From Pseudomonadota bacterium (GTDB lineage: Bacteria > Pseudomonadota > Alphaproteobacteria > Rhizobiales > Aestuariivirgaceae), in the NCBI GenBank assembly GCA_049323275.1, contig JBMOOM010000058.1, positions 11,177-75,176 on the forward strand: a stretch of 64,000 nucleotides of DNA, given 5' to 3'. The notes below the pieces were generated by a model. It had not been told where the DNA came from. It did not search any database and worked only from the letters and a program-made list of their open reading frames with translations. This document shows positions 1 to 64,000 of the stretch, one piece after another. Both the position numbers and the translations under genes were made by a program. Within the stretch, counting starts at the first letter, position 1. Every line of letters begins with the position of its first letter.

Positions 1-750
1 GTTGGCGATCGAGGCCAGCTTCGCCTTCATGGCGCCGTGATCGGGCTGCGACTCGGAGGTCGCCACCATGACCTGGTCCTGGGCGTTGCGGCGGGCGCCG
101 ACGGTCTTGCGGTAGTCGCGGAAAATCTTGGCCAGCTGGCTCGGCGACACGCGCGGCCACATGCGGACCTTGCCCGAGTCGACATGGACGAAGCCATACT
201 GGCCGGAGGTCGGGTAATAGCCGACGCCGCCGACCTGACGGACGAGCGCGCTGTTGCGGACCCGCTGGGTCGGAACGTCGGGGAAATAGATGTCGATGGC
301 CTTGCCGACCATGTGCTGGCTCTTCTTCGCCACATTGCGGCCGATGCGCTTCAGGAAGGCATTGGTCTTGGGCGAGCGGAAGCCGGAAACGATATGGACG
401 GGCCGGGTGGAGCCCAGGTCGGCATGCAGCTCCCAGACCAGGTCGATGGTCTTGGGGTCGATGCGGATGACTTCATTCCGGCGCCAGTCGCGCAGGATGT
501 AATTGAGCTTTTCCATGGCCGAAGGGATGTAGCGCCCGTTCACCTTGTAGGTGACGGTCAGGCTTTCCTTCGTGTGGGTCTGGTAGAGGGACAGGGTACG
601 GGTTTCACCGCCGGCGGTGGCCTCGCCATTGCCGAATCCGAACCACAGTCCGGCGGCAAGGGAACCGGCCAAAAATGTCGTGAAAGCAATCCGTTTCGCG
701 CGCGAGGTCAATGATCCACGGTGTCCGTTTTCAGCGGCCAGGAAACCCAT
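1..750 (-). CDS. DUF882/YcbK family peptidase M15 (MepK-like), runs off the window edge
   Basis: Not in the ORF track; translated by hand from the ATG at 750: MGFLAAENG...TRTLSLYQTHTKESLTVTY...LRDWRRNE...IDLVWEL...VSGFRSPKTN...SQHMVGKAIDI...VGYYPTSGQYGFVHVDSG. These are the DUF882 SxH/D/HxD motifs. Adjacent to an L,D-transpeptidase, as in ycbB-ycbK. Confidence 0.9.
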   Translation of the reverse strand, partial: MGFLAAENGHRGSLTSRAKRIAFTTFLAGSLAAGLWFGFGNGEATAGGETRTLSLYQTHTKESLTVTYKVNGRYIPSAMEKLNYILRDWRRNEVIRIDPKTIDLVWELHADLGSTRPVHIVSGFRSPKTNAFLKRIGRNVAKKSQHMVGKAIDIYFPDVPTQRVRNSALVRQVGGVGYYPTSGQYGFVHVDSGKVRMWPRVSPSQLAKIFRDYRKTVGARRNAQDQVMVATSESQPDHGAMKAKLASIAN

Positions 751-910
751 ACTCACTTTTAGACCGGCTGAACCCCGGTTCCCCTTGCTATTGTCCCGAA
801 AACAATGGTCACCCGTCCCAGAAACGGATTACACCAGTTCAATGCTTGCGACAAGAATACGGCTACTCTTAGGCAGCCATCCTGTCGATAAGTAACCTAA
901 ATCACTATCA

Positions 911-925
911 TTAACAGGGGCTTAA
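911..925. promoter_or_regulatory. CtrA box TTAA-N7-TTAA upstream of the DUF882 gene
   Basis: TTAAcaggggcTTAA is an exact match to the alphaproteobacterial CtrA consensus. Confidence 0.65.
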
Positions 926-963
926 ACAAAAAAGGCGGGCTGACTCTGCGGCAGTTCCCCAAG

Positions 964-2856
964 TCACCTTGCCGCCACAGCCGTGGCCGAGAAGGCGGTT
1001 TCCATGCGCTGGTCGCGGCCATAGACGTCGTCATAGTAAACGATTCTGCCGGTCTGGTCGGGCCAGGCGGTGAAATAGGTCAGATGGACCTTGATGTCGT
1101 CGCGGACCCGGGCGCTCTGGCTGACGCCGCTGTCGATGCGCTTGGCAACTTCTTCAGCATCAAGTTTCAGAAGCGTTTCGGCGAAGATACGCGGATTCTC
1201 CACGCGCACGCAGCCATGGCTGAAAGCCCGGGCGGAGCGCTCGAACAGCGAGCGCGCCGGCGTGTCGTGGAAATAGATGCTGTGTGAATTCGGGAACAGG
1301 AATTTCACTTCGCCCAGCGCGTTGTCGTCGCTCGGCGGCTGCTGAATGGAATAGGGAACGCCCTTGCTGTAGGCCGACCAGTTGACCGAGCTCGACCGCA
1401 CGATCTGGCCGTTTCTGGTGATCACGCGATAGCCAAGCCGGTCGAGATAGGACGGATCGCGCCGGAGAATCGGCAGCATTTCGTTCTTGATGATCGAGGG
1501 CGGCACGCCCCAGGACGGGTTGAACACCACCGTTTCCATCTTGTCGTGGAACGCCACCGTCTGGGTGTTGGCCTTGCCGATGATGACTTTGGTGCGCCAC
1601 ACTTCGCGGCCGTGGTCGACGACCTCGAGCTGATAGGCGGCCTGGTTGACGAAGACATATTTGCTGCCGAGCGATTTCGGCAGCCAGCGCAGGCGCTCCA
1701 TGTTGTAGCCGAGCTTGGCGATGATGCGCGCCTCGCTGCGCCCGTTGAGGGCGTTGACCGTCGCCTGGTCGAGGGCGCCGGTTGCCTTGATCTGCGCTTC
1801 GGCCTGGAAGGCCTTGAGGGCCGCCGCGACATCGGCGTCGAGAATCTCCAGAGGATCCGCCGCGCCGGCGCCGGGGGCGGCGGGAACGACTTCCGGCCCG
1901 CCGCCGGCCGCGGTCAGATAGCCGAGGCGCTCGAGATGATGGCGCGCCAGGACGATGCGCGGGTCTTTTTCGCCCGGCTTCACCCGGCGCCCGAGCGGAA
2001 TGGTCTCGCTCTCCGCCGCATGGAGCTGGGCCCGCTTCTGGGCAAGTTCGGCCTTGAACAGCGCATAGGCCGGGTGCTTTGGCTGAAGGCCGTTCAGATA
2101 TTCGACCGGGAAGGGACTCCAGGCCAGAACCTTGATGGCGGTGCCGGGAGCGACCGGTTCCGGGGTGATGTCATTGTATTTGGTCAGGCGGTTGGGAATG
2201 ATCCGGCCGCCCGAGGCATGGCGGGCATATTTGAGCGCCATGGCGGTGAGGCCGAGATCGAGCCTGGCCAGATGGACCATGTCGCCTTTGAAAGAGGCCG
2301 GGCTGTCGCTGAAGGCGCCGAGCGCCGGCGGCAGGTAGTCGGCCGGCTCCATCGCCTCATCGGCGCTCTTCGCCAGGAGGCCGAGCACGGCCTGGCCGCG
2401 CTGGTCGAGGCCGTCGGCCGTCGTCCATAGCGGCCTGAAACCGTTGGTCCGGTACAGTTCGATGATCGCCGTCTTTTCGTCGCGGGTGACGCGCGGGGCG
2501 GCCTCGCGGCTCTGCAATTCGCGGTAAACCGCCTGGGCCAAGGGCTCGCCGGGCTCGGCTTCGGCAAAACTCTCGGCGCGAAGGGCCTCGAGCTTTTCCG
2601 GCTGATAGACGAGGGGCGGTTCGGGCTTGTCGACTTCGATCGACGGCGCATTCTGGATGCGGGGGCCCGGTTCCCGGTAGCGCCGCACTTCCTTCCGGCG
2701 CTCTTCGCGCTTGCGCTTGAAGTAATCGAAGATGGAGCCCGATTTGCTGATCCGGCTGGGCGAATGCGTGTCGCGCTCGGCGAAGGCTACCGGCGCCGTC
2801 AGACACAAAGCCAGAACGAGCGCAGAGGTGCCCGCCAATCCCCGCCGCAGCCGCAT
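964..2856 (-). CDS. Murein L,D-transpeptidase (YcbB/LdtD type) with peptidoglycan-binding domain
   Basis: Signal peptide; PG-binding segment ALKAFQAEAQIKATGALDQAT; YkuD catalytic motif YFHDTP...AFSHGCVRV. Confidence 0.92.
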   Translation of the reverse strand: MRLRRGLAGTSALVLALCLTAPVAFAERDTHSPSRISKSGSIFDYFKRKREERRKEVRRYREPGPRIQNAPSIEVDKPEPPLVYQPEKLEALRAESFAEAEPGEPLAQAVYRELQSREAAPRVTRDEKTAIIELYRTNGFRPLWTTADGLDQRGQAVLGLLAKSADEAMEPADYLPPALGAFSDSPASFKGDMVHLARLDLGLTAMALKYARHASGGRIIPNRLTKYNDITPEPVAPGTAIKVLAWSPFPVEYLNGLQPKHPAYALFKAELAQKRAQLHAAESETIPLGRRVKPGEKDPRIVLARHHLERLGYLTAAGGGPEVVPAAPGAGAADPLEILDADVAAALKAFQAEAQIKATGALDQATVNALNGRSEARIIAKLGYNMERLRWLPKSLGSKYVFVNQAAYQLEVVDHGREVWRTKVIIGKANTQTVAFHDKMETVVFNPSWGVPPSIIKNEMLPILRRDPSYLDRLGYRVITRNGQIVRSSSVNWSAYSKGVPYSIQQPPSDDNALGEVKFLFPNSHSIYFHDTPARSLFERSARAFSHGCVRVENPRIFAETLLKLDAEEVAKRIDSGVSQSARVRDDIKVHLTYFTAWPDQTGRIVYYDDVYGRDQRMETAFSATAVAAR

Positions 2857-2973
2857 TATCGGTAAACTCCCATAGTTGCCGCCTTAGCTAACCGCGGCTT
2901 CATGGCATTTCAACGGTCAGAGGTTCCCCGGGTTGCATTAAACCAGGACTGTCACGTTTTTGCCGCAACCCGG

Positions 2974-4473
2974 TCAGGCGGTCGAACGGCCGTTTTCGCC
3001 GTCGTCGAGGCCGAGGTCGCGCATCTTGCGGTAAAGGGTCGATCGGCCGATGCCCAATTTGCGTGCAACTTCCGACATTTGGCCGCGATAGCGGTGGAGC
3101 GCCAGGCGAATCATGTCAGCCTCGATCTCCTCGAGCTTGCGGATGTGGCCGCCATCGGTGACCGCCGGGATACCGATCGCCATGCCGTCCGAGATGACCG
3201 ATCCGGTCGAGCGGGAGGGGCCCGCCGCGGCGGCCGCCATTGCCGGCGCCGGGGTTGCCGGGAGTTCCGGGATCTTCACCTCGTAGCCTTCGACCAGCGA
3301 GGCGATCTGCGGGAAGTCCTGGATTTCCAGGGTGTCGCCCTCGCACAGGACGATGGCGCGGAACACCGTGTTCTCGAGCTGGCGGACATTGCCCGGCCAG
3401 CTATAGAGCTGCAGCATCGCCAGCGCCTTGGGATCGATGCCGTGCACCTTGCGGCCTTCCTCGGCGGCGAAGCGGGTGATGAAGTGGTTGACCAGCGCCG
3501 GGATGTCGTCCTTGCGGTCCTTGAGCGGCGGCACCATCACCGGAAAGACGTTCAGCCGGTAATAGAGATCCTCGCGGAACTGGCCGGCCTTGACCATTTC
3601 GATCATGTTGCGGTTGGTGGCCGAGATCAGCCTGATATTGATCTTCGTGGGCTTGCGCGAGCCGACCGGGTCGATCTCGCCTTCCTGGATGGCGCGCAGC
3701 AGCTTCACCTGCATGTCAAGCGGCAGCTCGGCCACCTCGTCGAGGAACAGGGTGCCGCCATCGGCCTCCTGGAACTTGCCGATATGCTTGGCGGTGGCGC
3801 CGGTGAAGGAGCCCTTCTCATGGCCGAACAGGATGCTTTCGACCAAGTTCTCCGGAATGGCGCCGCAATTGACGGCGACGAAGTTGCGGCCGCGCCGCTC
3901 GCTCTCGCCGTGAATGGCGCGGGCGATGATCTCCTTGCCGACGCCCGATTGGCCTTCGATGAGGATCGGGATGTTGGACTGGGCGCCGCGCCGGCCGAGC
4001 CGGATGACGCCGGCCATGCCGGCGGAGGAAGCGATAAGATCGTCGAAGGTCAGGGCCCCGCCGACCTTCTTGTTGAGGCGTTTGACCTCCTCGGTCAGCG
4101 CGTTGACCTTGAGCAGGTTCTGCACCGAAACGCGCAGGCGCTCGGGCGAGATCGGCTTGACGACGAAGTCGTCGGCGCCGGCGCGCATCGCCTTGATGAC
4201 GGTCTCGATCGAGCCTTGCGCCGTCTGCACGATCACCGGAATATGGCCGCGCACGCCGTTCATGCGCTCGAGGAATTCGAGCCCGTCCATGCCCGGCATC
4301 ATGAGGTCGAGGATGACGAGCTCGATCTGGCCGCCCGTCGGGCCGCTCAATATGTCGAGCCCTTTGGCGCCGCTGTCGGCGCTCACCGCTTCGAAGCCGA
4401 AGCGTTTCATCATCTCTTCCAGGATGCGCCTTTGGGCTGGATCGTCTTCAACAATAAGAACGCGCGCTGTCAT
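2974..4473 (-). CDS. tacA: Sigma54-dependent response regulator (REC-AAA+-Fis HTH), probable TacA orthologue
   Basis: REC (LDLMMPGMDG), Walker A GQSGVGKE, GSFTGA loop, HTH SEVARKLGIGRSTLYRK. The tacA name rests on recalled synteny with pepF and an upstream CtrA-like box. Confidence 0.7.
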   Translation of the reverse strand: MTARVLIVEDDPAQRRILEEMMKRFGFEAVSADSGAKGLDILSGPTGGQIELVILDLMMPGMDGLEFLERMNGVRGHIPVIVQTAQGSIETVIKAMRAGADDFVVKPISPERLRVSVQNLLKVNALTEEVKRLNKKVGGALTFDDLIASSAGMAGVIRLGRRGAQSNIPILIEGQSGVGKEIIARAIHGESERRGRNFVAVNCGAIPENLVESILFGHEKGSFTGATAKHIGKFQEADGGTLFLDEVAELPLDMQVKLLRAIQEGEIDPVGSRKPTKINIRLISATNRNMIEMVKAGQFREDLYYRLNVFPVMVPPLKDRKDDIPALVNHFITRFAAEEGRKVHGIDPKALAMLQLYSWPGNVRQLENTVFRAIVLCEGDTLEIQDFPQIASLVEGYEVKIPELPATPAPAMAAAAAGPSRSTGSVISDGMAIGIPAVTDGGHIRKLEEIEADMIRLALHRYRGQMSEVARKLGIGRSTLYRKMRDLGLDDGENGRSTA

Positions 4474-4593
4474 GCTTGACCGACACCACTCAGATTATAT
4501 GGCCGTTCGGGACAAAAGCCGTCTTGGAATGCGCGCCGCCCAGCAGCATTCCGGCCTTCCCCCCGTCTCACGGTCAACTGTGGCAAAGAAGGG

Positions 4594-4608
4594 TAAAGGG
4601 CACATTAA
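4594..4608 (-). promoter_or_regulatory. Near-consensus CtrA box upstream of the tacA-like gene
   Basis: Minus strand reads TTAAtgtgcccTTTA (one mismatch), about 120 bp upstream of the ATG. Confidence 0.45.
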
Positions 4609-4751
4609 GGACTTGGCGAGAATGGGGACAGTTCGGCGCGCTGTCCAGTGCCGTATGAAAGTGGCCTAGCGTCATGTGGTGTGGTTTCGCCTTATTGCCG
4701 AGGTCACATGCATGGGCCATATGAGCAGCAAAACAATCGAACGGATGGATC

Positions 4752-6542
4752 ATGGACACTGCCGCCGCCAAGAAGCTGGGCCCGCTGCCCGAATGGAATC
4801 TAGCCGATCTCTATGCCGCGCCGGACGATCCGGCTTTCGCCGCCGACATGAAGCGCGGCGAGGAGGAGGCGAAGGCTTTCGCAGAGGCTTACAAGGGCAA
4901 GCTCGCCGGCCTTGCCGGCGGTGACCTCGCCAAGGCGCTCGAGGCGTATGAGGGCCTGAGCGACCTTCTCGGCCGCGCCGGCTCCTATGCGCAGCTCTAT
5001 TATGTCGGCGACACCACCGATCCGGGGCGGGCGAAATTCTATGGCGATGTCAGCGCCAGGCTCACCAATATCTCGACCGTCCTCCTGTTCTTCGAACTCG
5101 AGCTCAACAAGATCGCCGATGAAGCCCTGGCCGAGAAGCTCAAAGTTCCGGCCTTGGCGCATTACCGGCCGTGGATCGACAATCTGCGCATGGAGAAGCC
5201 CTATCAGCTCGACGACAAGATCGAGGAGCTCTTCCTCGAGAAGTCGCAGACCGGCTATTCGGCCTGGAACCGGCTCTTCGACGAGAGCCTCGCCGAGATG
5301 CGCTTCACCGTCGATGGCGAAGAACTGTCGCTGGAGCCGACGCTGACGCTGATGATGAATCCGGATGAAGCAAAGCGCAAAGCCGGTGCCGAAGCGCTGG
5401 CTCAGACCTTCAAGAAGAATCTCCGTCTATTTACGCACATCACCAACACGCTCGCCAAGGACAAGGAGATTTCCGACCGCTGGCGCGGCTTCAAGGACAT
5501 CGCCGATGCGCGCCATCTGTCGAACCGCGTCGAGCCGGAAGTGGTGGCGGCCCTCGTCGAGGCGGTGCGCGCGGCCTATCCGCGCCTGTCGCATCGCTAC
5601 TATCAGATGAAGGCCAAGTGGCTCGGCAAGGCGAAACTCGACCATTGGGACCGCAATGCGCCGCTTCCCCAGGAAGACACACGCGAGGTTCCGTGGGACG
5701 ATGCGAAGGCCACCGTGCTCGATGCCTATAAGGGCTTCGCGCCGGAGATGGCCGAGATCGCCGGCCGCTTCTTCGACAAGAAATGGATCGACGCGCCGGT
5801 CAGACCCGGCAAGACGTCGGGCGCCTTCGCTCATCCGACGGTGCCCTCGGCGCATCCTTATGTGCTCCTCAACTACATGGGCAAGACGCGCGACGTGATG
5901 ACGCTGGCGCACGAACTCGGTCATGGCGTGCATCAGGTGCTCGCCGCCGGCCAGGGCGCGCTCATGGCGCAGACGCCACTGACGCTGGCCGAGACGGCGT
6001 CCGTCTTCGGCGAGATGCTCACCTTCCAGGCGCTGCTCAAGCAGGCGAAGGACCCGAAGAAGCGCAAGGCCATGCTCGCCCAGAAGGTCGAGGACATGCT
6101 CAACACGGTGGTGCGCCAGATCGCCTTCTATACGTTCGAGCGCAAGATTCACTTGGCGCGCAAGGAAGGCGAGCTCACCGCCGACCAGATCAACGCGCTG
6201 TGGCTCGAGGTGCAAAGCGAGAGCCTGGGGCCGGGCATCGCCTTCTCGGAAGGCTATGAGACCTTCTGGGTCTATATCTCGCACTTCATCCACTCGCCCT
6301 TCTATGTCTATGCCTATGCTTTCGGCGACTGCCTGGTGAACTCGCTTTATGCGCGCTACCAGGAAAGCGCCGAAGGCTTCCAGGCGAAATACTTCACCAT
6401 GCTGAAAGCGGGCGGCACCCAGCATCACAGCGAATTGCTGAAGCCCTTCGGCCTCGATGCGAGCGACCCTGCCTTCTGGCAGAAGGGGCTCAAGGTCATC
6501 GAGGGCTTCATCGACGAGCTCGAGGCGATGGAAGCCGCGTGA
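4752..6542 (+). CDS. pepF: M3 family oligoendopeptidase F
   Basis: N-terminal LPEWNLADLY; zinc motif LAHELGHGVH; LAETASVFGE; FIHSPFYVYAYAFG. Confidence 0.93.
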   Translation: MDTAAAKKLGPLPEWNLADLYAAPDDPAFAADMKRGEEEAKAFAEAYKGKLAGLAGGDLAKALEAYEGLSDLLGRAGSYAQLYYVGDTTDPGRAKFYGDVSARLTNISTVLLFFELELNKIADEALAEKLKVPALAHYRPWIDNLRMEKPYQLDDKIEELFLEKSQTGYSAWNRLFDESLAEMRFTVDGEELSLEPTLTLMMNPDEAKRKAGAEALAQTFKKNLRLFTHITNTLAKDKEISDRWRGFKDIADARHLSNRVEPEVVAALVEAVRAAYPRLSHRYYQMKAKWLGKAKLDHWDRNAPLPQEDTREVPWDDAKATVLDAYKGFAPEMAEIAGRFFDKKWIDAPVRPGKTSGAFAHPTVPSAHPYVLLNYMGKTRDVMTLAHELGHGVHQVLAAGQGALMAQTPLTLAETASVFGEMLTFQALLKQAKDPKKRKAMLAQKVEDMLNTVVRQIAFYTFERKIHLARKEGELTADQINALWLEVQSESLGPGIAFSEGYETFWVYISHFIHSPFYVYAYAFGDCLVNSLYARYQESAEGFQAKYFTMLKAGGTQHHSELLKPFGLDASDPAFWQKGLKVIEGFIDELEAMEAA

Positions 6543-6550
6543 GGGCGTAG

Positions 6551-7921
6551 GTGGCGGACGACGAGAACAGCCTGACCGGACGTCTGCTCCGCTACGCCAA
6601 TGTCGGAACGGGTGTCGGCAGTGCCGTTGCGCGCATCGCCGCCGGAAGGCTGCTCGGCGGCGAGCGCGGAACATCGGCGGAAGGCCAGCTTCTCGCCGAG
6701 GCGCTGGGCAATCTCAAAGGCCCGCTGATGAAGGTGGCGCAGTTGCTCGCCACCATTCCCGACGCATTGCCGGCGGCTTACGCGGCCGAGCTGGCGCAGC
6801 TCCAGTCGCAGGCGCCCGCCATGGGCTGGGCCTTCGTCAAGCGACGCATGGCGGCCGAGCTCGGTCCCGACTGGCGCAAGTCCTTCGCCGATTTCTCGCA
6901 CGAGGCGGCGCATGCGGCGTCGCTCGGCCAGGTGCATCGCGCCTCATCGCATGACGGCCGGCCGCTCGCCTGCAAGCTGCAATATCCCGACATGGATTCG
7001 GCGGTCGAGGCCGATCTCAAGCAGCTCAACATCATCTTCGCACTGCATCGGCGCATGTCGCCGGCGATCGATACGAGCGAGATCGGCGAGGAGATCGCGG
7101 CGCGCTTGCGCGAGGAGCTCGATTATGTGCGCGAGGCGAAGCATATCCGCCTCTATACGGAAATCCTCAAAGGCCATCCGGCGATCCACGTGCCGGCGGT
7201 CGAGCCGCAGCTGTCGACGCGCCGGCTCATCACCATGGGCTGGCTCGAAGGGCGCCGGCTGCTCGAGTTCAAGGAGCATGATCTCGACACGCGCAATCTG
7301 CTCGCCCGCAATCTTTTCGCGGCCTGGTGGACGCCGTTCTGCGGCCATGGCGTGATCCATGGCGATCCGCATCTCGGCAACTACTCGGCGTCGCTCGACG
7401 AGACCGGCAGGCCCAACGGCCTCAATCTCCTCGACTATGGCTGCATCCGCATCTTCCCGCCGCGCTTCGTCGAGGGCGTCGTCGATCTCTATCACGGGCT
7501 CCGCGCCGACGACCGCGCCCGCATCGTGCATGCCTATGAGACCTGGGGCTTCCAGAATCTCAGCAACGAATTGATCGACATCCTCAATATCTGGGCGCGC
7601 TTCATCTACGGCCCCCTGATGGAAGACCGGGTGCGCGCCATCGCCGACGGCGTATCGCCGGCGGAATATGGCCGCCGCCAGGCTTTCACCGTGCATCGGG
7701 CGCTGAAGGAGAAGGGGCCGGTCAAGGTGCCGCGCGAATTCGTGTTCATGGACCGCGCCGCGATCGGGCTCGGCGGGGTGTTCATTCATCTCCGCGCCGA
7801 GCTCAATTTCTACCGGCTGTTCAACGAGGCGCTGGAAGGCTTCAGCGTCGATGGCGTGGCGGCGCGCCAAGCGGCGGCGCTCGGGGCGGCCGAGCTTATT
7901 TCCAGTTCCCCATCAGGATGA
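6551..7921 (+). CDS. ABC1/AarF/UbiB family atypical protein kinase
   Basis: AASLGQVHRA, ACKLQYP, EELDY, HGDPHLGN and LDYG motifs. Confidence 0.92.
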   Translation: MADDENSLTGRLLRYANVGTGVGSAVARIAAGRLLGGERGTSAEGQLLAEALGNLKGPLMKVAQLLATIPDALPAAYAAELAQLQSQAPAMGWAFVKRRMAAELGPDWRKSFADFSHEAAHAASLGQVHRASSHDGRPLACKLQYPDMDSAVEADLKQLNIIFALHRRMSPAIDTSEIGEEIAARLREELDYVREAKHIRLYTEILKGHPAIHVPAVEPQLSTRRLITMGWLEGRRLLEFKEHDLDTRNLLARNLFAAWWTPFCGHGVIHGDPHLGNYSASLDETGRPNGLNLLDYGCIRIFPPRFVEGVVDLYHGLRADDRARIVHAYETWGFQNLSNELIDILNIWARFIYGPLMEDRVRAIADGVSPAEYGRRQAFTVHRALKEKGPVKVPREFVFMDRAAIGLGGVFIHLRAELNFYRLFNEALEGFSVDGVAARQAAALGAAELISSSPSG

Positions 7922-10859
7922 AGGCGGCCCAGTAATAGGGATGTGCGGTAGCGGCTGTGTCTGTCGTCCCGCCAGAGTCTTCGATGACTGTCATGGCACG
8001 GCTGGCGAGAGTAGTAGACTCCCGGTGGCCGCGCAGCAGCTCGAGTTGGGCGCGCCGCAAGGCGTGAGCCTTATCGAGGCCTTGTCTGATCAGCCCGTCA
8101 TAGAAATCCGTCATCAGTGTAGCGGTGGAGTCGTCGGCGATCTGCCATAGCGTCGAAAGGACGGCGGAGGCGCCCTTGGCCTGCGCCAGCATGCCGAGGC
8201 TCTCGATCTCCTCGCCCTCGGCGCCGCCGCCAAGCGCAGTCTCACAAGCTGACAGTGTGAGGAGCTCGGTTCCCCGAAAGCGAAATCTTTTCTGGGTCCG
8301 CAATTGGTTGAGGGTCAGGCCGTTGCCATCGCCGAGAAGTAGATAGGAATTGGTTTCGTTGCCGGGTCGGAAGCGGAAGTGACTGGCGATATGAAGTATC
8401 TGGGTCTCCGACGATAGTGTCCGCGCCAGGCTTTTCGCAGTGAATGCATCATCGAGCTTGGGCGTGCCGCCGACAACACCAATGACGGCGGCGAGTTCGC
8501 GCGCGGCGCCGGGCAGCGCCGCGAAGCCAGGATGCTCCCGTGTCACGCCGAAGCCCGCGCCGTTGAGCTTGCCGCGGCGCATCGCGGTGAATTTCGTGCG
8601 ATTGGCCGGATTGTAGAGTGCCAGCGCGAAATCCTCGATGAGATACCGCTTGCCGTCGTGAAGCGCCGCGTAGGGGACGTAGCGCAGGAAGCCGGACAGA
8701 TCGAGGAGCAGGACTGGCGCAACCGCGTCGCCGCGCATGACGGCCTCATCGAGGTCGGGGCGCACCGGCTTGATGAGTTGATCATAGAGGCCGGCGAGTT
8801 GGCCCTTCGCGTCATCGCGCCGGCTCTTGACGGCGTCAATGGCCGTGAAGACCAGTCTGGCGAGTTCCGGACGGCTGATCGGCACCTTGCGCCGGATCGT
8901 CTCGTGGCCGGCCTTGCTCACGAAGAAATAAAGTCCGTCCTCGAGGCTTATGATCTGGAGGAGAATGGTGTCGGGGCCCATGCTGCGGAGATCGGCCTCG
9001 ATCCGCTGGGCGTAACGCTGTCCGGATTCGAACTTCGCCTTTCGCGCCAGGAGATTTGCGGATTCAAAGCGACCGATGAGGCTGCGGGTTGCTGAGAGGA
9101 AGGCGCGCACCGCCTGATCTCGCCTGAGTTTCAGGGTCTGCTGCCGGGACCGATATTCGTCCTCCGATATTCCCGCCGCCTCGCGTGTGGCCATCGACTC
9201 CCTGATCTCGGCGGCAATCTGGAAGACAGGGGTCATGGCGGACCGTATGTCGGCCTGAAGTTTCTCCTCGGCCGCTGTGAGGCGGACATTGCCTGGTTCG
9301 ATATCGGGATCTGCCGGCGACCGGCCGGTGCCATTTTGTGTGAATTCGTAGAATTCCTGTTGCTTGAGCAGGCCGCCGACGAACTGTGCCTCGGAGTATT
9401 GGCCGTCTTCGAGCAGCAGTTCCGAGAGCAGAAGATAGGAAGGCTGAAAGCTCTGACCGAGCTTGGCGCGTAACATGTCCGACAGATTTCCGTTGCGGGC
9501 GCGGACGTCCTGATGTGCATTGACGGCCTGCTTGGCGAAAAAGACGGCGCTCGCCCGGGCGCCTCTGGCCCTCGAAGCGCGTGCCAGCATCCGATACGTA
9601 TAGCGCTGATTGTCGACATCCGCGCTGCTGGCGCCCGTCTGGATGAGCAATGCCTGCAGGCCGTCGTCGAGCGCCGCATCGTAGCGATGGAGTTTGCGCG
9701 ATGTGTTGCCGATGCGGGCGAGCATGGTGGCGGCCTCGGGGTGATCGGGCCCATAGGTATCGACGATGATCTTGAACGCTCTCCGGTAGTTCGTCAGGGC
9801 GTCCTCATGCTCTCCGAGATCGTCGTCCACATTGCCGAGATTGATGAGGGGATGCATCATCTCAACCTGATCGGGTCCGTAGTGGCTTTCCAAGATTTCC
9901 GCCGCGGCGCGATACTCCGCGCGTGCCGCGTCGTAGCGCTGCAGACCTTGATAGGCGAGGCCCAGTATGCTGCGCGTCGCCGCCACTGTGCGCGGGTCCG
10001 GAGACGCGGCCTTGGCGTAAAGCGCGAGAGCGGACTGCGCCGCTTCGGCCGCATCCTGGTTCTGTCCCAAGAGGTTGTAGGTGCGGCTCCTGGTCTTCAG
10101 GACATCGGCGATCTTTGCGGATGCGGGATCGCCCAGCCCGACATAGACGGCTTGGGCCCGATCGAGCGCTGCGAGCGCTTCGCCATAGCGGGCAAGGCTT
10201 ATGAGGCTGATCGCCTCGTTCTGATAGAGATTGCCGATGAGCTCGTTGTCGCGTCCCATGAGCTGGACAATGATCGCAACGGCTTTCTCGGTGGCGGCAA
10301 GCGATTCCTCCTGGCGGCCCGCGCCGGCGAGCCCATTTGCGAGATTCATATAGGCCCCGGCGACCTGCGGGTGGTTCTGCCTCAACTTGCGCTCGAAGAT
10401 GCGACGGGCGGCGTCATAGGCGACAATCGCTTCCTCGAAGCGACCGAGCTTCTCATAGGTGAAGCCGAGCTGCGACTGGATGTTGGCTTCGAGAAAATCC
10501 GCTCTGCCGCTCTTGCGCGCGAGGCCCAGGGCAATGTCGGCGAGGCGCAAGGCTTTGTTGAGATCGCCGGGCCTGCCTCTCTCCCTGAGAGCGAAGCTCA
10601 GCAGGTAGATCGCATTGGGATCCTTGGTTTGGGCGAGAGGGGCGAACAGGCTGATGGCCATGTCGACATCCCGCTCGACCCCGTTGCCGTCCAGATAGGC
10701 CTCGCCGAGCGCGATCATCGCTCCCGGATCGCCGGCTTGGGCGCGGTGGGTAAGGAAAAGTATATCCGGCGGTGCGGGATTTTGCGCCCGGCAAAGATCC
10801 GCAAAGCCCGGAAGTGCCAGGAGAAACACCAGCCAAAGGACAAGCAGTCGCCGTTGCAT
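7896..10859 (-). CDS. Secreted Sel1/TPR-repeat protein with C-terminal CHAT (caspase-like) domain
   Basis: Likely start MQRRLLVLWLVFLLALPGFA (signal peptide); Sel1 repeat AMIALGEAYLDGNGVERD; many TPRs; CHAT catalytic motifs LHIASHF and LTLSACET; C-terminal HPYYWAAFILMG. Confidence 0.88.
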   Translation of the reverse strand: MQRRLLVLWLVFLLALPGFADLCRAQNPAPPDILFLTHRAQAGDPGAMIALGEAYLDGNGVERDVDMAISLFAPLAQTKDPNAIYLLSFALRERGRPGDLNKALRLADIALGLARKSGRADFLEANIQSQLGFTYEKLGRFEEAIVAYDAARRIFERKLRQNHPQVAGAYMNLANGLAGAGRQEESLAATEKAVAIIVQLMGRDNELIGNLYQNEAISLISLARYGEALAALDRAQAVYVGLGDPASAKIADVLKTRSRTYNLLGQNQDAAEAAQSALALYAKAASPDPRTVAATRSILGLAYQGLQRYDAARAEYRAAAEILESHYGPDQVEMMHPLINLGNVDDDLGEHEDALTNYRRAFKIIVDTYGPDHPEAATMLARIGNTSRKLHRYDAALDDGLQALLIQTGASSADVDNQRYTYRMLARASRARGARASAVFFAKQAVNAHQDVRARNGNLSDMLRAKLGQSFQPSYLLLSELLLEDGQYSEAQFVGGLLKQQEFYEFTQNGTGRSPADPDIEPGNVRLTAAEEKLQADIRSAMTPVFQIAAEIRESMATREAAGISEDEYRSRQQTLKLRRDQAVRAFLSATRSLIGRFESANLLARKAKFESGQRYAQRIEADLRSMGPDTILLQIISLEDGLYFFVSKAGHETIRRKVPISRPELARLVFTAIDAVKSRRDDAKGQLAGLYDQLIKPVRPDLDEAVMRGDAVAPVLLLDLSGFLRYVPYAALHDGKRYLIEDFALALYNPANRTKFTAMRRGKLNGAGFGVTREHPGFAALPGAARELAAVIGVVGGTPKLDDAFTAKSLARTLSSETQILHIASHFRFRPGNETNSYLLLGDGNGLTLNQLRTQKRFRFRGTELLTLSACETALGGGAEGEEIESLGMLAQAKGASAVLSTLWQIADDSTATLMTDFYDGLIRQGLDKAHALRRAQLELLRGHRESTTLASRAMTVIEDSGGTTDTAATAHPYYWAAFILMGNWK

Positions 10860-11023
10860 GCGCCGTCCGGACAGGGAAACGATGAGGATATTGCCCTTCC
10901 TTTGCGGGATTTTGAAGGCGACCGTGGGACTCATCGCCGCGCCGGGCCTCAGTTCTTGCGGCGGGTAAGGCTCTAGGCTAGGTAAGTCTCCTCAGATTCC
11001 AAGGTTTTGAGGGGATTTCCGAC

Positions 11024-11311
11024 ATGGCGGAGCAATCGGTGGACCACCATCTGGATATGGATGCGCATCGCAGGACCTATAGCGCCTTTATCCGGGGCTC
11101 GGTGGCGCTCGGCATCATCTGCGGCTTCGTGCTCGTCGCGCTGGCCTCCTTCGCCTTCGGCAAGTCCTTGAATGTATTCATCGGTTTCGCGGGCCTGATC
11201 GTCGGCTGCATCGCCGTCATGATCGACGCGCGCTCGGGCTCGCAGCGCTGGCTCCTGTCCGCCGGTGTCCTCGTGCTTTTCGGACTGATCACCGCCGTCA
11301 ACGTCGGCTAG
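11024..11311 (+). CDS. aa3-type cytochrome c oxidase subunit IV family small membrane protein
   Basis: MDMDAHRRTYSAFIR followed by TM helices; typical position upstream of pntA in Rhizobiales. Confidence 0.7.
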   Translation: MAEQSVDHHLDMDAHRRTYSAFIRGSVALGIICGFVLVALASFAFGKSLNVFIGFAGLIVGCIAVMIDARSGSQRWLLSAGVLVLFGLITAVNVG

Positions 11312-11323
11312 GACCTCCGACAT

Positions 11324-12436
11324 ATGAAGATCGCGGTCTCAGCCGAAACTTACCCGGGCGAGAGCCGCGTTGCGGCGACGCCCGATACCATCAAGGCCTT
11401 CGTCAAGAAGGGCTTCGACGTCGCCGTCGAGTCGGGTGCGGGCAAGGGCGCCTTCATTTCGGATGACGCTTTCGCCGGCGCTGGCGCCAATATCGGCAAT
11501 GGCGAGGCGGCGCGCAAGGATGCCGACATCCTGCTCAGCGTCCGCCGTCCCGAAGCACAGGCCACGGGCTCGCTCAAGAAGGGCGCCCTGGTGACGGCCA
11601 TCCTGGACCCCTATGGCGACCGGCCGGGCCTCGAGGCGCTCGCCAGGCAGGGCCTGACCCTGTTCGCCATGGAGCTGATGCCGCGCATCACGCGGGCCCA
11701 GTCGATGGACGTGCTGTCGTCGCAGGCCAATCTCGCCGGCTACAAGGCGGTGATCGACGCCGCCGCGCAGTTCGGCCGCGCCTTTCCGATGATGATGACG
11801 GCGGCGGGCACGGTGCCGCCGGCCAAGGTCTTCATCATGGGCGTCGGCGTCGCCGGCCTGCAGGCCATCGCCACGGCGCGCCGCCTCGGCGCCATCGTGT
11901 CGGCGACCGACGTGCGCAAGGCGACGGAAGAGCAGGTCAAGAGCCTCGGCGCCAAATTCGTCTTCGCCGACGTCGCCGATGCGGCCACCGCCGGCGGCTA
12001 TGCCCGCGAGCTCTCGGCCGAGGACAAGGCCAAGCAGGCGGCGCTCGTCGCCGAGCATATCAAGACCCAGGACATCGTCATCACCACCGCCCTCATTCCG
12101 GGCCGGCCGGCGCCGGTGCTGGTGACCCAGGAAATGGTCGAGACGATGAAGCCCGGCTCGGTGATCGTCGATCTGGCGGTCGAGCGCGGCGGCAACTGCC
12201 CGCTGTCGAAACCGGGCGAGATCGTCCTCCACAAGGGCGTGACGATCATGGGCAATCTCAATCTGGCCGGCCGCCTCGCCGGCAATGCCTCGCCGCTCTA
12301 CGCCAAGAATCTGCTGAACTTCCTCGATCCGCTGATCAAGGAGGGGGCGCTCAAGATCGACTGGGCGGACGAGATCATCACCGGCACGCTTGTCGCCAAG
12401 GACGGCGAGCTGGTGCACAAGATGTTCAAATCCTGA
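11324..12436 (+). CDS. pntAA: NAD(P) transhydrogenase subunit alpha part 1
   Basis: [46 protein letters not shown]. Confidence 0.96.
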
Positions 12437-12450
12437 GGGGCCTGCCTGCG

Positions 12451-12783
12451 ATGGAACATGCGATCGATCCCTTCGTCTCGCTTTTCGCGATCTTCGTGCT
12501 GGCCGTCTTCGTCGGCTATTACGTGGTGTGGAACGTCACGCCGGCGCTGCACACGCCGCTCATGTCGGTCACCAACGCGATCTCCTCGGTGATCGTGGTC
12601 GGAGCGCTGCTCGCGGTCGGCGCCGGCGCCATCGCGTCGGGCTCGACGCTGGCGATGATCTTCGGCTTCCTGGCGCTCATCCTCGCCTCGGTCAACATCT
12701 TCGGCGGCTTCCTGGTCACCCAGCGCATGCTGGCGATGTACAAGAAGAAGGACCCGGCCGCCAAGTCGGCGAAGAGCCACTGA
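12451..12783 (+). CDS. pntAB: NAD(P) transhydrogenase subunit alpha part 2
   Basis: [18 protein letters not shown]...[16 protein letters not shown]. Confidence 0.95.
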
Positions 12784-13349
12784 TGCCGCAACTGAGGGGA
12801 CTTCGGGGGCGTCTTCTCGCGGCCATCGCCGCGCTGTTCTGTTTCGCGGGCGCGCCCGCTGTGCCGGCACGCGATCTGACCGATGCCGAGACGACGACGC
12901 TCGGCGCCGCCGTCGAGATCTACGACAAGGCGATGGAAGGCAAGGATGTGGCGGTTCTCGTCAAGGCCATCCCGCCGCGCATCATCAAGCAGATGGCGGA
13001 GCACGACAAAGCGAGCGAGGACGACATCCGCAAGGCGCTGGGCGATCTGATCGGCCAGACACTGGAAGCGCTGCCGGTTCATTCCTTCACCCTGGACATG
13101 GCCAGGGCCGAACATGGGCAGGTGGCGGATGGAACACCCTATCTGCTCATCCCGACCGAGACGGTGATGACGACCGGGGGCGAGGGCAAGACCCTCATGC
13201 GCTCGGCAACGCTGGCGCTTCTCGACGACGGCGCCTGGTACCTGGTGCGCGGCAGCGATGCCCAGCAGGTCGCCAGCCTGCGCGAAGCTTATCCCGAATA
13301 TGAAGCGGTGGCCTTCCCGGACGCCACCATGGAGCTGGTCAAGGAATAG
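12783..13349 (+). CDS. Hypothetical exported protein inside the pnt operon
   Basis: ATG overlaps the pntAB stop (TGATG); signal-peptide-like LLAAIAALFCFAGAPAVPA; ends 2 nt before pntB. Confidence 0.75.
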   Translation: MPQLRGLRGRLLAAIAALFCFAGAPAVPARDLTDAETTTLGAAVEIYDKAMEGKDVAVLVKAIPPRIIKQMAEHDKASEDDIRKALGDLIGQTLEALPVHSFTLDMARAEHGQVADGTPYLLIPTETVMTTGGEGKTLMRSATLALLDDGAWYLVRGSDAQQVASLREAYPEYEAVAFPDATMELVKE

Positions 13350-13351
13350 TC

Positions 13352-14749
13352 ATGAGCGCTTCACTCGCCGCCTTCCTCTACCTGGTCTCGGGCGCCCTGT
13401 TCATCATGGCGCTGCGCGGCCTGTCGAGCCCCGAATCCTCGCGCCAGGGCAATCTCTACGGCATGATCGGCATGGGGCTCGCCATCGTGACGACGCTGCT
13501 GCTTTCGGCGCCGGCGAGCGGGTTCGCCTGGGGGCTCATCATCGCCGGCATCGCCATCGGCGGCGCCATCGGCGCGGTCACCGCCAAGCGCATCGCCATG
13601 ACGGCCATGCCGCAGCTCGTCGCCGCCTTCCACTCTCTGGTCGGTCTCGCCGCCGTCTTCGTGGCCGCCGCCGCCTATTATGCGCCGGAAGCCTTCGGCA
13701 TCGCCACCAATGGCGAGATCCACGCCCAGAGCCGCATCGAGATGGCGCTTGGCGCCGCCATCGGCGCCTTGACCTTCACCGGCTCGATCATCGCCTTCCT
13801 GAAGCTCGACGGGCGGATGAGCGGCAAGCCGATCATCCTGCCGGCCCGCCATCTCATCAATATCGCGCTCGGCGCGGCGCTGCTCGTCTTCATCTACCTC
13901 TTTTTCGCGAGCCAGAGCGCGCTGGCCTTCTGGCTGATCATCATCATCGCCCTGGTTCTGGGCTTCCTGCTCATCGTGCCGATCGGCGGCGCCGACATGC
14001 CGGTCGTCATCTCGATGCTCAATTCCTATTCGGGCTGGGCGGCGGCAGGCATCGGCTTCACGCTCGCCAATACCGCGCTCATCATCACCGGCGCGCTGGT
14101 CGGCTCTTCGGGCGCCATCCTTTCCTACATCATGTGCAAGGGCATGAACCGCTCCTTCATCAGCGTGATCCTGGGCGGCTTCGGCGGCGAGACCGCGGCC
14201 GCGGCGGGCGGGGGTGAGGCGAGGCCCGTCAAGCAGGGCTCGGCCGACGACGCGGCCTTCATCATGAAGAACGCCGGCTCGGTCATCATCGTGCCGGGCT
14301 ACGGCATGGCGGTGGCGCAGGCCCAGCATGCGCTGCGCGAGATGGCCGATCATCTCAAGAAGGCCGGCGTCACGGTCAAATACGCCATCCATCCGGTGGC
14401 GGGCCGCATGCCCGGGCATATGAACGTGCTCCTGGCCGAAGCCAACGTGCCCTATGACGAGGTGTTCGAGCTCGAGGACATCAATTCCGAATTCGCGCAG
14501 TCGGACGTCGCTTTCGTCATCGGCGCCAATGACGTGACCAATCCCGCCGCCAAGGACGACCCGGCCTCGCCGATCTACGGCATGCCGGTGCTCGAAGTGT
14601 GGAAGGCGAATACGGTGATGTTCATCAAGCGCGGCATGTCGTCGGGCTATGCCGGCATCGATAACGGGCTGTTCTATCGCGACAACACGATGATGCTGTT
14701 CGGCGACGCCAAGAAGATGACGGAAGAGATCGTCAAGGCGATGGGCTGA
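13352..14749 (+). CDS. pntB: NAD(P) transhydrogenase subunit beta
   Basis: MPQLVAAFHSLVGLAAV, GGADMPVVISMLNSYSGWA, VPGYGMAVAQAQH, HPVAGRMPGHMNVLLAEA. Confidence 0.97.
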   Translation: MSASLAAFLYLVSGALFIMALRGLSSPESSRQGNLYGMIGMGLAIVTTLLLSAPASGFAWGLIIAGIAIGGAIGAVTAKRIAMTAMPQLVAAFHSLVGLAAVFVAAAAYYAPEAFGIATNGEIHAQSRIEMALGAAIGALTFTGSIIAFLKLDGRMSGKPIILPARHLINIALGAALLVFIYLFFASQSALAFWLIIIIALVLGFLLIVPIGGADMPVVISMLNSYSGWAAAGIGFTLANTALIITGALVGSSGAILSYIMCKGMNRSFISVILGGFGGETAAAAGGGEARPVKQGSADDAAFIMKNAGSVIIVPGYGMAVAQAQHALREMADHLKKAGVTVKYAIHPVAGRMPGHMNVLLAEANVPYDEVFELEDINSEFAQSDVAFVIGANDVTNPAAKDDPASPIYGMPVLEVWKANTVMFIKRGMSSGYAGIDNGLFYRDNTMMLFGDAKKMTEEIVKAMG

Positions 14750-14755
14750 TCCCTG

Positions 14756-15427
14756 ATGGGGTTCGACTTCGAGCGCGACGGCGTCGCGCTCAGCGAGAAC
14801 GCCGTCGGCGCCGATATCGTCACGAAGCTGGCAGAAGAGTTCGAGGCGGCAGGTGTGCGGGTCGGCGCGCGCCCCTTTGAGCTGTCGGCGACCGTCAGGA
14901 CCTTGATCGGCCCGGACGGCGCGCTCGGCCGGCGGGCGCGCGAGCTGTCGGGCGCGGCGCCGAGGCCGGTGCGTGTCCTCGCTTTCGACAAGACGCCCGC
15001 CGCCAACTGGCATCTGCCCTGGCACCAGGACCGGGTCATCGCGGTGAAGCGCCGGATCGATCTCGAGGGCTTCGGCACCTGGACGGTCAAAGGCGGCCGG
15101 CCGCATGTCGAGGCGCCGGCGAGCCTGCTCGAGAAGATGTTCAACCTGCGCCTTCATCTCGATGACTGCGATGCCGGCAATGGCGCGCTGAAAGTGCTGC
15201 CCGGCACGCATCGTCTCGGCCGCCTGAGCGATGCCGAGGTCAAGGCGGCCGCGGCGAAGGGCGAGGCCATATTGTGCGAAGTCAAAGCCGGCGGACTGCT
15301 CGCCATGAAGGCCCTGGCGCTTCATGCCAGCGACGCCTCGACCTCGCAGCGTCGCAGGCGCGTGCTGCATGTCGATTATTGCTGGGGCGAACTGCCGAAG
15401 GAACTCGACTGGGCGCTCGCCATCTGA
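14756..15427 (+). CDS. Phytanoyl-CoA dioxygenase family 2OG-Fe(II) oxygenase
   Basis: FDKTPAANWHLPWHQD...HLDDC...LHAS...RRVLHVDY (HxD...H triad). Confidence 0.85.
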   Translation: MGFDFERDGVALSENAVGADIVTKLAEEFEAAGVRVGARPFELSATVRTLIGPDGALGRRARELSGAAPRPVRVLAFDKTPAANWHLPWHQDRVIAVKRRIDLEGFGTWTVKGGRPHVEAPASLLEKMFNLRLHLDDCDAGNGALKVLPGTHRLGRLSDAEVKAAAAKGEAILCEVKAGGLLAMKALALHASDASTSQRRRRVLHVDYCWGELPKELDWALAI

Positions 15428-15651
15428 GGACTCGACCGTGAATAAGTTCCCGAGGCAGCTATAGGCTGTGCCGTCCGGAGGCTCGCGGTCCAGGAAGGTC
15501 TTGCGGCCCGTCGCCGACCGTCCTACAGGCCTCCAGGGGCAGGCGCTGAACCAGCCGGTACCGGAAAGCTTCACGGTCTCGCTGTTAACCCGCCACGCAA
15601 TCGTCTAGATTTACGGTCATTTACCGCGCCCTGAGGTTCGCAAAGCCACCC

Positions 15652-16758
15652 ATGACCGACGCCAAAGAACATACGGTTCTCGAACTGCCGAAAGTCTATC
15701 TGGTCCGCATGATGGTCTTCATGCTGGTCGTCATCATCCTCGCGGTCGTGCTTTTTCCCCATATGCAACGGGCCTTTATGGCCAATGCGGGCCTCAATGG
15801 CGTGATCATCGGGGCGCTCCTCCTGGGCGTCATCTATTCCTTCCGCATGGTCTGGCGGCTGTGGCCGGAGATCAGCTGGGTCAACAGCTTCAAGATCAAC
15901 GATCCGAACCACGATACGACTCACACGCCGCGGTTGCTGGGTCCGATGGCGACACTCTTCCGCGACCGGCCCAACCGGACGGTGCTGTCGCCTCTGTCGA
16001 TGCGCTCGCTGCTCGATTCGCTCGCCTCCCGTCTCGACGAGGCGCGCGACATCTCGCGCTACCTGGTCGGCCTTCTGATCTTCCTCGGCCTCCTCGGCAC
16101 CTTCTGGGGCCTGCTCGAAACCGTGACCTCGGTCGGCGACGCGATCCGCGCGCTCGACGTCTCCTCGGCCCAGTCAGCCACCGTCTTCGAGGAATTGAAA
16201 AGCGGCCTCGAAGCGCCTTTGTCCGGCATGGGCCTCGCTTTTTCGTCCTCGCTTTTCGGCCTCGCCGGCTCGCTGATCCTGGGCTTCCTCGAATTGCAGG
16301 CCAACCAGGCGCAGAATCGCTTCTACAACGATCTCGAAGACTGGCTGTCGACCATCACCGACCTCCAGGCCGGCGAAAGCGGATCGCTCGCCGTACCGCA
16401 TTATCTCAGGCTCGACATGGCGGGCCTGCAGAAGGGCATCGAGCGCATCAACCAGACTCTCGATGAGGCTCTGGCCGCCGAGCCGGCGCCATCGGCGCCA
16501 GCACCGGCGCCGGTCTCCTCGGCGCTGGGCATGCCGGCGCTCTCCGCCCAGGACGGCGAATCCATGGAGAAACTCGCCGACGCCGTGGCGAGTCTCGTTC
16601 AGCAGATGCGCGAGGAGCAGAAGATCGTCCGGCAATGGGCGCAGGCCCAGCAGGTCCAGCAGAACGAGATGCAGAAGCTCATCCTGCGCGCCGCCAAGCA
16701 GCCGCCGCAGAGCCCGGCGAGCCGGTTCAGCCAGGCCGCCGCCGTCGAGGACGAATAG
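15652..16758 (+). CDS. MotA/TolQ/ExbB family proton channel protein (non-flagellar)
   Basis: LIFLGLLGTFWGLL and GMGLAFSSSLFGLAGSLIL helices; long C-terminal tail. Confidence 0.85.
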   Translation: MTDAKEHTVLELPKVYLVRMMVFMLVVIILAVVLFPHMQRAFMANAGLNGVIIGALLLGVIYSFRMVWRLWPEISWVNSFKINDPNHDTTHTPRLLGPMATLFRDRPNRTVLSPLSMRSLLDSLASRLDEARDISRYLVGLLIFLGLLGTFWGLLETVTSVGDAIRALDVSSAQSATVFEELKSGLEAPLSGMGLAFSSSLFGLAGSLILGFLELQANQAQNRFYNDLEDWLSTITDLQAGESGSLAVPHYLRLDMAGLQKGIERINQTLDEALAAEPAPSAPAPAPVSSALGMPALSAQDGESMEKLADAVASLVQQMREEQKIVRQWAQAQQVQQNEMQKLILRAAKQPPQSPASRFSQAAAVEDE

Positions 16759-16761
16759 CCC

Positions 16762-17790
16762 ATGGCGCAAGCCCTTTCGCGGCGCCGGCGCCATGACGAT
16801 GCGCCCTACTGGCCGGGTTTCGTCGACGCGATGGCGCAGCTGCTGCTCGTCATCACCTTCCTCCTGTCGGTCTTCATCGTCGCGCAGTTCCTTCTGGCCC
16901 GCGAGATCTCGGGGCAGGACAGCGCGCTCGGCCAGCTTCGCTCGCAGATCGCCGAGCTGACCCAGCTCCTGGCCCTCGAGAAATCGGCCAAGGCCGAGCT
17001 CGAGCTCAACCTGGCGACGCTCGGCGACGATCTCCAGGCCGAGAAGACCAAATCGTCCAACCTCATGCTGCAGCTCGAGGGCGAAGAGACCAAGGGCGAA
17101 AGCGCCGGCTCCACCATTTCCGGCCTGCGCACCGCGCTCGACCAGGAGAAGCAGCTGTCCGCCGATGCGCTCGCCAAAGTCGAGCTGCTGAACCAGCAGC
17201 TCGCCGCCTTGCGCCGGCAGATCGCGGCGCTGTCCGGCCTTCTCGCCGATGCCGAAACGCGCTCGCGCACCGACCAGGCGCAGATCATCGATCTCGGCAA
17301 GCGGCTCAATTCGGCGCTGGCGCAGCGTGTGCAGGAATTGACCCGCTACCGCTCGGAATTCTTCGGCCGGCTGCGCAAGATCCTGAGCCAGCGCTCGGAC
17401 ATCCTGGTGGTCGGCGACCGCTTCGTCTTCCAGTCGGAAGTGCTGTTCCCGAAGGGCTCGGCGACCATCAATCCGGCGGGCCTCGTCGAGATGAACAAGC
17501 TCGCCACGGCGCTGAAGGAGCTCGAGGCCGAGATTCCGCCCGACATCGCCTGGGTGCTGCGCGTCGACGGCCACACCGACACCGATCCGATCCAGACGGC
17601 CTTCAAGTCGAACTGGGAGCTGTCCTCGGCGCGCGCCATCGCCGTCGTCAACTACCTGATCCAGCAGGGAATCAACCCCAAGCATCTGGTGGCGGCGGGC
17701 TTCGGCGAATTCCAGCCGCTCGATCCGGGCGACAGCGAAGAGGCCAAGACGCGCAACCGCCGCATCGAGCTCAAGCTCACCGAACGTTGA
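16762..17790 (+). CDS. MotB/OmpA family peptidoglycan-binding protein with coiled coil
   Basis: TM WPGFVDAMAQLLLV with the conserved Asp; coiled coil; OmpA domain VDGHTD...NWELSSARA...RNRRIE. Confidence 0.88.
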   Translation: MAQALSRRRRHDDAPYWPGFVDAMAQLLLVITFLLSVFIVAQFLLAREISGQDSALGQLRSQIAELTQLLALEKSAKAELELNLATLGDDLQAEKTKSSNLMLQLEGEETKGESAGSTISGLRTALDQEKQLSADALAKVELLNQQLAALRRQIAALSGLLADAETRSRTDQAQIIDLGKRLNSALAQRVQELTRYRSEFFGRLRKILSQRSDILVVGDRFVFQSEVLFPKGSATINPAGLVEMNKLATALKELEAEIPPDIAWVLRVDGHTDTDPIQTAFKSNWELSSARAIAVVNYLIQQGINPKHLVAAGFGEFQPLDPGDSEEAKTRNRRIELKLTER

Positions 17791-19581
17791 TCAGGCCGAC
17801 TGGGCGCTGAACTGCAGCTTCGCCAGGCGCGAATAGAGCGGGTTCGACTGGGCGAGCTCGCCATGCTGGCCTTCGGCGACGATACGGCCCTCATCCAGAA
17901 CCAGAATGCGCCCGGCGTTTCTCACCGTCGCCAGGCGATGGGCGATCACCAAAGTGGTGCGATGCTGGGTGAGCTCGGTGATCGCTTCCTGGATCAGCGC
18001 TTCGCTCTCGGCATCGAGGGCGCTCGTCGCCTCGTCGAGGAGAAGGATCGGCGCGTCGCGCAGGATGGCGCGGCCGATGGCGATGCGCTGGCGCTGACCG
18101 CCCGACAGAGTGATGCCGCGCTCGCCGACTTCCGTGTCGTAGCCCTCCGGCAGCCGTTCGGCGAATTCGTCGATGCGGGCGGCGCGCGCCGCCGCCTTGA
18201 TCTCGGCCAAGGACGCCTCGGGCCGGCCGAAACGGATATTGTCGAGCACGCTCCCTGAGAAGATCACGGTCTCCTGCGGCACCACCGCGATGCGCGCTCT
18301 GACGGCGCGCGGATCGGCCAGGCGCACATCGACGCCGTCGACCAGCACGCGGCCGGTCTGCGGGTCGTAGAAGCGCTGCAGCAAAGCGAAGATCGTCGAT
18401 TTGCCGGCGCCGGACGGACCGACGAGGGCGACCGTCTCGCCTTTCGCCACCGAAAAGCTCACGTCTTCGAGCGCCGGGCCGTCGGGCCGGGTCGGATAGT
18501 GGAAGCTCACTGCGTCGAAGACCACTTCGCCCTTGGCGGGGGTGGGGAGCGGCACGGGGGAAGGGGGCGCCGAGATGGCGGGCTTCTCATCGAGAAGCTC
18601 GGCGATGCGCTCCGCGGCGCCGGAAGCCGCCTGAACCTCGCCCCAGACCTGCGACAGCTCGCCGAGCGCGCTCGCCGCCAGCACGGCGTAAAGCACGAAC
18701 TGGCTGAGGGCGCCGGGCGACATGGATCCGGAGATCACCTCGCGCGCGCCATACCAGAGCACCGCCGTCACCGAGCCCAGCGACAGGAAGATGATCGCCC
18801 CGGTCAGGAAGGCGCGGGCGCGGGTGCGCCTGGCCGACGCGTCGAAGGCAATGGCGGTCGCGTCCTTGAACGCCTTGATGGCGGTCAGCTCCTGGACGAA
18901 GGACTGCACCGCCGTCACCGCCAGCAGGCGCTCCTGCGCGTAGGCGGCCGAATGGGCGAGCGTGTCCTGCGCCTCGCGCGACAGCGCGCGGACCCGCCGG
19001 CCGAAGAAGATGAGCGGCAGCACGATCAACGGGATGGCGAGGAGGACCAGGCCCGACAATCTGGCGCTGGTCACCACCATCATCAAGGCGGCGCCGACCA
19101 GCATCACAAGATTGCGCAGCGCGATCGAGGCCGAGGTCGAAAAGGCCGATTTGACCTGGGTCGTGTCGGCGGTGAGGCGCGAGACGATCTCGCCCGAGCG
19201 GTTCGCCTCGTAGAAGGCGGGGCTGAGGTCGAGGAGGTGCTTGAACAGGAGATCGCGGGTGTCGGCGACGATACGCTCGCCGAGCCAGGTGACGAGATAG
19301 AAGCGGGCGGCCGAGGCGAGCGCCAGGACGGCCACCACGGCCAGCATGACGGCGAAATATTGATTGATGAGGAGGCTGCCCTCGGCCGAGAAGCCGTGGT
19401 CGATGACCCGGCGCACCGCCAGCGGCACGCTGAGGGTGGCGAGGGCCGCCACCACCAGGGCCAGGAAGGCCAGGGCGACGGGCAGGCGATAGGCCTTGAG
19501 CAGGGGTAAGAAGCGACGGAGCGGCTTCAGGCTCTTGCCGGCAGGCCGGGCCGGAGCGGTATCTTCGGTTGAACGAGCCAT
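17791..19581 (-). CDS. ABC exporter, fused TMD-NBD (ABCB/MsbA-like)
   Basis: Six TM helices; GPSGAGKS, LSGGQRQR, LLLDEATSALD. Confidence 0.93.
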   Translation of the reverse strand: MARSTEDTAPARPAGKSLKPLRRFLPLLKAYRLPVALAFLALVVAALATLSVPLAVRRVIDHGFSAEGSLLINQYFAVMLAVVAVLALASAARFYLVTWLGERIVADTRDLLFKHLLDLSPAFYEANRSGEIVSRLTADTTQVKSAFSTSASIALRNLVMLVGAALMMVVTSARLSGLVLLAIPLIVLPLIFFGRRVRALSREAQDTLAHSAAYAQERLLAVTAVQSFVQELTAIKAFKDATAIAFDASARRTRARAFLTGAIIFLSLGSVTAVLWYGAREVISGSMSPGALSQFVLYAVLAASALGELSQVWGEVQAASGAAERIAELLDEKPAISAPPSPVPLPTPAKGEVVFDAVSFHYPTRPDGPALEDVSFSVAKGETVALVGPSGAGKSTIFALLQRFYDPQTGRVLVDGVDVRLADPRAVRARIAVVPQETVIFSGSVLDNIRFGRPEASLAEIKAAARAARIDEFAERLPEGYDTEVGERGITLSGGQRQRIAIGRAILRDAPILLLDEATSALDAESEALIQEAITELTQHRTTLVIAHRLATVRNAGRILVLDEGRIVAEGQHGELAQSNPLYSRLAKLQFSAQSA

Positions 19582-19635
19582 TTTGCTCCAGTTAGACTAC
19601 CCGGACCGGCCTAAAAAGGGGCCAAGCCGCCGCAC

Positions 19636-19664
19636 TTGCGCTGGGGGGCCCCCTCCTGTATAGA
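19636..19664 (+). promoter_or_regulatory. Probable sigma70 promoter of rpmE
   Basis: TTGCGC-N17-TATAGA. Confidence 0.6.
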
Positions 19665-19732
19665 CGCCGCCCGAAGCCCTTAAATTAGCAGTTTCCGGGC
19701 GCCGCGGGCGCGCCTCCAAGAGAGTTTACGCC

Positions 19733-19954
19733 ATGAAGAAAGACATTCATCCCAATTACCACATGATCAACGTGGTGATGACCGACGGCAGCAAGTTCCA
19801 GACCCGTTCGACCTACGGCAAGGAAGGCGACACGCTCAATCTCGACATCGACCCGAAGTCGCATCCGGCGTGGACCGGCGGCCAGCAGACGCTCATCGAC
19901 CGCGGCGGCCGCGTCAGCAAGTTCAAGCAGAAGTTCGGCTTCCTCAACAAGTAA
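19733..19954 (+). CDS. rpmE: 50S ribosomal protein L31
   Basis: [10 protein letters not shown]...[13 protein letters not shown]...GGRVSKF. Confidence 0.97.
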
Positions 19955-19979
19955 GCCCGGCTTTCAGCCCAGGATCACG

Positions 19980-20009
19980 AACCCGGCCGTCGCGCCGGGT
20001 TTTGTGTTT
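19980..20009 (+). terminator. Intrinsic terminator after rpmE
   Basis: AACCCGGC-loop-GCCGGGTT followed by TTGTGTTT. Confidence 0.7.
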
Positions 20010-20097
20010 GGGAGAGCGCTGTTGCAGCTTTTGGCGGAGAGATGGATAGCGGCGGCGTCAGCGCCTACATAGCAGGCTTCGAGAACAGGAAACCGCC

Positions 20098-20400
20098 ATG
20101 CCGACGGAAAACCAGCCCCGCATCGCCATCACCTACTGCACCCAGTGCCAGTGGCTGCTCCGCGCCGCCTGGATGGCGCAGGAGCTTTTGTCGACTTTCA
20201 CCACCGAACTGGGCGAGGTCGCCCTCATTCCGGGCACCGGCGGCATCTTCCAGATCACCTGCGGCGATGAGCTGGTCTGGGACCGCAAGCGCGACGGCGG
20301 CTTTCCGGACGTGAAGACGCTCAAGCAGCTGGTGCGCGACCGGGTCGCGCCCGAGCGCGATCTCGGCCACACCGACCGGGGGGCGGAAGAGCGCACATGA
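20098..20400 (+). CDS. SelT/SelW/SelH (Rdx) family protein
   Basis: ITYCTQCQWLLRAAWMAQELLSTF...GGIFQI...WDRKRDGGFP. Confidence 0.92.
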   Translation: MPTENQPRIAITYCTQCQWLLRAAWMAQELLSTFTTELGEVALIPGTGGIFQITCGDELVWDRKRDGGFPDVKTLKQLVRDRVAPERDLGHTDRGAEERT

Positions 20401-20526
20401 CGGTGGTCCGGGCGCTCGGCCGGGCCGATCTGGCCGATGTGCGCGCGCTGAAAGGGACATTCACCGTCGAAGCCGCGCGAAATCCCATCGTTCTGGTATC
20501 TGCCGCTGGAATGAAGCTCGGTCCCT

Positions 20527-21024
20527 CTATGCAGCCAGATCCACGTCCGGCTGATTGACATAGATCAGTACACCGATGATGGCGACGTAGAATTTGAAGG
20601 CGGCCTCCTGGCCGTTCCAGGTCTGCGACTGCCACATCGCGAACCACTCGCCGCCCACCACCATGAAGCCGAAGAACCAGACGAGGAAGCCCATGGTGGC
20701 GCCGATGACGGCGAAGCGCTTGGCCCTGTTGAATTGTGCGCCGCTCGCGTGGCGCGCCTGCCAGAGATGCAAGGCGCCGATGAGAAACAGAAGGAAGGTC
20801 AGCGCCTCGCCCAGAATGATGAGCCAGTAGCCGACATGCCAGAGGCTCTCATTGGTAATGGCGCGGTACATCAGCTTGTTTCCGGGAAAGGTCGTGTCCA
20901 TGCTGAGCACGTGCTGGACGAAGGCGAAATTGGAGCCGTAATCGGTGATGTTGCCGAAGGCCACCATGAAGGCGAAAGCCGCCAGGCACAGGCACATGAT
21001 GATCTTGGACAGGCGCACGGTCAT
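20527..21024 (-). CDS. DUF2165 family membrane protein
   Basis: GNITDYGSNFAFVQHVLSMDTTFP...GGEWFAMWQSQTWNGQEAAF. Confidence 0.9.
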   Translation of the reverse strand: MTVRLSKIIMCLCLAAFAFMVAFGNITDYGSNFAFVQHVLSMDTTFPGNKLMYRAITNESLWHVGYWLIILGEALTFLLFLIGALHLWQARHASGAQFNRAKRFAVIGATMGFLVWFFGFMVVGGEWFAMWQSQTWNGQEAAFKFYVAIIGVLIYVNQPDVDLAA

Positions 21025-21115
21025 GGCCGAATCTCCCCCATATGCGATGGCGCCATTTTAACTGGAGCCAGATCGCGCCGCCATGAGATAGTCGGGCGAT
21101 CCCGAAGGAGCCGTC

Positions 21116-21358
21116 ATGCGCAAGACCATCATCGCCCTGACCGACAGCGCCGCGCGCTATGCCGACAGACATGGCATCAGGGCCGAGGTGACGACGCTCG
21201 ATCTCGATGGCCAATGCGTGGCCGGCGACATCATTTCCTTCGAGCGCGAGGAGATGCCGCATGACTTTGTCATTCTGCGGCGGCGCTGGGTGATCTCCGG
21301 CAAGCGCCGCGAGTTCGAAATCACCCTCGATCATCCGGCTCGTCCACTGAAGGCCTGA
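21116..21358 (+). CDS. Small hypothetical protein
   Basis: 80-aa ORF with GGAG RBS and GC3-rich codons; no recognised motif. Confidence 0.7.
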   Translation: MRKTIIALTDSAARYADRHGIRAEVTTLDLDGQCVAGDIISFEREEMPHDFVILRRRWVISGKRREFEITLDHPARPLKA

Positions 21359-21516
21359 GGCGGGAATTCCCTGCAAAATTCCTATCTTGAATTCAGGTAA
21401 GTCTACAGGGAGTTACAGGCATTATCAGGGTATTTTCGCGAAATTCGCAGAACCCGGCTGCCCCACCTCCAGGCGAGGCTGACAATATCCAACAGCCACG
21501 TCCGCGGCTTCAAGAT

Positions 21517-22056
21517 CTAGCGGCGTGCCGTTTTGAACACCGCCGCCAGCCGGTCCATCTGATGACTGACCGGATTGGGTTGCGGCGGGGCGAGGCGCGC
21601 TTTGGCGGAGAGCATCTCGTCGAGCTTCTGGATGCGCTCATGCAGCCTGAGCGACCGGTCGACGAGGTCCTTCAGCGCCAGGGGAATCTGGTCATAGCCG
21701 GTCATGACATGGCCGGCGCCGATCTCGGAGAGATGGATGCGGTGTTTCTCCTTGGAAGCGTCCTCGACCGAGATTTCTCCGGCCGAGACGGCGCGCTGGA
21801 GCAGGAGCCAGGAAGCGAGCTGCATCAGCCGGGTCGTCAGGCGCATGCTTTCGGTGGCGTAGGCGATGGCGCCGGTGCGGTCGAGCAGGCGGGCATCCTG
21901 GCGGCCGGGACCGTCGAGATAATTCGCGGTCTCCTCGACCAGGCCCATGCCTTCCTTGAAGATCGAGGCGAACTGATCGGAGGCGGTGAAGCGCGCCAGA
22001 AAGTCGACCAGGCTCTCACCGCGGCCATTCGTGGAATTGTCCCCTGTCACCATCAT
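21517..22056 (-). CDS. rcdA: Regulator of CtrA degradation RcdA (DUF1465)
   Basis: FKEGMGLVEETANYLDGPGR...YATESMRLTTRLMQLASWLLLQRAV; start placed at the MMVTG ATG (the ORF extends to 22089). Confidence 0.92.
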   Translation of the reverse strand: MMVTGDNSTNGRGESLVDFLARFTASDQFASIFKEGMGLVEETANYLDGPGRQDARLLDRTGAIAYATESMRLTTRLMQLASWLLLQRAVSAGEISVEDASKEKHRIHLSEIGAGHVMTGYDQIPLALKDLVDRSLRLHERIQKLDEMLSAKARLAPPQPNPVSHQMDRLAAVFKTARR

Positions 22057-22105
22057 GAGAATCGTTTCTTTCGTTTTTCTCCGTCGCACCCTCAGCGGAA
22101 CGGGC

Positions 22106-22120
22106 TTAACGGAACATTAA
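22106..22120. promoter_or_regulatory. CtrA box upstream of rcdA
   Basis: Exact TTAAcggaacaTTAA; rcdA is a known CtrA target in Caulobacter. Confidence 0.8.
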
Positions 22121-22191
22121 AACCTGCGTCATTTTCGGGCACTATCCACAGAAAACGGCCCGGTGCTCTGGTGATGAGCAAATCGCGGGCC

Positions 22192-22219
22192 AAAAAAAAG
22201 CCGCGCAAAAGCGCGGCTT
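22192..22219 (-). terminator. Intrinsic terminator on the minus strand
   Basis: 9-bp stem (22198-22206/22211-22219) plus 8 A on the plus strand. Confidence 0.85.
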
Positions 22220-22330
22220 AAAAGGTTCTAACAGGGAGGCGTCAAACAGAGTGGACAGGAGCCACTCGGAGAATCCAGATGACTGGATTACATTGATGAA
22301 AATACAACCGAATCCCTTACTGATTGGTTA
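22192..22330 (-). ncRNA. Probable trans-acting sRNA between DUF1192 and rcdA (possibly BjrC1505 family)
   Basis: ORF-free gap; strong minus-strand terminator AAGCCGCGC-TTTT-GCGCGGCTT followed by a U-run; preceded by CU-rich CUCCUGUCCACUCUGUUUGACGCCUCCCUG. The 5' end is approximate and the family name is from recall. Confidence 0.55.
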
Positions 22331-22371
22331 ACGATACGGTTGCTTAACGCAAAAAGAGTCTGAACGCCGTC

Positions 22372-22560
22372 TCAGCTCCGGAAAAATGCGTCGGCAGCGG
22401 CCTTGCTCGACTGCTTGCCGGCGATGGCTTCGCGGATGCGGACGATTTCGGATTCCAAAAGGTGAACGCGGTGTTCAAGTTCGGCAACCGACAGCAGGGC
22501 CAGATCCTCACCAATGACGATGCCGGGTTTCTTGACGGGACGGATGTCGTCGAGGTCCAT
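22372..22560 (-). CDS. DUF1192 family small protein
   Basis: MDLDDIRPVKKPGIVIGEDLALLSVAELEHRVHLLESEIVRI; GGAG RBS. Confidence 0.88.
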   Translation of the reverse strand: MDLDDIRPVKKPGIVIGEDLALLSVAELEHRVHLLESEIVRIREAIAGKQSSKAAADAFFRS

Positions 22561-22742
22561 GTGCCTACTCCCTTGACGATGTGACCAGAATGGGCAGTTT
22601 GGCCTGTGCTTTCCGCCTCTGCAAGTCCGGCACGCCGCACTAGAGCCCTTCTCGTCGAGCAGCTTTGGCGGGAAGCGCTCTAGGCGCGCGCCCTGAACAA
22701 GCGCGTGCCGATCCCGCGCCCAATTCAACAAGGAGTCTCCCC

Positions 22743-23741
22743 ATGACCGCGCTGCCCGCCAAGATGACCGCCATCGCCATCACGACGCCGGGCGGTCCGG
22801 ATGTGCTCAAGCCCACGGAAATCGCCGTGCCGGCTCTCAAGGATCATGAGATTCTGATCAAGGTCGCCGCCGCGGGCGTCAACCGGCCGGATGTACTGCA
22901 GCGGCAGGGCGGCTATCCGCCGCCCGCCGGGGCGCCTTCGACGCCGGGCCTCGAAGTGGCGGGGCATGTGGTGGCCCGGGGCGGGCAGGTGAAGCGCTAC
23001 CGGGAGGGCGACGCCGTCACCGCCCTGGTGCCGGGGGGCGGCTATGCCGAATATTGCGCGGCGGCCGAAGACAATGCGCTCCCGGTCCCGGACGGCATTT
23101 CCCTCATCGAGGCAGGGGGCATCCCCGAGACCTTCTTCACCGTGTGGACCAATGTCTTCGAACGGGGCGGGCTCAAGCCCGGCGAGACGCTGCTCATCCA
23201 TGGCGGCTCGAGCGGCATCGGCACCACGGCCATCATGATGGCGCATCGCCTGGGCTCCAGAGTGTTCGCGACCGCCGGCTCGCCGGACAAATGCCGCGCC
23301 TGCGAGGCCCTGGGGGCCGAACGCGGCATCGATTACCGGGCCGAGGACTTCGTCCAGATCACCAAGGCGGCAACCGACGGCAAGGGCGCCGACGTGATCC
23401 TCGACATGGTCGGGGGTGACTATGTCGGGCGCAATCTCGCCGTCGCCGCGATGCATGGCCGGATCGTCAATATCGCCTTCCTCAAGGGTTCGAAGGTCGA
23501 GGTCGATCTCCTGCCCATCATGCTGAAGCGGCTGACCCTGACCGGCTCGACGCTCAGGCCGCGCAGCGTCGCCGAAAAGGCGGAAATCGCCCGCGCTCTG
23601 GAGGCCCGGGTCTGGCCGCTTCTGACCCAGGGCAAGATCAAGCCGCAGATCTTCAAGACATTTCCCCTGGCCGGGGCCGCGGAGGCGCACCGGTTGATGG
23701 AAACGAGCGCTCATGTGGGCAAGATTGTGCTTGTGCCGTGA
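22743..23741 (+). CDS. NAD(P)H:quinone oxidoreductase, PIG3 family (MDR)
   Basis: AAGVNRPDVLQRQG, PGLEVAG, HGGSSGIGTTA, HVGKIVL. Confidence 0.93.
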   Translation: MTALPAKMTAIAITTPGGPDVLKPTEIAVPALKDHEILIKVAAAGVNRPDVLQRQGGYPPPAGAPSTPGLEVAGHVVARGGQVKRYREGDAVTALVPGGGYAEYCAAAEDNALPVPDGISLIEAGGIPETFFTVWTNVFERGGLKPGETLLIHGGSSGIGTTAIMMAHRLGSRVFATAGSPDKCRACEALGAERGIDYRAEDFVQITKAATDGKGADVILDMVGGDYVGRNLAVAAMHGRIVNIAFLKGSKVEVDLLPIMLKRLTLTGSTLRPRSVAEKAEIARALEARVWPLLTQGKIKPQIFKTFPLAGAAEAHRLMETSAHVGKIVLVP

Positions 23742-23828
23742 CGTCCCCAGCGCCTATATAACCCTTATTCCATTCATCTTTTGATCCCTGAGATCACAGA
23801 GCCATCGGTTCTGAAGGAGTTTTTACCT

Positions 23829-24545
23829 ATGTCACGCGCACCTTTGATGCCTAAGGCCACCGCCGTGTGGCTCGTCGAGAATACCGCGCTCACCTTCCGC
23901 CAGATCGCCGATTTCTGCGGTCTGCATGAGCTCGAGGTGAAAGGCATTGCCGATGGCGATGTCGCGCAGGGGATCAAGGGGCTCGATCCGGTGACCGGCG
24001 GCCAGCTCACCCGCGAGGAGATCGAAAAGGGCGAGAAGGATCCTGAATACCGCCTCAGGCTGCTCGAGCCGAAGGTCAATATCGCCATCCAGAAGTCGAC
24101 CAAGGGACCGCGCTATACGCCGGTGTCGAAGCGCGGCGACCGTCCCGACGCCATCGCCTGGCTCCTGCGCTATCATCCGGAGCTGCCGGATTCGCAGATC
24201 ATGAAACTCGTCGGCACCACCAAGACGACGATCGCCGCGATCCGCGACCGCACCCACTGGAACGCCCCCAACATCAAGCCGGTCGACCCGGTGTCGCTGG
24301 GCCTGTGCTCGCAGATCGATCTCGATTTCGCCGTGCAAAAGGCCGCCCGCCGGTCCGGCCGCGGCTATGTGCCGGATGCCGAGCCGGTGCGTACGCTGAT
24401 CCCGGCCGCAGCTGCGGTGGCGCCCGCCGAGCCGCCGCACGAGGACGAAGCCCCGCATGCCAAGCGGCACGAAGAAGAGGAATATGACGCCGATTCAGTC
24501 TTCGCCAAGCTGAAGGGCCTGAAAGCCCCGTCCGAGGACGAATAA
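23829..24545 (+). CDS. trcR: DUF1013 family RNA-polymerase-associated cell-cycle regulator (TrcR-like)
   Basis: PLMPKATAVWLVENTALTFRQIADFCGLHELEV...GPRYTPVSKRGDRPDAI. Confidence 0.85.
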   Translation: MSRAPLMPKATAVWLVENTALTFRQIADFCGLHELEVKGIADGDVAQGIKGLDPVTGGQLTREEIEKGEKDPEYRLRLLEPKVNIAIQKSTKGPRYTPVSKRGDRPDAIAWLLRYHPELPDSQIMKLVGTTKTTIAAIRDRTHWNAPNIKPVDPVSLGLCSQIDLDFAVQKAARRSGRGYVPDAEPVRTLIPAAAAVAPAEPPHEDEAPHAKRHEEEEYDADSVFAKLKGLKAPSEDE

Positions 24546-25144
24546 TGCGTATACTGATCATCGGCGCGTCGGGCGCGCTCGGCCAGGCGGCGGTCGCGGC
24601 GCTTGAGGGCCGCCATGAGATCGTCACCGCCGGGCGCTCGTCGGGCGACGTGAAGGTCGATCTCACGGACCGCGCTTCGATCGAGCGCATGTTCAAGGAG
24701 GCCGGCAAGCTCGACGCTGTCGTCACCTGCACCGGGCATGCTCATTTCGGCCCGATCACGACGATGACCGAAGATCAGTTCATGCATGGCCTCAAGGACA
24801 AGCTGATGGGCCAGGTGAATGTGGTGCTGGTCGGCCAGTCGCTCATCAATGACGGGGGCTCCTTCACATTGACCGGCGGCGTGCTCGACCGCGATCCGAT
24901 CCGCAAGGGCGTCAATGCCTCGACGGTGAACGGCGCGCTCAACGCCTTTGCGATGAGCGCGGCCATCGAGCTTCCGCGCGGCATCCGCATCAATGTGGTG
25001 AGCCCGACCGTGCTCGAGGTCTCGGCGCAGAAATATGACGGCTTCTTCCCGGGCCATATGCCGGTCTCTTCGGCGCGCGTCGGCCTCGCTTATGTGAAAT
25101 GCGTCGAAGGCGCCATCACCGGCAAGGTGATCGAGCTCGACTGA
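24545..25144 (+). CDS. Short-chain dehydrogenase
   Basis: MRILIIGASGALGQA Rossmann motif; ATG overlaps the previous stop (TAATG). Confidence 0.88.
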   Translation: MRILIIGASGALGQAAVAALEGRHEIVTAGRSSGDVKVDLTDRASIERMFKEAGKLDAVVTCTGHAHFGPITTMTEDQFMHGLKDKLMGQVNVVLVGQSLINDGGSFTLTGGVLDRDPIRKGVNASTVNGALNAFAMSAAIELPRGIRINVVSPTVLEVSAQKYDGFFPGHMPVSSARVGLAYVKCVEGAITGKVIELD

Positions 25145-25173
25145 CCGGAGACGGCTTCGGTCTCACGGAATAC

Positions 25174-25255
25174 CGAAATGGCCGCCTGTAGATCACGGTG
25201 AATTTGGATCGAAACGATTCAAACTCATACCCGTGATCTACAGGCGGCCATTTCG
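25174..25255. repeat. Palindromic RIME-like element (A unit) inside a 25-bp perfect inverted repeat
   Basis: CGAAATGGCCGCCTGTAGATCACGG (25174-25198) and its exact reverse complement (25231-25255); the TAGATCACG...CGTGATCTA core is shared with the copies at 46231 and 54650. Confidence 0.8.
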
Positions 25256-25543
25256 CATTGTGGGACTTTTCGCCCATGTCCGCTCCCGCACAGGTTGATT
25301 TCTCTGCAGGAAACATTTCTGCGGCATTCTGTCCTTATTTCTGTTGTAAATACAACATTGGCATTGTAATATGCGCATTACCTTGAGCGATTTCGCTGGG
25401 CGGCAAAAGGTCTTTCGCCGCAAACAACAAGAAAAACTGTAGTAAGAACAATAGGTTCATTGTGAACCGGATATGAACGGAGGAACGGGGATTTGTTCAG
25501 CCAGTGAATCTTATGTTGGACATTGCAACATTGGAGGTTAAAA

Positions 25544-25900
25544 ATGTTCAGCACATTCACTTTCAAAGTCCTGGGTTCCCTGGCCCTGATCGCTCTGGTG
25601 GCGATGGGCACGGCCGGTCCGGTCGCGGCCGGAAAGAAGAACAAGGTCCCCGGTCATTGGGAGCGCGGCCAGGAGGGCGGCTTCGAATGGGTCGGCAAGA
25701 AGAAATACAAGCCGAAGAATGCCCAGCCGGTGGTGCGTGATCACCGCAATGGCGCGAGCGGCGGCGGGGTTACGGTGACCGAAAGCGGCGCCCCGGTCGT
25801 TCGCGATCATCGCAAGGAGCCGGTGGTGCGCGACCATCGCGCGCAGCCGGAAGTGCGCGATCATCGCAAGAAGAAACCGTTTGGAATGCCGAGTTTTTGA
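25544..25900 (+). CDS. Secreted basic protein with four P(V/E)VRDHR repeats
   Basis: GGAGG RBS; signal peptide MFSTFTFKVLGSLALIALVAMGTAGPVAA; PVVRDHR x3 and PEVRDHR x1. Confidence 0.8.
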   Translation: MFSTFTFKVLGSLALIALVAMGTAGPVAAGKKNKVPGHWERGQEGGFEWVGKKKYKPKNAQPVVRDHRNGASGGGVTVTESGAPVVRDHRKEPVVRDHRAQPEVRDHRKKKPFGMPSF

Positions 25901-26009
25901 CGAGGGAAGTGAGGAGGCTGTTCATCACAAGGCTGGGGGCGCCGGTTCGGTGGAATCGGCGCCGGGGACGCGGGAATACCGAGTTTTCACAACGATGCGG
26001 TGTATGGGA

Positions 26010-27005
26010 ATGACCAAGCTTGTATGGGATGAATTCAGCACGCAGGTGCTGCCGCAGAACGATCACTTTGCGGTTTTTCACGGCGATACGATAAGGCGCG
26101 AGCCTGGAACCGGAGTCGCCGGGCAGAGAGACATTCAGTTCTCGGGGATGATCAAACGCTGCCGGCTCGGCATTGTCGGCGTCTCCAAGGTCACGGCGCA
26201 TGCGACGAGCTTCGTGCGCACGCCGGAACTCGCCCATGACGGCGGCGACGCCATCGTCGCGGTCTTGTGCCTGCAGGGCAGCATGCTGTGCACGCAGGGC
26301 GACGCGCCGGTGCAGCTCGGGCCGGGCGATGGCGTTCTATGCGACAGCGCCGAAGCCGACGGAATGCATATAGGTCCCGGGTCATGCTACTGGGCGCTCA
26401 AGATCGCGCGCGCCGACATGGCCAAGGTGGCGCCTCACATCAAGCACTTCGCCGGACTGAGGCTCGCCCATACCGGCATGGCGCTCAAGCTGCTCAGCCG
26501 ATATCTCGACGGACTTCAGGACAGCGACGCGCTGGGCGACGAGCAGGAGGCGCGGATCTTCGGCGATCATCTCGTCGATCTGATCAGGATGGCGATCAGC
26601 CATGAAAGCGAGGCCCTTCAGCTCGCCGAACGTCGCGGCGTCAGGGCGGTGCGCCATGCCGCGGTGCTGCGCGAAATCGAGCGCAATCTCGCCGACACCA
26701 CCCTGAGCGCCGCCCAGGTGGCCGAGAGGCTCGGCGTGACGCCGCGCTATGTGCATTTCCTGCTCGCCGAAAGCGGCCTTACCTTTTCCGAGCATGTGCT
26801 GGTGCGGCGGCTCAAGGCGGTCGAAACGGTGCTCGCCGATCCGGACAAGGTCATGCTCAAGATCTCGGCCATCGCCCGTCAGGCGGGCTTCACCGACATG
26901 TCCTATTTCAACCGCAGCTTCCGCAATCGCTTTGGCGACACGCCCTCGGGCTTCCGCAAGCGGGCGGTGAACGGCGCGATGGAGCCGAATGACGTGGCGG
27001 CGTAG
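26010..27005 (+). CDS. AraC family transcriptional regulator (AraC_binding_2 + HTH)
   Basis: C-terminal LSAAQVAERLGVTPRYV...ISAIARQAGFTDMSYFNRSFRNRFGDTPSGFR; start uncertain. Confidence 0.9.
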   Translation: MTKLVWDEFSTQVLPQNDHFAVFHGDTIRREPGTGVAGQRDIQFSGMIKRCRLGIVGVSKVTAHATSFVRTPELAHDGGDAIVAVLCLQGSMLCTQGDAPVQLGPGDGVLCDSAEADGMHIGPGSCYWALKIARADMAKVAPHIKHFAGLRLAHTGMALKLLSRYLDGLQDSDALGDEQEARIFGDHLVDLIRMAISHESEALQLAERRGVRAVRHAAVLREIERNLADTTLSAAQVAERLGVTPRYVHFLLAESGLTFSEHVLVRRLKAVETVLADPDKVMLKISAIARQAGFTDMSYFNRSFRNRFGDTPSGFRKRAVNGAMEPNDVAA

Positions 27006-27008
27006 GAG

Positions 27009-28595
27009 TCAAGTCGTCCCCGTCATGCGGAGCGTCAGGCGCCGCATGACATCGGCCAGTGAGCGACCGGGGTCGGAGACGGCAACCGGCGCTCGCCAGG
27101 CGACGAAGCCATCCGGGCGAATGACAATCGCGCCCGTGCCGGTCACGCCGAAAGCGGTCGGCCAATGGCCTTCCGGGTCAGTCAGATCGCCACCCGTGCC
27201 GAAGCGATGGCAACGCAGCAGGGGCGAGAGTGCTGCGGCCGCGGCGGCCCATTGGCCATTCTCGCCGGCGAGCAGGACAAAGCCCTTTCCGAAAAGATCG
27301 TGCGTCGACAGCGACTGTCCGCGGCGTGCAATCCGGAAATGCGGCGCGCGCGTGCCCGGTTCGCCCGACAGCTCCTGAAACCGCGCAAAAGCATTCTTCG
27401 CGGCTTCGGCTTCCGTCAGGATCGCGCTGGAGCGATAGAGCTGGCCGAAGACGACATCGTAGTCGTCCACCACCTCCACCGGCGGCGGCAGGCGTTTGCC
27501 TGGATCCTTGAACCATTTGCCGAGCCGGGCAAGGGCCTGCGCCAATGTCGCCTCGGCAACAGCGCGGCGCTCGGTGTCGTAGCTGTCGAGCAAAGCAGGA
27601 TCCGCTTCGCCATCGATGACCAAAGCAAGCTTCCAGGCGAGGTTGTGGGCGTCGTGGATTCCGGCATTGCCGCCGAAGCCGCCGGTGGGCGGCATCAGAT
27701 GAGCCGCGTCGCCGATGAGGAAACACCGTCCGTGGCGGAAACGGTCGGCGATATAGGCCGCCGCTTCCCAGGCACGCGCGTCGACCAGATCGGCCTTGAT
27801 GCCGCTGCGGCCGGCTGCCGTGACGACGAGATCGCGGCAGCGCACTGCGTCGAAGTCTTCGGGGCGCTCGCCACGTTCGGGCGCATATTGGAGGGCGATG
27901 AGCCAGCGGCCGTTGGAACGCGGCACCAGCGTTCCGTTCAGATCGGTGACGAAGCAGGCGGTGAAGCGCCGGCCGGCGATCGTATCGGGCAAGTCGGTAT
28001 CGAAGATGATGCTCATCCAGTGCTGAAGCACGCCAGGGCCCCGGCGTTCGATGCCGAGCTTTTCGCGTGTCGCTCCATGCGCGCCGTCGGCGGCGATGAG
28101 ATAGGCCGTGGACAGATACTCCTCCCGGCCCGAGGTCAGATCGCGGAGGCGGGCCGTGACGCCGTTCCCGTCCTGGTCGAGGCTCAACAATTCGCAATCG
28201 AAGCGCATTTCGGCGCCGTGCATTTCTGCATGGCTGCGCAGTATGGGCTCCAGCACATGCTGATCGCAGGTCGCGGGCTGCGTCGGGCTGACTTGCGATG
28301 CGTCGGCCCAGGCCGGACCGCTCCATTGGATGTCGGGATCGGCAAGGTTCTTCGCCCGCGCTATGCCGCCGCCTTGCTGGTCCCCCGTGCGCCGGTTGCG
28401 GATATCGGCTTCGAGGCCGATGCTGCGAAAGATCTCCATGCTGCGCGGCGATATGCCGGTGAATTTGTACTGGATGGAAGTGGCTGCATGACGTTCGACG
28501 ACGATGACGCGAATGCCGCGATGGGCGAGCAGCGCGGCGGCAGTGAGCCCACTGAGGCCGCCGCCGACGATCAACACGGATTTCCGGGGTTCCAC
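27009..28595 (-). CDS. FAD-dependent aromatic monooxygenase (FAD_binding_3; RdmE/PheA-TfdB-like)
   Basis: GTG start after AAGGAGG; VLIVGGGLSG, LIAADGAHG, FLIGDAAHLMPPTGGFGGNAGIHDAHNLAWK; C-terminal thioredoxin-like IRPDGFVAWR. Confidence 0.9.
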   Translation of the reverse strand: MEPRKSVLIVGGGLSGLTAAALLAHRGIRVIVVERHAATSIQYKFTGISPRSMEIFRSIGLEADIRNRRTGDQQGGGIARAKNLADPDIQWSGPAWADASQVSPTQPATCDQHVLEPILRSHAEMHGAEMRFDCELLSLDQDGNGVTARLRDLTSGREEYLSTAYLIAADGAHGATREKLGIERRGPGVLQHWMSIIFDTDLPDTIAGRRFTACFVTDLNGTLVPRSNGRWLIALQYAPERGERPEDFDAVRCRDLVVTAAGRSGIKADLVDARAWEAAAYIADRFRHGRCFLIGDAAHLMPPTGGFGGNAGIHDAHNLAWKLALVIDGEADPALLDSYDTERRAVAEATLAQALARLGKWFKDPGKRLPPPVEVVDDYDVVFGQLYRSSAILTEAEAAKNAFARFQELSGEPGTRAPHFRIARRGQSLSTHDLFGKGFVLLAGENGQWAAAAAALSPLLRCHRFGTGGDLTDPEGHWPTAFGVTGTGAIVIRPDGFVAWRAPVAVSDPGRSLADVMRRLTLRMTGTT

Positions 28596-28617
28596 GGATC
28601 TGGCCTCCTTGATTGGA

Positions 28618-28667
28618 ATTTGAAGATATTCAAATATTGAAGAGATAAAATATTTCCAAGCTTTCAA
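28618..28667. promoter_or_regulatory. Candidate MarR operators in the divergent promoter
   Basis: ATTTGAA-GATA-TTCAAAT (28618-28635) and a related TTCCAAGCTTTCAA (28654-28667). Confidence 0.65.
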
Positions 28668-28671
28668 TTTC

Positions 28672-29139
28672 ATGGGCTTTTGCCGTAAGGTCGCTGCCGT
28701 GACATCCGCCTCGGCTTCCCATCGTAAACGTGCCGCCCGGTCGTGGCGGCTGATGTTCGATTTCCTGATGGCCACCCGGCCGCAGCGCGACCACGCGTTG
28801 GAAAAGCGGGGACTGACGCCGAATGATGCCCGCGCCCTGTCGGATCTGCATGAAAAGCAGGGCCGGCCGATCGGCATGCTGGCGCGCCAATGGTCTTGCG
28901 ATCCGTCGAACGCGACATGGATCGTGGACCGGCTGGAACGTTCGGGCCTCGCCGAGCGCCGCCCGTCGCCGGAGGATCGGCGTGTGAAACTCGTATTCCT
29001 CACGGCCAGCGGCGCTCAGACGATGAAAGACATGCTGGCCGAATTCCACGATCCGCCCCCGGAGATGCTGAAGCTGGACGCAGGGGAACTCGACGCGCTC
29101 GAAGAGATTCTCCGGAAGCTCCAGTCGCGCCCGGGGTAG
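28672..29139 (+). CDS. MarR family transcriptional regulator
   Basis: DPSNATWIVDRLERSGLAERRPSPEDRRVKLVFLTASG. Confidence 0.92.
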   Translation: MGFCRKVAAVTSASASHRKRAARSWRLMFDFLMATRPQRDHALEKRGLTPNDARALSDLHEKQGRPIGMLARQWSCDPSNATWIVDRLERSGLAERRPSPEDRRVKLVFLTASGAQTMKDMLAEFHDPPPEMLKLDAGELDALEEILRKLQSRPG

Positions 29140-29357
29140 AACGTGAACGGGGACTTGTATTCCGGTCATTCGTCCCCATATGGGCGGTATCGAAGTTTCG
29201 CCCAACATTGTTGGCCGACGCGCTTTTGAGCGCGGAAATCACCGATTTCAGAACATCGATCCTGCGGGCTTGGCCCGTGTCAGCAGCGCAGACCGCGGAT
29301 GTACCGGCTGCGCTGCCGACAAATTTTTGTATTGATCAGCTGCTTGAGAGATCGACA

Positions 29358-29555
29358 ATGTCCTATTCCATCAGCGCGGCCAAAGCCAAGGCCACCCACG
29401 ACACAGCGATGAGCATCATCGAGAAGGAAGCCCGGGAGCGCGCCTCCAGGACTGCGCATCTGCGCGCGTTGCGTCTGGCCAAGGAAGCCGAGGCCATTGA
29501 TGATATCGTCGCGGTTGCCGGCGCCAAGAGCCGCGCGCGCCGGAAGAGCAGCTAA
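29358..29555 (+). CDS. Small basic hypothetical protein (RTAHLRALRLAKE motif)
   Basis: 65 aa after a GAGAG RBS; resembles a recurrent rhizobial small-protein family (recall). Confidence 0.65.
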   Translation: MSYSISAAKAKATHDTAMSIIEKEARERASRTAHLRALRLAKEAEAIDDIVAVAGAKSRARRKSS

Positions 29556-29998
29556 TTCATTTCAACGATCAAGGTCTTGCGGAAAAGCGTATCGCCGGCA
29601 TCGCCTTCGTCCGTCGCGCGCCAGCCCTTCAACGCATAAAAACGCGCGGCGCGTGAGCCGGTCGCGGTGGTGAGCCAGGCTTCTTCATGGCCTGTTTCCG
29701 CAAGCCATGCTTCGGCTGCGGCGAGAAGCGCCGAACCATGGCCCCTGCCTTCGCAACCGGGCTTGGTGAAGAGCGCAAACAGCGAGGCATCGCGCCGGTC
29801 GGCCATCGCGAAGGCGACGATATCGCCGTCATCTTCCGCCACCCAGGCGCCGAGATCGCCTGCCGCCATTTCGGCGAGCGTGGTTTCGGCGGTGATGCCG
29901 CGCTCGGCCATCTGCTCGATGCTCATATGATTCTCGACGACCGAGATGCGGATCGCCGTCATTGCCGGCATATCCTCGGCCCGTGCGACGCGGATCAT
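29552..29998 (-). CDS. GNAT family N-acetyltransferase
   Basis: LFTKPGCEGRGHGSALLAAA acetyl-CoA motif; AARFYALKGW. Confidence 0.88.
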   Translation of the reverse strand: MIRVARAEDMPAMTAIRISVVENHMSIEQMAERGITAETTLAEMAAGDLGAWVAEDDGDIVAFAMADRRDASLFALFTKPGCEGRGHGSALLAAAEAWLAETGHEEAWLTTATGSRAARFYALKGWRATDEGDAGDTLFRKTLIVEMN

Positions 29999-30774
29999 GA
30001 TTTCACCGGCACCGTATAGTTCAGCGGCAGCCTGCCGCCATCGGCATAGATGGTCTGGCCGGTGATGTAGCTCGCATCGTCGCAAGCGAGGAAAGCCGCG
30101 ATGGCGGCGATCTCGGCCGTGTCGCCGATCCGGCCCAAGGGGGTGCGCGACAGCAGGCGATGGCGGGCTTCGGGATCATTATTCACGGTCGTCAGCATGT
30201 CGGTCAGGATCGAGCCGGGGCCGATGGCATTGACGCGGATGCCATGCTCGGCAAGCCCGAGCGCCATCACCTTGGTGAGCTGGTTGACGCCGCCCTTGGA
30301 GGCGGAATAGGGCACTTGCGTCGCGATGGTGACCACCGCATTGACGGAAGACATGTTGACGATGGCGCCCGGTTTGCGCCCCGCCTGGGCCTGCTTCACC
30401 ATCTGGCGCGCCACCGCCTGGCCCATGAGGAAGGCGCCCTTCAGATTGATCCGGATGACGCGGTCGAAGTCGGCTTCCGAAATTTCCAGGATGTCGCCCG
30501 AGGCGGTGATGCCGGCATTGTTGATGAGGATGTCGATGGCGCCGTGGCTCGCGGCTACCGCGCTCACGACGCCGTTCACTTGCGCCGAATCGCCGACATC
30601 GCAATGCAGGTAGGAGGCGTCCGTTCCGAGTTGCCCTGCGGTTTCGCTCCCCCGCCTGTCGTCGATGTCGGTGAGAACGACGCGGGCGCCTTCGGCGAGA
30701 AGGCGCTCGGCGCAGGCGCGGCCGATGCCTCTCGCCGCGCCGGTGATGATGGCGATTCTGTCCTTGAGCCTCAT
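29995..30774 (-). CDS. SDR family oxidoreductase
   Basis: TGAARGIG, NNAGI, YSASKGG, VNAIGPG. Confidence 0.92.
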   Translation of the reverse strand: MRLKDRIAIITGAARGIGRACAERLLAEGARVVLTDIDDRRGSETAGQLGTDASYLHCDVGDSAQVNGVVSAVAASHGAIDILINNAGITASGDILEISEADFDRVIRINLKGAFLMGQAVARQMVKQAQAGRKPGAIVNMSSVNAVVTIATQVPYSASKGGVNQLTKVMALGLAEHGIRVNAIGPGSILTDMLTTVNNDPEARHRLLSRTPLGRIGDTAEIAAIAAFLACDDASYITGQTIYADGGRLPLNYTVPVKS

Positions 30775-30788
30775 TGTGCTTCCGATCT

Positions 30789-31547
30789 TCAACTGGAGAA
30801 AATGCCGCCCTGATCGGGATCGATGACGACCGAGGCGAGCGTCACATGACGCGGCCGCGTCAAGGCGAAGATGCCGGCCTCGACAATGTCGCGATTGGTG
30901 ACGAGCGAGTCGGCGGGACGGGAGGCTGCCCAGGCTTCGGCGTCGAGCGGCGAGATGTCGGCGAGATTGGGGGGATAGAGCGCGCTGACCCGCACAGGCC
31001 GGCCTTTCAGCTCCTGCTGGAGGCCCTCGGTCATGCCTGTTTGCCCGTGCTTGGCGGCGTGGAAGGCGACCGATGCGCCGCCAAGCGGCACATTGGGGAG
31101 GCCTGAGATCGACACGATATTGAGAATGTCGCCGGCGCCCGACGCCTCGAGCGGCCTGATGAGGCCGCGGGTGAACAGCAGCGTGCCGGTGACGCCCGAG
31201 GAAATGGTGCCGACGATGGCATAGGCGTCATGCTCGTCCATATTGCCGGCGAGCCACTGCGCGCCGTTGTTGATGAGGATGTCGATCGTCGCCAGCTCGT
31301 CGCGCAGCTTCTTGGCGGTGAGCGTCACCTGGCCGGGGTCGGCGAGATCGAACACGAGGGTGCGCGGCCTTTTACCGGTGCGCAGGCCGATGGCCTCGGC
31401 GGCGGTAGTCACCTGCTCGGTATTGCGTCCGGTCATGATGATGTCGGCGCCGAGATCGGCGAGGATGACGGCGAAGGCGGCACCGAGGCCGCGGCCGGCG
31501 CCTGTGATCACCACCGTCTTGCCCTTGAAATCCGGCGTGCTGAACAT
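30789..31547 (-). CDS. SDR family oxidoreductase (catalytic Tyr replaced: FHAAK)
   Basis: TGAGRGLG, NNGA; YxxxK motif reads FHAAK. Confidence 0.85.
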   Translation of the reverse strand: MFSTPDFKGKTVVITGAGRGLGAAFAVILADLGADIIMTGRNTEQVTTAAEAIGLRTGKRPRTLVFDLADPGQVTLTAKKLRDELATIDILINNGAQWLAGNMDEHDAYAIVGTISSGVTGTLLFTRGLIRPLEASGAGDILNIVSISGLPNVPLGGASVAFHAAKHGQTGMTEGLQQELKGRPVRVSALYPPNLADISPLDAEAWAASRPADSLVTNRDIVEAGIFALTRPRHVTLASVVIDPDQGGIFSS

Positions 31548-31582
31548 GCTTCCCTCTTTGGCGTCTTCTCGGGTGAGTCTAG

Positions 31583-32728
31583 CTAATAGCGGTCGGCGGC
31601 GCCAGCCGCGCGCGCCGAGGCGGCAATGACGAGCGAAGCCAGCACGACGAGGCCGAGCGCCATCGGCAGCCCGCTCAGTTCGGCGAGGAAACCGATCAGC
31701 GGAGGGCCGGCCAGGAAGCCGGTATAACCAAGCGTCGTCACCGCAGCGATGCCGCGTCCTGGCGCCTCGGGGGCCAATCGGCCGCCGCCGGCGAAGAGCA
31801 CAGGCGCGGCATTGCCGAGCCCGATGCCCGTCAAAGCCAGGGCCGCGATGGCGATGACCGGTGAGGGAATGACAAGGGCGATGGCCATTCCGAGTGCCGT
31901 CATGAGCGCGCTCCAGCGCAAGAGACGGGTGGCGCCGAATTGATCGCGCAGCCGGTCGCCGAGGAGGCGGGCCGCCGTCATGCCGACCGAGAAGGCCGCG
32001 AAGCCCAGCGCCGCCGTGGAGGCCTCGAGCAGGAAGCGCTGCCGCAGCATGATTCCGGACCAGTCGATGATGGCGCCCTCCGACATCAAGGTCAGGAAGC
32101 ACAGGGCGCCCAAGCCGAAAGAGGCGCGCGTCGGCCAGACGAAGATCGCCCCTGGCGTGCCTCTGTCGACGGCCGAAGGAAGATAGAAAGGGATGCAGGC
32201 GAGGAACAGAGCGAGGCCCAGCGCGGTGGTGAGAATGATCTGCGGCGTCTCGCCGATCACCTCGATGAGCAGAGCGCCGAGCGCCGTACCGGCCAGGGCG
32301 CCCGCGCTGTAAGCGGCGTGAACCACGGACATGGTCGGCCGCCGCAGCGCCTTCTCGACCGCGACACCATGGGCATTCATCGCCACATCCATGCCGCCCA
32401 AGGCGGCGCCGAAAAGAAGGGCGGCCGGCAGGAAACTCGCGAGATCCGGCGCCAGCGGCGGCAAGATGAAAGCGAGGCACAGCGCGATGCCGGTCACCGC
32501 GGTGACCTTGGCGCTGCCGAAGCGGCTCGTCATGCCGGCGGATATCGGCATGGCGATGATGCCGCCGATGGCGATGGCGAGCAGCGCCATCCCAAAAATG
32601 CCGTTGCCCACGGCGAGCCGGTCCTTGGCCAGCGGAATATGGGGAACCCAGGCGCCCACGATCAGACCGTAGACCAGGAAGGTCGCCGAGATGGCGCCGC
32701 GCGCTTTGTGAATGACGGAAGGGGACAT
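31583..32728 (-). CDS. MFS transporter
   Basis: About 12 TM helices; GMDVAMNAHG, LLGDRLRDQFG, GYTGFLAGPPLIG. Confidence 0.88.
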   Translation of the reverse strand: MSPSVIHKARGAISATFLVYGLIVGAWVPHIPLAKDRLAVGNGIFGMALLAIAIGGIIAMPISAGMTSRFGSAKVTAVTGIALCLAFILPPLAPDLASFLPAALLFGAALGGMDVAMNAHGVAVEKALRRPTMSVVHAAYSAGALAGTALGALLIEVIGETPQIILTTALGLALFLACIPFYLPSAVDRGTPGAIFVWPTRASFGLGALCFLTLMSEGAIIDWSGIMLRQRFLLEASTAALGFAAFSVGMTAARLLGDRLRDQFGATRLLRWSALMTALGMAIALVIPSPVIAIAALALTGIGLGNAAPVLFAGGGRLAPEAPGRGIAAVTTLGYTGFLAGPPLIGFLAELSGLPMALGLVVLASLVIAASARAAGAADRY

Positions 32729-32920
32729 TAGGACGGCGCGCCTCGATGCTGGTTGAGAAGGTTCCCTATCATCTTGCGCGTGAGGCGACAAAATGCGGAT
32801 TGCGCTTTGCCGGGAAATGTAGAACAAAAAGGCCGTGCCGAAGATTTGCCGTGGGGTAAGCGGCGCCGGCACCAAGATCGACAGTGACATATACGATGGG
32901 TGAGTGAGGGAACTTACTGC

Positions 32921-33661
32921 ATGATGCTGCGCAGCTTCGCTGCCGCCGCGATCGTCCTCGCGGCGACGATGTCCGTTCCGTGCGTTGCAAGCGATCAACG
33001 GCTTCTGGTTCTGGATGGGTCCTGGGTCAAATGGGGCGCGCCAAAATGGAGCACGGGCGCGACGGTGACCTATGGTTTCGCTGCAGCCGACGTGAAGTCG
33101 CCGTCGGCGCGCAACTGCGCCACGCTGCGGCCGCTCGACGGATTCGAGAAGCAGGCGGGATTTAGCGATGATCGCATGCGCGCTGAGGCCGCCGCCGCCT
33201 TCGCGGTTTGGTCGAAAGCCGCGAATCTCACCTTCATCGAGGCGCCGGATCCCGTTCAGGCCGACATCCTCATCGGCGCGCAAGGCACTCCCAAGGGGCG
33301 TGCTTTCACCAATATCGAGCTCGATTCGGGCCCGCTCGCCTCCGCGCCGGCGACGGAAAGAGGACTGGTCGCCGGCGATGAACCGGCGAATCCGCCCGCC
33401 AAGGCGCACAGCGTGCGGTCCATCCGCCAGGCGCTGATCTGTCTCAATCCGTCATCCGGATGGAAGATCGGCTTCGACGGCAATCTCGATGTCTATGATC
33501 TGCGCTACACGCTCATGCATGAGATCGGCCATGCGATCGGCCTCGATCATCCGGGGGCGGACGGTGCGCTGATGGGCTTCCGCTATGACGAGAAACTCAG
33601 AGGCCCGACGCCGAGCGACAGCGAGGCGGCGCGCAAGCTCTATGGGCCGCCCACGCAGTAG
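32921..33661 (+). CDS. Secreted matrixin (M10) metalloprotease
   Basis: Signal peptide; metzincin motif HEIGHAIGLDH and Met-turn LMG. Confidence 0.88.
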   Translation: MMLRSFAAAAIVLAATMSVPCVASDQRLLVLDGSWVKWGAPKWSTGATVTYGFAAADVKSPSARNCATLRPLDGFEKQAGFSDDRMRAEAAAAFAVWSKAANLTFIEAPDPVQADILIGAQGTPKGRAFTNIELDSGPLASAPATERGLVAGDEPANPPAKAHSVRSIRQALICLNPSSGWKIGFDGNLDVYDLRYTLMHEIGHAIGLDHPGADGALMGFRYDEKLRGPTPSDSEAARKLYGPPTQ

Positions 33662-33670
33662 CGCCGTCCT

Positions 33671-34015
33671 TCACTCCAGCCATTCCGTCGAAAATCTGCC
33701 GCTCGAATGAATGTCGATGGTCTCGAGCGGGCCGGGGCCGAGATTGCTGAACTTATGCGGCGTATTTGCCGGGGCGATCAGAATCTGCCCCGCAGTGGCG
33801 GTGATCTCCTGGTCGCCCAGCGTGAACAGGCCGGTGCCGGCGCGCACGATGAAAGTCTCGGCATAAGGATGCTTGTGCAGGCGCGGCCCGCCGCCGGGCG
33901 CGGCGATATGGTTGAAGATGACGCAGAGGTCGCCGCCATGCGGCCCCAGCTGCACCTCGCCCTGCCAGCGGTCCGGATGTGTGGCCCAGTCCTCGCGCCT
34001 GATGACGTGTGCCAT
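33671..34015 (-). CDS. Cupin domain protein
   Basis: GPRLHKHPYAETF...PANTPHKF. Confidence 0.88.
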   Translation of the reverse strand: MAHVIRREDWATHPDRWQGEVQLGPHGGDLCVIFNHIAAPGGGPRLHKHPYAETFIVRAGTGLFTLGDQEITATAGQILIAPANTPHKFSNLGPGPLETIDIHSSGRFSTEWLE

Positions 34016-34019
34016 GCGA

Positions 34020-35918
34020 CTAGCCGAGCCCCTTCGTTTTCAGCGCCGTGGTGATCTCATCGAGAATGACCGGATCGTCGATGGTCGCCGGCATCTTCCA
34101 TTCCTCGCGGTCGGCGATCTTGCGCATGGTGGCGCGCAGGATCTTGCCCGAGCGCGTCTTGGGCAGGCGCTGGACGATCATCACCGTCTTGAAGCTGGCG
34201 ACGGGACCGATCTCCTCGCGGATGCGCTGGATGCATTCGGCCTCGATCTCCTTCGCCTCGCGCGCCACGCCGGCCTTCAGCACGACGAAGCCGACCGGCA
34301 CCTGGCCCTTGAGCTGGTCGGCGATGCCGATGACGGCGCATTCGGCGACATTGGGATGGCCGGCCAGCACTTCCTCCATGCCGCCGGTCGAGAGGCGATG
34401 GCCCGCCGTGTTGATGATGTCGTCGGTGCGGGCCATGATGTAGAGATAGCCGTCCTCGTCCATGAAGCCCGCATCGGCGGTCTCGTAATAGCCGGGGAAG
34501 TGGTCGAGATAGCTGGCGCGGAAACGCGTGTCATTGCCCCACAAGGTCGGCAGGCAGCCGGGCGGCAGCGGCGTCTTGATGCAGATGGCGCCGAGCGTGC
34601 CGCGCTTCACCTCATGGCCGCCCTCATCGAGCACGCGCACGTCATAGCCGGGCATCGGAACGGTGGGCGAGCCGTATTTGACCGGCAGCCGGCCGAGCCC
34701 CACCGGATTGGCGACGATCGGCCAGCCGGTCTCGGTCTGCCACCAGTGATCGATGACCGGCACGTCAAGGCGCTCCTCGGCCCATTTCACCGTGTCGGGA
34801 TCGGCGCGCTCGCCGGCGAGGAACAAGGTGCGGAACTGCGACAAATCGTATTTGCGGATGAAATCGCCGTCCGGGTCTTCCTTCTTGATGGCGCGGAAGG
34901 CGGTCGGCGCGGTAAACAGCGCTTTGACGCCATGCTCGGCGATAACGCGCCAGAAGGTGCCGGCATCGGGCGTGCCGATCGGCTTGCCCTCGAAGAGGAT
35001 GGCGGTGGCGCCGTGGAGCAGTGGCGCATAGACGATATAGGAATGGCCGACGACCCAGCCGACATCGGAGGCGGCCCAGAAGGTCTCGCCCGGCGCGATG
35101 CCGTAGATATTCGGCATCGTCCATTTGAGCGCCACCATATGCCCGCCATTGTCGCGCACCACGCCTTTGGGCTGGCCGGTGGTGCCGGAGGTGTAGAGCA
35201 CATAGAGCGGATCGGTGGCCTCAACCGGCACGCACTCCGCCTTGCGCTGGGCTTTGCGGGTACGGGCGAGACCTTCGGCCCAGTCGTGATCGCGGCCTTG
35301 CGTCAGCTCGGCGGCGAGCTCCGGGCGCTGCCAGACGAGGCCATGCGCCGGCTTGTGCTGCGCGAGCTCGATCGCCTTGTCGACGAGCGGCTTGTAGGCG
35401 ACGACGCGGCCGGGCTCGAGGCCGCAGGAGGCCGACATGATGAGCTTCGGCTTGGCGTCGTTGATGCGGGTGGCGAGCTCGGCCGGCGCGAAGCCGCCGA
35501 AAACCACGGAATGAACGGCGCCGATGCGGGCGCAGGCCAGCATGGCGAAGACGGCGTGCGGGATCATCGGCATATAGAGGAGGACGCGGTCGCCTTTGAC
35601 GATGCCGAGGTCCTGCAGCAGGGCCGCGAGCGTCGCGACCTCGTCCTGGAGCTCCCCATAGGTGAAGCGCTGCTTCCGGCCGGTGAGCGGGCTGTCATAG
35701 ATGAGAGCGGGGCGGGCGCCGTGGCCGGCCGCGACATGGCGGTCGACGGCGTTCCAGCAGGTATTGCATTGGGCGCCGACGAACCAGCGGTCGAGGCCGT
35801 CGACCCTGGCATAGACATGGTCCCAGGGCTTGATCCAGTCGATGTCGCGCGCCGCCTCGGCCCAGAAGGCCTTGGGATCGGACAACCAGCGCTGATAGGT
35901 TTTTTCGTAGGTGCTCAT
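34020..35918 (-). CDS. prpE: Propionyl-CoA synthetase
   Basis: YTSGTTGQPKG, AASDVGWVVGHSY, DHWWQTETG, GHRLSTG, LPKTRSGKI. Confidence 0.88.
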   Translation of the reverse strand: MSTYEKTYQRWLSDPKAFWAEAARDIDWIKPWDHVYARVDGLDRWFVGAQCNTCWNAVDRHVAAGHGARPALIYDSPLTGRKQRFTYGELQDEVATLAALLQDLGIVKGDRVLLYMPMIPHAVFAMLACARIGAVHSVVFGGFAPAELATRINDAKPKLIMSASCGLEPGRVVAYKPLVDKAIELAQHKPAHGLVWQRPELAAELTQGRDHDWAEGLARTRKAQRKAECVPVEATDPLYVLYTSGTTGQPKGVVRDNGGHMVALKWTMPNIYGIAPGETFWAASDVGWVVGHSYIVYAPLLHGATAILFEGKPIGTPDAGTFWRVIAEHGVKALFTAPTAFRAIKKEDPDGDFIRKYDLSQFRTLFLAGERADPDTVKWAEERLDVPVIDHWWQTETGWPIVANPVGLGRLPVKYGSPTVPMPGYDVRVLDEGGHEVKRGTLGAICIKTPLPPGCLPTLWGNDTRFRASYLDHFPGYYETADAGFMDEDGYLYIMARTDDIINTAGHRLSTGGMEEVLAGHPNVAECAVIGIADQLKGQVPVGFVVLKAGVAREAKEIEAECIQRIREEIGPVASFKTVMIVQRLPKTRSGKILRATMRKIADREEWKMPATIDDPVILDEITTALKTKGLG

Positions 35919-36047
35919 CACATTTCCCGACGCTTCCACCCCGTCAGTCTTGGATATCGGGGCCGCCAGGACAACAGGAAAATGGTCTGGTTTTAAGGTG
36001 GCGGACTTGCTAGGACACGGGCCTCTTCCAACAGGCAGGAACTCATC

Positions 36048-36851
36048 GTGGCCCAGTCGGCTAATCTCACCGTCATGATCGCCGCCGTGCGCAAGGCGGC
36101 GCGCGGCGTGCAGCGCGATTTCGGCGAAATCGCCAATCTCCAGGTCTCGGTCAAGGGGCCGGGCAATTTCGTCACCGCCGCCGACAAGCGCTGCGAGAAG
36201 GTGCTGCGCGACGAGCTCGAAAAGGCGCGGCCGGGCTACAGTTTCCTGATGGAGGAATCAGGCAAGGTCGTCGGTCGCGATCCGGAGCACCGCTGGATCA
36301 TCGATCCGATCGACGGCACCACGAATTTCATCCATTCCGTCCCGTTCTTCGCCTTGTCGGTGGCGCTCGAGCGCAAGGGCGACCTTCTGTGCGCGGTGAC
36401 ATATAATCCGATCACCGACGAGCTGTTCACCGCCGAGCGCGGGCAGGGGGCTTTCCTCAACAACCGCCGCCTGCGGGTGGCGGCGCGCAAGACGCTCCCC
36501 GATGCGGTGCTCGCCTGGGGCATTCCCTCGATCGGCGAAGCGGACCGGCATGACCAGTTCCAGCGCGAGCTGGCGCGTCTCCAGCCCAAGGTCGCGGCGA
36601 TCCGCCAGATGGGCTCGGCGGCGCTCGAGCTCGCTTATGTGGCGGCGGGCCGTTTCGACGTCATGCAGGGCCGGGGCCTCGAGCCCTGGGACACGGCAGC
36701 GGGCATCCTGATGGTGCGCGAGGCGGGCGGCGTGATTTCCTCAGCGGAAGGCGAGAAGACTCCTTTCGAGACGGGAACGGTGCTGGCCGGCAATGCCGAG
36801 CTCGTGCCGCTGGTCAAGGCCGAGATCGCCAAGGCGCGCCAAGGAAACTGA
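36048..36851 (+). CDS. suhB: Inositol monophosphatase family protein
   Basis: WIIDPIDGTTNF, GSAALELAYVA, PWDTAAG. Confidence 0.9.
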   Translation: MAQSANLTVMIAAVRKAARGVQRDFGEIANLQVSVKGPGNFVTAADKRCEKVLRDELEKARPGYSFLMEESGKVVGRDPEHRWIIDPIDGTTNFIHSVPFFALSVALERKGDLLCAVTYNPITDELFTAERGQGAFLNNRRLRVAARKTLPDAVLAWGIPSIGEADRHDQFQRELARLQPKVAAIRQMGSAALELAYVAAGRFDVMQGRGLEPWDTAAGILMVREAGGVISSAEGEKTPFETGTVLAGNAELVPLVKAEIAKARQGN

Positions 36852-36955
36852 GGCGGCGCGAACCGGCGCTTTTTGAAGTTTACGCTGTATCTACCTTGTA
36901 TGATTTTAGAGTGAGCCGCGGCTTGCCAGGCGCATCGCCTGCCTACAAATGCTAA

Positions 36956-36976
36956 AGGCCGGGACATGCCCGGCCT
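36956..36976 (-). terminator. Terminator hairpin after rpsU
   Basis: AGGCCGGG-ACATG-CCCGGCCT followed on the minus strand by TTAGCATTT. Confidence 0.6.
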
Positions 36977-37001
36977 CGGTCTCACTGCCTTGACGGCGTG
37001 A

Positions 37002-37235
37002 TTACGGCTTGACGACTTTCTTGGGGGCCGGGAGCAGGCCTTCGCGCTGCAGGCGCTTGCGGGCCAGCTTACGGGCGCGGCGGACGGCTTCCGCCTTCTC
37101 GCGGGCCTTCTTCTCGGAAGGCTTCTCGTAATGGCCGCGGAGCTTCATCTCGCGGAAAATACCCTCACGCTGCATCTTCTTCTTGAGGGCCTTGAGTGCC
37201 TGGTCGACATTGTTGTCGCGAACGATAACTTGCAC
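37002..37235 (-). CDS. rpsU: 30S ribosomal protein S21
   Basis: [25 protein letters not shown]...YEKPSEK. Confidence 0.97.
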
Positions 37236-37352
37236 GAGTTTTGACCTCGGTTCCTTTAGAAAGTGGTTGTGTTCAGAAAAGCAGCCCGGAATAACCCGGG
37301 CCGTTCGAAAGGGCTGCCCCTTTCAAGCTGGCGGGCGAAATAGCACAGGGTT

Positions 37353-38446
37353 TCAGCCCTGTCGAGGGGTCAGCCGGTTAATATGGCCCATTTTACGGCC
37401 GGCGCGGCATTCCGCCTTGCCGTAGAGATGCAGGCCGGAATGGGGTTCCCGGGCCAGATTCTGCCAGTTTTCGGCATCCTCGCCCAGGAGGTTGGTCATG
37501 ATGACGTCGCTGTGGCGTTCCGGGCTGCCGAGCGGCCAGCCGGCCACGGCGCGGATATGCTGCTCGAACTGGGAAACGGCGCAGGCATCCATGGTCCAAT
37601 GGCCGGAATTGTGGACCCTGGGGGCGATCTCGTTGACGATCAGCCGCTCGGCGCCCTGGCCCCTGGCGAAGAACAGCTCCACCCCGATGACGCCGACATA
37701 ATCGAGGGCCGCCGTGATCCGGGCCGCGATCTCGCGGGCCTCCGCCGCCGTCTCGGGGGCGATGGCGGCCGGGACGATCGACTGATGCAGGATGTGATTC
37801 GCGTGCCGGTTCTCCGGAACGTCATAGACGGCGATCGCGCCATCCCAGCCGCGCGCGGCGATGACCGAGACTTCCTTCTCGAAGGCGACGAAGCCCTCCA
37901 GGATGGCGGGACGAGCGCCGATCCGGGCCCAGGCGGCTGGGAGTGCCGTTTCGGCGCGGATGGTGGTCTGGCCCTTGCCGTCATAGCCGAAGCGGCGGGT
38001 CTTGAGGATCGACGGCCGGCCGATGCGGGCGACGGCCCGTTCGAGCCCGGCCTCGTCGTCGACGGAGGCGAAAGGCGCCGTTTCGAGGCCGATGCGGGTG
38101 AGGAAGGTCTTCTCGACGAAACGGTCCTGGCTGGTGGCGAGCGCTTCGGCCCCCGGCGCCAGGGGCTTGCGGCGGCCGAGAATAGCGGCGGTCTCGGCCG
38201 GCACATTCTCGAACTCGTAGGTGACGACATCGACGGCGGCGGCGAAGGCTTCCAGCGCGTCGCGGTCGTCATAGGCCGCACAGGTGTGAGACGCGGCGAC
38301 CTGGAAGGCGGGACTGTCCAACTCCGGCGCGAAGATGTGGCATTTGAGGCCGAGGCGCGCCGCGGCCAGCGCCAGCATGCGGCCGAGCTGGCCGCCGCCC
38401 AGAATGCCGATGACGGAATTGGGCGGCAAAGGACGTTCGAGCCGCA

Positions 38447-38447
<1 letters not shown>
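37353..38447 (-). CDS. purK: N5-carboxyaminoimidazole ribonucleotide synthase
   Basis: GILGGGQLGRML, VTYEFENV, GYDGKGQ, NEIAPRVHNSGHWT. Confidence 0.96.
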
Positions 38448-38934
<487 letters not shown>

Positions 38935-38938
<4 letters not shown>

Positions 38939-39144
38939 GCGATGATATCCGGGATCAGCTTGTCCTCGACCTTCTGGATCTCGTCCTTGATCTGCAGCTT
39001 CATCTTCTTGAGCCGGCGCAATTGCAGCTGGTCGCCGGCGCCAGACGCCTCGAGCGACGAAATGGCGGCATCCAGGTCGCGATGTTGCTGGCGCAGCGTC
39101 ATGAGCCTCGTCTGCAGAAGATTCTCTTCGGTCCCATCGATCAT
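38935..39144 (-). CDS. DUF465/YdcH family protein
   Basis: [12 protein letters not shown]...[14 protein letters not shown]. Confidence 0.88.
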
Positions 39145-39261
39145 CCGGCGCCTACCCCAGTTTGCGCACCGATTTTTTCCACACTCCCTATGCCCTTGCA
39201 CGGGGTTCGACAAGACCCCAAGTCTGTGTCACACTCATATGGTCAATCACAGGAGGCTTTG

Positions 39262-39438
39262 ATGAGCGTTCAGGCGCATCTCGGTGAACTGGCGGCAAAA
39301 CATAAGGCTCTGGAAGCGGAGCTCGAGGACGTGATGTCCCACCCCGCTTCGACGGACGCCGAAATTGCCGAGCTGAAGCGCAGGAAACTCCGAATCAAAG
39401 ACGAAATATCCAAGCTGGCCGACCAGATCAGGCACTAG
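39262..39438 (+). CDS. DUF465/YdcH family protein
   Basis: AGGAGG RBS; LAAKHKALEAEL...ELKRRKLRIKDEI. Confidence 0.88.
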   Translation: MSVQAHLGELAAKHKALEAELEDVMSHPASTDAEIAELKRRKLRIKDEISKLADQIRH

Positions 39439-39469
39439 CCGGCTTACAGGATCGGGGACCAAAAATTCG

Positions 39470-39505
39470 CGTCACTTCAGGCCGGTTGACGGTCCTGAAG
39501 TGACG
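39470..39505. terminator. Hairpin at the 3' end of the ureohydrolase operon
   Basis: CGTCACTTCAGG / CCTGAAGTGACG 12-bp stem with an upstream A-run. Confidence 0.6.
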
Positions 39506-39623
39506 GAAACATCCCACGTTTTTCAAACATTCAGACTGACATGGGCGCCAGGATTCCCTGGCTGCGTGTCCGGCCGGGGAATGGCGGGCGTGATCGCCGG
39601 AATGTGATCGCGAGCAGCCTTCG

Positions 39624-40670
39624 CTACTCGGCGGCGATCAGGTCGGCGCGGCGCAGTGAGGCGTCGATGACGTCGCCGCGCGCGGCCGCCAGCGACGCCA
39701 TCAGGCGCATGATGACGCAGGCGGCGAGACGCGCCGCCGTGCCGCTGATGTCGAAAATCGGGCAGAGCTCGGTGAGGTCGATCACCGAAACCTGGCCGCG
39801 CCTGGCGATCATGTCGGCGATGCGCATCATCTCGCGCGACTCGATGCCGCCGGGCTCCGTCGCGGTGACGCCGGGCGCGGCGGATGAATCCATCACGTTG
39901 AAGTTGAAGCTGAGATATTGCGCATCGGTGCCGGTCCAGACGCGCTCGATCCCCTTCTCGACCGGCGGGAACAGGCCCTGATCGACGAGATCGAACATGG
40001 AGTTGAAGGCGAGGCCGCGCTCGCGCGCGAGGTCGATATGGTCCTTGGGATTCATGGCGTTGCGGGCGCCCAGATGCGCGACATTGCCGATCGCGAGATT
40101 GGGCAGCTCGGTGATGCGGGCCAGGGCGCAAGGCGCCAGATTGCGCTCGCCCGCCCAGCTGTCGGCCATGTCGAGATGGGCGCCGAAATGCATGTAGCCC
40201 ATCTTCTTCTGCGCGCCGATATGATCCGACAGCGCGCGCGCCGCGGCGATCGAGATCGAGCGGTCGCCGCCGCAGACGATGGGCGTGACGCCCGACTGCA
40301 GGACTTCGCGCACGGCGCGGTAGATGCGCTCATGGGCGACGTCGGGGCTCACCTTCGGCATCGACACGTCGCCGCAATCGACTGCCTTGCCGTTGAGATC
40401 GACATTGTATTCGAACCAGTAGGAGAAATATTCCTGCGAGACGAGTCGGAATTCACGCGGGCCGTCCTCGGAGCCGGGCTTGCCGACATTGCCTTCGTCG
40501 AAAGGCACGCCGAGAAAGGCATATTGGGCGCCGCTCTTGCGCAGCGCGTCCGCCTTGAGCGGCACATGCGCCGAGCGCAGGAAGGTGATGAGGCCGGGGG
40601 CGCGGTAATTGTCGCCCGCGTCGCCGCCGAGCGGGGAGAAAAGATGCGCATAGGCTTTTGCCGGATTCAT
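39624..40670 (-). CDS. Ureohydrolase beta subunit, non-catalytic (MfmB/MefH-beta-like)
   Basis: Arginase fold but metal ligands lost: GGDRS (H>R), HFGAHLD (D>G), FNFNVMD (DxD>NxN). The N-terminus MNPAKAYAHLFSPLGGDAGDNYRAPG matches my recall of metformin hydrolase beta. Confidence 0.85.
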   Translation of the reverse strand: MNPAKAYAHLFSPLGGDAGDNYRAPGLITFLRSAHVPLKADALRKSGAQYAFLGVPFDEGNVGKPGSEDGPREFRLVSQEYFSYWFEYNVDLNGKAVDCGDVSMPKVSPDVAHERIYRAVREVLQSGVTPIVCGGDRSISIAAARALSDHIGAQKKMGYMHFGAHLDMADSWAGERNLAPCALARITELPNLAIGNVAHLGARNAMNPKDHIDLARERGLAFNSMFDLVDQGLFPPVEKGIERVWTGTDAQYLSFNFNVMDSSAAPGVTATEPGGIESREMMRIADMIARRGQVSVIDLTELCPIFDISGTAARLAACVIMRLMASLAAARGDVIDASLRRADLIAAE

Positions 40671-40690
40671 GATGTCGTCTCCTCCTGAAA

Positions 40691-41764
40691 TTATGGTTGC
40701 CTGCCGTGCCGGCGCAGCGTCTCGGCGCGCGAGCCGAGATAGTGGTAGATCATGTTGACCGCCATCTTGGCGCTGATCTGGCTCGAATCGAAATACGGAC
40801 AGAGCTCGACGACATCGAGAATGTCGCAGCCATACTGGCCGGCGATACGGGCGAACAGGATCGCCTCGCGGCCCTTGAGGCCGTAGCATTCGGGCGACGT
40901 CGAGCCCGGCATGCAGCTCATGTCGATGGAGTCGGTGTCCCAGGTGAAATAAAGCGTGTCGGCATCCTTCTTCACGCGCTCGAAGACCTCGCGCGCGCAC
41001 GCCTCGAGGCCACGCTCGACGACCTCGGGCATGGCGACGACGCGGATCTCGTTGTCGACATAGAAGTCCCACCAGTCCTTAGGGTTCAGGCCGTTGCGCG
41101 AGCCCAGATGCGCCATGTTGCGGGCCGAGACATTGGGCAGATCGAGGGCGCGCGGCGCGCCCGAGCAGTTGGTGATGGGATTGCCGGCCCAGTCGGGGCC
41201 GGCATCGAGATGGCTGTCGACATGGAGGTAGCCCATACGGCCGGCGCCGGTGTAGCGCGACAGCGCCTTGGCGCCGGGGATCGGCAGTGAGTGATCGCCG
41301 CCGAACAGGATGACCTTGGCGCCGCCCTCCAGGCATTCGGTGACGTAATCGGTGGTGTAGTCCTGCGACCTGGCATTGTTGCCCGGCACATTCGGCACAT
41401 CGCCGCAGTCGACGACACGAAAGAAGCTCAACAGGTCGACGTCATATTCGAACATGTAGGGAAAATACTGCGTCGTCGCCTCGCGCAATGCCGAAGCGCC
41501 TTGCGAGGTGCCGGCGCGGACGATCTGGCCCTGGTCCCAGGGGACGGCGAGAAAGCAGATCTTGGCGCCCATCGCGCGGATCTTGTGGCGGTCGGGCGGG
41601 CAATAGGGCGCGCCCATGAAGGTGGCGAGGCCGCGCGACTTGAAGGCGCCATTATGCAGTTTGGGCGAATAGATATGGTCGAGCGGGCCGTGCTGCTCAG
41701 CCGGACCTTGATGCTGATGCGGCGTGAAGCGCCATGGGGTGGTCTCCGATCTCTCCTCTCGCAT
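40691..41764 (-). CDS. Ureohydrolase alpha subunit, catalytic; probable dimethylguanidine hydrolase (MfmA-like)
   Basis: Intact ligands H158 (GGDH), D183/H185/D187 (HVDSHLD), D276/D278 (WDTDSID); TNCSG at 198-202; loop PGSTSPE at 286-292. Confidence 0.82.
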   Translation of the reverse strand: MREERSETTPWRFTPHQHQGPAEQHGPLDHIYSPKLHNGAFKSRGLATFMGAPYCPPDRHKIRAMGAKICFLAVPWDQGQIVRAGTSQGASALREATTQYFPYMFEYDVDLLSFFRVVDCGDVPNVPGNNARSQDYTTDYVTECLEGGAKVILFGGDHSLPIPGAKALSRYTGAGRMGYLHVDSHLDAGPDWAGNPITNCSGAPRALDLPNVSARNMAHLGSRNGLNPKDWWDFYVDNEIRVVAMPEVVERGLEACAREVFERVKKDADTLYFTWDTDSIDMSCMPGSTSPECYGLKGREAILFARIAGQYGCDILDVVELCPYFDSSQISAKMAVNMIYHYLGSRAETLRRHGRQP

Positions 41765-42140
41765 AGGCTTCCTCCTCGAACGGTTCTTGTGACGGCGTAG
41801 TTTCGATCTCGATGTCGACCAGCTCCAATTCGCGCCCGCTCAGCACCTGGCGCGACGGCCGGCCGCAATCCGGGCAGCGCAGATTGGCGAGCGAGCGGGG
41901 CGTCTTTTCCCCTTTGCAGGCGGCGCAGAACAGCGTGAGCGGAATCTCCTCGATATGCAGCCTGGCGCCCTCGCACAGCGTGCCGCGGGTCGCGGGGCCG
42001 AAGCAGAAATAGAGCGAACGCGCGATGCCGCGCATGGCGCCGAGACGGACAAACATCCGGGTGACGCGTCCGGCGCCCTGTTTTTCCGCGTGGTCGCAGG
42101 CGATGGCGATGAGGCTCGCGGCGATGGTCAGCTCATGCAT
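41697..42140 (-). CDS. hypA: Nickel metallochaperone HypA
   Basis: MHELTIA N-terminal Ni motif; CAAC...CPDC zinc finger; SGRELEL. Confidence 0.92.
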   Translation of the reverse strand: MHELTIAASLIAIACDHAEKQGAGRVTRMFVRLGAMRGIARSLYFCFGPATRGTLCEGARLHIEEIPLTLFCAACKGEKTPRSLANLRCPDCGRPSRQVLSGRELELVDIEIETTPSQEPFEEEAYARGEIGDHPMALHAASASRSG

Positions 42141-42981
42141 GGTGATGATGCTCGCCGGCCGCATGCTGGCGGGCATGGCCGATCCAATGGAGCCAGTCCG
42201 CCATGCCTTGACCGTCGCGCGCCGACAGGACGATCGCCTCGATATCGGGATTGATGTCGCGGGCGCGCGCGATGCAGGCTGCAATGTCGAAGTCGCAATG
42301 GGGCGCAAGATCGGCCTTGGAGATGAGCAGCAGGTCGGCGACGGCGAAGGCTTCCGGATATTTGACGGGCTTGTCGTCGCCTTCCGTCACCGAGAGGATG
42401 ACGACCTTGTGGGCCTCGCCCAGGTCGAAGCCGGCCGGGCAGGCGAGGTTGCCGACATTCTCGATGAAGAGCACGCCGCCGGCCTCGAGCGCCAGGCCGG
42501 AAAGCGCCTGATCGATCATGTCGGCATCGAGATGGCAGCCCTTGCCGGTATTGATCTGCACTGCCTCTGTGCCGGTGGCGCGGATGCGCTCGGCGTCGTT
42601 GGACGTCTCCTGGTCGCCCTCTATCACCCAGGTGGGGAAGGCGCTGCCGAGGCGCCGCAAGGTCTCGACCAGCAAGGTCGTCTTGCCGGCGCCGGGACTG
42701 GCGATGAGATTGAGGGCCAGGATCGAGCGCATCGCGAGCTTGCGGCGCACGCCGTCGGCATGAAAGTCGTTCTTCGCCAGGATCTCGCGCTCGATCTGGA
42801 CCAGGCGCGTCTGGTTCATGCCGGGAACGCTCACTTTGGCGATGTCGCGGCCGAAATGCAGATTCTGGTGAAGGGGATGATTGCGATCGTGGGCCTGATC
42901 ATGCTGATGATGCGCCAGGGGACCGGCGCCCCTGCCGTCGATGCGCTTATCGCTGGGACCGCAACCGCAGATCTGGCACAT
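42133..42981 (-). CDS. hypB: Nickel-insertion GTPase HypB
   Basis: MCQICGC, His-rich linker, SPGAGKTT, NTGKGCHLDA, ENVGNLACP, EGDDKP; C-terminal EHHHHA. Confidence 0.95.
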   Translation of the reverse strand: MCQICGCGPSDKRIDGRGAGPLAHHQHDQAHDRNHPLHQNLHFGRDIAKVSVPGMNQTRLVQIEREILAKNDFHADGVRRKLAMRSILALNLIASPGAGKTTLLVETLRRLGSAFPTWVIEGDQETSNDAERIRATGTEAVQINTGKGCHLDADMIDQALSGLALEAGGVLFIENVGNLACPAGFDLGEAHKVVILSVTEGDDKPVKYPEAFAVADLLLISKADLAPHCDFDIAACIARARDINPDIEAIVLSARDGQGMADWLHWIGHARQHAAGEHHHHA

Positions 42982-43000
42982 GATCAGCCTCCCTGGAAAA

Positions 43001-43684
43001 TCATCTCCCGGCGGATTTAGTCCCGCCCGCATAATGCAAGAGCCGCCAGATGACGGTTTTGAGCGTCTTCATCGCATCGGGAATCGGCGCGCCATTCGGC
43101 ATGAAGCTGCCGAAGTAGATGCCGTCGATATTGCGCGAGATGAAGGCGGCCATCTCTTCCGCGTCGGGGCAGGTGAAGAGGCCCGCGGCCTGTCCCTTGC
43201 GAATGCAATCGGCCAGGATCTTCTTCTCGGTTTCGTAGAAGTCCTCGACGAAGCTGTCGATGAATTTCGGTCCGCCGTCATCGGCATGACCGACATTGAC
43301 GAACATGATGCGCACCACGCTGCGCAGCGTTTCCGACATCTCGACATTGAGATCGAGATAGGCGTCGAGCCGCGCGACCGGACTGTCATGGCGCGTGAGC
43401 ACGGCGCCGTAATTGGTCATCAGCCGGTCGAGCGCGTGCAGCACCGAGGACTGATAGAGAATATCCTTGCTCTTGAAATAATAATAGATCAGCGAATGCG
43501 CCACGCCGAGCTTCTTGGCGACGAGCGGAATGGTGACCTTCCTGTAGTCCTCTTCGGCGAAGCATTTGAGCGCAGCCTCGAGCAGCGAGTCGGCGCGCGC
43601 GCCCGGATTCCGATAGAGCCGGTTCTTGGCGCGCTTCACCGATTTCACGCGGTCTGCGAGGTGGCTGAGGGCCAGGGATTCCAT
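43001..43684 (-). CDS. TetR/AcrR family regulator leading the hydrolase operon
   Basis: LLEAALKCFAEEDYRKVTIPLVAKKLGVAHSLIYYYFKSKDIL; start uncertain. Confidence 0.9.
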   Translation of the reverse strand: MESLALSHLADRVKSVKRAKNRLYRNPGARADSLLEAALKCFAEEDYRKVTIPLVAKKLGVAHSLIYYYFKSKDILYQSSVLHALDRLMTNYGAVLTRHDSPVARLDAYLDLNVEMSETLRSVVRIMFVNVGHADDGGPKFIDSFVEDFYETEKKILADCIRKGQAAGLFTCPDAEEMAAFISRNIDGIYFGSFMPNGAPIPDAMKTLKTVIWRLLHYAGGTKSAGR

Positions 43685-43700
43685 GGTGCGTTGGCAATAT

Positions 43701-43869
43701 TTGACAGTTGTTTCAAGATAATCTGCACATGCTTTGACAGTTGTGTCAATTCACATTTAAGGCCTGGCCCTTCGTTTGATCCATATTTTATTGATACATT
43801 TACGCAGGAGTTGGAATTTTTCCGGTCGTCAAACTTTTTGGCGACAAATGATTTGACAAATATGTCAAA
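43701..43869. promoter_or_regulatory. Three TTGACA-N4-TGTCAA-type operator palindromes in the divergent promoter
   Basis: 43701-43716 (TTGACAGTTGTTTCAA, one mismatch), 43734-43749 (perfect), 43852-43869 (TTTGACAAATATGTCAAA, perfect). Confidence 0.8.
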
Positions 43870-43985
43870 GTACATCAGCCTGATCGTGAGATCGCTCGTC
43901 CTGGCTGCAGAATTCATGGCGAAGACCATGCCGGACAGGTTTTCGAGCCGCTCACGCGTTCATTCAATCTTTGGAGGAGGATGGA

Positions 43986-44177
43986 ATGAGTATCTCTGCG
44001 CTGACCGACAACAGTGAAATCCGCCAGGAGCTCGATCGCAGGCTGGCGATCCTGGATGACCCCGCCTACAGCGATCCGGCGCGCGCCGACATATCGGGCC
44101 GCGAGATCGCGATCTGGTTCGCCATCGCGGCGGCGATCACCGCCGTGGCGCTTCTCTTGCGCGGCTGGGGCGCGTGA
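43986..44177 (+). CDS. Small single-TM membrane protein upstream of the permease
   Basis: GGAGGAGG RBS; 63 aa with a C-terminal hydrophobic helix; stop overlaps the permease ATG (TGATG). Confidence 0.75.
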   Translation: MSISALTDNSEIRQELDRRLAILDDPAYSDPARADISGREIAIWFAIAAAITAVALLLRGWGA

Positions 44178-45598
44178 TGGCGGTGCAGTCCCAGAAGATC
44201 ACCGGCGCCAGTGCCGCTTTCGGCACGCTGCCGGTCCTGAGAGAGGAACGCGAGCTCGGCTTCCTCGATCATTCCTGGATCAATATCGGCCTCGCGATCG
44301 CCACCTGGGCGTTCCTCCTCGGCGGCAGCACGGCGTTGGTGGTCGGCGCCCATGACGGCATCTATGCCATCGTCATCGGGAATGTGATCGGCGTCGCCAT
44401 CATGGCGGCGAGCGTGTGCATCTCGACCGGCAAATACGGGATCGAGCAGTTCACCTTGCTGCGCTCGGTCTTCGGGCCGCTCGGCATATTGATCCTGGTG
44501 GGCCTGTTTCTCGCCGTCTATGGCGTCGGCTGGTCGTCGATCCTGTCGATCATGTTCGGGCGCGCGCTGAGCGGCGTGTTCAACCAGGCCGGTGGAACCC
44601 GGATCGGCGAGAACGATCTCGGCGTGTCGCTGCTGGCGCTGGTGGCCATCGCGATCTCGTGGCTCCTGCTGTGGCGCGGGCCGACCGCGGTCAAGTGGCT
44701 CAACCGTTTCGTCGGGCCCGGCAAGCTCGTTCTGTGCGTCGGCACGCTGTTCCTGATCTTCGGCGCAAAGAGCTGGAGCGACATCGCCAGCGCGCCGCCG
44801 CTCGCACCCTTCGAGGATCCGCGGGTGAATTTCATGATCGCGGTCGAGTTCAATCTCGCCGCCGGCTTCGGCTGGTGGCCGATACTGGGCAATATCTCCC
44901 GCTTCACGCGGACACCGCGCGCGGCTTTATGGCCCAATTTGATCGGCGTGTTCGCCGCCGCCGTGCTCGGCGAGCTGGTCGGGCTGTTCGCCGCGCTGAG
45001 CCTCGGCTCGCATGATCCGACCGCCTGGATGATTCCGCTCGGCGGCATGGTCGCGGGCGTCGCGGCGCTGCTCTTCATCGGGCTCGCCAACATCACGGCG
45101 ATCGTCAGCATCTTCTATGGCATGTGCCTCGCCATGCGGCAGGCGGGCGGGCGCCATCTCGAAGCCGTCTCCTGGGGGCTGCTCACCGGCGTGCTGTTCG
45201 TGCCCGTCGCGGTGATGGCCTTCTTTCCGGGGCAGATCTACGATAATTTCTTCAAGTTCCTGGCCTGGACGGCGCTCGGCTTCGCGCCGCTCTCCGGCGT
45301 CACCGCGGTGGACTATCTGGTCCTCAGGCGCGGGCGGATCCGGCAGAGCGACGTCTATAGCGACGCCCCGACCTCGGATTATGCCTTCTGGCGCGGCATC
45401 AATCCGGCCGCCTTCCTCGCCATCGCGATCGGCGGGATCGTCTATTATCTGCTGTTCGATCCGCTGTCGCTCGCGACCCATGGCCTGTTCATCTGGCTCA
45501 GCGCGTCGGTGCCCGCCTGCTTCATCGCCGGGCTCTCCTACTACCTGCTGACCAGGGCGCTCATCATCCCCGCCAGGCTCGGCGGTTATGAGCGCTGA
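44177..45598 (+). CDS. NCS1 (cytosine/purine permease, CodB-like) transporter
   Basis: About 12 TM helices; IATWAFLLGG, GKYGIEQFTLLRSVFG, GWWPILGNISRF, VDYLVLRR, WRGINPAA. Confidence 0.87.
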   Translation: MAVQSQKITGASAAFGTLPVLREERELGFLDHSWINIGLAIATWAFLLGGSTALVVGAHDGIYAIVIGNVIGVAIMAASVCISTGKYGIEQFTLLRSVFGPLGILILVGLFLAVYGVGWSSILSIMFGRALSGVFNQAGGTRIGENDLGVSLLALVAIAISWLLLWRGPTAVKWLNRFVGPGKLVLCVGTLFLIFGAKSWSDIASAPPLAPFEDPRVNFMIAVEFNLAAGFGWWPILGNISRFTRTPRAALWPNLIGVFAAAVLGELVGLFAALSLGSHDPTAWMIPLGGMVAGVAALLFIGLANITAIVSIFYGMCLAMRQAGGRHLEAVSWGLLTGVLFVPVAVMAFFPGQIYDNFFKFLAWTALGFAPLSGVTAVDYLVLRRGRIRQSDVYSDAPTSDYAFWRGINPAAFLAIAIGGIVYYLLFDPLSLATHGLFIWLSASVPACFIAGLSYYLLTRALIIPARLGGYER

Positions 45599-45630
45599 CC
45601 ACACTCCCCGCCCTATGGGCAAACTGACGA

Positions 45631-45659
45631 GAGCGCCGGTCCTGTATGGGCCGGCGCTC
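45631..45659. terminator. Hairpin between the convergent permease and cupin genes
   Basis: GAGCGCCGGTCC / GGGCCGGCGCTC. Confidence 0.6.
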
Positions 45660-45670
45660 CGCTTCTTCAT

Positions 45671-46186
45671 CTAAGCTTTGCCGCGCAGGCGGTCGGGCAG
45701 GCCGTCATGCGGACCCAGCGGCCGCGGCGGGTCGATCTTCCAGTGACGGTCGCCGATCTCCTCGTTGCGCTTGGGATGCATCGGATAGTGGATGCGGCTG
45801 CGCATGCGCGACGCCTCGCCGACCACCAGGATGCGGACATCCTGCTCGGTATTGTTGATGATCGTGTGGGCAAGGCCGGTGCCGGCCGGGAAGGAGACGC
45901 CGTCGCCGGGCTTCAGCCGCTTGAGGTGGCCGTCGGCCCACAAATCGGGCTCACCCTCGAGCACGAAGACGAACTCGTCCTCATCGGCCTCGGCATGCGG
46001 CCAGGAGACGCGCCGTCCGGGCTGCAGCCTTTCATGATGGATGCCGAGGCGCATGAGCCCATGCGTCTCGCTGAAGGAGGCGCCGATCGACAAGAGCTCG
46101 TCGGAGCCTCGGTAGTGATTGTCGTCCTTGCCTTCGATATCGAGCCAATGGGCGACGAAGGCGGAAAAATCGATGGGGCCGGTCAT
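45671..46186 (-). CDS. Cupin domain protein
   Basis: LGIHHERLQPGRRVSWPHAEADEDEFVFVLEG...FPAGTGLAHTIIN. Confidence 0.88.
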   Translation of the reverse strand: MTGPIDFSAFVAHWLDIEGKDDNHYRGSDELLSIGASFSETHGLMRLGIHHERLQPGRRVSWPHAEADEDEFVFVLEGEPDLWADGHLKRLKPGDGVSFPAGTGLAHTIINNTEQDVRILVVGEASRMRSRIHYPMHPKRNEEIGDRHWKIDPPRPLGPHDGLPDRLRGKA

Positions 46187-46230
46187 GAGGTGATCTCCCT
46201 GGAGAGTCGTCACCGCACTATACCGGCCCG

Positions 46231-46343
46231 TAGATCACGATCAATTCAGGTCGGCTCGACCTGAATTGATGAACGTGATCGAATCTTAAATGTGGCGCGT
46301 GATCGGGCGGAAAACCGGTGTCCACTTTTCCGGACCACGCGCT
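46231..46343 (+). repeat. Composite RIME-like palindromic repeat (A + B units)
   Basis: TAGATCACG-ATCAATTCAGGTCG-GCT-CGACCTGAATTGAT-GAACGTGATC followed by GGCGCGTGATC...GGAAAACCGG...CCACTTTTCC...CACGCGCT. Confidence 0.85.
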
Positions 46344-46371
46344 GCAACGAGCAACAGTCAGCAGCGTAAGG

Positions 46372-47391
46372 TCACGCGGCTTTTTCGAGCTTCTGCGACC
46401 ACTTGCCGGACGCGGCGAGCGCGTTCATCTCGGCGCGGTGGTTGAAGGCCTTCTGGGCGGCGGCGACATTCTCCGCCTTGCCCTGCCAGGTCTTGAGCGC
46501 AGCCGCCTGCAGAGCGCGGCCATAAGAGAAGGTGAGCTTCCAGGGCAGGTTGCCGATGGCGTTCATGTAATGGAGATGCGCGGTCGCATCCTCATCCGAC
46601 TGACCGCCGGACAGGAAGGCGATGCCCGGCACCGCCGACGGCACGCAGCGCTTCAGCACCGTCACCGTCTTCTCGGCCACTTCCTCGCGCGAGGCCTGCT
46701 TGGCGCAATCCTTTCCGGAGACGACCATGTTCGGCTTGAGGATGGTGCCTTCGAGCACGACCCCGGCATAATAGAGCTCGCGATAAAGCTCGTTCAGCGC
46801 CCATTCCGACACCTTCATGCAGGTGTCGATGTCGTGACTGCCTTCCATCAGCACTTCCGGCTCGACGATCGGCACCAGGCCGCCTTCCTGGCAGAGCGCC
46901 GCATAACGCGCCAGGGCGTGAGCATTGGCGTGGATCGAATTGTGGGTGGGCAGGCCCTGGCCGATATCGATCACCGCGCGCCATTTGGCGAACTGGGCGC
47001 CGAGGCCCACATACTCTTTGATGCGCTCGCGCAGGCCGTCGAGGCCTTCGGTCACGGTCTCCTTCGGCGACAGTGCCAAAGGCTTGGCGCCGGCATCGAG
47101 CTTGATGCCCGGAATGGCGCCCGTCGACTTGATGAGATCGACCAGCGGCGTGCCGTTCTTGCCCTTCTGGCGGATCGTCTCGTCGAACAGGATGACGCCC
47201 GAAATATACTTCGACATGCCTTCCTTGGCGGAGAACAGCATCTCGCGGTAGTCGCGGCGGGTTTCTTCCGTAGACGGAGTATTGATCGAATCGAGGCGCT
47301 TCTTGATCGATCCGGTGCTTTCATCCGCGGCCAGGATGCCCTTGCCGGGCGTCACCATCGCTTCGGCGACTTTTGCGAGTTTCTCGGTCAT
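46372..47391 (-). CDS. fba: Class I fructose-bisphosphate aldolase
   Basis: GKGILAADES, GVILFDET, FAKWRAV, PIVEPEV, LTFSYGRALQ. Confidence 0.95.
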   Translation of the reverse strand: MTEKLAKVAEAMVTPGKGILAADESTGSIKKRLDSINTPSTEETRRDYREMLFSAKEGMSKYISGVILFDETIRQKGKNGTPLVDLIKSTGAIPGIKLDAGAKPLALSPKETVTEGLDGLRERIKEYVGLGAQFAKWRAVIDIGQGLPTHNSIHANAHALARYAALCQEGGLVPIVEPEVLMEGSHDIDTCMKVSEWALNELYRELYYAGVVLEGTILKPNMVVSGKDCAKQASREEVAEKTVTVLKRCVPSAVPGIAFLSGGQSDEDATAHLHYMNAIGNLPWKLTFSYGRALQAAALKTWQGKAENVAAAQKAFNHRAEMNALAASGKWSQKLEKAA

Positions 47392-47393
47392 GC

Positions 47394-48593
47394 TTACGCT
47401 CCTCTCAAAGCTTTCACGCCTGGCAGCGGCTTGCCTTCCAGCCATTCGAGGAAGGCGCCCCCTGCCGTTGAAATATAGGTGAAGTCGTCGGCGGCTTTCG
47501 CCCGGTTGAGGGCGGCGACGGTATCGCCGCCGCCGGCAATCGAGACGAGCCTGCCTTTCCGGGTCAGCTCGGCCGCATCGCGTGCCGCTTCATTGGTGGC
47601 TTTGTCGAAAGGCTCGATCTCGAAAGCGCCGAGCGGTCCGTTCCAGACGAGCGTGCCGGCCTTGTCGAAGGCGGCCTTGATGGCGGCGACGCTCTTGGGG
47701 CCGGCATCGAGGATCATCTCGTCGCCGGCGACCGCGGCAATATCGACGACACGCGATGACGCGCCCGCCTTGAATTCCTTGGCGACGACGGCGTCGACGG
47801 GCAGCAGGATCTCGCAGGACTTCGCCTTGGCGGTGGCGAGAATGTCCCTGGCGGTCTGGGCGAGGTCGTGCTCGCACAGCGACTTGCCGACCGGATGGCC
47901 CTGGGCGGCGAGGAACGTATTGGCCATGCCGCCGCCGATCACGATCACATTGGCGACCCCCGAGAGATTGCCGAGCAGCTCGAGCTTGGTCGACACCTTG
48001 GCGCCGCCGACCACGGCGACGAGCGGCCGCTTCGGCTTTTCGAGCGCCGCTTCGAGCGCCTTGAGTTCCGCCTCCATGGCGCGCCCGGCATAGGCCGGAA
48101 TCAGATGGGCAACGCCTTCGGTCGAGGCGTGGGCACGGTGCGCCGCCGAGAAGGCATCGTTCACATAGGCGTCGCCGAGGCTGGCGAAGACTTTCGAGAG
48201 TGCCGCGTCGTTCTTCTCCTCGCCCGCGTGATAGCGGGTGTTCTCCATGAGAAGGCACTGGCCGGGCCTGGCGTCCCTGGCGGCGTCGACCGCCTTGCCG
48301 TCATGCCAGTCGGTGAAGACGAAAGTGACGGGATGGCCGAGCGCCTTTTGGAGCGCCGGCGCCACCGGCTGCAGCGACATTTCCGGCACGACCTTGCCCT
48401 TGGGGCGGTCGAAATGGGCGAGCAGGATCACCGCGGCACCCTTGTCGAGCAGCTCCCTGATGGTCGGCACGATGCGCTCGATGCGGGTCGCATCGCGCAC
48501 CTCGCCGTTCTCGATCGGCACGTTGAGATCGACGCGCACGACGACACGCTTGTCCTTGGCGTCGAGCTGATCGAGGGTCTTGAAGGCAGGCAT
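47394..48593 (-). CDS. pgk: Phosphoglycerate kinase
   Basis: [48 protein letters not shown]. Confidence 0.97.
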
Positions 48594-48634
48594 AGACACA
48601 AGGCTCCCTGGTATTTAGCTCAGACGATTGCGGA

Positions 48635-50671
48635 TCAACGTGTCTTCTTCTTGACCGCCTGCAGCACATGTTTGGCGGTGATGCCAAAATGCGGATAGAG
48701 CTTCTCGATCGGGCCCGAGGCGCCGAAGCTCGACATGCCGATGAAGATGCCGTCGAGGCCGATGAAGCGGTCCCAGTTGTTGCGCACCGCCGCTTCGATG
48801 CCGACGCGGATCTTTTCCGTGCCGAGCACCTTGTCCTTGTAGGCCTTGCTCTGCTTCTCGAAGAGATCCATCGAGGGGACCGACACGACGCGGGCCGGAA
48901 TGCCGGCCTTGTCGAGCAGCGCCTTGGCGTCGAGGGCGATCTCGACCTCGGAGCCCGAGGCGAAGATGACGGCCTTCGACTTCTTGGCGCTCGGCGCGAT
49001 CTCGTAGGCGCCTTGGGCGCAGAGATTCTTCGCCGAATAGGTCAGGCGCGCGGGCCTGAGCTTCTGACGGGTCAGCGCCAGGACGCTCGGCGTCTTTTCC
49101 GCCTCGAGCGCCAGCTGCCAGCATTCCGCCGTCTCGACCGCATCGCAGGGACGGAAGACATGGAGATTGGGCATGGCGCGCAAGGCGGCCAGATGCTCGA
49201 CCGGCTGATGGGTCGGACCGTCTTCGCCGAGGCCGATCGAGTCATGCGTCATCACATAGATCACGCGCACGCCCATCAGCGCCGAGAGGCGGATCGAGGG
49301 CCGGCAATAGTCGGTGAAGACGAGGAAGGTGCCGCCATAGGGAATGACGCCGCCATGCAGCGCCATGCCGTTCATGGCCGCCGCCATGCCATGCTCGCGG
49401 ATGCCGTAATAGACATAACGCCCGCCATAGTCGGCGGCGTTGAGGGCTTTGAGGTCCTTGGACTTGGTGTTGTTGGAGCCGGTGAGGTCGGCCGAGCCGC
49501 CGATGGTCTCGGGCACCGCGACGTTGATGACGTCGAGCGCGTTCTGCGACGAGTTGCGGGTGGCGAGCGCCGGCGGCTCCTTGGCGAGCTTCTTCTTGTA
49601 GTCGGCGATGACGGCGTCGAAATTGGCGGGCAGGGCGCCCGAGATCGCGCGCTTGAATTCACCCTTGGCCGAGTTGGCGGCGAGGCGCTTTTCCCAGGCC
49701 TGGCGTTCGGCGCGGCCGCGCTTGCCGGCGTCGCGCCAGAAAGCGACGATGTCGGCCGGGATCTCGAAGGGCGGGTAGTCCCAGCCGAGCGTCTTGCGGG
49801 CGGCGGCCACCTCGTCGGCGCCGAGCGGCGAGCCATGGGTCGCGGCGGTGCCCTGCTTGTTGGGCGCGCCGAAGCCGATGATCGTCTTGCAGGCGATGAG
49901 CGAGGGCTTGTCGCTCGACTGGGCGGCCTCGAGGGCTGCGGCGATGGCCCGGACGTCATGGCCGTCGATGATCGTGGTGTTCCAGCCCGAGGCGGCGAAG
50001 CGGGCGAGCTGGTCGGTCGAATCCGCCATCGACACCTTGCCGTCGATCGAGATGCCGTTGTCGTCCCAGAGGACGATCAGGTGGTTGAGCTTGAGATGGC
50101 CGGCCAGCGTGATGGCTTCCTGCGAGATGCCTTCCATCAGGCAGCCGTCGCCCGCCAGCACATAGGTCTTGTGGTTGACGAGGTCGCCGCCGAAGCGGGC
50201 ATTGAGATGACGCTCGGCGATCGCCATGCCGACGGCATTGGCGATGCCCTGGCCGAGCGGTCCGGTGGTGGTTTCGATGCCCTCGGCATGGCCGTATTCG
50301 GGGTGGCCGGCGGTCTTCGAGCCGAGCTGGCGGAAGTTCTTGAGCTGGTCCAGCGTCATGTCCTTGTAACCGAGCAGGAACAGCAGCGAATAGAGCAGCA
50401 TCGAGCCATGGCCGGCGGACAGGACGAACCGGTCGCGGTCGGGCCAATGCGGGTCGGCGGCGTCGAATTTGACAAAGCGCGAGAACAGGACGGTGGCGAT
50501 GTCGGCCGCCCCCATGGGCAGGCCCGGATGGCCCGAATTGGCTTTCTGGACGGCGTCCATGCTCAAGGCGCGGATCGCGTTGGCATAGGTCCGGAGCTTC
50601 AGGCGTTCGTCATCCGAAATAGGGGTGGCGCTGAGGGAAATCGCGGCTTGGGCGGCCGTGTCGGATGTCAT
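48635..50671 (-). CDS. tkt: Transketolase
   Basis: [47 protein letters not shown]. Confidence 0.97.
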
Positions 50672-50840
50672 TGGGGCTGCTCGCTCTCGGTGAATGCGGG
50701 GGGCCAGAGATAGCACCCAAGCCCCTTGAGTCAACCTCTGTGAACAAGATTGGAACCGGTTGCGCGGATGGGCCGCTGCGCTTAACTTAGCGGCCGTGCC
50801 GGAAGGGATTCGCAAGTGACCGGCCAGCAGTTGGGATGAA

Positions 50841-51125
50841 ATGGCGGATACGCGCAAGCTCGACGAGGTACTGAATCGGTTCGACGCGGCGCTCAGGCAG
50901 TTCGAGGCCGCTGTCGAGCGGCAGAATGAGCGCAAATCGAATGAAGAGTCGCTCGAGGCAGCGGCGGAAGCCCTGCGGCTCGACCGTTCGCGTCTGGTCC
51001 AGGAGCTCGACGGCGTGCGCGCCAAGGCCAATGACCTCGTCAACACAAATCAAAAGGCGGTCGGCAAGATCGATGCGGCGATGTCGCGTATTCGCGCCGT
51101 TCTCCACAGCAACAGTGGGGGGTAA
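50841..51125 (+). CDS. DUF4164 family coiled-coil protein
   Basis: [10 protein letters not shown] motif; usual position upstream of zapA in Rhizobiales. Confidence 0.78.
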
Positions 51126-51131
51126 GTCCCG

Positions 51132-51485
51132 ATGGCCCAGGTGATCGTTCAGGTCAATGACCGGCCCTATACGATGCAGTGCCCGGATGGCGAGGAAGAC
51201 CATCTGCGCGAGCTCGCCAAGCTGCTCGACACGGAGGTGTCGCGCATCAAGAGCAATGTCGGCACCGTGGGCGACATCAGGCTTCTGGTGATGGCGGGAC
51301 TCATGGTGGCCGACCGTCTGTCGGAATCGGTCCGGCGCATCGAGGAGCTCGAGGACCAGTTGCGCGGCGCCCGCGAGGCGCGCAACGCGACCGTTCAGCA
51401 GGCCCGTGAAATGGAAGCGAAATTCACCGAAAGGCTGGAAATCGCGGCGCAGCGCCTGCAGGGCCTCGCCGGCAAGATGGGGTAG
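51132..51485 (+). CDS. zapA: Cell division protein ZapA
   Basis: VQVNDRPYTMQCPDGEEDHL...GDIRLLVMAGLMVAD. Confidence 0.9.
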   Translation: MAQVIVQVNDRPYTMQCPDGEEDHLRELAKLLDTEVSRIKSNVGTVGDIRLLVMAGLMVADRLSESVRRIEELEDQLRGAREARNATVQQAREMEAKFTERLEIAAQRLQGLAGKMG

Positions 51486-51489
51486 GGCG

Positions 51490-52062
51490 TCAGGCCCGCA
51501 GCCGCTTGCGATAGGTCGCCTTCTTCACCTTGTTGCCGCAGCCATTCATGGCGCACCAGCGCCTTTTGCCGGGGCGCGACATGTCGACGAACAGCACCGA
51601 GCAGTGATCGTCGGCGCATTTGCGCAGCCGCTTGGTGAGGTGGCCCGACAGAAGATCGATCGCATCGCGCGCCACCGTCGCGAGCACCGCCTCGAAGGGG
51701 GCATCGGCGTGCCAGCTTCCGGGCTCGCCCAGTGCCGCAAGCTGCGGAACGAGGGGAGCCTTGCGGGCCGTCTCGTTCAAAAGGGCGAGATCGGCCGGAT
51801 CGGCGGCGCTTCCCGCCAGAACCGCATCGACCAGGCGATAAAGCGTCTCGCGCAGCCGGCGGGCGTCGTCGAGCTCGGCTGCGGTGACTTCCACCGGATT
51901 TGAAAGCAATCCCGCCGCGACGCACCAGCGGCCGAAATCCTCCAGGCCGCGCCAGCGGTCGAAGCTCAAATGGTCGCGGTCGCCGACCGTGGCGATGAAA
52001 TCCAGGCACAGTCGGCCGGAGCGGAAGCGGAAATTCCAGTCGGACGGGTGGATCGTCTGCAT
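51490..52062 (-). CDS. ABATE/CGNR zinc-finger putative regulator
   Basis: GRLCLDFIAT; C-terminal RKCADDHCSVLFVDMSRPGKRRWCAMNGCGN. Confidence 0.9.
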   Translation of the reverse strand: MQTIHPSDWNFRFRSGRLCLDFIATVGDRDHLSFDRWRGLEDFGRWCVAAGLLSNPVEVTAAELDDARRLRETLYRLVDAVLAGSAADPADLALLNETARKAPLVPQLAALGEPGSWHADAPFEAVLATVARDAIDLLSGHLTKRLRKCADDHCSVLFVDMSRPGKRRWCAMNGCGNKVKKATYRKRLRA

Positions 52063-52071
52063 GGGTACTTG

Positions 52072-52119
52072 TTTAACCGGTTCCGATTGTCTAGTCTAGG
52101 GACCAATTTAACTGGTTCC
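52072..52119. promoter_or_regulatory. Tandem TTTAAC(C/T)GGTTCC sites between the CGNR and BKACE genes
   Basis: TTTAACCGGTTCC (52072-52084) and TTTAACTGGTTCC (52107-52119). Confidence 0.55.
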
Positions 52120-52132
52120 CAGGAGAATGCCC

Positions 52133-52843
52133 ATGCTGCAAGCCTGTCTTAATGGCGCGCGCAGCCGCCATGACCATCCGCAGATTCCGGTGACATCCGA
52201 GGAGCTGGCGCGCGATGCCGCCCGGGTGGTGGCGCAAGGGGTAGCCGAGCTCCATGTCCATCCGCGCGATGCGCAGGGTTTGGAAACGCTCGATCCGGAC
52301 GATACCGCCGCGGTCCTCACGGCCATCCGCCGGGCGGTGCCCGGCATTCCGGTCGGGCTTACGACGCGCGAGGGCATCCGCACCGATCCCGGCCGTGGCT
52401 TCGCGCAGATGAAAGCCTGGCGGCTTCTCCCCGATTATGTCTCGGTCAATCTGAGCGAAAGCGATGCGGCCGACGTCATCGATCTGATGCTGGCAAAAGG
52501 CATTGGTGTCGAAGCCGGGCTCGCCACCGCCGCCGATGCGCACAAATTCGTGACGCTTGCGACGGCGAGAGACTGCTTGCGCATCCTGGTCGAGATCGAT
52601 TTCGAGAAGGACGTTGCGAATGCGCTCGCCCTCGCCGACGAGATGATCGGCATCATCACGCAAAGCGGCATCGACCTGCCTGTCCTGCTGCATGGCTTCG
52701 ACCAGACGATGTGGCCGCTCTACCGCAAGTCGAAGGTGCTCGGCGTCGATGCGCGGCTCGGCTTCGAGGACGGCCTTCACCTTCCCGACGGGCGTATCGC
52801 CGCCGACAACCGGGCGATCATCACCGCCGCCGACTTGACTTGA
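52133..52843 (+). CDS. Beta-keto acid cleavage enzyme (BKACE, DUF849) family
   Basis: LQACLNGAR...IPVTSEELARDA...LHVHPRD...RLGFEDGLHLPDGRIAADN. Confidence 0.88.
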   Translation: MLQACLNGARSRHDHPQIPVTSEELARDAARVVAQGVAELHVHPRDAQGLETLDPDDTAAVLTAIRRAVPGIPVGLTTREGIRTDPGRGFAQMKAWRLLPDYVSVNLSESDAADVIDLMLAKGIGVEAGLATAADAHKFVTLATARDCLRILVEIDFEKDVANALALADEMIGIITQSGIDLPVLLHGFDQTMWPLYRKSKVLGVDARLGFEDGLHLPDGRIAADNRAIITAADLT

Positions 52844-52913
52844 CGGCCGAAAGTCGCGGTGGACTTTGTGCGAGCGGTTCTGGATTTCGGCACGACGAAC
52901 GCCTAAATAGGGA

Positions 52914-53075
52914 TCGGCGAGCTGCCCGGTGCGTGAGGAGATCTTTTCCCTGGGGCCTATACGATTCTCGCGGGAGCTGTCCCTAGGCTTGGCCGTGGCC
53001 TTGCCCACATGGCGCCCACCTACACTTGTAGGTACCCGGGATCGTCATTCTCCCACGGCCATGGCGGCCCGCCAC
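52914..53075 (+). ncRNA. ssrS: 6S RNA
   Basis: Directly upstream of ygfA. Motifs CCCTGGGGCC, GGGAGCTGTCCCT, CACATGGCGCCCACCTAC, GTAGG..CCGGGATC; 5' GGCGAGCTGCC pairs with 3' GGCGGCCCGCC. Ends approximate. Confidence 0.85.
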
Positions 53076-53106
53076 TCGAATTGCCTGATGTGAAGCGAGG
53101 GATGAC

Positions 53107-53706
53107 ATGCAAGTTGCGAAGCGCTCCGGCGACGTTCTCGATCTCAAGCGCCGGGCGCGGACGGCCGCCAATGCGGCGCGTGCCACTGCGCACAAGTCGT
53201 TGGGCGACCGCGCCGGGCTGATGCTGGCGCAGCATGAGCTGCCGATCGCCCGGCAAGGCGACATCACCTCGCTGTCCGGCTTCTATCCCTATCAGGCCGA
53301 AATCAACGTGCTGCCGCTCCTCGCGCGCCTGGTCAGCGAAGGATGGCTGACGGCCTTGCCGGTGGTCATGGCGAAAGGCGCGCCTTTGACCTTTCGCGCC
53401 TGGGCGCCCGGTGAACCGACCGGCCGCGGCATCTGGGACATCCATATTCCGCTCGAGACGGCGCCCGAGCTCCAGCCCGACGTGCTGTTGGTGCCGATGC
53501 TGGCCTTCGACCGGCGCGGCTATCGGCTGGGCTATGGCGGCGGCTTCTACGACCGCACGCTCGCCGAATTGCGCAAGCTCAAGCCGGTCACCGCCATCGG
53601 CGTCGCCTATGCCGAGCAGGAAATGACCGAAGTTCCGGTTTCCGATTACGACGAGCCGCTGGACTGGATCCTGACCGAGCGCGGCGTCATCGAGCCGAAG
53701 CGCTGA
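53107..53706 (+). CDS. ygfA: 5-formyltetrahydrofolate cyclo-ligase
   Basis: PDVLLVPMLAFDRRGYRLGYGGGFYDRTL; follows 6S RNA. Confidence 0.94.
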   Translation: MQVAKRSGDVLDLKRRARTAANAARATAHKSLGDRAGLMLAQHELPIARQGDITSLSGFYPYQAEINVLPLLARLVSEGWLTALPVVMAKGAPLTFRAWAPGEPTGRGIWDIHIPLETAPELQPDVLLVPMLAFDRRGYRLGYGGGFYDRTLAELRKLKPVTAIGVAYAEQEMTEVPVSDYDEPLDWILTERGVIEPKR

Positions 53707-53712
53707 ACCTCC

Positions 53713-54537
53713 ATGCGGCTTCTCTTTCTCGGCGACGTCGTCGGCCGCTCGGGCCGCGAGGCGGTGGCGCGCGTGCTGCCGCAACTGCGCGAGCGCCATG
53801 CGCCCGATCTCGTGGTGATCAATGGCGAGAACGCCGCGCATGGCTTCGGCATCACCGAGGACATCTATAACGGCCTCATCGATGCCGGCGCCGATGTGGT
53901 GACGCTCGGCAATCATTCCTTCGACCAGCGCGAGGCGCTCATCTTCATCGAGCGCGTGCCCAATATGCTCCGCCCACTGAATTATCCGCCGGGCGTGCCG
54001 GGCAAAGGCGTCGGCCTGTTCGTGACCAAGACCGGCAAGCGGGTGCTGGTGATGAACGTCATGGGCCGGGTGATGATCGAGCCGCAGCTCGACGATCCGT
54101 TCCGCGCCGTCGACCGCGAGTTCGAGCTCTGCGCGCTCGGACGCGACTGCGACGCGGTGATCATTGATTTCCATGCCGAGGCGACGTCGGAGAAGATGGC
54201 CTTCGGCCATTATGTCGACGGGCGCGCCAGCCTCGTCGTCGGCACTCATACGCATGTGCCGACCGCCGATCATCACATCCTCAGGAACGGCACCGCCTAT
54301 ATGAGCGATGCCGGCATGTGCGGGGACTATGATTCAGTGATCGGCATGGCGAAGGAAGAGCCGATCCAGCGCTTCACCCGCAAATTGCCGGTGGAGCGCA
54401 TGCGCCCGGCCGAAGGCGAGGCGACGGTCGCGGGTGTGGCCGTCGAGACCGATGATGCGACCGGTCTCGCCGTAAAGGTCGCGCCGATCAGGATCGGAGG
54501 ACGTCTCGCCGAAGCGCGGATCGATTTCTGGACTTAG
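53713..54537 (+). CDS. TIGR00282/YmdB family metallophosphoesterase
   Basis: LGDVVG, NGENAAHG, TLGNH, DFHAEATSEK, GTHTHVPT. Confidence 0.94.
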   Translation: MRLLFLGDVVGRSGREAVARVLPQLRERHAPDLVVINGENAAHGFGITEDIYNGLIDAGADVVTLGNHSFDQREALIFIERVPNMLRPLNYPPGVPGKGVGLFVTKTGKRVLVMNVMGRVMIEPQLDDPFRAVDREFELCALGRDCDAVIIDFHAEATSEKMAFGHYVDGRASLVVGTHTHVPTADHHILRNGTAYMSDAGMCGDYDSVIGMAKEEPIQRFTRKLPVERMRPAEGEATVAGVAVETDDATGLAVKVAPIRIGGRLAEARIDFWT

Positions 54538-54650
54538 CGCGTGATCAGGAAAGGCGGATGCCGGTTTTCCGTCCGATCAGGCGCTGAACATCAGGATTCA
54601 GATCACGTTGATCACTTTAGGTCGATCCGACCTAAAGTGATCGTGATCTA
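54535..54650 (-). repeat. Composite RIME-like palindromic repeat, inverted copy of 46231-46343
   Basis: Reverse complement reads TAGATCACGATCACTTTAGGTCGGATCGACCTAAAGTGATCAACGTGATC...AGCGCCTGATCGGACGGAAAACCGGCATCCGCCTTTCCTGATCACGCGCTA. Confidence 0.85.
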
Positions 54651-54998
54651 TCGCGCCATGGCCTTCGCCTTGGCGGCGTGAGCCGGCTGGCCGCTGCGGG
54701 CTTCCTGCGCGAGCTGGCTCATCACAGTGACGGCCTGAGCCCATTCCGTCTGAGCGCCCGCGGCATCGCCACGTCCGAGCGCGTCATTGCCGGCCGTTAG
54801 ATGGGTTTCGGCGCTCTGCGAGAGGTCGCTCAGCGTCGCGATGGCCGCGAAAGCCCGCCCTGAGGGCGCGGCGCTCGCCAGCGAACGCACTTTCTTCAGG
54901 GCCGCGGAACAGGCGGACCCCGCGAGGCCCTCCGCCGCGAATACGATCTGTCCAGCCGAACCAGGCTTCACCGTCATGATACGCTCCTCGTTACTCAC
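54648..54998 (-). CDS. Ala-rich hypothetical protein preceded by CtrA boxes
   Basis: 116-aa ORF (alternative start 54977) in an otherwise empty gap; GAGGA upstream of the GTG. Confidence 0.6.
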   Translation of the reverse strand: MSNEERIMTVKPGSAGQIVFAAEGLAGSACSAALKKVRSLASAAPSGRAFAAIATLSDLSQSAETHLTAGNDALGRGDAAGAQTEWAQAVTVMSQLAQEARSGQPAHAAKAKAMAR

Positions 54999-55024
54999 CT
55001 TTTCCTCAAACTGGGCGATCCGCC

Positions 55025-55071
55025 TTAAGGACGGGTTAAGCCGCGCGGGACGGAACTTAACGGTCGATTTA
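55025..55071. promoter_or_regulatory. Two CtrA boxes
   Basis: TTAAggacgggTTAA (55025-55039, perfect) and TTAAcggtcgaTTTA (55057-55071). Confidence 0.7.
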
Positions 55072-55144
55072 CCCTGTCGGAGCGCTTGTTAATCTTGGCG
55101 CGAGGGGGCTATAAGGCCCGGGATAAAGGATATTCCGAGGGTTC

Positions 55145-55894
55145 ATGGCAGGTCATTCACAATTCAAGAACATCATGCACCGGAAGGGCAAGCAGGACGC
55201 CATCCGGTCACGGCTGTTTTCCAAGCTCGCCCGCGAAGTGACGGTAGCGGCGAAGACCGGTCTGCCCGACCCCGAGAAGAATCCGCGTCTCCGGCTCGCG
55301 GTGCAGAATGCCCGCGCCGAGAACATGCCCAAGGACAATATCGAGCGCGCCATCAAGAAGGCGCTGGGCGGCGATGCCGACACTTATGAATCGATCCGCT
55401 ATGAGGGCTATGGGCCGGGCGGCGTCGCCATCATCGTCGAGGCGCTCACCGACAACCGCAACCGCGCGGCCAGCAATGTGCGCTCGCTGTTCACCAAATA
55501 TGGCGGCAATCTCGGTGAAACCGGCTCCGTCGCCTTCATGTTCACCCGTATGGGCGAGATCACCTACAAGGCGGCCGCCGGTTCGGCCGATCAGGTGATG
55601 GAAGCCGGCATCGAAGCGGGCGCCGATGATGTGCAGTCGGACGAGAACGGCCATGTCATCCTGTGCGCTTTCGAAAGCACCGGCGAAGTCACGCAGGCGC
55701 TCGCCGCCAAGCTCGGCGACGCCGAGACGGTGAAGGTGGTGTGGAAGCCGCAGACGGTGACGCCGGTCGATGAAGAGACGGCGATGACGCTGATGAAGCT
55801 CATCGACGCGCTCGATGAGGACGACGACGTCCAGAACGTCTTCACCAATTTCGAGGTCTCCGACGAAGTGATGAAGAAGCTCACCGCCGCGTGA
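55145..55894 (+). CDS. yebC: YebC/PmpR family protein
   Basis: [38 protein letters not shown]. Confidence 0.95.
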
Positions 55895-55917
55895 GGCGGC
55901 GGGTGGTTCTTTCCGGG

Positions 55918-56319
55918 CTAATTCCAGTCTTCGATGCGATGTCCGTCGACGCGCTGGAATTCGGCGGTGTTGCCGGCGACGAGCACGAAAATGTGCGCCT
56001 TGGCTTGACCGGCGATCAACACATCATAAGGTCCGATCGGTTTGCCTTTGGCCGCCAAGGCGGCACGTATCTCGCCCGACATTCGTGCGTCTTCGTGGTC
56101 GAACGCGACGAATGGAAAGTCGGCCATCGCCAACCGGAGTGTTTCCAGATTGAACGAAACCTTCGCGCTCGTATAGGCGCCGAAATAGAGTTCGTGGGCA
56201 ACTACCGCTGAGAAGCCGATCGAGCCTTCAGCGCTGGCAAGAACTCGGTTGACCAATGCCGAGGATTTGCGGGTCAAGAGTGTGATGACCGCATTCGTGT
56301 CGAGCAGGTGGGTGATCAC
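55918..56319 (-). CDS. vapC: VapC PIN-domain toxin
   Basis: LLDTNAV, HELYFGA, PIGPYDVLIAGQA, NTAEF; GTG start overlaps the antitoxin stop (GTGA). Confidence 0.85.
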   Translation of the reverse strand: MITHLLDTNAVITLLTRKSSALVNRVLASAEGSIGFSAVVAHELYFGAYTSAKVSFNLETLRLAMADFPFVAFDHEDARMSGEIRAALAAKGKPIGPYDVLIAGQAKAHIFVLVAGNTAEFQRVDGHRIEDWN

Positions 56320-56575
56320 TCAAACAAGTCCTCGAGCTTCGGTCTGTCCTGATCCTTCGGCTGCTGCCGGCCCTTGTTCATGAAGTCGCTGCTGAGGCCG
56401 CGCTCCAGAGCGGCATGTAATGACGACCAAGGCCGGCGATGCTCGGCGCGTGGGCGCAAGATGATCGCGTCCCCCCGCGCGTAATCTCGACCTGATCGAC
56501 GTCAAAGCGATATTCCTTTGGCAAACGCACGGCTTGCGAATTGCCCGACTGAAAAATTCGCGCATAGCGTGGCAT
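56316..56575 (-). pseudogene. vapB: VapB (AbrB/SpoVT) antitoxin with a 1-nt frameshift in a G6 run
   Basis: MPRYARIFQSGNSQAVRLPKEYRFDVDQVEITR, then a shift at 56471-56476 into DAIILRPRAEHRRPWSSLHAALERGLSSDFMNKGRQQPKDQDRPKLEDLFE*; total length 260 nt (3n-1). Confidence 0.85.
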
Positions 56576-56587
56576 CGGCCTCAACTC

Positions 56588-56617
56588 GATATACGTATAT
56601 ACGTTTCTGTATATACG
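56588..56617. promoter_or_regulatory. vapBC operator palindromes
   Basis: ACGTATATACGT (56593-56604) and GTATATAC (56609-56616) just upstream of vapB. Confidence 0.65.
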
Positions 56618-56645
56618 TCTTTCAGGCGCCGTTCGTAGGAGACGA

Positions 56646-57494
56646 CTACTTCAGAAAATCCAGCACGGCCTGATTGAAGAGCTTCGGGTCCTGGAGCATC
56701 GCGAAGTGACTCACACCCGGCAGGATCACCAGCTTGGCCCCGGGAATGGCCTTGGCCATCTCGGCATTATGCTCCTGGCGGATCGCCTCGTCGTGCTCGC
56801 CGTCGGCGATGGCGACGGGCGCTTTGATCTTGGCCAGCTGCTCAGGCTTGTAGTCGGGCTGCGTCGCCCACATCTGGCTGATGGCCGCGACGAAATCATT
56901 ATAGTCCTTGGGCGTCTTCGACAGGCGCTCGTAATCCTTGCCGGCATTCTCGATGTATTTCGAGAAGGTCGGGTCCTTGTCGACATTGGGCTTGAGCCCC
57001 GCGACATTCGTGTTGGCGCCGAAGGCGAAGAGCCGGTCGAGACGGTCCGGATAATTCATCGCGATGTCGAGGCCGATGATGCCGCCGTCGCTCCAGCCGA
57101 CGATCGAGGCCTTGTCGATTTTCAGATGGTCCATCAGGCCGATGACGTCCTTGGCCATCAGGCCGTAGCTGTAAGGATCGGCATTGCGGGTCGACTGGCC
57201 GTGGCCGCGGCTGTCCATGGCGATGACGCGGTATTGCTTGGCGAGCTCCGGCACCTGGCCGCCGAAATACTCCATATTGCCGAGACCGCCATGCAGCAGG
57301 ATGAGCGGCGAGCCGTCGCCCCAGACGGCGTAATGGACGGTGATGCCGTTGATCGGCACGTCGCCGCTTTCGGTGGCGGCCGGCAATGGTTGCGGCGCGG
57401 GCAGGTTCTTCCACAGCTCCTCGGCCCTGGCGGGCAGAAGGGCGAAGAAGCCGGCGAGGATCACGAGCGCGAAGGTCGACAGAAATCTGCGCAT
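56646..57494 (-). CDS. Exported alpha/beta hydrolase
   Basis: Signal peptide; LLHGGLG, DSRGHGQS, nucleophile elbow GWSDGG, DGEHD, VSHF. Confidence 0.9.
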   Translation of the reverse strand: MRRFLSTFALVILAGFFALLPARAEELWKNLPAPQPLPAATESGDVPINGITVHYAVWGDGSPLILLHGGLGNMEYFGGQVPELAKQYRVIAMDSRGHGQSTRNADPYSYGLMAKDVIGLMDHLKIDKASIVGWSDGGIIGLDIAMNYPDRLDRLFAFGANTNVAGLKPNVDKDPTFSKYIENAGKDYERLSKTPKDYNDFVAAISQMWATQPDYKPEQLAKIKAPVAIADGEHDEAIRQEHNAEMAKAIPGAKLVILPGVSHFAMLQDPKLFNQAVLDFLK

Positions 57495-57528
57495 GGCACG
57501 TTCCCTTGAAGCTGCGGACTTTATCGTT

Positions 57529-57578
57529 GGCGCGTGATCGGACGGAAAACCGGCATCCACTTTTCCTGATCACGCGCT
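57529..57578 (+). repeat. RIME-like palindromic repeat (B unit alone)
   Basis: GGCGCGTGATCGGACGGAAAACCGGCATCCACTTTTCCTGATCACGCGCT. Confidence 0.85.
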
Positions 57579-57603
57579 GGCAAAGAATGCTATGCCCCGG
57601 CCC

Positions 57604-58119
57604 ATGGCCCTGTCCACTGTTCGAATCATCGGCATCGATCCCGGCCTCAGGCGCACCGGCTGGGGGCTGATCGTCTGCGAGGGCTCCAGGCTTTCCCATG
57701 TCGCCGACGGCGTGCTCACCAGTGATCAGACGCTGACGCTGGCCGAGCGCCTGGTGCAGCTCAAGGTGCAACTCGCCGAGGTGGTGGCGGAATGGCAGCC
57801 CGACGAGGCGGCGGTCGAGGAGACCTTCGTCAATACCGATCCGCGCGCCACGCTGAAGCTCGGCCAGGCGCGCGGCATCGCGCTTCTGGTGCCGGCTGAA
57901 GCGGGCATTCCGGTCGCCGAATACGCGCCCAACCAGATCAAGAAGACCGTGGTCGGCGCCGGCCATGCCGAAAAGGAGCAGATCCACCATATGGTGAAGG
58001 TCCTGCTGCCGCGGGCCCAGCCCAAATCGGCGGATGCGGCGGACGCCCTGGCGATCGCCATCTGCCACGCCCATCATCGTGGCGCGCAGAATCTGGCCAA
58101 GCGGCTGGCGCGTTCTTGA
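57604..58119 (+). CDS. ruvC: Holliday junction resolvase RuvC
   Basis: [34 protein letters not shown]. Confidence 0.96.
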
Positions 58120-58162
58120 CTTGTTCCAAAAATTACGCTAGTTTGTAGGAACGTTTCTACAA
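58116..58162 (+). promoter_or_regulatory. Internal sigma70 promoter plus operator of the TA pair
   Basis: TTGACT(58116-58121)-N17-TAGTTT(58139-58144); palindrome TTGTAGGAACGTTTCTACAA (58143-58162). Confidence 0.75.
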
Positions 58163-58185
58163 TTGCCTCCGATGGAGGAATAGCC

Positions 58186-58443
58186 ATGACCATCACGACG
58201 CTGACCAGCCGCGAATTCAACCAGGATACGAGCCGGGCCAAGAAAGCGGCCCAGAAGGGGCCCGTATTCATCACCGACCGTGGCAAGCCCGCCCATGTCC
58301 TGCTCAGCATCGAGGAATATCGGCGACTGTCCAGCAAAGGACGCAGCATCGTCGATATGCTGGCCATGCCGCCTGGAACAGAGGATGTCGAGCTTGAGAT
58401 TCCGCCGATGCGCGACCTTGCGCGGCCTGCGGATTTCGACTGA
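58186..58443 (+). CDS. Phd/YefM family antitoxin
   Basis: TLTSREFNQDTSRAKKAAQKGPVFITDRGKPAHVLLSIEEY. Confidence 0.92.
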   Translation: MTITTLTSREFNQDTSRAKKAAQKGPVFITDRGKPAHVLLSIEEYRRLSSKGRSIVDMLAMPPGTEDVELEIPPMRDLARPADFD

Positions 58444-58868
58444 TGTTTCTCGTCGACACGAATGTCATTTCCGAGCTGCGCAAAGCCAAATGGGGAAAGG
58501 CAGCCCGCAATGTGGTGGCATGGGCAAAGGCCGTTCCGGTCGAGAACCTCTTCACGTCCGTCGTGGTCATCCAGGAGCTGGAAATCGGCGCGCTCCGCGC
58601 TGCCCGACGTGATCCCGCTCAGGGAGCTGCATTGCGCGCCTGGTTGGACGATCAGATAGTGCCGAGTTTTTCCGAGCGCATCCTGCCGATCGACATAGCC
58701 GTCGCTCGTCGTGGCGCCATGCTTCATGTGCCGGATCCGCGCCCCATCCGCGATAGTTTCATTGCCGCCACGGCGCTCGTCCATGGCATGACCGTCGTCA
58801 CGCGCAACGTCGCGGATTTCGCCTCGACCGGTGTCGCGCTCGTCAATCCCTGGGATCACGCTTCATGA
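58443..58868 (+). CDS. PIN-domain (VapC-type) toxin
   Basis: [42 protein letters not shown]. Confidence 0.92.
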
Positions 58869-59482
58869 TCAGCAAGCTCAAAGGCCGCATCGACGCCTAT
58901 GGCCCGGACTGGGTCATCATCGACGTGAACGGCGTCGGCTATCACTGCTTCTGCTCGGCCAAGACGCTCTCCGCGCTGCCGCCCGCCGGCGAGTTCGGCG
59001 AGCTCTTCACCGAGATGCTGGTGAGCCAGGACATGATCCGCCTCGTCGGCTTCGCCACGCAAGGCGAGCGTGAATGGTTCAGGCTGCTGCAGACGGTGCA
59101 GGGAGTCGGCACCAAAGTGGCGCTGGCGCTGCTCTCGACGCTGTCGACCGCGGAGCTCGCGCAGGCCATCGCGCTCCAGGACAAGGCGATGGTAGCGCGT
59201 GCGCCGGGTGTCGGGCCCAAGGTGGCGCAGCGGATCGTCAGTGAGCTGAAGGACAAGGCGCCGGCCTTCGCGCCCGCCGACCCGGCGCTGGCGAAATTGC
59301 AGGCCGAGATCGGCGGGCCGAAACCCACGGCTGCGTCCGACGCGGTCTCGGCGCTGGTCAATCTGGGCTATGGCCAGACGCAGGCGGGCGCCGCGGTGAG
59401 CGCTGCCATGCGCAAGGCCGGCGACGACGCGGCGACCGAGCAACTGATCCGCCTCGCGCTCAAGGAGCTGGCCCTGGCATGA
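58865..59482 (+). CDS. ruvA: Holliday junction branch migration protein RuvA
   Basis: [42 protein letters not shown]. Confidence 0.96.
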
Positions 59483-59906
59483 GTGAGCTTGCTGCATCTG
59501 GTTTTCCGCGCTGGCTGAAGCTGGTCATGACGGTTGTCCTGACTGTCGTCGTAGGGCCACTGATCGGCACGATCGTTGTGTTGCTCGCCAATACCGTCGG
59601 CCTCGTGCCGGACGCAATCGCGATGTACATGCAAGGTCAGCCGATGATGTCGTTGCTGTTCTCGGGATATTTATCGGGCGGCGTGCAGGCGTTCATCTGC
59701 GGCGTGGTCTACGCGCTTTCCGGCTGGTCCTCCGGCAGATTGCCGGTATGGGTACCAGTTGTAACGGCGCTGATACTGACCTTGCTCTTCGCGCTGGCGC
59801 TTTTTGGCGTGTCAGGCGGCGGCATAATCTTTAGTGTAATCATTCATATCGTGCCGGCGCTCGTCACCTGGTGGCTGGTGAAGGCTTATTGGCAGAAAGC
59901 AGGGAC

Positions 59907-59910
<4 letters not shown>
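59479..59910 (+). CDS. Hypothetical 4-TM membrane protein between ruvA and ruvB
   Basis: Four hydrophobic segments; ATGA overlaps at both ends; visibly more A/T-ending codons than its neighbours. Confidence 0.72.
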
Positions 59911-60951
<1,041 letters not shown>

Positions 60952-60959
<8 letters not shown>

Positions 60960-61395
60960 GTGGCCGGATCTCGCCGGGCGCATCGACGGCAACCGGCATG
61001 TCCTGCCGGTGCGCGTCTATTACGAGGACACGGATTTCTCGGGCGCCGTCTATCACGCCAATTATCTCAAATTCTGCGAGCGCGGCCGCTCCGATTGCCT
61101 GCGGCTCGTCGGCATCCATCACCACGAGATGCACTGGCATGAAACCCACGGTCGCATGGGCTTCGTGGTGCGCCGCATGGTTTGCGATTTTCTGAAGCCC
61201 GCCCGGATCGACGACCTGCTGGAGGTCGAGACACGGTTCCGCGAGATGGGCGGGGCCCGCATGGAACTCGACCAGAAGGTTCTGAGGGCCGGAGAAACTC
61301 TGTTTTCAGCCGAAGTGACGGTCGCGCTCGTCGATGCGGCGGGCCGGCCGAAGCGCTTCCCCAAGGACATGGCGGCGGCGCTCAAGACGTTCTGA
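60952..61395 (+). CDS. ybgC: Tol-pal associated acyl-CoA thioesterase
   Basis: [27 protein letters not shown]. Confidence 0.94.
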
Positions 61396-61427
61396 CGCAA
61401 CCCCTTGTCCCAGCGGAACCCGCTTTC

Positions 61428-61443
61428 GTAACCATAACTTAAC
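61428..61443. promoter_or_regulatory. Near-consensus CtrA box upstream of tolQ
   Basis: GTAAccataacTTAAC (one mismatch). Confidence 0.5.
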
Positions 61444-61606
61444 CATAGCTTGCTGTTCTCTCTACCGGCCGATATGCGGTTTCGGCGGCAAAAAGCCCGC
61501 TACGCCGCAGTTTGGACAGATTTAACCTTATCTACCTCGCTCGCTTCACCGGAAGCCTGGGCGGGGATGTGGATTCGAGTGCCGGCGGTGGGAAAGAAAG
61601 CAAAGC

Positions 61607-62317
61607 ATGGAAGTTGAGACGGTACAGAACGTGGCGCAGGGGGCGGGGCAGCTCTCCCTCTGGCATCTGATCTGGAATGCGGGCTTCGTGGTCCAGCTGG
61701 TCATGCTCGGCCTCGCCGCGGCGTCGGTGTGGTCCTGGGCGATCATCTTCGAAAAATTCTTCGTCTATCGTCGCACCCAGGCGCAGAGCGAGCAGTTCGA
61801 GCAGAATTTCTGGTCGGGTCAGTCGCTCGAGGATCTCTATATGGCGCTCGGCTCGCGCAACAATAGCGGGCTCGCGGCGATCTTCATGGCGGCGATGCGC
61901 GAATGGAAGCGCAGCCAGGGAGCAGCCTCCCGGGCCGGCTTCCAGGGCGTCCAGAAACGCATCGAGAAGGTGATGGATGTCCAGATCCAGAAGGAGATGG
62001 GCTATATCGAATCGAGGCTTTTGTTCCTGGCGACGGTCGGGTCCGCCACCCCGTTCATCGGCCTGTTCGGCACCGTCTGGGGCATCATGACCAGCTTCCA
62101 GGCCATCGCCAATTCGCAGAACACCAATCTGGCGGTGGTCGCCCCCGGCATCGCCGAGGCGCTGATCGCGACCGCCCTCGGCCTCCTTGCTGCCATACCG
62201 GCGACAATCTTCTACAATAAGTTCGCCGCCGACGCATCGAAGATCGGGGCCAGACTGGAGAATTTCGCTGACGAATTTTCCGCGATCATCTCGCGGCAGC
62301 TGGACGAGCGGGTGTAA
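61607..62317 (+). CDS. tolQ: TolQ
   Basis: SVWSWAII, LATVGSATPFIGLFGTVWGIM, APGIAEALIATA. Confidence 0.96.
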   Translation: MEVETVQNVAQGAGQLSLWHLIWNAGFVVQLVMLGLAAASVWSWAIIFEKFFVYRRTQAQSEQFEQNFWSGQSLEDLYMALGSRNNSGLAAIFMAAMREWKRSQGAASRAGFQGVQKRIEKVMDVQIQKEMGYIESRLLFLATVGSATPFIGLFGTVWGIMTSFQAIANSQNTNLAVVAPGIAEALIATALGLLAAIPATIFYNKFAADASKIGARLENFADEFSAIISRQLDERV

Positions 62318-62320
62318 AGC

Positions 62321-62812
62321 ATGGGTGCTTCGGCAGGCGGTACGAGTGGCGGATATACGAGGCGCGGCAGCCGCCGGCGCTCGTCCTTCTCGGCCATGAG
62401 CGAAATCAACGTGACGCCGCTCGTCGACGTCATGCTGGTGCTGCTCATCGTGTTCATGGTGGCGGCTCCCCTGATGACGGTCGGCGTGCCGGTCGACCTG
62501 CCGCAGACCAAGGCCAAGCCGATGCAGGGCGATACCGAGCCGATCACCGTTTCAGTCGACGCGGAAGGCAAGATCTTCCTGCAGGAAACCCAGATCGACC
62601 AGGAGACGCTGGTCGCCAAGCTCGAGGCGATCGCCAAGAACGGCTATGAGGAGCGCATCTTCGTGCGCGCCGACACCAATGTGAATTACGGCCTGGTGAT
62701 GAAGGTCATGGGCGATCTCAATGGCGCCGGCTTCAAGAAGATCGGCCTCGTGACGTCCTCGGAGACGGTCGCGCCCGACAAGGGCAAATCCCAGAAGAAG
62801 GCGCAGAAATAG
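62321..62812 (+). CDS. tolR: TolR
   Basis: SEINVTPLVDVMLVLLIVFMV, VPVDLP, VRAD...YGLVMKVM. Confidence 0.95.
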   Translation: MGASAGGTSGGYTRRGSRRRSSFSAMSEINVTPLVDVMLVLLIVFMVAAPLMTVGVPVDLPQTKAKPMQGDTEPITVSVDAEGKIFLQETQIDQETLVAKLEAIAKNGYEERIFVRADTNVNYGLVMKVMGDLNGAGFKKIGLVTSSETVAPDKGKSQKKAQK

Positions 62813-62815
62813 AGC

Positions 62816-63751
62816 ATGCGGCGCAGCCTCACGATATCGCTTCTGGCGCATGCGGCGATCCTCGCCGCGGCCTTTGTCGTGTTGCCCAACCCGCAAGAGT
62901 TCAAAGTCGACGATCAGGATGCGATCCCGGTCGACATCGTCTCGATCGAAGATCTCGGCAAGCGCCAGGCGACGGTGAAGACACCCGAGAAGCCGGCTGA
63001 GAAGGTGGCGCCGAAGCCTGTCGACGTGATGAAGCAGGTGAAGCCGGCGCCGGAAGTGGCGCCCGAGGTGAAGACGGCGGCCAAGGAAGCTTCAGCTCCG
63101 CCGGAGCCCAAGCCGGAACCGAAGAAAGAAGAGCCCAAGAAGGAAGAACCGAAGCCTGCGCCGAAGCCGGAAGAGCTTGCCGAGCTGATCAAGAAGACGG
63201 ATGAGCCGGAGCCCGAAAAGAAGAAGGAAGAGCCGAAGAAGGCGGAAGTGAAGCCGCAGAAGCCGGTCGAGAAGCCGCCGGAGAAAAAGCCCGAGAAAAA
63301 GCTGAAGCCGAAGAAAGAGTTCAACCCGGACGACATTGCGGCCTTCCTCAACAAGACCGACGACAAGCGCACCGCACCGCTCAAGCAGCAGACCGAGACC
63401 GGTACGCCGAAGCAGGGCGAATACAATCTGTCAGGCATCGATGACGGCGTTGCCGCGACATTGCGCGATGCGCTGAGCCAACATCTGGAGAAATGTTGGG
63501 ATATCCCGCCGGGCGCGCGCGAGGCGTCCGTCGTGGTGAAAGTTCATTTCTTCCTCAATTCCGACGGCACGGTCAACGGCATGCCCAATGTCGTGAACGG
63601 CACCTCGGACCCGCTCTTCACCGTCACCGCGCAATCGGCCGTTTCGGCAGTCATGAGCTGTCAGGCCTATGATTTCCTGCCTCAGGATAAGTACGACATG
63701 TGGCGGGAGATCACTTTCACCTTCAATCCGAACCAGATGTTCCCGAGCTAG
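62816..63751 (+). CDS. tolA: TolA-like cell envelope protein
   Basis: N-terminal TM with SLLAH, K/E/P-rich linker, TonB-C-like CWDIP domain; lies between tolR and tolB. Confidence 0.85.
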   Translation: MRRSLTISLLAHAAILAAAFVVLPNPQEFKVDDQDAIPVDIVSIEDLGKRQATVKTPEKPAEKVAPKPVDVMKQVKPAPEVAPEVKTAAKEASAPPEPKPEPKKEEPKKEEPKPAPKPEELAELIKKTDEPEPEKKKEEPKKAEVKPQKPVEKPPEKKPEKKLKPKKEFNPDDIAAFLNKTDDKRTAPLKQQTETGTPKQGEYNLSGIDDGVAATLRDALSQHLEKCWDIPPGAREASVVVKVHFFLNSDGTVNGMPNVVNGTSDPLFTVTAQSAVSAVMSCQAYDFLPQDKYDMWREITFTFNPNQMFPS

Positions 63752-63761
63752 ATGAGGCGGC

Positions 63762-64000
63762 ATGACTTCGATGCGTATGATTGATGGACGATTCTTTGCG
63801 GGCGCGGTCACGCTGTTCATGTTGCTTGCGCTGGCGGCGACAGCGCGCGCGCAGGGCCTCGATGTCGATATCAATAAGGGCCAGATCGATCCCTTGCCGA
63901 TCGCCATCACCGCGTTCGTCGGTACGTCGCAGGAAAGCGCCCAGGCCGGCGCCGACATCGCCGGCGTGATCGCCAACAATCTCGGCCGCTCGGGTTACTT
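63762..64000 (+). CDS. tolB: TolB N-terminus, truncated by the window edge
   Basis: Hand translation: MTSMRMIDGRFFAGAVTLFMLLALAATARAQGLDVDINKGQIDPLPIAITAF...IAGVIANNLGRSGY. Confidence 0.88.
   Translation, partial: MTSMRMIDGRFFAGAVTLFMLLALAATARAQGLDVDINKGQIDPLPIAITAFVGTSQESAQAGADIAGVIANNLGRSGY

Follow-up and report, generated by a model that had tools for sequence, protein, structure and literature searches.

The closest described relatives of the locus studied here are DmgH, which hydrolyses dimethylguanidine, and the metformin hydrolase known as MefH, MetCaCb or MfmAB. Four positions in the alpha subunit tip specificity between dimethylguanidine and metformin (Sinn et al, 2024; PMC11399263). 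The same study calls the MefH enzymes of all known degraders nearly identical, finds four of the six metal ligands replaced in DmgH-beta, and reports that a 70%-identical DmgH homologue still hydrolyses dimethylguanidine, without metformin activity. In Aminobacter sp. NyZ550, metformin uptake depends on the NCS1 importer MetT (Xu et al, 2026; PMC13390362). For the DmgH/MefH family as a whole, the physiological substrate is uncertain, since no natural occurrence of dimethylguanidine is known (PMC11399263; PMC12508155).

A nickel-chaperone operon divergent from an NCS1 permease gene

We analyzed a 64-kb stretch of DNA, referred to here as the window. It contains a minus-strand operon, tetR-hypB-hypA-alpha-beta, whose genes are separated by short gaps or overlaps, and, divergent from it, a 63-codon membrane-protein gene followed by an NCS1 permease gene (Table 1). 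An earlier note on this DNA had proposed the same arrangement, and all of these genes are intact at the coordinates it gave.

Table 1 Features of the locus, in window positions.
Feature	Position	Strand	Evidence or context
Hairpin with U-run	39470-39508	-	3′ of both beta and the DUF465 gene convergent with it; dG -34.6 kcal/mol, z -5.8
Ureohydrolase beta (DmgH-beta orthologue, 348 aa, degenerate metal site)	39624-40670	-	PF00491, E 1e-54
Ureohydrolase alpha (DmgH-alpha orthologue, 357 aa, catalytic)	40691-41764	-	PF00491, E 2e-49
hypA (nickel metallochaperone, 147 aa)	41697-42140	-	PF01155, E 6.5e-26; TIGR00100, 90 bits
hypB (nickel GTPase, 282 aa)	42133-42981	-	TIGR00073, 265 bits; NF007775, 343 bits
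tetR (MetR1 orthologue, TetR/AcrR, 227 aa)	43001-43684	-	PF00440, E 8e-14; first gene of the operon
Three TTGACA-N4-TGTCAA palindromes, candidate TetR operators	43701-43716, 43734-43749, 43853-43868		Divergent promoter region
63-codon gene, single-pass membrane protein	43986-44177	+	Translationally coupled to permease by TGATG overlap
NCS1 permease (MetT orthologue, 473 aa)	44177-45598	+	PF02133, E 1e-26
12-bp GC-rich hairpin	45631-45659		Between convergent permease and cupin genes; dG -35.5 kcal/mol, z -4.0 on + strand
Cupin gene	45671-46213		Between permease and fba

The tetR product is 81% identical to its counterpart in Aminobacter niigataensis DSM 7050 and 73% identical to the copy on plasmid pMET-2. 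HypB carries an N-terminal MCQICGCG motif (CxxCGC), a His-rich stretch and a P-loop; a GGGAGG ribosome-binding site precedes its start, and its gene overlaps the start of hypA by 8 nt at the 3′ end. HypA has an N-terminal MHE and two CxxC motifs, and the 3′ end of hypA overlaps alpha by 68 nt. Pfam scans of window ORFs chosen by codon-position G+C bias revealed no hydrogenase, urease, nickel transporter, transposase or integrase across the 64 kb. The suggestion that HypAB without a hydrogenase implies a nickel ureohydrolase agrees with the membership of the pair in the nickel-chaperone-linked, heteromeric MefH/DmgH family. We infer that nickel import and urea use must depend on genes elsewhere in the genome.

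The hydrolase pair resembles DmgH

The two hydrolase genes lie 20 nt apart and encode proteins that are 36% identical to each other. Alpha keeps all six metal ligands (H158, D183, H185, D187, D276 and D278), while the equivalent positions of beta read R137, G163, H165, D167, N256 and N258, so that four of six are lost and H165 and D167 are kept. This bears out the earlier description of an intact alpha and a degenerate beta, and shows beta to be a metal-free paralogue. In the PDB, alpha matches MefH-alpha with an E value of about 1e-221 (8snf, 8x3g, 8ryi) and beta matches metformin hydrolase subunit B with an E value of 3e-206 (8ryi_C and others).

Pairwise comparison, which the earlier note had proposed as a check, gave 87.4% identity between alpha and DmgH-alpha of A. 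niigataensis DSM 7050 (locus L008) and 83.8% between alpha and PmMefH-alpha; for beta, the values were 88.5% (DmgH-beta of DSM 7050) and 85.3% (MefH-beta). When we compared DmgH with MefH, we obtained 93.3% and 93.1%, the same values as published in PMC11399263. All four specificity positions of alpha are in the DmgH state (Ser184 and Ser288-Thr289-Ser290, with numbering that agrees with PMC11399263), and the MefH states (Cys184 and Asn288-Ser289-Ala290 in PmMefH, P0147) are absent. Over the 24 alpha positions that distinguish DmgH from MefH, the window protein has the DmgH state at 18, consistent with the dimethylguanidine type that the note had favored. Both subunits fall inside the identity span of characterized DmgH enzymes (70-100%), and a neighbor-joining tree puts the window beside the Aminobacter clade. 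Overall, these comparisons identify the pair as a DmgH orthologue within the nickel-chaperone-linked, heteromeric MefH/DmgH family, by sequence of the dimethylguanidine rather than the metformin type.

A conserved 63-codon gene accompanies the permease

The permease shares 83.6% identity with the DSM 7050 copy and 79.6% with MetT of pMET-2. With residues mapped via the pMET-2 copy, which introduces a one-residue offset, the three cavity tryptophans (W43, W117/118 and W231/232) are kept, F47 is replaced by Leu and T260 by Ala; the resulting Leu47 and Ala261 also occur in the transporter that accompanies DmgH in DSM 7050. The permease is presumably the dimethylguanidine importer.

The small gene upstream is 63 codons long in all 14 loci compared, its substitutions favor the third codon position, and its GC3 is 0.84. 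Its protein family has 26 representatives among 1.84 billion proteins, with no Pfam or NCBIfam model. In five of five loci (three family members), the gene sits 0-3 nt before, or overlaps, a complete NCS1 gene, and in two contigs that end early the next gene begins at the same junction as NCS1 does after the small gene. We tentatively suggest that the 63-aa single-pass protein could be an unrecognized auxiliary subunit of an NCS1 subfamily importing guanidine- or amide-type nitrogen compounds. The pMET-2 copy of this ORF has an in-frame stop codon, and loss of the protein there may go with the switch to metformin.

Candidate TetR operators lie between the divergent genes

Searching for TTGACA-N4-TGTCAA with at most one mismatch returned three matches, against 0.06 expected, in the divergent promoter region and none elsewhere in the 64 kb. 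In loci L001-L009 and L020, the interval from tetR to the transporter gene contains exact copies of the palindrome with differing spacers. We consider these palindromes candidate TetR operators. Neither they nor the NCS1-coupled small protein are described in the literature we found on these systems or on MetR1. Pattern scans for sigma-70 promoters and terminators were not above chance.

Two hairpins had been proposed to close both ends of the cluster, and both are strong: for each, none of 200 shuffles folded as well. However, a hairpin homologous to that at 39470-39508, together with its 3′ flank, occurs in Nordella sp. HKS 07 at the corresponding site without the cluster, and this hairpin thus belongs to the old flank, predating or independent of the cluster. 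The hairpin at 45631-45659 is not present at this empty site.

A probable dimethylguanidine catabolic cassette

Taken at the level of sequence, the region is probably a self-contained 6.1-kb cassette for N,N-dimethylguanidine catabolism, orthologous to the published DmgH system. By analogy with characterized orthologues (Sinn et al, 2024; Li et al, 2024; Xu et al, 2026), the NCS1 permease would import the cationic substrate and HypA and HypB would load two Ni2+ into alpha. Alpha and beta would form an alpha2-beta4 hexamer, and the enzyme would convert dimethylguanidine, but not metformin, with Ni2+ and both subunits required; the products would be dimethylamine and urea. We further propose that TetR may repress the two divergent promoters by binding at the TTGACA-N4-TGTCAA palindromes, and that the substrate may release it.

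A rather unlikely, though not negligible, alternative keeps the same family and mechanism but assigns as physiological substrate another natural guanidine compound, with dimethylguanidine the best laboratory surrogate. Dimethylguanidine has no known natural source (PMC11399263; PMC12508155), Km values are millimolar (PMC11399263), and relatives combine the hydrolase with differing importers, in some cases NCS1 and in others a polyamine-type ABC system. In Aminobacter, moreover, a neighboring urease served as an argument for dimethylguanidine as substrate, whereas no urease lies in the 64 kb of the window; this, like the lack of hupE, counts against the dimethylguanidine reading. Against this alternative, dimethylguanidine and/or metformin were the sole guanidines that the characterized DmgH and MefH cleaved in assays, which included methylguanidine; DSM 7050 can use dimethylguanidine for growth; and the specificity residues are identical in the window alpha. 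We retain dimethylguanidine as the probable substrate.

An accessory insertion/deletion at one core-genome site

In the neighbor-joining tree, the window clade (bootstrap 100) forms the sister group of the Aminobacter clade that holds MefH. Metformin hydrolase is nested in the Aminobacter DmgH clade at 93% identity, and the window clade, as its sister group, stands at 84-88%. The gene set and order match those of nine Aminobacter-group loci, so that the proposed comparison of synteny found a shared core; hupE, common to the Aminobacter and plasmid clusters, and metR2, common to most of them, are both missing from the window. A tblastn search with HupE of pMET-2 likewise misses the window and L020, and matches L001-L009 and four more distant loci at 34-45% identity.

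The cluster occupies the same chromosomal site in L086, L087, L082, L083 and L020, with cluster divergence about equal to flank divergence. Variants among relatives at this site have hupE added (L082) or an ABC transporter replacing NCS1, and the 6.1-kb cluster is missing altogether from Nordella sp. HKS 07, whose chromosome is otherwise collinear. The cluster itself is an accessory 6.1-kb insertion/deletion. Its alpha-beta DNA is 84.7% identical to that of Aminobacter, as near as the core genes of the window are to Nordella (83-88%), which points to past horizontal transfer between families. The cassette probably belongs to the accessory genome of a Nordella-like Hyphomicrobiales lineage, which has inherited it at a single site among core genes, and its sister group is formed by the Aminobacter clusters that gave rise to metformin hydrolase.

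The earlier note had placed the cluster between purE/DUF465 and fba without IS elements or integrases, and had proposed that it preserves the state from which the plasmid metformin cluster was mobilized. The locus is indeed chromosomal and IS-free, although a cupin gene lies between the permease and fba. The evolutionary proposal fares worse, and we regard it as very improbable. It accords with the chromosomal, core-gene neighborhood, with the lack of mobility genes in 64 kb, and with the Tn3 and IS3 transposases that flank the plasmid copy. It conflicts with the sister position of the window clade to the Aminobacter clade in which MefH is nested, with the hupE and metR2 distribution, with the empty site in Nordella sp. 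HKS 07, with the variable cluster content of close relatives, and with the horizontal transfer that the alpha-beta identity suggests.

It is harder still to credit that the enzyme is itself a metformin hydrolase (MefH/MetCaCb/MfmAB) and the locus a chromosomal metformin-degradation cluster, even though the best PDB matches bear that name and the two share one architecture. In alpha, Ser184 and Ser-Thr-Ser stand where MefH has Cys184 and Asn-Ser-Ala, the four changes that metformin activity needs. Its identity to MefH-alpha is just 83.8%, compared with 97.5% between the two MefH-alpha proteins in Sinn et al; even DmgH, 93% identical to MefH, is without metformin activity; and Leu47 and Ala261 of the transporter match the DmgH-linked copy. 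A GdmH-type guanidine hydrolase we reject, with two subunit genes present here and only distant matches to 7esr and 9fek.

Discussion

The window cluster represents the DmgH system, known from earlier publication, in a chromosomal copy, and is a cousin of the metformin-degrading enzyme rather than its ancestor. Sinn et al (2024; PMC11399263) already concluded that chromosomal DmgH is the predecessor of MefH; the idea is not new, and the locus leaves the current picture unchanged. What it adds is a DmgH orthologue in a second family-level lineage, usable as an outgroup. This outgroup shows that, of the 24 alpha positions at which DmgH and MefH differ, 18 carry a derived state in MefH, all four specificity-tipping residues among them, which supports the published direction of evolution. 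Moreover, the core of the hydrolase system moves as a small unit in which the importer (NCS1 or ABC) can be swapped, as can the nickel permease, and this helps predict which environmental bacteria could evolve metformin degradation.

Among known systems, GdmH (Sll1077; 7esr/7oi1) is likewise a nickel-dependent ureohydrolase activated by HypA/HypB-like chaperones, but it is a single-gene homo-oligomer acting on free guanidine, and the window proteins match it distantly (E 1e-39 to 1e-41). MefH/MetCaCb/MfmAB (8ryi, 8snf, 8snk, 8x3g) shares family, fold, subunit pair, nickel chaperones, regulator and transporter type; MefH of Pseudomonas mendocina, however, lies on plasmid pMET-2 with Tn3 and IS3 flanks, hupE and a stop in the small ORF, whereas the window copy lies in a chromosomal core region. 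MetT of Aminobacter sp. NyZ550 has the same divergent position and conserved cavity tryptophans, with Phe47 and Thr260 (Ser261 in pMET-2) where the window permease has Leu and Ala. Compared with the DmgH locus of DSM 7050, the window lacks the hupE nickel permease after beta, the XRE/MerR-type metR2 after the permease and a nearby urease; its host is Nordella-like rather than a member of the Phyllobacteriaceae, its cluster sits in a core region between the cupin gene and DUF465/purEK, and its hypA extends into alpha. The two loci nevertheless share the tetR-hypB-hypA-alpha-beta order, the divergently transcribed small ORF and NCS1 permease, the ligand counts of the subunits (six for alpha, two for beta), Ser184 with Ser288-Thr289-Ser290, and a candidate operator palindrome upstream of tetR.

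Organization of the cluster

Five genes packed closely on the minus strand form a single operon in the order tetR-hypB-hypA-alpha-beta, with a 63-codon ORF and an NCS1-family permease gene divergent from it (see table). The six larger genes of the cluster have unambiguous Pfam and NCBIfam assignments, and the small ORF matches no family in either collection. HypB carries the nickel site MCQICGCG, a histidine-rich stretch and a P-loop, and HypA an N-terminal MHE and two CxxC motifs. With no stop ahead of alpha, the hypA reading frame continues for 68 nt inside that gene (41697-41764), an overlap also called in L086, a relative with the cluster; the window HypA is 147 aa long, versus 128 aa on Pseudomonas mendocina plasmid pMET-2. 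A scan for consensus promoters and terminators gave nothing above chance and missed both hairpins at the cluster ends, which folding detected. Gene calls, family matches and these hairpins thus confirm what the earlier note had described: one operon, divergent genes and a hairpin at either end.

Features of the cluster and other elements of the window
Feature	Coordinates	Strand	Remarks
hairpin	39470-39508		z -5.8 (folding)
ureohydrolase beta	39624-40670	minus	start 20 nt past alpha
ureohydrolase alpha	40691-41764	minus	preceded by GGAGGA
hypA	41697-42140	minus	start overlaps hypB end by 8 nt
hypB	42133-42981	minus	start 19 nt past tetR stop; ribosome-binding site GGGAGG
tetR	43001-43684	minus	divergent from small ORF and NCS1 gene
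TTGACA-N4-TGTCAA palindrome	43701-43716		one mismatch
TTGACA-N4-TGTCAA palindrome	43734-43749		tetR/small-ORF spacer
TTGACA-N4-TGTCAA palindrome	43853-43868		tetR/small-ORF spacer
small ORF	43986-44177	plus	
NCS1 permease	44177-45598	plus	TGATG stop/start junction with small ORF
hairpin	45631-45659		z -4.0 (folding)
intergenic repeat	46231-46343		
intergenic repeat, partial	54536-54650		
intergenic repeat, partial	57528-57579		
TPR-CHAT protein	7896-10934		
sRNA BjrC1505	22191-22338		90.4 bits
6S RNA	52916-53074		77.6 bits

The regulator is an orthologue of MetR1, the TetR-type regulator of the metformin cluster. It is separated from the small ORF by a 301-bp, A+T-richer spacer in which G+C drops to 0.55. 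The three TTGACA-N4-TGTCAA matches listed in the table are all that occur in 64 kb, where 0.06 are expected. Exact palindromes with other 4-nt spacers lie in the tetR-to-transporter gap of all nine Aminobacter-group loci (L001-L009, near 7700) and twice in that of the relative L020 (7904 and 8024). No published operator for MetR1 was found in the literature searched; the palindromes are candidate TetR operators that would serve both divergent promoters. An Rfam scan of the window revealed no guanidine riboswitch; it recovered 6S RNA, the alphaproteobacterial sRNA BjrC1505 and nothing else.

A predicted dimethylguanidine hydrolase

Among all PDB sequences, the alpha subunit is closest to metformin hydrolase subunit A (8snf, 8snk, 8x3g, 8ryi; E about 1e-221) and the beta subunit to subunit B (E 3e-206), with solved structures at 84-85% identity; the next relatives are structures of guanidine hydrolase GdmH (7esr, 9fek; E 1e-37 to 1e-41). 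Alpha retains all six metal ligands (H158, D183, H185, D187, D276, D278). At the equivalent positions beta has R137, G163, H165, D167, N256 and N258, a loss of four of the six ligands that matches the number reported for published beta subunits (PMC11399263).

Metformin hydrolase (MefH) converts metformin to guanylurea and dimethylamine, and the two-subunit dimethylguanidine hydrolase (DmgH) converts N,N-dimethylguanidine to urea and dimethylamine; the enzymes characterized are 93% identical, with specificity set by alpha (Sinn et al, 2024; PMC11399263). DmgH gains metformin activity when Ser184Cys is combined with replacement of Ser288-Thr289-Ser290 by Asn-Ser-Ala, and a homologue with only 70% identity to DmgH hydrolyzes dimethylguanidine but not metformin (PMC11399263). 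Recomputing identities between DmgH of Aminobacter niigataensis DSM 7050 (locus L008) and the plasmid-borne P. mendocina MefH (P0147, locus L081), we reproduced the published values (alpha 93.3%, beta 93.1%). Window alpha is 87.4% identical to DmgH and 83.8% to MefH, and window beta 88.5% and 85.3%, respectively. The specificity positions of window alpha hold Ser184 and Ser288-Thr289-Ser290. Moreover, at the 24 sites that distinguish the DmgH and P. mendocina MefH alpha subunits, the window agrees with DmgH at 18 and with MefH at 5, and differs from both at 1. Together with the activity of the 70%-identical homologue, these residues make dimethylguanidine hydrolase the best-supported prediction for the window enzyme. 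The family, predicted nickel dependence and dimethylguanidine assignment proposed in the earlier note are supported; its evolutionary reading is not, as described below. The natural source of dimethylguanidine is not known (PMC11399263, PMC12508155).

The transporter and its putative small membrane-protein partner

The window permease is an orthologue of MetT, an NCS1 importer needed for growth on metformin (PMC13390362), and is 83.6% identical to the DmgH-adjacent copy of DSM 7050 and 79.6% to the pMET-2 copy. We mapped the five published MetT cavity residues (PMC13390362) through the pMET-2 copy; the numbering is not one-to-one, and a one-residue offset was assumed. With this offset, the three cavity tryptophans are kept in the window permease, and the transporters of the window and DSM 7050 alike have leucine for Phe47 and alanine for Thr260 (Ser261 in pMET-2). 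Since two of five cavity residues differ between metformin-type and DmgH-linked transporters, the importer, too, may have adapted to metformin.

The small ORF encodes a 63-aa single-pass membrane protein. Its length is constant at 63 codons, with zero indels, in 14 of 14 loci examined, its GC3 is 0.84, and its substitutions fall mostly at third positions (3, 4 and 10 at codon positions 1, 2 and 3 versus L086; 16, 14 and 32 versus L008). These three properties support a genuine gene. For the small protein, just six clusters came from a word-based search among 5.8 billion proteins, and a profile search across 1.84 billion representatives identified 26 family members of 51-83 aa. The family carries no annotation; its members have in common the motif ELxRRLxxxxDPxYxDPAR and, after it, a single hydrophobic helix. 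Wherever the downstream gene is complete, in five loci representing three family members (L089, L090, L092, L093 and L094), the small gene lies 0-3 nt ahead of, or overlaps, an NCS1 gene, and on the truncated contigs L088 and L091 the following gene begins at the same junction. Neighbors of these pairs include a CN-hydrolase, an amidohydrolase or an arginase-hupE pair. A possible role for the small protein is that of an auxiliary subunit in this subfamily of NCS1 transporters. On pMET-2, the small ORF (L081 12991-13182) has an in-frame stop ahead of the helix, and it is not among the genes listed for the published metTR1ABCaCb cluster (PMC13390362); the protein is evidently dispensable for metformin uptake.

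Two of these loci, L093 and L094 (1-8207), hold a putative guanidine-compound island with an arginase-family gene, hupE, a Rieske/VanA-type oxygenase, a DmmA-like reductase, the small ORF and NCS1 genes, and an SMR-family exporter; in L093 the island is followed by IS3-type transposase genes.

An accessory cluster at a core chromosomal site

The window represents a core region of the chromosome, with acs, suhB, rpsU, purK, purE and two DUF465 genes upstream of the cluster; its downstream side holds a gene for a cupin, then fba, pgk, tkt, zapA, 6S RNA, ruvCAB and tolQR. Scans of ORFs across the window turned up no gene for a urease, nickel transporter, hydrogenase, transposase or integrase, in agreement with the earlier note's description of a chromosomal, IS-free copy. 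Nor did we find tRNA genes marking an integration site, or direct or inverted repeats of at least 9 nt common to both cluster borders that could represent a target-site duplication or terminal repeats. A further gene of the window encodes a protein of 1012 aa that combines TPR repeats with a caspase-like CHAT domain at its C terminus.

Window positions 26532-54266 are collinear, at 83-88% DNA identity, with the chromosome of Nordella sp. HKS 07 (L095), which lacks the whole cluster, window about 39550 to 45670 (L095 8207-9510 versus window 39439-45683). The beta-side hairpin and its 3' flank are also present at this empty site, and so belong to the flank. There, the cupin is a fused tandem duplicate of 348 aa, versus a single 180-aa cupin in the window. 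An intergenic repeat of ~115 bp with an internal palindrome (GATCACGATCAATTCAGGTCG...) occurs in the window and, in L095, at 9390-9504 and 11998-12114, with one copy exactly at the cluster-free site.

Module exchange and origin of the cluster

An exact look-up of the window alpha protein returned no record, and relatives were located through protein-cluster members. They carry the cluster at exactly the window's site, with cluster divergence similar to flank divergence. L086 and L087 (alpha 97% identical to the window) have the same content; L082 and L083 (95%) add hupE, encoding a HupE/UreJ nickel permease, 3' of beta (L082 8289-8915); and in L020 (95%) a four-gene polyamine-type ABC transporter (3846-7891) replaces the small ORF and NCS1 gene. 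By tblastn, the window contains no hupE, XRE-type metR2 or ABC binding protein. The L020 binding protein recurs beside more distant alpha/beta pairs, and it is probably the hydrolase's older partner.

Neighbor joining places the window clade (bootstrap 100) as sister group of the Aminobacter-group clade, with MefH on a long branch within the latter; for the node uniting the two clades we report only topology and pairwise identities. Window and Aminobacter share 84.7% identity in alpha-beta DNA, as close as window core genes are to Nordella, which may reflect an old horizontal transfer from one family to another. The earlier note had proposed that this copy may show the pre-mobilization state of the metformin cluster, a reading not supported by the nesting of MefH within the sister clade or by the absence of the cluster from Nordella. 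Given the tree, the module differences and the empty site, we infer that the window copy and the ancestor of the metformin cluster are cousins, and that the window cluster is itself an accessory, modular cassette.

Comparison with known systems

That chromosomal DmgH was the predecessor of plasmid MefH is a published conclusion (Sinn et al, 2024; PMC11399263). To this the window locus adds modestly, as an outgroup that polarizes MefH substitutions; moreover, a single chromosomal site gives evidence of transporter and nickel-permease module exchange, and the candidate operator and small protein are further modest gains. Aminobacter and plasmid clusters both contain hupE, and most contain metR2, whereas the window has neither. 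Activity, nickel dependence and stoichiometry of the window enzyme are predictions; at the sequence level, the window carries every defining DmgH feature that can be assessed and lacks the defining features of MefH.

Follow-up and report, generated by a model that had tools for sequence, protein, structure and literature searches.

A probable dimethylguanidine hydrolase gene cluster in the chromosomal core of a bacterial lineage that is sister to the Aminobacter clade

Results

Gene organization of the locus

The window, by which we mean the whole 64-kb stretch of DNA that was analysed, contains a string of five genes in the order tetR-hypB-hypA-alpha-beta together with a divergently oriented gene for an NCS1-family permease (Table 1), an arrangement collinear with that of the Aminobacter loci and of the Pseudomonas mendocina metformin plasmid pMET-2. 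Among the loci recovered, nine are of Aminobacter type (L001-L009), from Aminobacter, Mesorhizobium sp. CC13 and Pseudaminobacter; L008 is the locus of Aminobacter niigataensis DSM 7050. The closest genome was a metagenome-assembled genome (MAG) labelled Parvibaculaceae (L015), the alpha subunit of which is 95% identical to that of the window; the conserved-context look-up was made with P0125, which is 97% identical to the window alpha subunit.

The alpha gene is the sole ORF of its interval and runs from an ATG start to a TAA stop, with a Shine-Dalgarno sequence, GAGGAGGA, 5 nt 5' of the start; its database annotation is agmatinase or arginase family protein only. The beta gene, which has an AGGAGG ribosome-binding site, starts 20 nt past the alpha stop. 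The genes hypA and hypB lie directly upstream of alpha in the same orientation, and the 3' end of hypA overlaps the start of alpha by 68 nt (41697-41764) in another reading frame. Syntenic orthologues of the tetR gene are found in L001-L009, in L015 and on pMET-2.

Table 1. Features of the cluster and of the surrounding window
Feature	Position	Strand	Basis or remark
Predicted DmgH-alpha, catalytic di-nickel-binding ureohydrolase subunit, 357 aa	40691..41764	-	Ligands, homology, dN/dS
DmgH-type substrate loop MPGSTSPECYG (first residue 285)	40880-40912	-	Direct count
Codons TCG ACG TCG (S288-T289-S290)	40895..40903	-	Published determinant (PMC11399263)
Metal motif HVDSHLD (residues 181-187)	41204..41224	-	MefH has Cys at 184
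S184 codon AGC	41213-41215	-	
Predicted DmgH-beta, degenerate metal-free partner, 348 aa	39624..40670	-	Homology to MefH-beta
hypA, nickel metallochaperone, 147 aa	41697..42140	-	TIGR00100, 90.2 bits, above cut-off
hypB, nickel-insertion GTPase	42133..42981	-	TIGR00073, 265 bits
TetR-family regulator, first gene of the tetR-hypB-hypA-alpha-beta string	43001..43684	-	Synteny
One-mismatch copy of TTGACA-N4-TGTCAA, tetR/NCS1 intergenic region	43701		
Two exact TTGACA-N4-TGTCAA palindromes, candidate TetR operators	43734-43749, 43853-43868	.	Motif conservation
63-aa small membrane ORF	43986..44177	+	Conserved upstream of permease
NCS1-family permease, presumed dimethylguanidine importer	44174..45598	+	Orthology to Aminobacter and pMET-2 permeases
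1031-aa protein, TPR repeats and C-terminal CHAT (caspase-like) domain	7896-10991	-	Housekeeping region
Alphaproteobacterial sRNA BjrC1505	22191-22338	-	Above Rfam gathering threshold
Two small DUF465 genes facing each other divergently	38935-39438		Between beta and purE; also in L082, L083
6S RNA	52916-53074	+	Above Rfam gathering threshold

The length of hypA differs among loci, being 147 aa in the window compared with 128 aa on pMET-2 and approximately 113 aa typically. The overlap with alpha is absent from the pMET-2 locus and apparently also from the Aminobacter loci, where tblastn matches extend over approximately 113 aa.

Such an overlap could reflect a lost stop codon in hypA, and the alpha gene might then be read as a decaying or non-functional copy. 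However, L015 and L082 have kept this overlap, the frames of all genes of the cluster are intact, as are all of the catalytic residues, and the ribosome-binding sites of both subunit genes are strong. Furthermore, alpha and beta are under purifying selection, since comparison with four relatives gave dN/dS values of 0.045-0.157 for alpha and of 0.035-0.157 for alpha and beta together (0.04-0.16 in round figures). We therefore regard decay of the gene as extremely improbable.

The alpha and beta subunits

Direct counting along the alpha ORF places H158, D183, H185, D187, N199, C200, D276, D278, G287, S288, T289 and S290 at these positions, so that the residues from H158 to D278, the loop MPGSTSPECYG and the motif HVDSHLD, all of which had been listed in an earlier sequence-only reading that did not give the strand, are indeed present. 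All six metal ligands (H158, D183, H185, D187, D276 and D278) are kept and N199 replaces the catalytic His of arginase. In metformin hydrolase (MefH, also MfmAB or MetCaCb; PMC11399263, PMC10927577, PMC11271267), Q80, N199, N288, S289 and E320 are the non-coordinating active-site residues of the alpha subunit, and alpha W192 together with beta Y22 and F82 surrounds the docked metformin (Li et al., 2024; PMC11271267). The window alpha subunit retains Q80, W192, N199 and E320, and its beta subunit retains Y22 and F82. The latter aligns end to end with MefH-beta (E = 3e-206), and its motifs GGDRS, HFGAHLD and NFNVMD show that four of the six metal ligands are replaced (H158R, D183G, D276N and D278N), as published for this subunit.

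Comparison with metformin hydrolase

When the alpha subunit was compared with all PDB chains by phmmer, the best matches were the metformin hydrolase alpha subunits 8X3G, 8SNF, 8SNK and 8RYI (E = 7.5e-222 to 1.9e-220), and with an E value of 7.5e-222 the match is not a chance one. The alignment contains no gaps, so that residue numbering in the window and in metformin hydrolase alpha is identical. The solved metformin hydrolase alpha subunits have N288-S289-A290 with C184, whereas the window subunit has S288-T289-S290 with S184. The metal motif HVDCHLD, which the sequence-only reading had given for metformin hydrolase, occurs in both the Aminobacter and the Pseudomonas enzymes; the loop MPANSAPECYG, given in the same reading, is that of the Aminobacter enzyme (8X3G and 8RYI, with A287), but Pseudomonas MfmA (8SNF) has MPGNSAPECYG, with G287. 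Residue 287 is consequently the only one of the four loop positions that the window shares with MfmA, positions 288-290 matching instead the alpha subunit of dimethylguanidine hydrolase (DmgH). Because G287 is also carried by Pseudomonas MfmA it is not diagnostic, and its proposed place in a loop signature preceding metformin hydrolysis, or in a specificity switch, was ruled out.

Identity of the window alpha subunit was 83.9% to Aminobacter MefH-alpha (57 differences) and 84.2% to Pseudomonas MefH-alpha (56 differences). Fourteen positions (91, 95, 138, 184, 268, 270, 282, 288, 289, 290, 301, 304, 318 and 327) were found at which both MefH-alpha sequences are alike and differ from all 11 DmgH-like sequences compared, and at none of these does the window depart from the DmgH state. 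Besides C184 and N288-S289-A290, MefH thus carries ten lineage-specific residues (A91, D95, A138, T268, S270, I282, V301, L304, I318 and P327) the corresponding residues of the window being S, E, T, A, T, M, A, F, V and S, respectively. The assignment of the loop to the type that preceded metformin hydrolase is upheld by these data, as S184 with S288-T289-S290 is the published DmgH-alpha signature (PMC11399263).

The two systems are alike in fold, metal site, the partner gene for an alpha2-beta4 assembly, nickel chaperones and gene order, with subunit identities of 84% (alpha) and 85% (beta). They differ in setting: mefH genes are near-identical and lie on plasmid segments of metformin degraders, between transposases and with a HupE/UreJ nickel transporter, whereas the window locus lies in a conserved chromosomal context without hupE.

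More distantly, the ureohydrolase fold is shared with the nickel-dependent guanidine hydrolase GdmH, which has been reported to be homomeric. PDB entries 7ESR and 7OI1, deposited as 'probable agmatinase 2', are presumably GdmH, an identification that we also take via citation in PMC11399263. GdmH differs from the window enzyme in that it is a distant match to alpha (E = 1e-38) and acts on free guanidine; its nickel dependence and its requirement for HypA/HypB are documented in work cited in PMC11399263.

Comparison with characterized dimethylguanidine hydrolases

The DmgH-alpha/beta enzyme of A. niigataensis DSM 7050 splits 1,1-dimethylguanidine into urea and dimethylamine and has undetectable activity on metformin; it depends on Ni2+, on HypA/HypB and on its beta partner (Sinn et al., 2024, Nat Commun 15:8045; PMC11399263). 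These authors identified DmgH as the evolutionary precursor of bacterial metformin hydrolase and highlighted Ser288-Thr289-Ser290 and Ser184 of DmgH-alpha against Asn288-Ser289-Ala290 and Cys184 of MefH-alpha. The window alpha subunit is 87.4% identical to that of DSM 7050 (45 substitutions) and the beta subunit 89%. The two alpha subunits have in common S184, G287-S288-T289-S290, the six Ni ligands and N199. In both loci alpha is followed immediately by a degenerate beta gene and preceded by hypA and hypB, and both include a tetR gene as well as a small ORF ahead of the divergently oriented NCS1 permease gene. The alpha subunits differ at residue 196, among others, within the W192-N199 active-site loop, where the window has P and Aminobacter has L. 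In addition, the window belongs to another host lineage, lacks a downstream urease, is flanked by purEK/rpsU and cupin-fba-pgk-tkt, and has the 147-aa hypA that overlaps alpha.

A second characterized DmgH, from Hyphomicrobium sp. SMAG_U6089 (L043), is likewise dimethylguanidine-specific and without metformin activity (PMC11399263). It is encoded by a tandem alpha/beta pair with hypAB, but its alpha subunit is only 69% identical to that of the window and has C184 and T288-T289-A290 where the window has S184 and S-T-S. The specificity of this enzyme despite its C184 and A290 indicates that these two residues are insufficient for metformin activity.

Phylogeny and ancestral states

In a neighbour-joining tree of 83 alpha subunits, the window and L015 formed the sister group of the Aminobacter clade that holds both DmgH and MefH, and the window enzyme is accordingly a cousin of the line leading to MefH rather than its direct ancestor. 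All members of the wider clade and L010-L014 have G-S-T-S with S184 or A184, the two MefH sequences excepted, and the next group outward, which includes L043, has G-T-T-A with C184. As the L008 and L043 enzymes are both characterized as DmgH, the window enzyme is bracketed by two enzymes of one specificity. C184 was present in all of the remoter relatives (n=65), among which A290 was the majority state and S289 occurred in 19, while not one of the 81 non-MefH sequences had N288. These counts point to S184 and S290 as states derived within the STS clade, to the S184C and S290A changes of MefH as reversions to what the wider family has, and to N288 as the sole residue unique to MefH.

A third large group of tandem alpha/beta ureohydrolases (L044 and L053-L080) has the loop G-T-S-C (or G-T-T-C) and C184; most members have hypA and hypB, and they derive mainly from marine, sponge-associated and other uncultured MAGs (Arenicellales, Poriferihabitaceae and Rhodospirillales).

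An alternative reading is that the wild-type protein already hydrolyses metformin, as a metformin hydrolase whose loop has diverged. Its 84% identity to MefH-alpha, the identical metal site and operon layout, and the G287 that it shares with Pseudomonas MfmA are all compatible with this. Against it, N288 is absent, as are C184, S289 and A290; DmgH with the same S184 and STS has no detectable metformin activity, and neither has a loop-swapped mutant unless S184C is added; and the gene resides in the conserved chromosomal core whereas all known mefH genes are on transposon-flanked plasmid segments. We consider metformin hydrolysis by the wild-type enzyme very unlikely; given its S184 and S288-T289-S290, no activity on this drug should be detectable.

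Divergent promoter region and permease

The palindrome TTGACA-N4-TGTCAA has only two exact copies within the 64 kb, both between tetR and the permease gene, and L001-L009 and L015 have it in the corresponding position, as one copy and two copies, respectively. The copies left on pMET-2 all have one or two mismatches. It is a candidate TetR operator, possibly degraded on the metformin plasmid. An inverted repeat, GTCAAA...TTTGAC, was dropped because relatives lack it. Scans for generic promoters and terminators did not exceed shuffle expectation, and an Rfam scan of the whole window revealed no guanidine riboswitch or other leader of the cluster, its only hits being 6S RNA and BjrC1505 at other places.

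Upstream of the permease gene lies an ORF of 63 aa that has a strong Shine-Dalgarno sequence and whose product carries a hydrophobic helix at its C-terminus. It has 50-59% identity to its counterparts in nine of nine Aminobacter-type loci (L001-L009) and is an annotated gene in L082 and L083; a Pfam search gave no family match. Its stop overlaps the start of the permease gene (GTGATGG), to which it is apparently translationally coupled, and it may encode a small accessory subunit of the permease. The pMET-2 copy has an in-frame stop.

The NCS1 permease is 82-84% identical to those of Aminobacter and 79.6% identical to that of pMET-2, a transporter of the MetT type (PMC13390362). In the metformin transporter MetT, W43 and F47 belong to the lining of the binding cavity, and replacing cavity residues by alanine lowered metformin transport (PMC13390362). 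Only W43 and F47 could be placed in the window permease, since the published numbering is offset from that of the pMET-2 orthologue past residue 47 (W117, W231 and T260 remained unplaced). The Trp corresponding to W43 is kept and a Leu (L49) is found at the position of F47, as in the DSM 7050 permease; the transporter thus also shows a difference between the DmgH and MefH types.

Comparison of the window (43758-45674) with L015 (3730-8018) showed that the small ORF and NCS1 permease of the former correspond in position to a four-gene ABC importer of polyamine type in the latter, consisting of a solute-binding protein, two permeases and an ATPase. The flanks are collinear, with 80-90% nucleotide identity over the adjoining genes. 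One importer module has thus been exchanged for another while the site has stayed the same.

Genomic context

The cluster is embedded in a conserved chromosomal core, with purE, purK, rpsU and acs on one side and a cupin gene, fba, pgk, tkt, zapA and the 6S RNA gene on the other, and the same flanks are present in L015 and L082. The 6S RNA gene shows the classic arrangement, being located just upstream of a 5-formyltetrahydrofolate cyclo-ligase gene and approximately 1.4 kb downstream of zapA. No urease genes were present among the scanned ORFs of the 64 kb (urease clustering being supportive in Aminobacter and not strictly defining), and neither hupE/ureJ nor dimethylamine-catabolic genes were found within the same 64 kb. 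The window contains no tRNAs.

Discussion

We have described the sequence features, orthology, synteny and phylogenetic position of a tandem pair of ureohydrolase-like genes, and the purifying selection acting on them, and consider it highly probable that alpha is the catalytic-subunit gene of a heteromeric, nickel-dependent dimethylguanidine hydrolase. Our working model for substrate, metal, quaternary structure and the roles of transporter and regulator draws on the characterized orthologues. By homology with the solved MefH structures (84-85% subunit identity), alpha would assemble with two metal-free beta subunits per alpha into an alpha2-beta4 hexamer, in which HypA and HypB would load two Ni2+ onto H158, D183, H185, D187, D276 and D278 so that the di-nickel centre resides in alpha only. 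The predicted reaction is the cleavage of 1,1-dimethylguanidine into urea and dimethylamine. The NCS1 permease is the likely importer of the substrate, and the TetR protein is the likely regulator, acting on the palindromes of the divergent promoter region.

Among the points that count against this assignment are the 45 substitutions that separate the window from characterized DmgH-alpha, including P196 in the active-site loop, and the absence of urease and dimethylamine-catabolic genes from the 64 kb. The same points could be taken to mean that the true substrate is another guanidine, such as a natural N,N-dialkylguanidine or other substituted guanidine, dimethylguanidine being either a laboratory proxy or not turned over at all. 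Indeed, there is no report of dimethylguanidine as a natural metabolite from biological systems (PMC11399263), so that the physiological substrate of the whole family is uncertain, and the polyamine-type ABC importer that occupies the NCS1 permease site in L015 suggests flexibility in what is imported. In Aminobacter, clustering with urease was taken as support for dimethylguanidine as the native substrate (PMC11399263). However, the bracketing relatives, at 87% and 69% identity, are both dimethylguanidine-specific, methylguanidine and the other guanidines assayed were not substrates of the characterized enzymes (PMC11399263), and the window matches DmgH at every first-shell residue that the literature names. 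A different guanidine as the true substrate is thus an unlikely alternative, and we retain dimethylguanidine as the predicted substrate.

The sequence-only reading had proposed that the enzyme would be only a few substitutions from metformin activity, and had suggested loop mutants as a check. Such mutants of Aminobacter DmgH have already been published (PMC11399263). According to the source data of that study, native DmgH turned over dimethylguanidine at ~21.8 nmol/mg/min, and the S288N, T289S, S290A and STS to NSA variants at ~2.8, ~50, ~0.76 and ~0.44 nmol/mg/min, respectively, with metformin activity not detected in any of the five. When S184C was added to the NSA loop, dimethylguanidine was hydrolysed at ~0.70 and metformin at ~0.20 nmol/mg/min, compared with ~0.41 and ~14.5 nmol/mg/min for MefH-alpha combined with DmgH-beta (PMC11399263 source data). 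In the Aminobacter background, therefore, four substitutions do confer trace activity (~0.2 nmol/mg/min), in line with part of the proposal, but this is ~1.4% of the metformin activity of the MefH-alpha enzyme (roughly 1% of the MefH level), and the single and triple mutants had gained none.

For the window enzyme itself, the idea that MefH is only a few steps away is not supported, as 57 substitutions separate it from MefH-alpha compared with 22-23 for the published precursor. Three of the four changes at the highlighted positions, S184C, T289S and S290A, would each take one nucleotide change from the window codons AGC, ACG and TCG, whereas S288N would take three from the window TCG as against two from the TCT of DSM 7050. 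We think it improbable, if conceivable, that the window lineage represents a second, independent starting point for metformin hydrolysis, through trace promiscuity or some other mutational route. On that view the physiological substrate could also be another natural dimethylguanidine-like compound, imported via the NCS1 permease and its 63-aa partner here and via the ABC system in L015.

The loop determinant, the S184C change and the mutagenesis were all published in 2024 and are hence not new. The window gene belongs to a known enzyme family, to which it adds a new orthologue from the sister lineage of Aminobacter, and it represents no new type of enzyme, mechanism or determinant. Its interest lies in the fact that DmgH is a documented precursor of metformin hydrolase, an enzyme that evolved within decades of the mass use of the drug. 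Divergent DmgH orthologues help to polarize the 22-23 substitutions between DmgH and MefH, separate reversions (C184 and A290) from novelty (N288), and make it possible to ask if the switch is tied to the Aminobacter background. To these the window adds one DmgH orthologue from a different lineage and a different genomic context.

What the first reader, a model, noticed from the sequence alone, without database searches (positions are those of the whole stretch)
43685..43985. Three copies of a palindrome built from the sigma70 -35 hexamer in the hydrolase/permease control region
TTGACA-N4-TGTCAA occurs at 43734 and 43853 (perfect) and at 43701 (one mismatch) in an AT-rich divergent promoter. 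Each half-site is itself the consensus -35 element, so a repressor could occlude promoters firing in both directions. A further IR, GTCGTCAAA/TTTGGCGAC, lies at about 43826-43845. I know of no defined operator for this TetR. It could provide a dimethylguanidine or metformin biosensor part and a motif for finding the regulon.
Basis: partly seen in the sequence, partly recalled or inferred. Interest (0 to 1): 0.62.

Follow-up and report, generated by a model that had tools for sequence, protein, structure and literature searches.

The report
Predicted operator of dimethylguanidine-cluster TetR
Three copies of a 16-bp palindrome between a TetR regulator gene and a transporter gene are very probably the regulator's binding sites, because the same palindrome sits at the promoters of every related guanidine- or metformin-degrading gene cluster examined; this is an ordinary repressor-operator design, but the site has not been described for this regulator.

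Summary
TTGACA-N4-TGTCAA occurs at 43701 (one mismatch), 43734 and 43853 (both perfect). These are the only hits with at most one mismatch in the 64-kb window (0.06 expected), and the two perfect copies are the only ones in the 7.09-Mb genome.

The region separates tetR-hypB-hypA-dmgH alpha/beta from a small ORF plus NCS1 permease. The hydrolase is the dimethylguanidine (pre-metformin) type.

The palindrome recurs, with a free 4-bp spacer, in about ten independent homologous loci with TetR identity from 95% down to 45%. These include the metformin clusters of Aminobacter and Pseudomonas pMET-2. In ABC-transporter-type operons it lies upstream of the first gene. An unbiased count of all palindromes ranks it first (7 of 8 regions; the next best is in 2).

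In most loci a hexamer with the A2 and T6 of a -10 box follows TTGACA at 16-18 nt, so that half-site probably serves as the -35 box.

The second inverted repeat is not conserved and is probably chance. The idea that each site blocks promoters in both directions is not supported; each site appears to serve one promoter.

The closest known operators are the RutR box and the betI box. No operator for this regulator was found in the literature. Binding, ligand and transcription starts remain untested.

Verdict: a new member of a known kind, of moderate interest.

The parts
43701..43716 (.). Site S1, TTGACAGTTGTTTCAA (read towards tetR: TTGAAACAACTGTCAA). It is an imperfect operator copy 17-32 nt upstream of the tetR ATG, and it would cover the predicted transcription start of the tetR operon.
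   Evidence: The same imperfect TTGAAA half is kept in L092 and L094. The centre-to-centre distance to S2 is 33 bp, compared with 33/34/33/32 bp in L092/L094/L098/L100.
43734..43749 (.). Site S2, the perfect palindrome TTGACAGTTGTGTCAA. Read on the minus strand, its TTGACA (43749-43744) is the likely -35 box of the tetR-hypBA-dmgH promoter.
   Evidence: TTGACA-N18-CAGATT lies on the minus strand. The equivalent tetR-proximal site in the metformin clusters has TTGACA-N17-TAGCGT.
43720..43725 (-). Candidate -10 hexamer CAGATT of the tetR operon promoter. This is an inference.
   Evidence: It keeps the A2 and T6 of a -10 box 18 nt after TTGACA. The simple sigma-70 scan does not report it.
43853..43868 (.). 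Site S3, the perfect palindrome TTGACAAATATGTCAA. Its plus-strand TTGACA is the likely -35 box of the promoter for the small ORF and NCS1 permease.
   Evidence: It is invariant except in the spacer in L092 and L094. It is followed at 17 nt by CAGCCT; compare CAACGT and CACCGT in the metformin loci and CAGGCT in L111.
43876..43881 (+). Candidate -10 hexamer CAGCCT of the transporter promoter. This is an inference.
   Evidence: It is invariant in the three closest loci.
43001..43684 (-). TetR/AcrR-family regulator gene (227 aa), the orthologue of MetR1 of the metformin cluster and the presumed binder of S1-S3.
   Evidence: It matches Pfam TetR_N at 8e-14. It is 73-80% identical to the TetR of the Pseudomonas pMET-2 and Aminobacter clusters. 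The AlphaFold2 model has mean pLDDT 88.
43825..43845 (.). The second inverted repeat, GTCGTCAAA/TTTGGCGAC. I do not count it as part of the system.
   Evidence: It has 8 of 9 complementary positions. The chance expectation is 0.34 per region. Three-way identity is 14%, against 88% at S1 and S3.
43869..43985 (+). Conserved 5' leader of the small-ORF/permease transcript (81% three-way identity). It has a predicted long hairpin at 43885-43956 and a hairpin at 43959-43990 that buries the Shine-Dalgarno sequence and the start codon.
   Evidence: The second hairpin is kept in the metformin loci with a C-G to U-A exchange. The fold energy of the whole leader is not unusual (z = -0.85).
43986..45598 (+). 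Regulated transporter unit: a 63-aa membrane ORF (43986-44177) overlapping the start of an NCS1 permease (44174-45598). The permease is the homologue of MetT, the metformin importer.
   Evidence: PMC13390362.
39624..43032 (-). Regulated catabolic genes downstream of tetR: hypB, hypA and the ureohydrolase alpha (40691-41764) and beta subunits. The alpha subunit has Ser184 and Ser288-Thr289-Ser290, the dimethylguanidine hydrolase signature.
   Evidence: PMC11399263.

Best explanation
S1, S2 and S3 are the operators of the cluster's own TetR-family repressor, the orthologue of MetR1 of the metformin cluster. One TetR dimer binds each 16-bp palindrome through the invariant half-sites TTGACA and TGTCAA; the 4-bp spacer is not read. 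S3 overlaps the -35 box and spacer of the promoter for the small ORF and NCS1 importer. S2 overlaps the -35 box of the tetR-hypB-hypA-dmgH alpha/beta promoter. S1, three helical turns downstream of S2, covers the start site of that promoter. Bound repressor therefore excludes RNA polymerase from both divergent promoters and limits its own synthesis. A small cationic guanidine compound taken up by the permease, most plausibly the pathway substrate dimethylguanidine (metformin in the derived clusters), would bind the C-terminal domain and release the repressor. Shown here: the sites exist, are unique in the genome, and co-occur with this TetR subfamily across loci. Inferred: binding, the sign of regulation, promoter positions and the inducer.
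For: 1. The sites are statistically exceptional and unique to this locus.
2. Phylogenetic footprint. In the two closest loci (TetR 95% and 92% identical), the S1 and S3 windows are 88% three-way identical (S2 62%, its tetR-distal half degraded in L094), while the 103 bp between S2 and S3 is only 31% identical. The spacers differ between loci.
3. The same palindrome, with a different spacer each time, lies upstream of tetR or of the first gene of its operon in about ten independent loci: L096 (Aminobacter anthyllidis, 80%), L097 (79%), L011 (Pseudomonas mendocina pMET-2, 73%), L098 (62%), L100 (60%), L012 (Hyphomicrobium MAG, 54%), L104 (50%), L105 (47%), L106 (48%) and L111 (45%).
4. For L104, L105, L106 and L111, I predicted the location upstream of the first operon gene before fetching the sequence.
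5. A count of every perfect 6-N(0-12)-6 palindrome in 8 independent regulatory regions ranks TTGACA-N4-TGTCAA first, present in 7 of 8. The next best is present in 2 of 8 and is a shifted version of the same motif.
6. Background is 5 hits with at most 1 mismatch in 805 kb of unrelated loci.
7. In the 4.3-Mb genome G353 the only two perfect sites flank its TetR orthologue. On the 90-kb plasmid pMET-2 the only site with at most 1 mismatch is at tetR.
8. TetR is the only regulator gene present at every motif-bearing locus. The XRE/cupin regulator of the metformin cluster is absent from L098, L100 and L104-L106.
9. A hexamer with A2 and T6 follows TTGACA at 16-18 nt in 8 of 11 independent site groups, against a background rate of 0.156 (p = 4e-5).
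10. The recognition helix H63-S64-L65-x-Y67-Y68-Y69-F70 is invariant across the 42 aligned family members.
11. The nearest named families are BetI and RutR, both of which read TTGAC/GTCAA half-sites (PMC2475637, PMC12442346).
12. The nearest solved structure is a TetR crystallised with choline, benzamidine and a dimethylamine-type ligand, which fits a small cationic inducer.
13. Published omics data report induction of the hydrolase genes by metformin (PMC11271267).
Against: The simple sigma-70 scan finds no promoter in the region, since the proposed -10 boxes match the consensus at only 2-3 of 6 positions. The core positions of my site logo are conserved partly by construction, because the sites were picked by pattern. 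The independent evidence is the alignment and the palindrome count. In the metformin clusters the two permease-side sites are degenerate (2 mismatches each). Co-conservation cannot by itself exclude another factor that is encoded elsewhere. The inducer is pure inference.
Confidence: 0.8

Rival explanations
1. The palindromes bind a different regulator, not the adjacent TetR. Candidates are the XRE/cupin (MetR2-type) regulator of the metformin cluster or a global nitrogen or stress regulator. On this reading the sites travel with the cluster only because the whole cluster is conserved.
For: Comparative genomics alone cannot assign a site to a protein. The metformin clusters do carry a second regulator gene (PMC11271267).
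Against: The window has only a cupin without a helix-turn-helix domain. L098, L100, L104, L105, L106 and L111 have no XRE/cupin regulator nearby yet keep the motif. The motif follows the TetR gene even when the transporter type (NCS1 or ABC) and the gene order change. A global regulator would have more perfect sites, but there are none elsewhere in 7.09 Mb or in 4.3 Mb.
Confidence: 0.07
2. The sites are only strong -35 promoter elements (TTGACA) of divergent or tandem promoters. Their palindromic partner is then a by-product, and no repressor reads them.
For: TTGACA is the sigma-70 -35 consensus, and -10-like hexamers follow at 16-18 nt.
Against: The TGTCAA half is as invariant as TTGACA. This holds even in L104, L105, L106 and L111, where transcription runs one way only. 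No -10 follows in the opposite direction. The fixed 4-bp gap is specific: other spacers are not enriched. S1 lies only 17-32 nt from the ATG, too close to be a -35 box.
Confidence: 0.05
3. TetR binds the sites but acts as an activator or dual regulator, as RutR does at carAB, rather than as a simple repressor.
For: RutR, which has the most similar box, acts both positively and negatively (PMC4325133). The proposed -10 boxes are weak, which is typical of promoters that depend on an activator.
Against: A site that covers the -35 hexamer itself, plus a second site over the start point, is the classical geometry of repression. BetI1, with the same half-sites over a -35 box, is a repressor (PMC12442346). 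Most TetR-family proteins are repressors (established knowledge).
Confidence: 0.08

Closest known systems
RutR box of Escherichia coli (5'-TTGACCAnnTGGTCAA-3'; PMC2475637)
   Same: It is a 16-bp dyad read by a TetR-family dimer. The outer pentamers TTGAC and GTCAA are identical and have the same 6-bp separation. Positions 4 (A) and 13 (T), the most important for RutR, are invariant here. RutR is among the best named-family and PDB sequence matches of this TetR.
   Different: The inner positions differ: A-NNNN-T here against CA-NN-TG in RutR. The protein is not a RutR equivalog (40 bits against a cut-off of 368). RutR has many sites inside genes and senses uracil. This regulator appears to be local and is tied to guanidine-compound genes.
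betI box (ATTGACG*CGTCAAT) of choline-responsive BetI, e.g. BetI1 of Ruegeria pomeroyi (PMC12442346)
   Same: It uses the same TTGAC/GTCAA half-sites. The box covers the -35 element of the regulator's own operon, so bound repressor blocks initiation. The inducer is a small cation. BetI is the best NCBIfam match, and the C-terminal domain matches Pfam TetR_C_6 (BetI type) weakly.
   Different: The half-sites are 2 bp apart in the betI box and 6 bp apart here. The protein scores far below the BetI cut-off (48.8 bits against 201).
MetR1, the AcrR/TetR-type regulator of the metTR1ABCaCb (mfm/mefH) metformin cluster of Aminobacter and Pseudomonas (PMC11271267, PMC13390362, bioRxiv 10.1101/2025.04.28.651035)
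   Same: It is the orthologous protein (73-80% identity) with the same gene order. The same palindrome lies upstream of metR1 in L096, L097 and pMET-2.
   Different: The window's cluster is chromosomal and of the dimethylguanidine hydrolase type. Its intergenic region is 301 bp with three good sites, against about 700 bp with one good and two degenerate sites. None of these papers reports an operator, promoter or ligand for MetR1.
Classical TetR/tetO and QacR/IR1 divergent repressor-operator modules
   Same: The regulator gene is divergent from a transporter gene. Palindromic operators overlap the promoters. Tandem operators, autoregulation and induction by the transported compound are shared features.
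   Different: The operator sequence is unrelated. Here the regulator is the first gene of the catabolic operon, and the transporter is an importer rather than an efflux pump.

Membership tests
TetR-family repressor with palindromic operator in its own control region | The regulator has the N-terminal TetR helix-turn-helix domain and an all-helical ligand domain. | tested here: met
   It matches Pfam TetR_N at 8e-14. The AlphaFold2 model has ten helices and mean pLDDT 88. All Foldseek top hits are TetR-family proteins.
TetR-family repressor with palindromic operator in its own control region | A dyad-symmetric site of about 15-17 bp lies in the regulator's own promoter region and is more frequent there than chance allows. 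| tested here: met
   Three sites lie in 301 bp, against 0.06 expected in 64 kb. The perfect copies are unique in the genome.
TetR-family repressor with palindromic operator in its own control region | The site co-occurs with the regulator across diverged loci, with conserved half-sites and a free spacer. | tested here: met
   About ten independent loci down to 45% identity carry it, and it ranks first among all palindromes.
TetR-family repressor with palindromic operator in its own control region | The protein binds the site directly. | not testable with these tools
   This needs EMSA or footprinting.
TetR-family repressor with palindromic operator in its own control region | A ligand releases the protein and derepresses the genes. 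| not testable with these tools
   The only evidence is indirect: metformin induces metCaCb in published omics data (PMC11271267), and the nearest solved structure binds small cations.
RutR / RutR box | The protein reaches the RutR equivalog score. | tested here: not met
   TIGR03613 gives 40.2 bits against a cut-off of 368.
RutR / RutR box | The box is TTGACCAnnTGGTCAA, including the inner CA/TG. | tested here: not met
   The outer pentamers and the spacing match. Position 6 is A in 24 of 26 sites rather than C, and positions 7-10 carry no information.
BetI / betI box | The protein reaches the BetI equivalog score. | tested here: not met
   TIGR03384 gives 48.8 bits against a cut-off of 201.3.
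BetI / betI box | The half-sites are TTGAC/GTCAA separated by 2 bp. | tested here: not met
   The half-sites are the same, but they are 6 bp apart here (PMC12442346).
met/mfm (metformin hydrolase) gene cluster | Gene order tetR-hypB-hypA-alpha-beta, divergent from a small ORF and an NCS1 permease. | tested here: met
   tblastn maps of the window against L011, L096 and L097 show this order.
met/mfm (metformin hydrolase) gene cluster | The alpha subunit carries the metformin-type residues Cys184 and Asn288-Ser289-Ala290. | tested here: not met
   The window has Ser184 and Ser288-Thr289-Ser290, the dimethylguanidine hydrolase type (PMC11399263).

The most novel reading that the evidence does not exclude
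This small TetR subfamily (43 clusters at 90% identity among 5.8 billion proteins; 3 of 401 genomes of the order) may be a dedicated sensor of guanidino compounds such as dimethylguanidine, metformin and, in L111, perhaps creatine. It would use one portable 16-bp box that doubles as a -35 element. The repressor-operator pair could then be moved as a unit to build dimethylguanidine or metformin biosensors. It would also be the first transcription-factor (as opposed to riboswitch) sensor described for substituted guanidines. In addition, the transporter mRNA may carry a second, RNA-level control through the conserved hairpin that buries the Shine-Dalgarno sequence.
Probability: 0.4. Interest if true: 0.55.

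Novelty: new member of a known kind. Interest (0 to 1): 0.4.

Why it matters
Metformin and its breakdown products are major water pollutants. The degradation cluster has been characterised since 2022 for its enzyme and its transporter, but nothing has been reported on how it is switched on. A defined 16-bp operator shared by the ancestral dimethylguanidine clusters and the mobilised metformin clusters provides three things:

- A direct handle for binding and induction experiments.
- A ready part for a whole-cell biosensor.
- A sequence tag for finding related guanidine-compound operons in metagenomes. It correctly predicted the control region in four distant operons here.

It also shows that BetI/RutR-like TetR proteins reuse TTGAC half-sites with different spacings.

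Tried and rejected
- The Rfam scan of 43400-44300 found no riboswitch or other known RNA.
- The simple sigma-70 scan found no promoter, so promoter positions rest on weaker A2/T6 hexamers.
- The genome-wide search for a regulon gave nine one-mismatch sites elsewhere. Four to five lie in coding sequence. One lies between a different TetR gene and an MFS gene (C120:59416). One lies between an MgtE-like and a FecR-like gene (C19:20165). None is linked to guanidine metabolism, so I reject a wider regulon.
- A one-mismatch site 16 kb from the G353 cluster lies inside a gene.
- The second inverted repeat is rejected as not conserved.
- The genome-contig scan gave only two true relatives, and a search of 401 genomes of the order gave 3. 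Comparative data therefore came mainly from metagenome and Logan contigs.
- L013 (42% identity) and L109 (39%) show no motif in the sequence available. The L013 locus does not reach the start of its hydrolase operon, so this is uninformative.
- Literature searches for an operator, EMSA or biosensor for this regulator found nothing relevant.

Full report
**Observation**

The intergenic region 43685-43985 lies between the ATG of a minus-strand TetR gene (43001-43684) and a plus-strand 63-codon ORF (43986-44177) that overlaps the start of an NCS1 permease (44174-45598). It contains three sites:
- S1, 43701-43716: TTGACAGTTGTTTCAA, one mismatch.
- S2, 43734-43749: TTGACAGTTGTGTCAA, perfect.
- S3, 43853-43868: TTGACAAATATGTCAA, perfect.

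These are the only matches with at most one mismatch in the 64-kb window. The expectation is 0.06, and none of 100 shuffles reached three. In the whole 7.09-Mb, 64% G+C genome the only perfect copies are S2 and S3. Spacer 4 gives 2 perfect and 10 one-mismatch sites, whereas spacers 0-3 and 5-10 average about 0.2 and 2.7.

**Context**

Downstream of tetR on the minus strand lie hypB, hypA and two arginase-family genes. The arrangement is that of the published metTR1ABCaCb / mfm / mefH metformin cluster (PMC11271267, PMC13390362, bioRxiv 10.1101/2025.04.28.651035). The TetR-plus-permease segment is 76% identical in DNA to Pseudomonas mendocina, P. hydrolytica and Pseudomonas sp. KHPS1 plasmids.

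The alpha subunit here has Ser184 and Ser288-Thr289-Ser290. This is the signature of dimethylguanidine hydrolase (DmgH), the proposed chromosomal precursor of metformin hydrolase, rather than Cys184 and Asn-Ser-Ala (PMC11399263). The flanking genes are housekeeping genes (purE/purK, fba, pgk, tkt). This is therefore a chromosomal DmgH-type cluster.

**Comparative test**

The TetR belongs to a small family: 43 clusters at E <= 1e-10 among 5.8 billion proteins, and 3 of 401 genomes of the order. I fetched loci spanning 95% to 45% TetR identity.

*Closest relatives.* In L092/L093 (95%) and L094/L095 (92%) the three sites sit at the same positions. An alignment shows S1 and S3 88% three-way identical. 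The 103 bp between S2 and S3 are only 31% identical, and the spacers differ between loci (CAAC, CTTT and TGGA at S2; TATT and AAAT at S3).

*More distant loci.* The same dyad with yet other spacers lies upstream of tetR in:
- L096 (Aminobacter anthyllidis, 80%).
- L097 (79%).
- pMET-2 of P. mendocina (73%; one mismatch).
- L098 (62%).
- L100 (60%).
- L012/G353 (Hyphomicrobium MAG, 54%; two perfect sites).

*Prediction test.* In L104, L105, L106 and L111 (50-45%), tetR sits inside a longer operon behind ABC-transporter genes; in L111 an arginase-family gene and a creatinase gene are also present. I predicted that the site should lie before the first gene of the operon, and then fetched longer flanks. 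In each case the only good match in 14-21 kb is in that intergenic region:
- L104: TTGACACTACTGTCAA.
- L105: TTGACAGGTCTGTCAA.
- L106: TTGACAAGTCGGTCAA.
- L111: TTGACACGTCAGTCAA.

*Controls.*
- Unrelated TetR loci give 5 hits with at most one mismatch in 805 kb.
- A count of every perfect 6-N(0-12)-6 palindrome in eight independent regulatory regions puts TTGACA-N4-TGTCAA first, in 7 of 8 regions. Nothing else is in more than 2 of 8. This test does not depend on the pattern I was given.
- In genome G353 the only perfect copies in 4.3 Mb are the two beside its TetR.
- On the 90-kb plasmid pMET-2 the only hit with at most one mismatch is at tetR.

TetR is the one regulator gene common to all motif-bearing loci. 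The XRE/cupin regulator of the metformin cluster is missing from most of them, and the window has only a cupin without a DNA-binding domain.

**Promoter geometry (inferred)**

The simple sigma-70 scan reports nothing. However, a hexamer with the two key -10 positions (A2, T6) follows TTGACA at 16-18 nt in 8 of 11 independent site groups. The background rate is 0.156, giving p = 4e-5. L111 adds a ninth such case (CAGGCT at 17 nt).

In the window:
- S2, read towards tetR, gives TTGACA-N18-CAGATT. This predicts a transcription start about 28 nt before the ATG, inside S1.
- S3, read towards the permease, gives TTGACA-N17-CAGCCT. This predicts a leader of roughly 100 nt.
- No -10-like box follows any site in the opposite direction.

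The picture is thus one operator over the -35 box of each divergent promoter, plus a second operator (S1) over the start point of the tetR operon. S1 lies 33 bp, or three helical turns, from S2. The same tandem spacing (32-34 bp) is seen in L092, L094, L098 and L100. The idea that each site blocks promoters in both directions is not.

**The regulator**

- The recognition helix (H63-S64-L65-x-Y67-Y68-Y69-F70) is invariant in the 42-sequence family alignment.
- The AlphaFold2 model is confident (pLDDT 88). It shows an extra basic N-terminal helix (residues 4-23) before the canonical fold.
- The nearest solved structures, by sequence and by fold, are a Saccharomonospora viridis TetR crystallised with choline, benzamidine and a dimethylamine-type ligand (TM-score 0.8).
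- The best named families are BetI and RutR, both far below their cut-offs.
- This fits a small cationic inducer, but the ligand is inference only.

**Comparison with known operators**

- The RutR box is TTGACCAnnTGGTCAA (PMC2475637). It has the same 16-bp length, the same outer pentamers and the same spacing, but different inner bases.
- The betI box is ATTGACG*CGTCAAT. It uses the same pentamers 2 bp apart, covers the -35 box of betI1C, and mediates repression (PMC12442346).

The present site is a third spacing and inner-base variant of the TTGAC/GTCAA theme. It is bound, I infer, by a protein that is neither RutR nor BetI.

None of the papers on the metformin or dimethylguanidine clusters describes an operator, promoter or ligand for the regulator. 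Searches for EMSA or biosensor work found nothing. The held library is incomplete, so prior publication cannot be excluded.

**What is not supported**

- The further inverted repeat (43825-43833 / 43837-43845) has 8 of 9 complementary positions. It is expected by chance at 0.34 per region, and only 14% of its columns are conserved in the closest relatives.
- There is no evidence for a regulon beyond this locus. The nine one-mismatch sites elsewhere are in coding sequence or next to unrelated genes. One lies in the divergent region of another TetR/MFS pair, probably the operator of that paralogue.

**Limits**

The conservation in my site logo is partly circular. The non-circular support is the alignment, the palindrome count, the successful predictions and the genome-wide uniqueness.

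**Verdict**

It is a new member of a known kind: a local TetR repressor with a RutR/BetI-like dyad that overlaps -35 boxes. Its interest is moderate. The design is unsurprising, but it is a concrete and apparently unpublished handle on the regulation of dimethylguanidine and metformin degradation, and a usable biosensor part.

Noticed in passing
window 43869-43990; L096, L097, L011 upstream of the small ORF: The leader between S3 and the small ORF is 81% identical across the three closest loci. It is predicted to form a long hairpin (43885-43956) and a second hairpin (43959-43990) that pairs UCAUUC...GAAUGA and AUCUUU...GAGGAU, burying the GGAGGAGG Shine-Dalgarno sequence and the AUG. The metformin loci keep this second hairpin with a compensatory C-G to U-A change (UCAUUU...AAAUGA). 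It is absent in L012, L098 and L100. There is no Rfam match, and the fold energy of the whole leader is not unusual (z = -0.85). It may be a translational control element.
   Followed up: partly
L011 6362-6556 (P. mendocina pMET-2): The 63-codon membrane ORF upstream of the NCS1 permease has an in-frame TAA at codon 40 in pMET-2, which removes its transmembrane helix. It is intact in the window and in L097. The small protein may therefore be dispensable for metformin uptake in Pseudomonas.
   Followed up: partly
genome contig C120:59416-59431 (outside the window): TTGACAACTATGTCCA lies in the divergent region between another TetR-family gene and an MFS transporter gene. It is probably the operator of that paralogue, and it shows that this dyad type is reused.
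   Followed up: partly
L111 3571-10672; L104-L106: The same TetR subfamily and box control operons with ABC transporters in place of the NCS1 permease. In L111 the operon holds an arginase-family gene plus a creatinase, which suggests that the subfamily is tied to guanidino-compound catabolism in general.
   Followed up: partly
L011 6037-6077; L096 and L097 equivalents: In the metformin clusters the intergenic region has grown to about 700 bp. The permease side carries two degenerate sites 25 bp apart, whose inner halves (TGTCA...TGACA) are the conserved ones. In pMET-2 an AT-rich stretch lies between them and the tetR site.
   Followed up: no
window 43001-43684 (protein residues 4-23): The TetR has a conserved basic N-terminal helix (KSVKRAKNRLYRN) ahead of the canonical helix-turn-helix. 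In some TetR proteins such extensions contact the minor groove (recalled from memory: SimR). I did not test this here.
   Followed up: no
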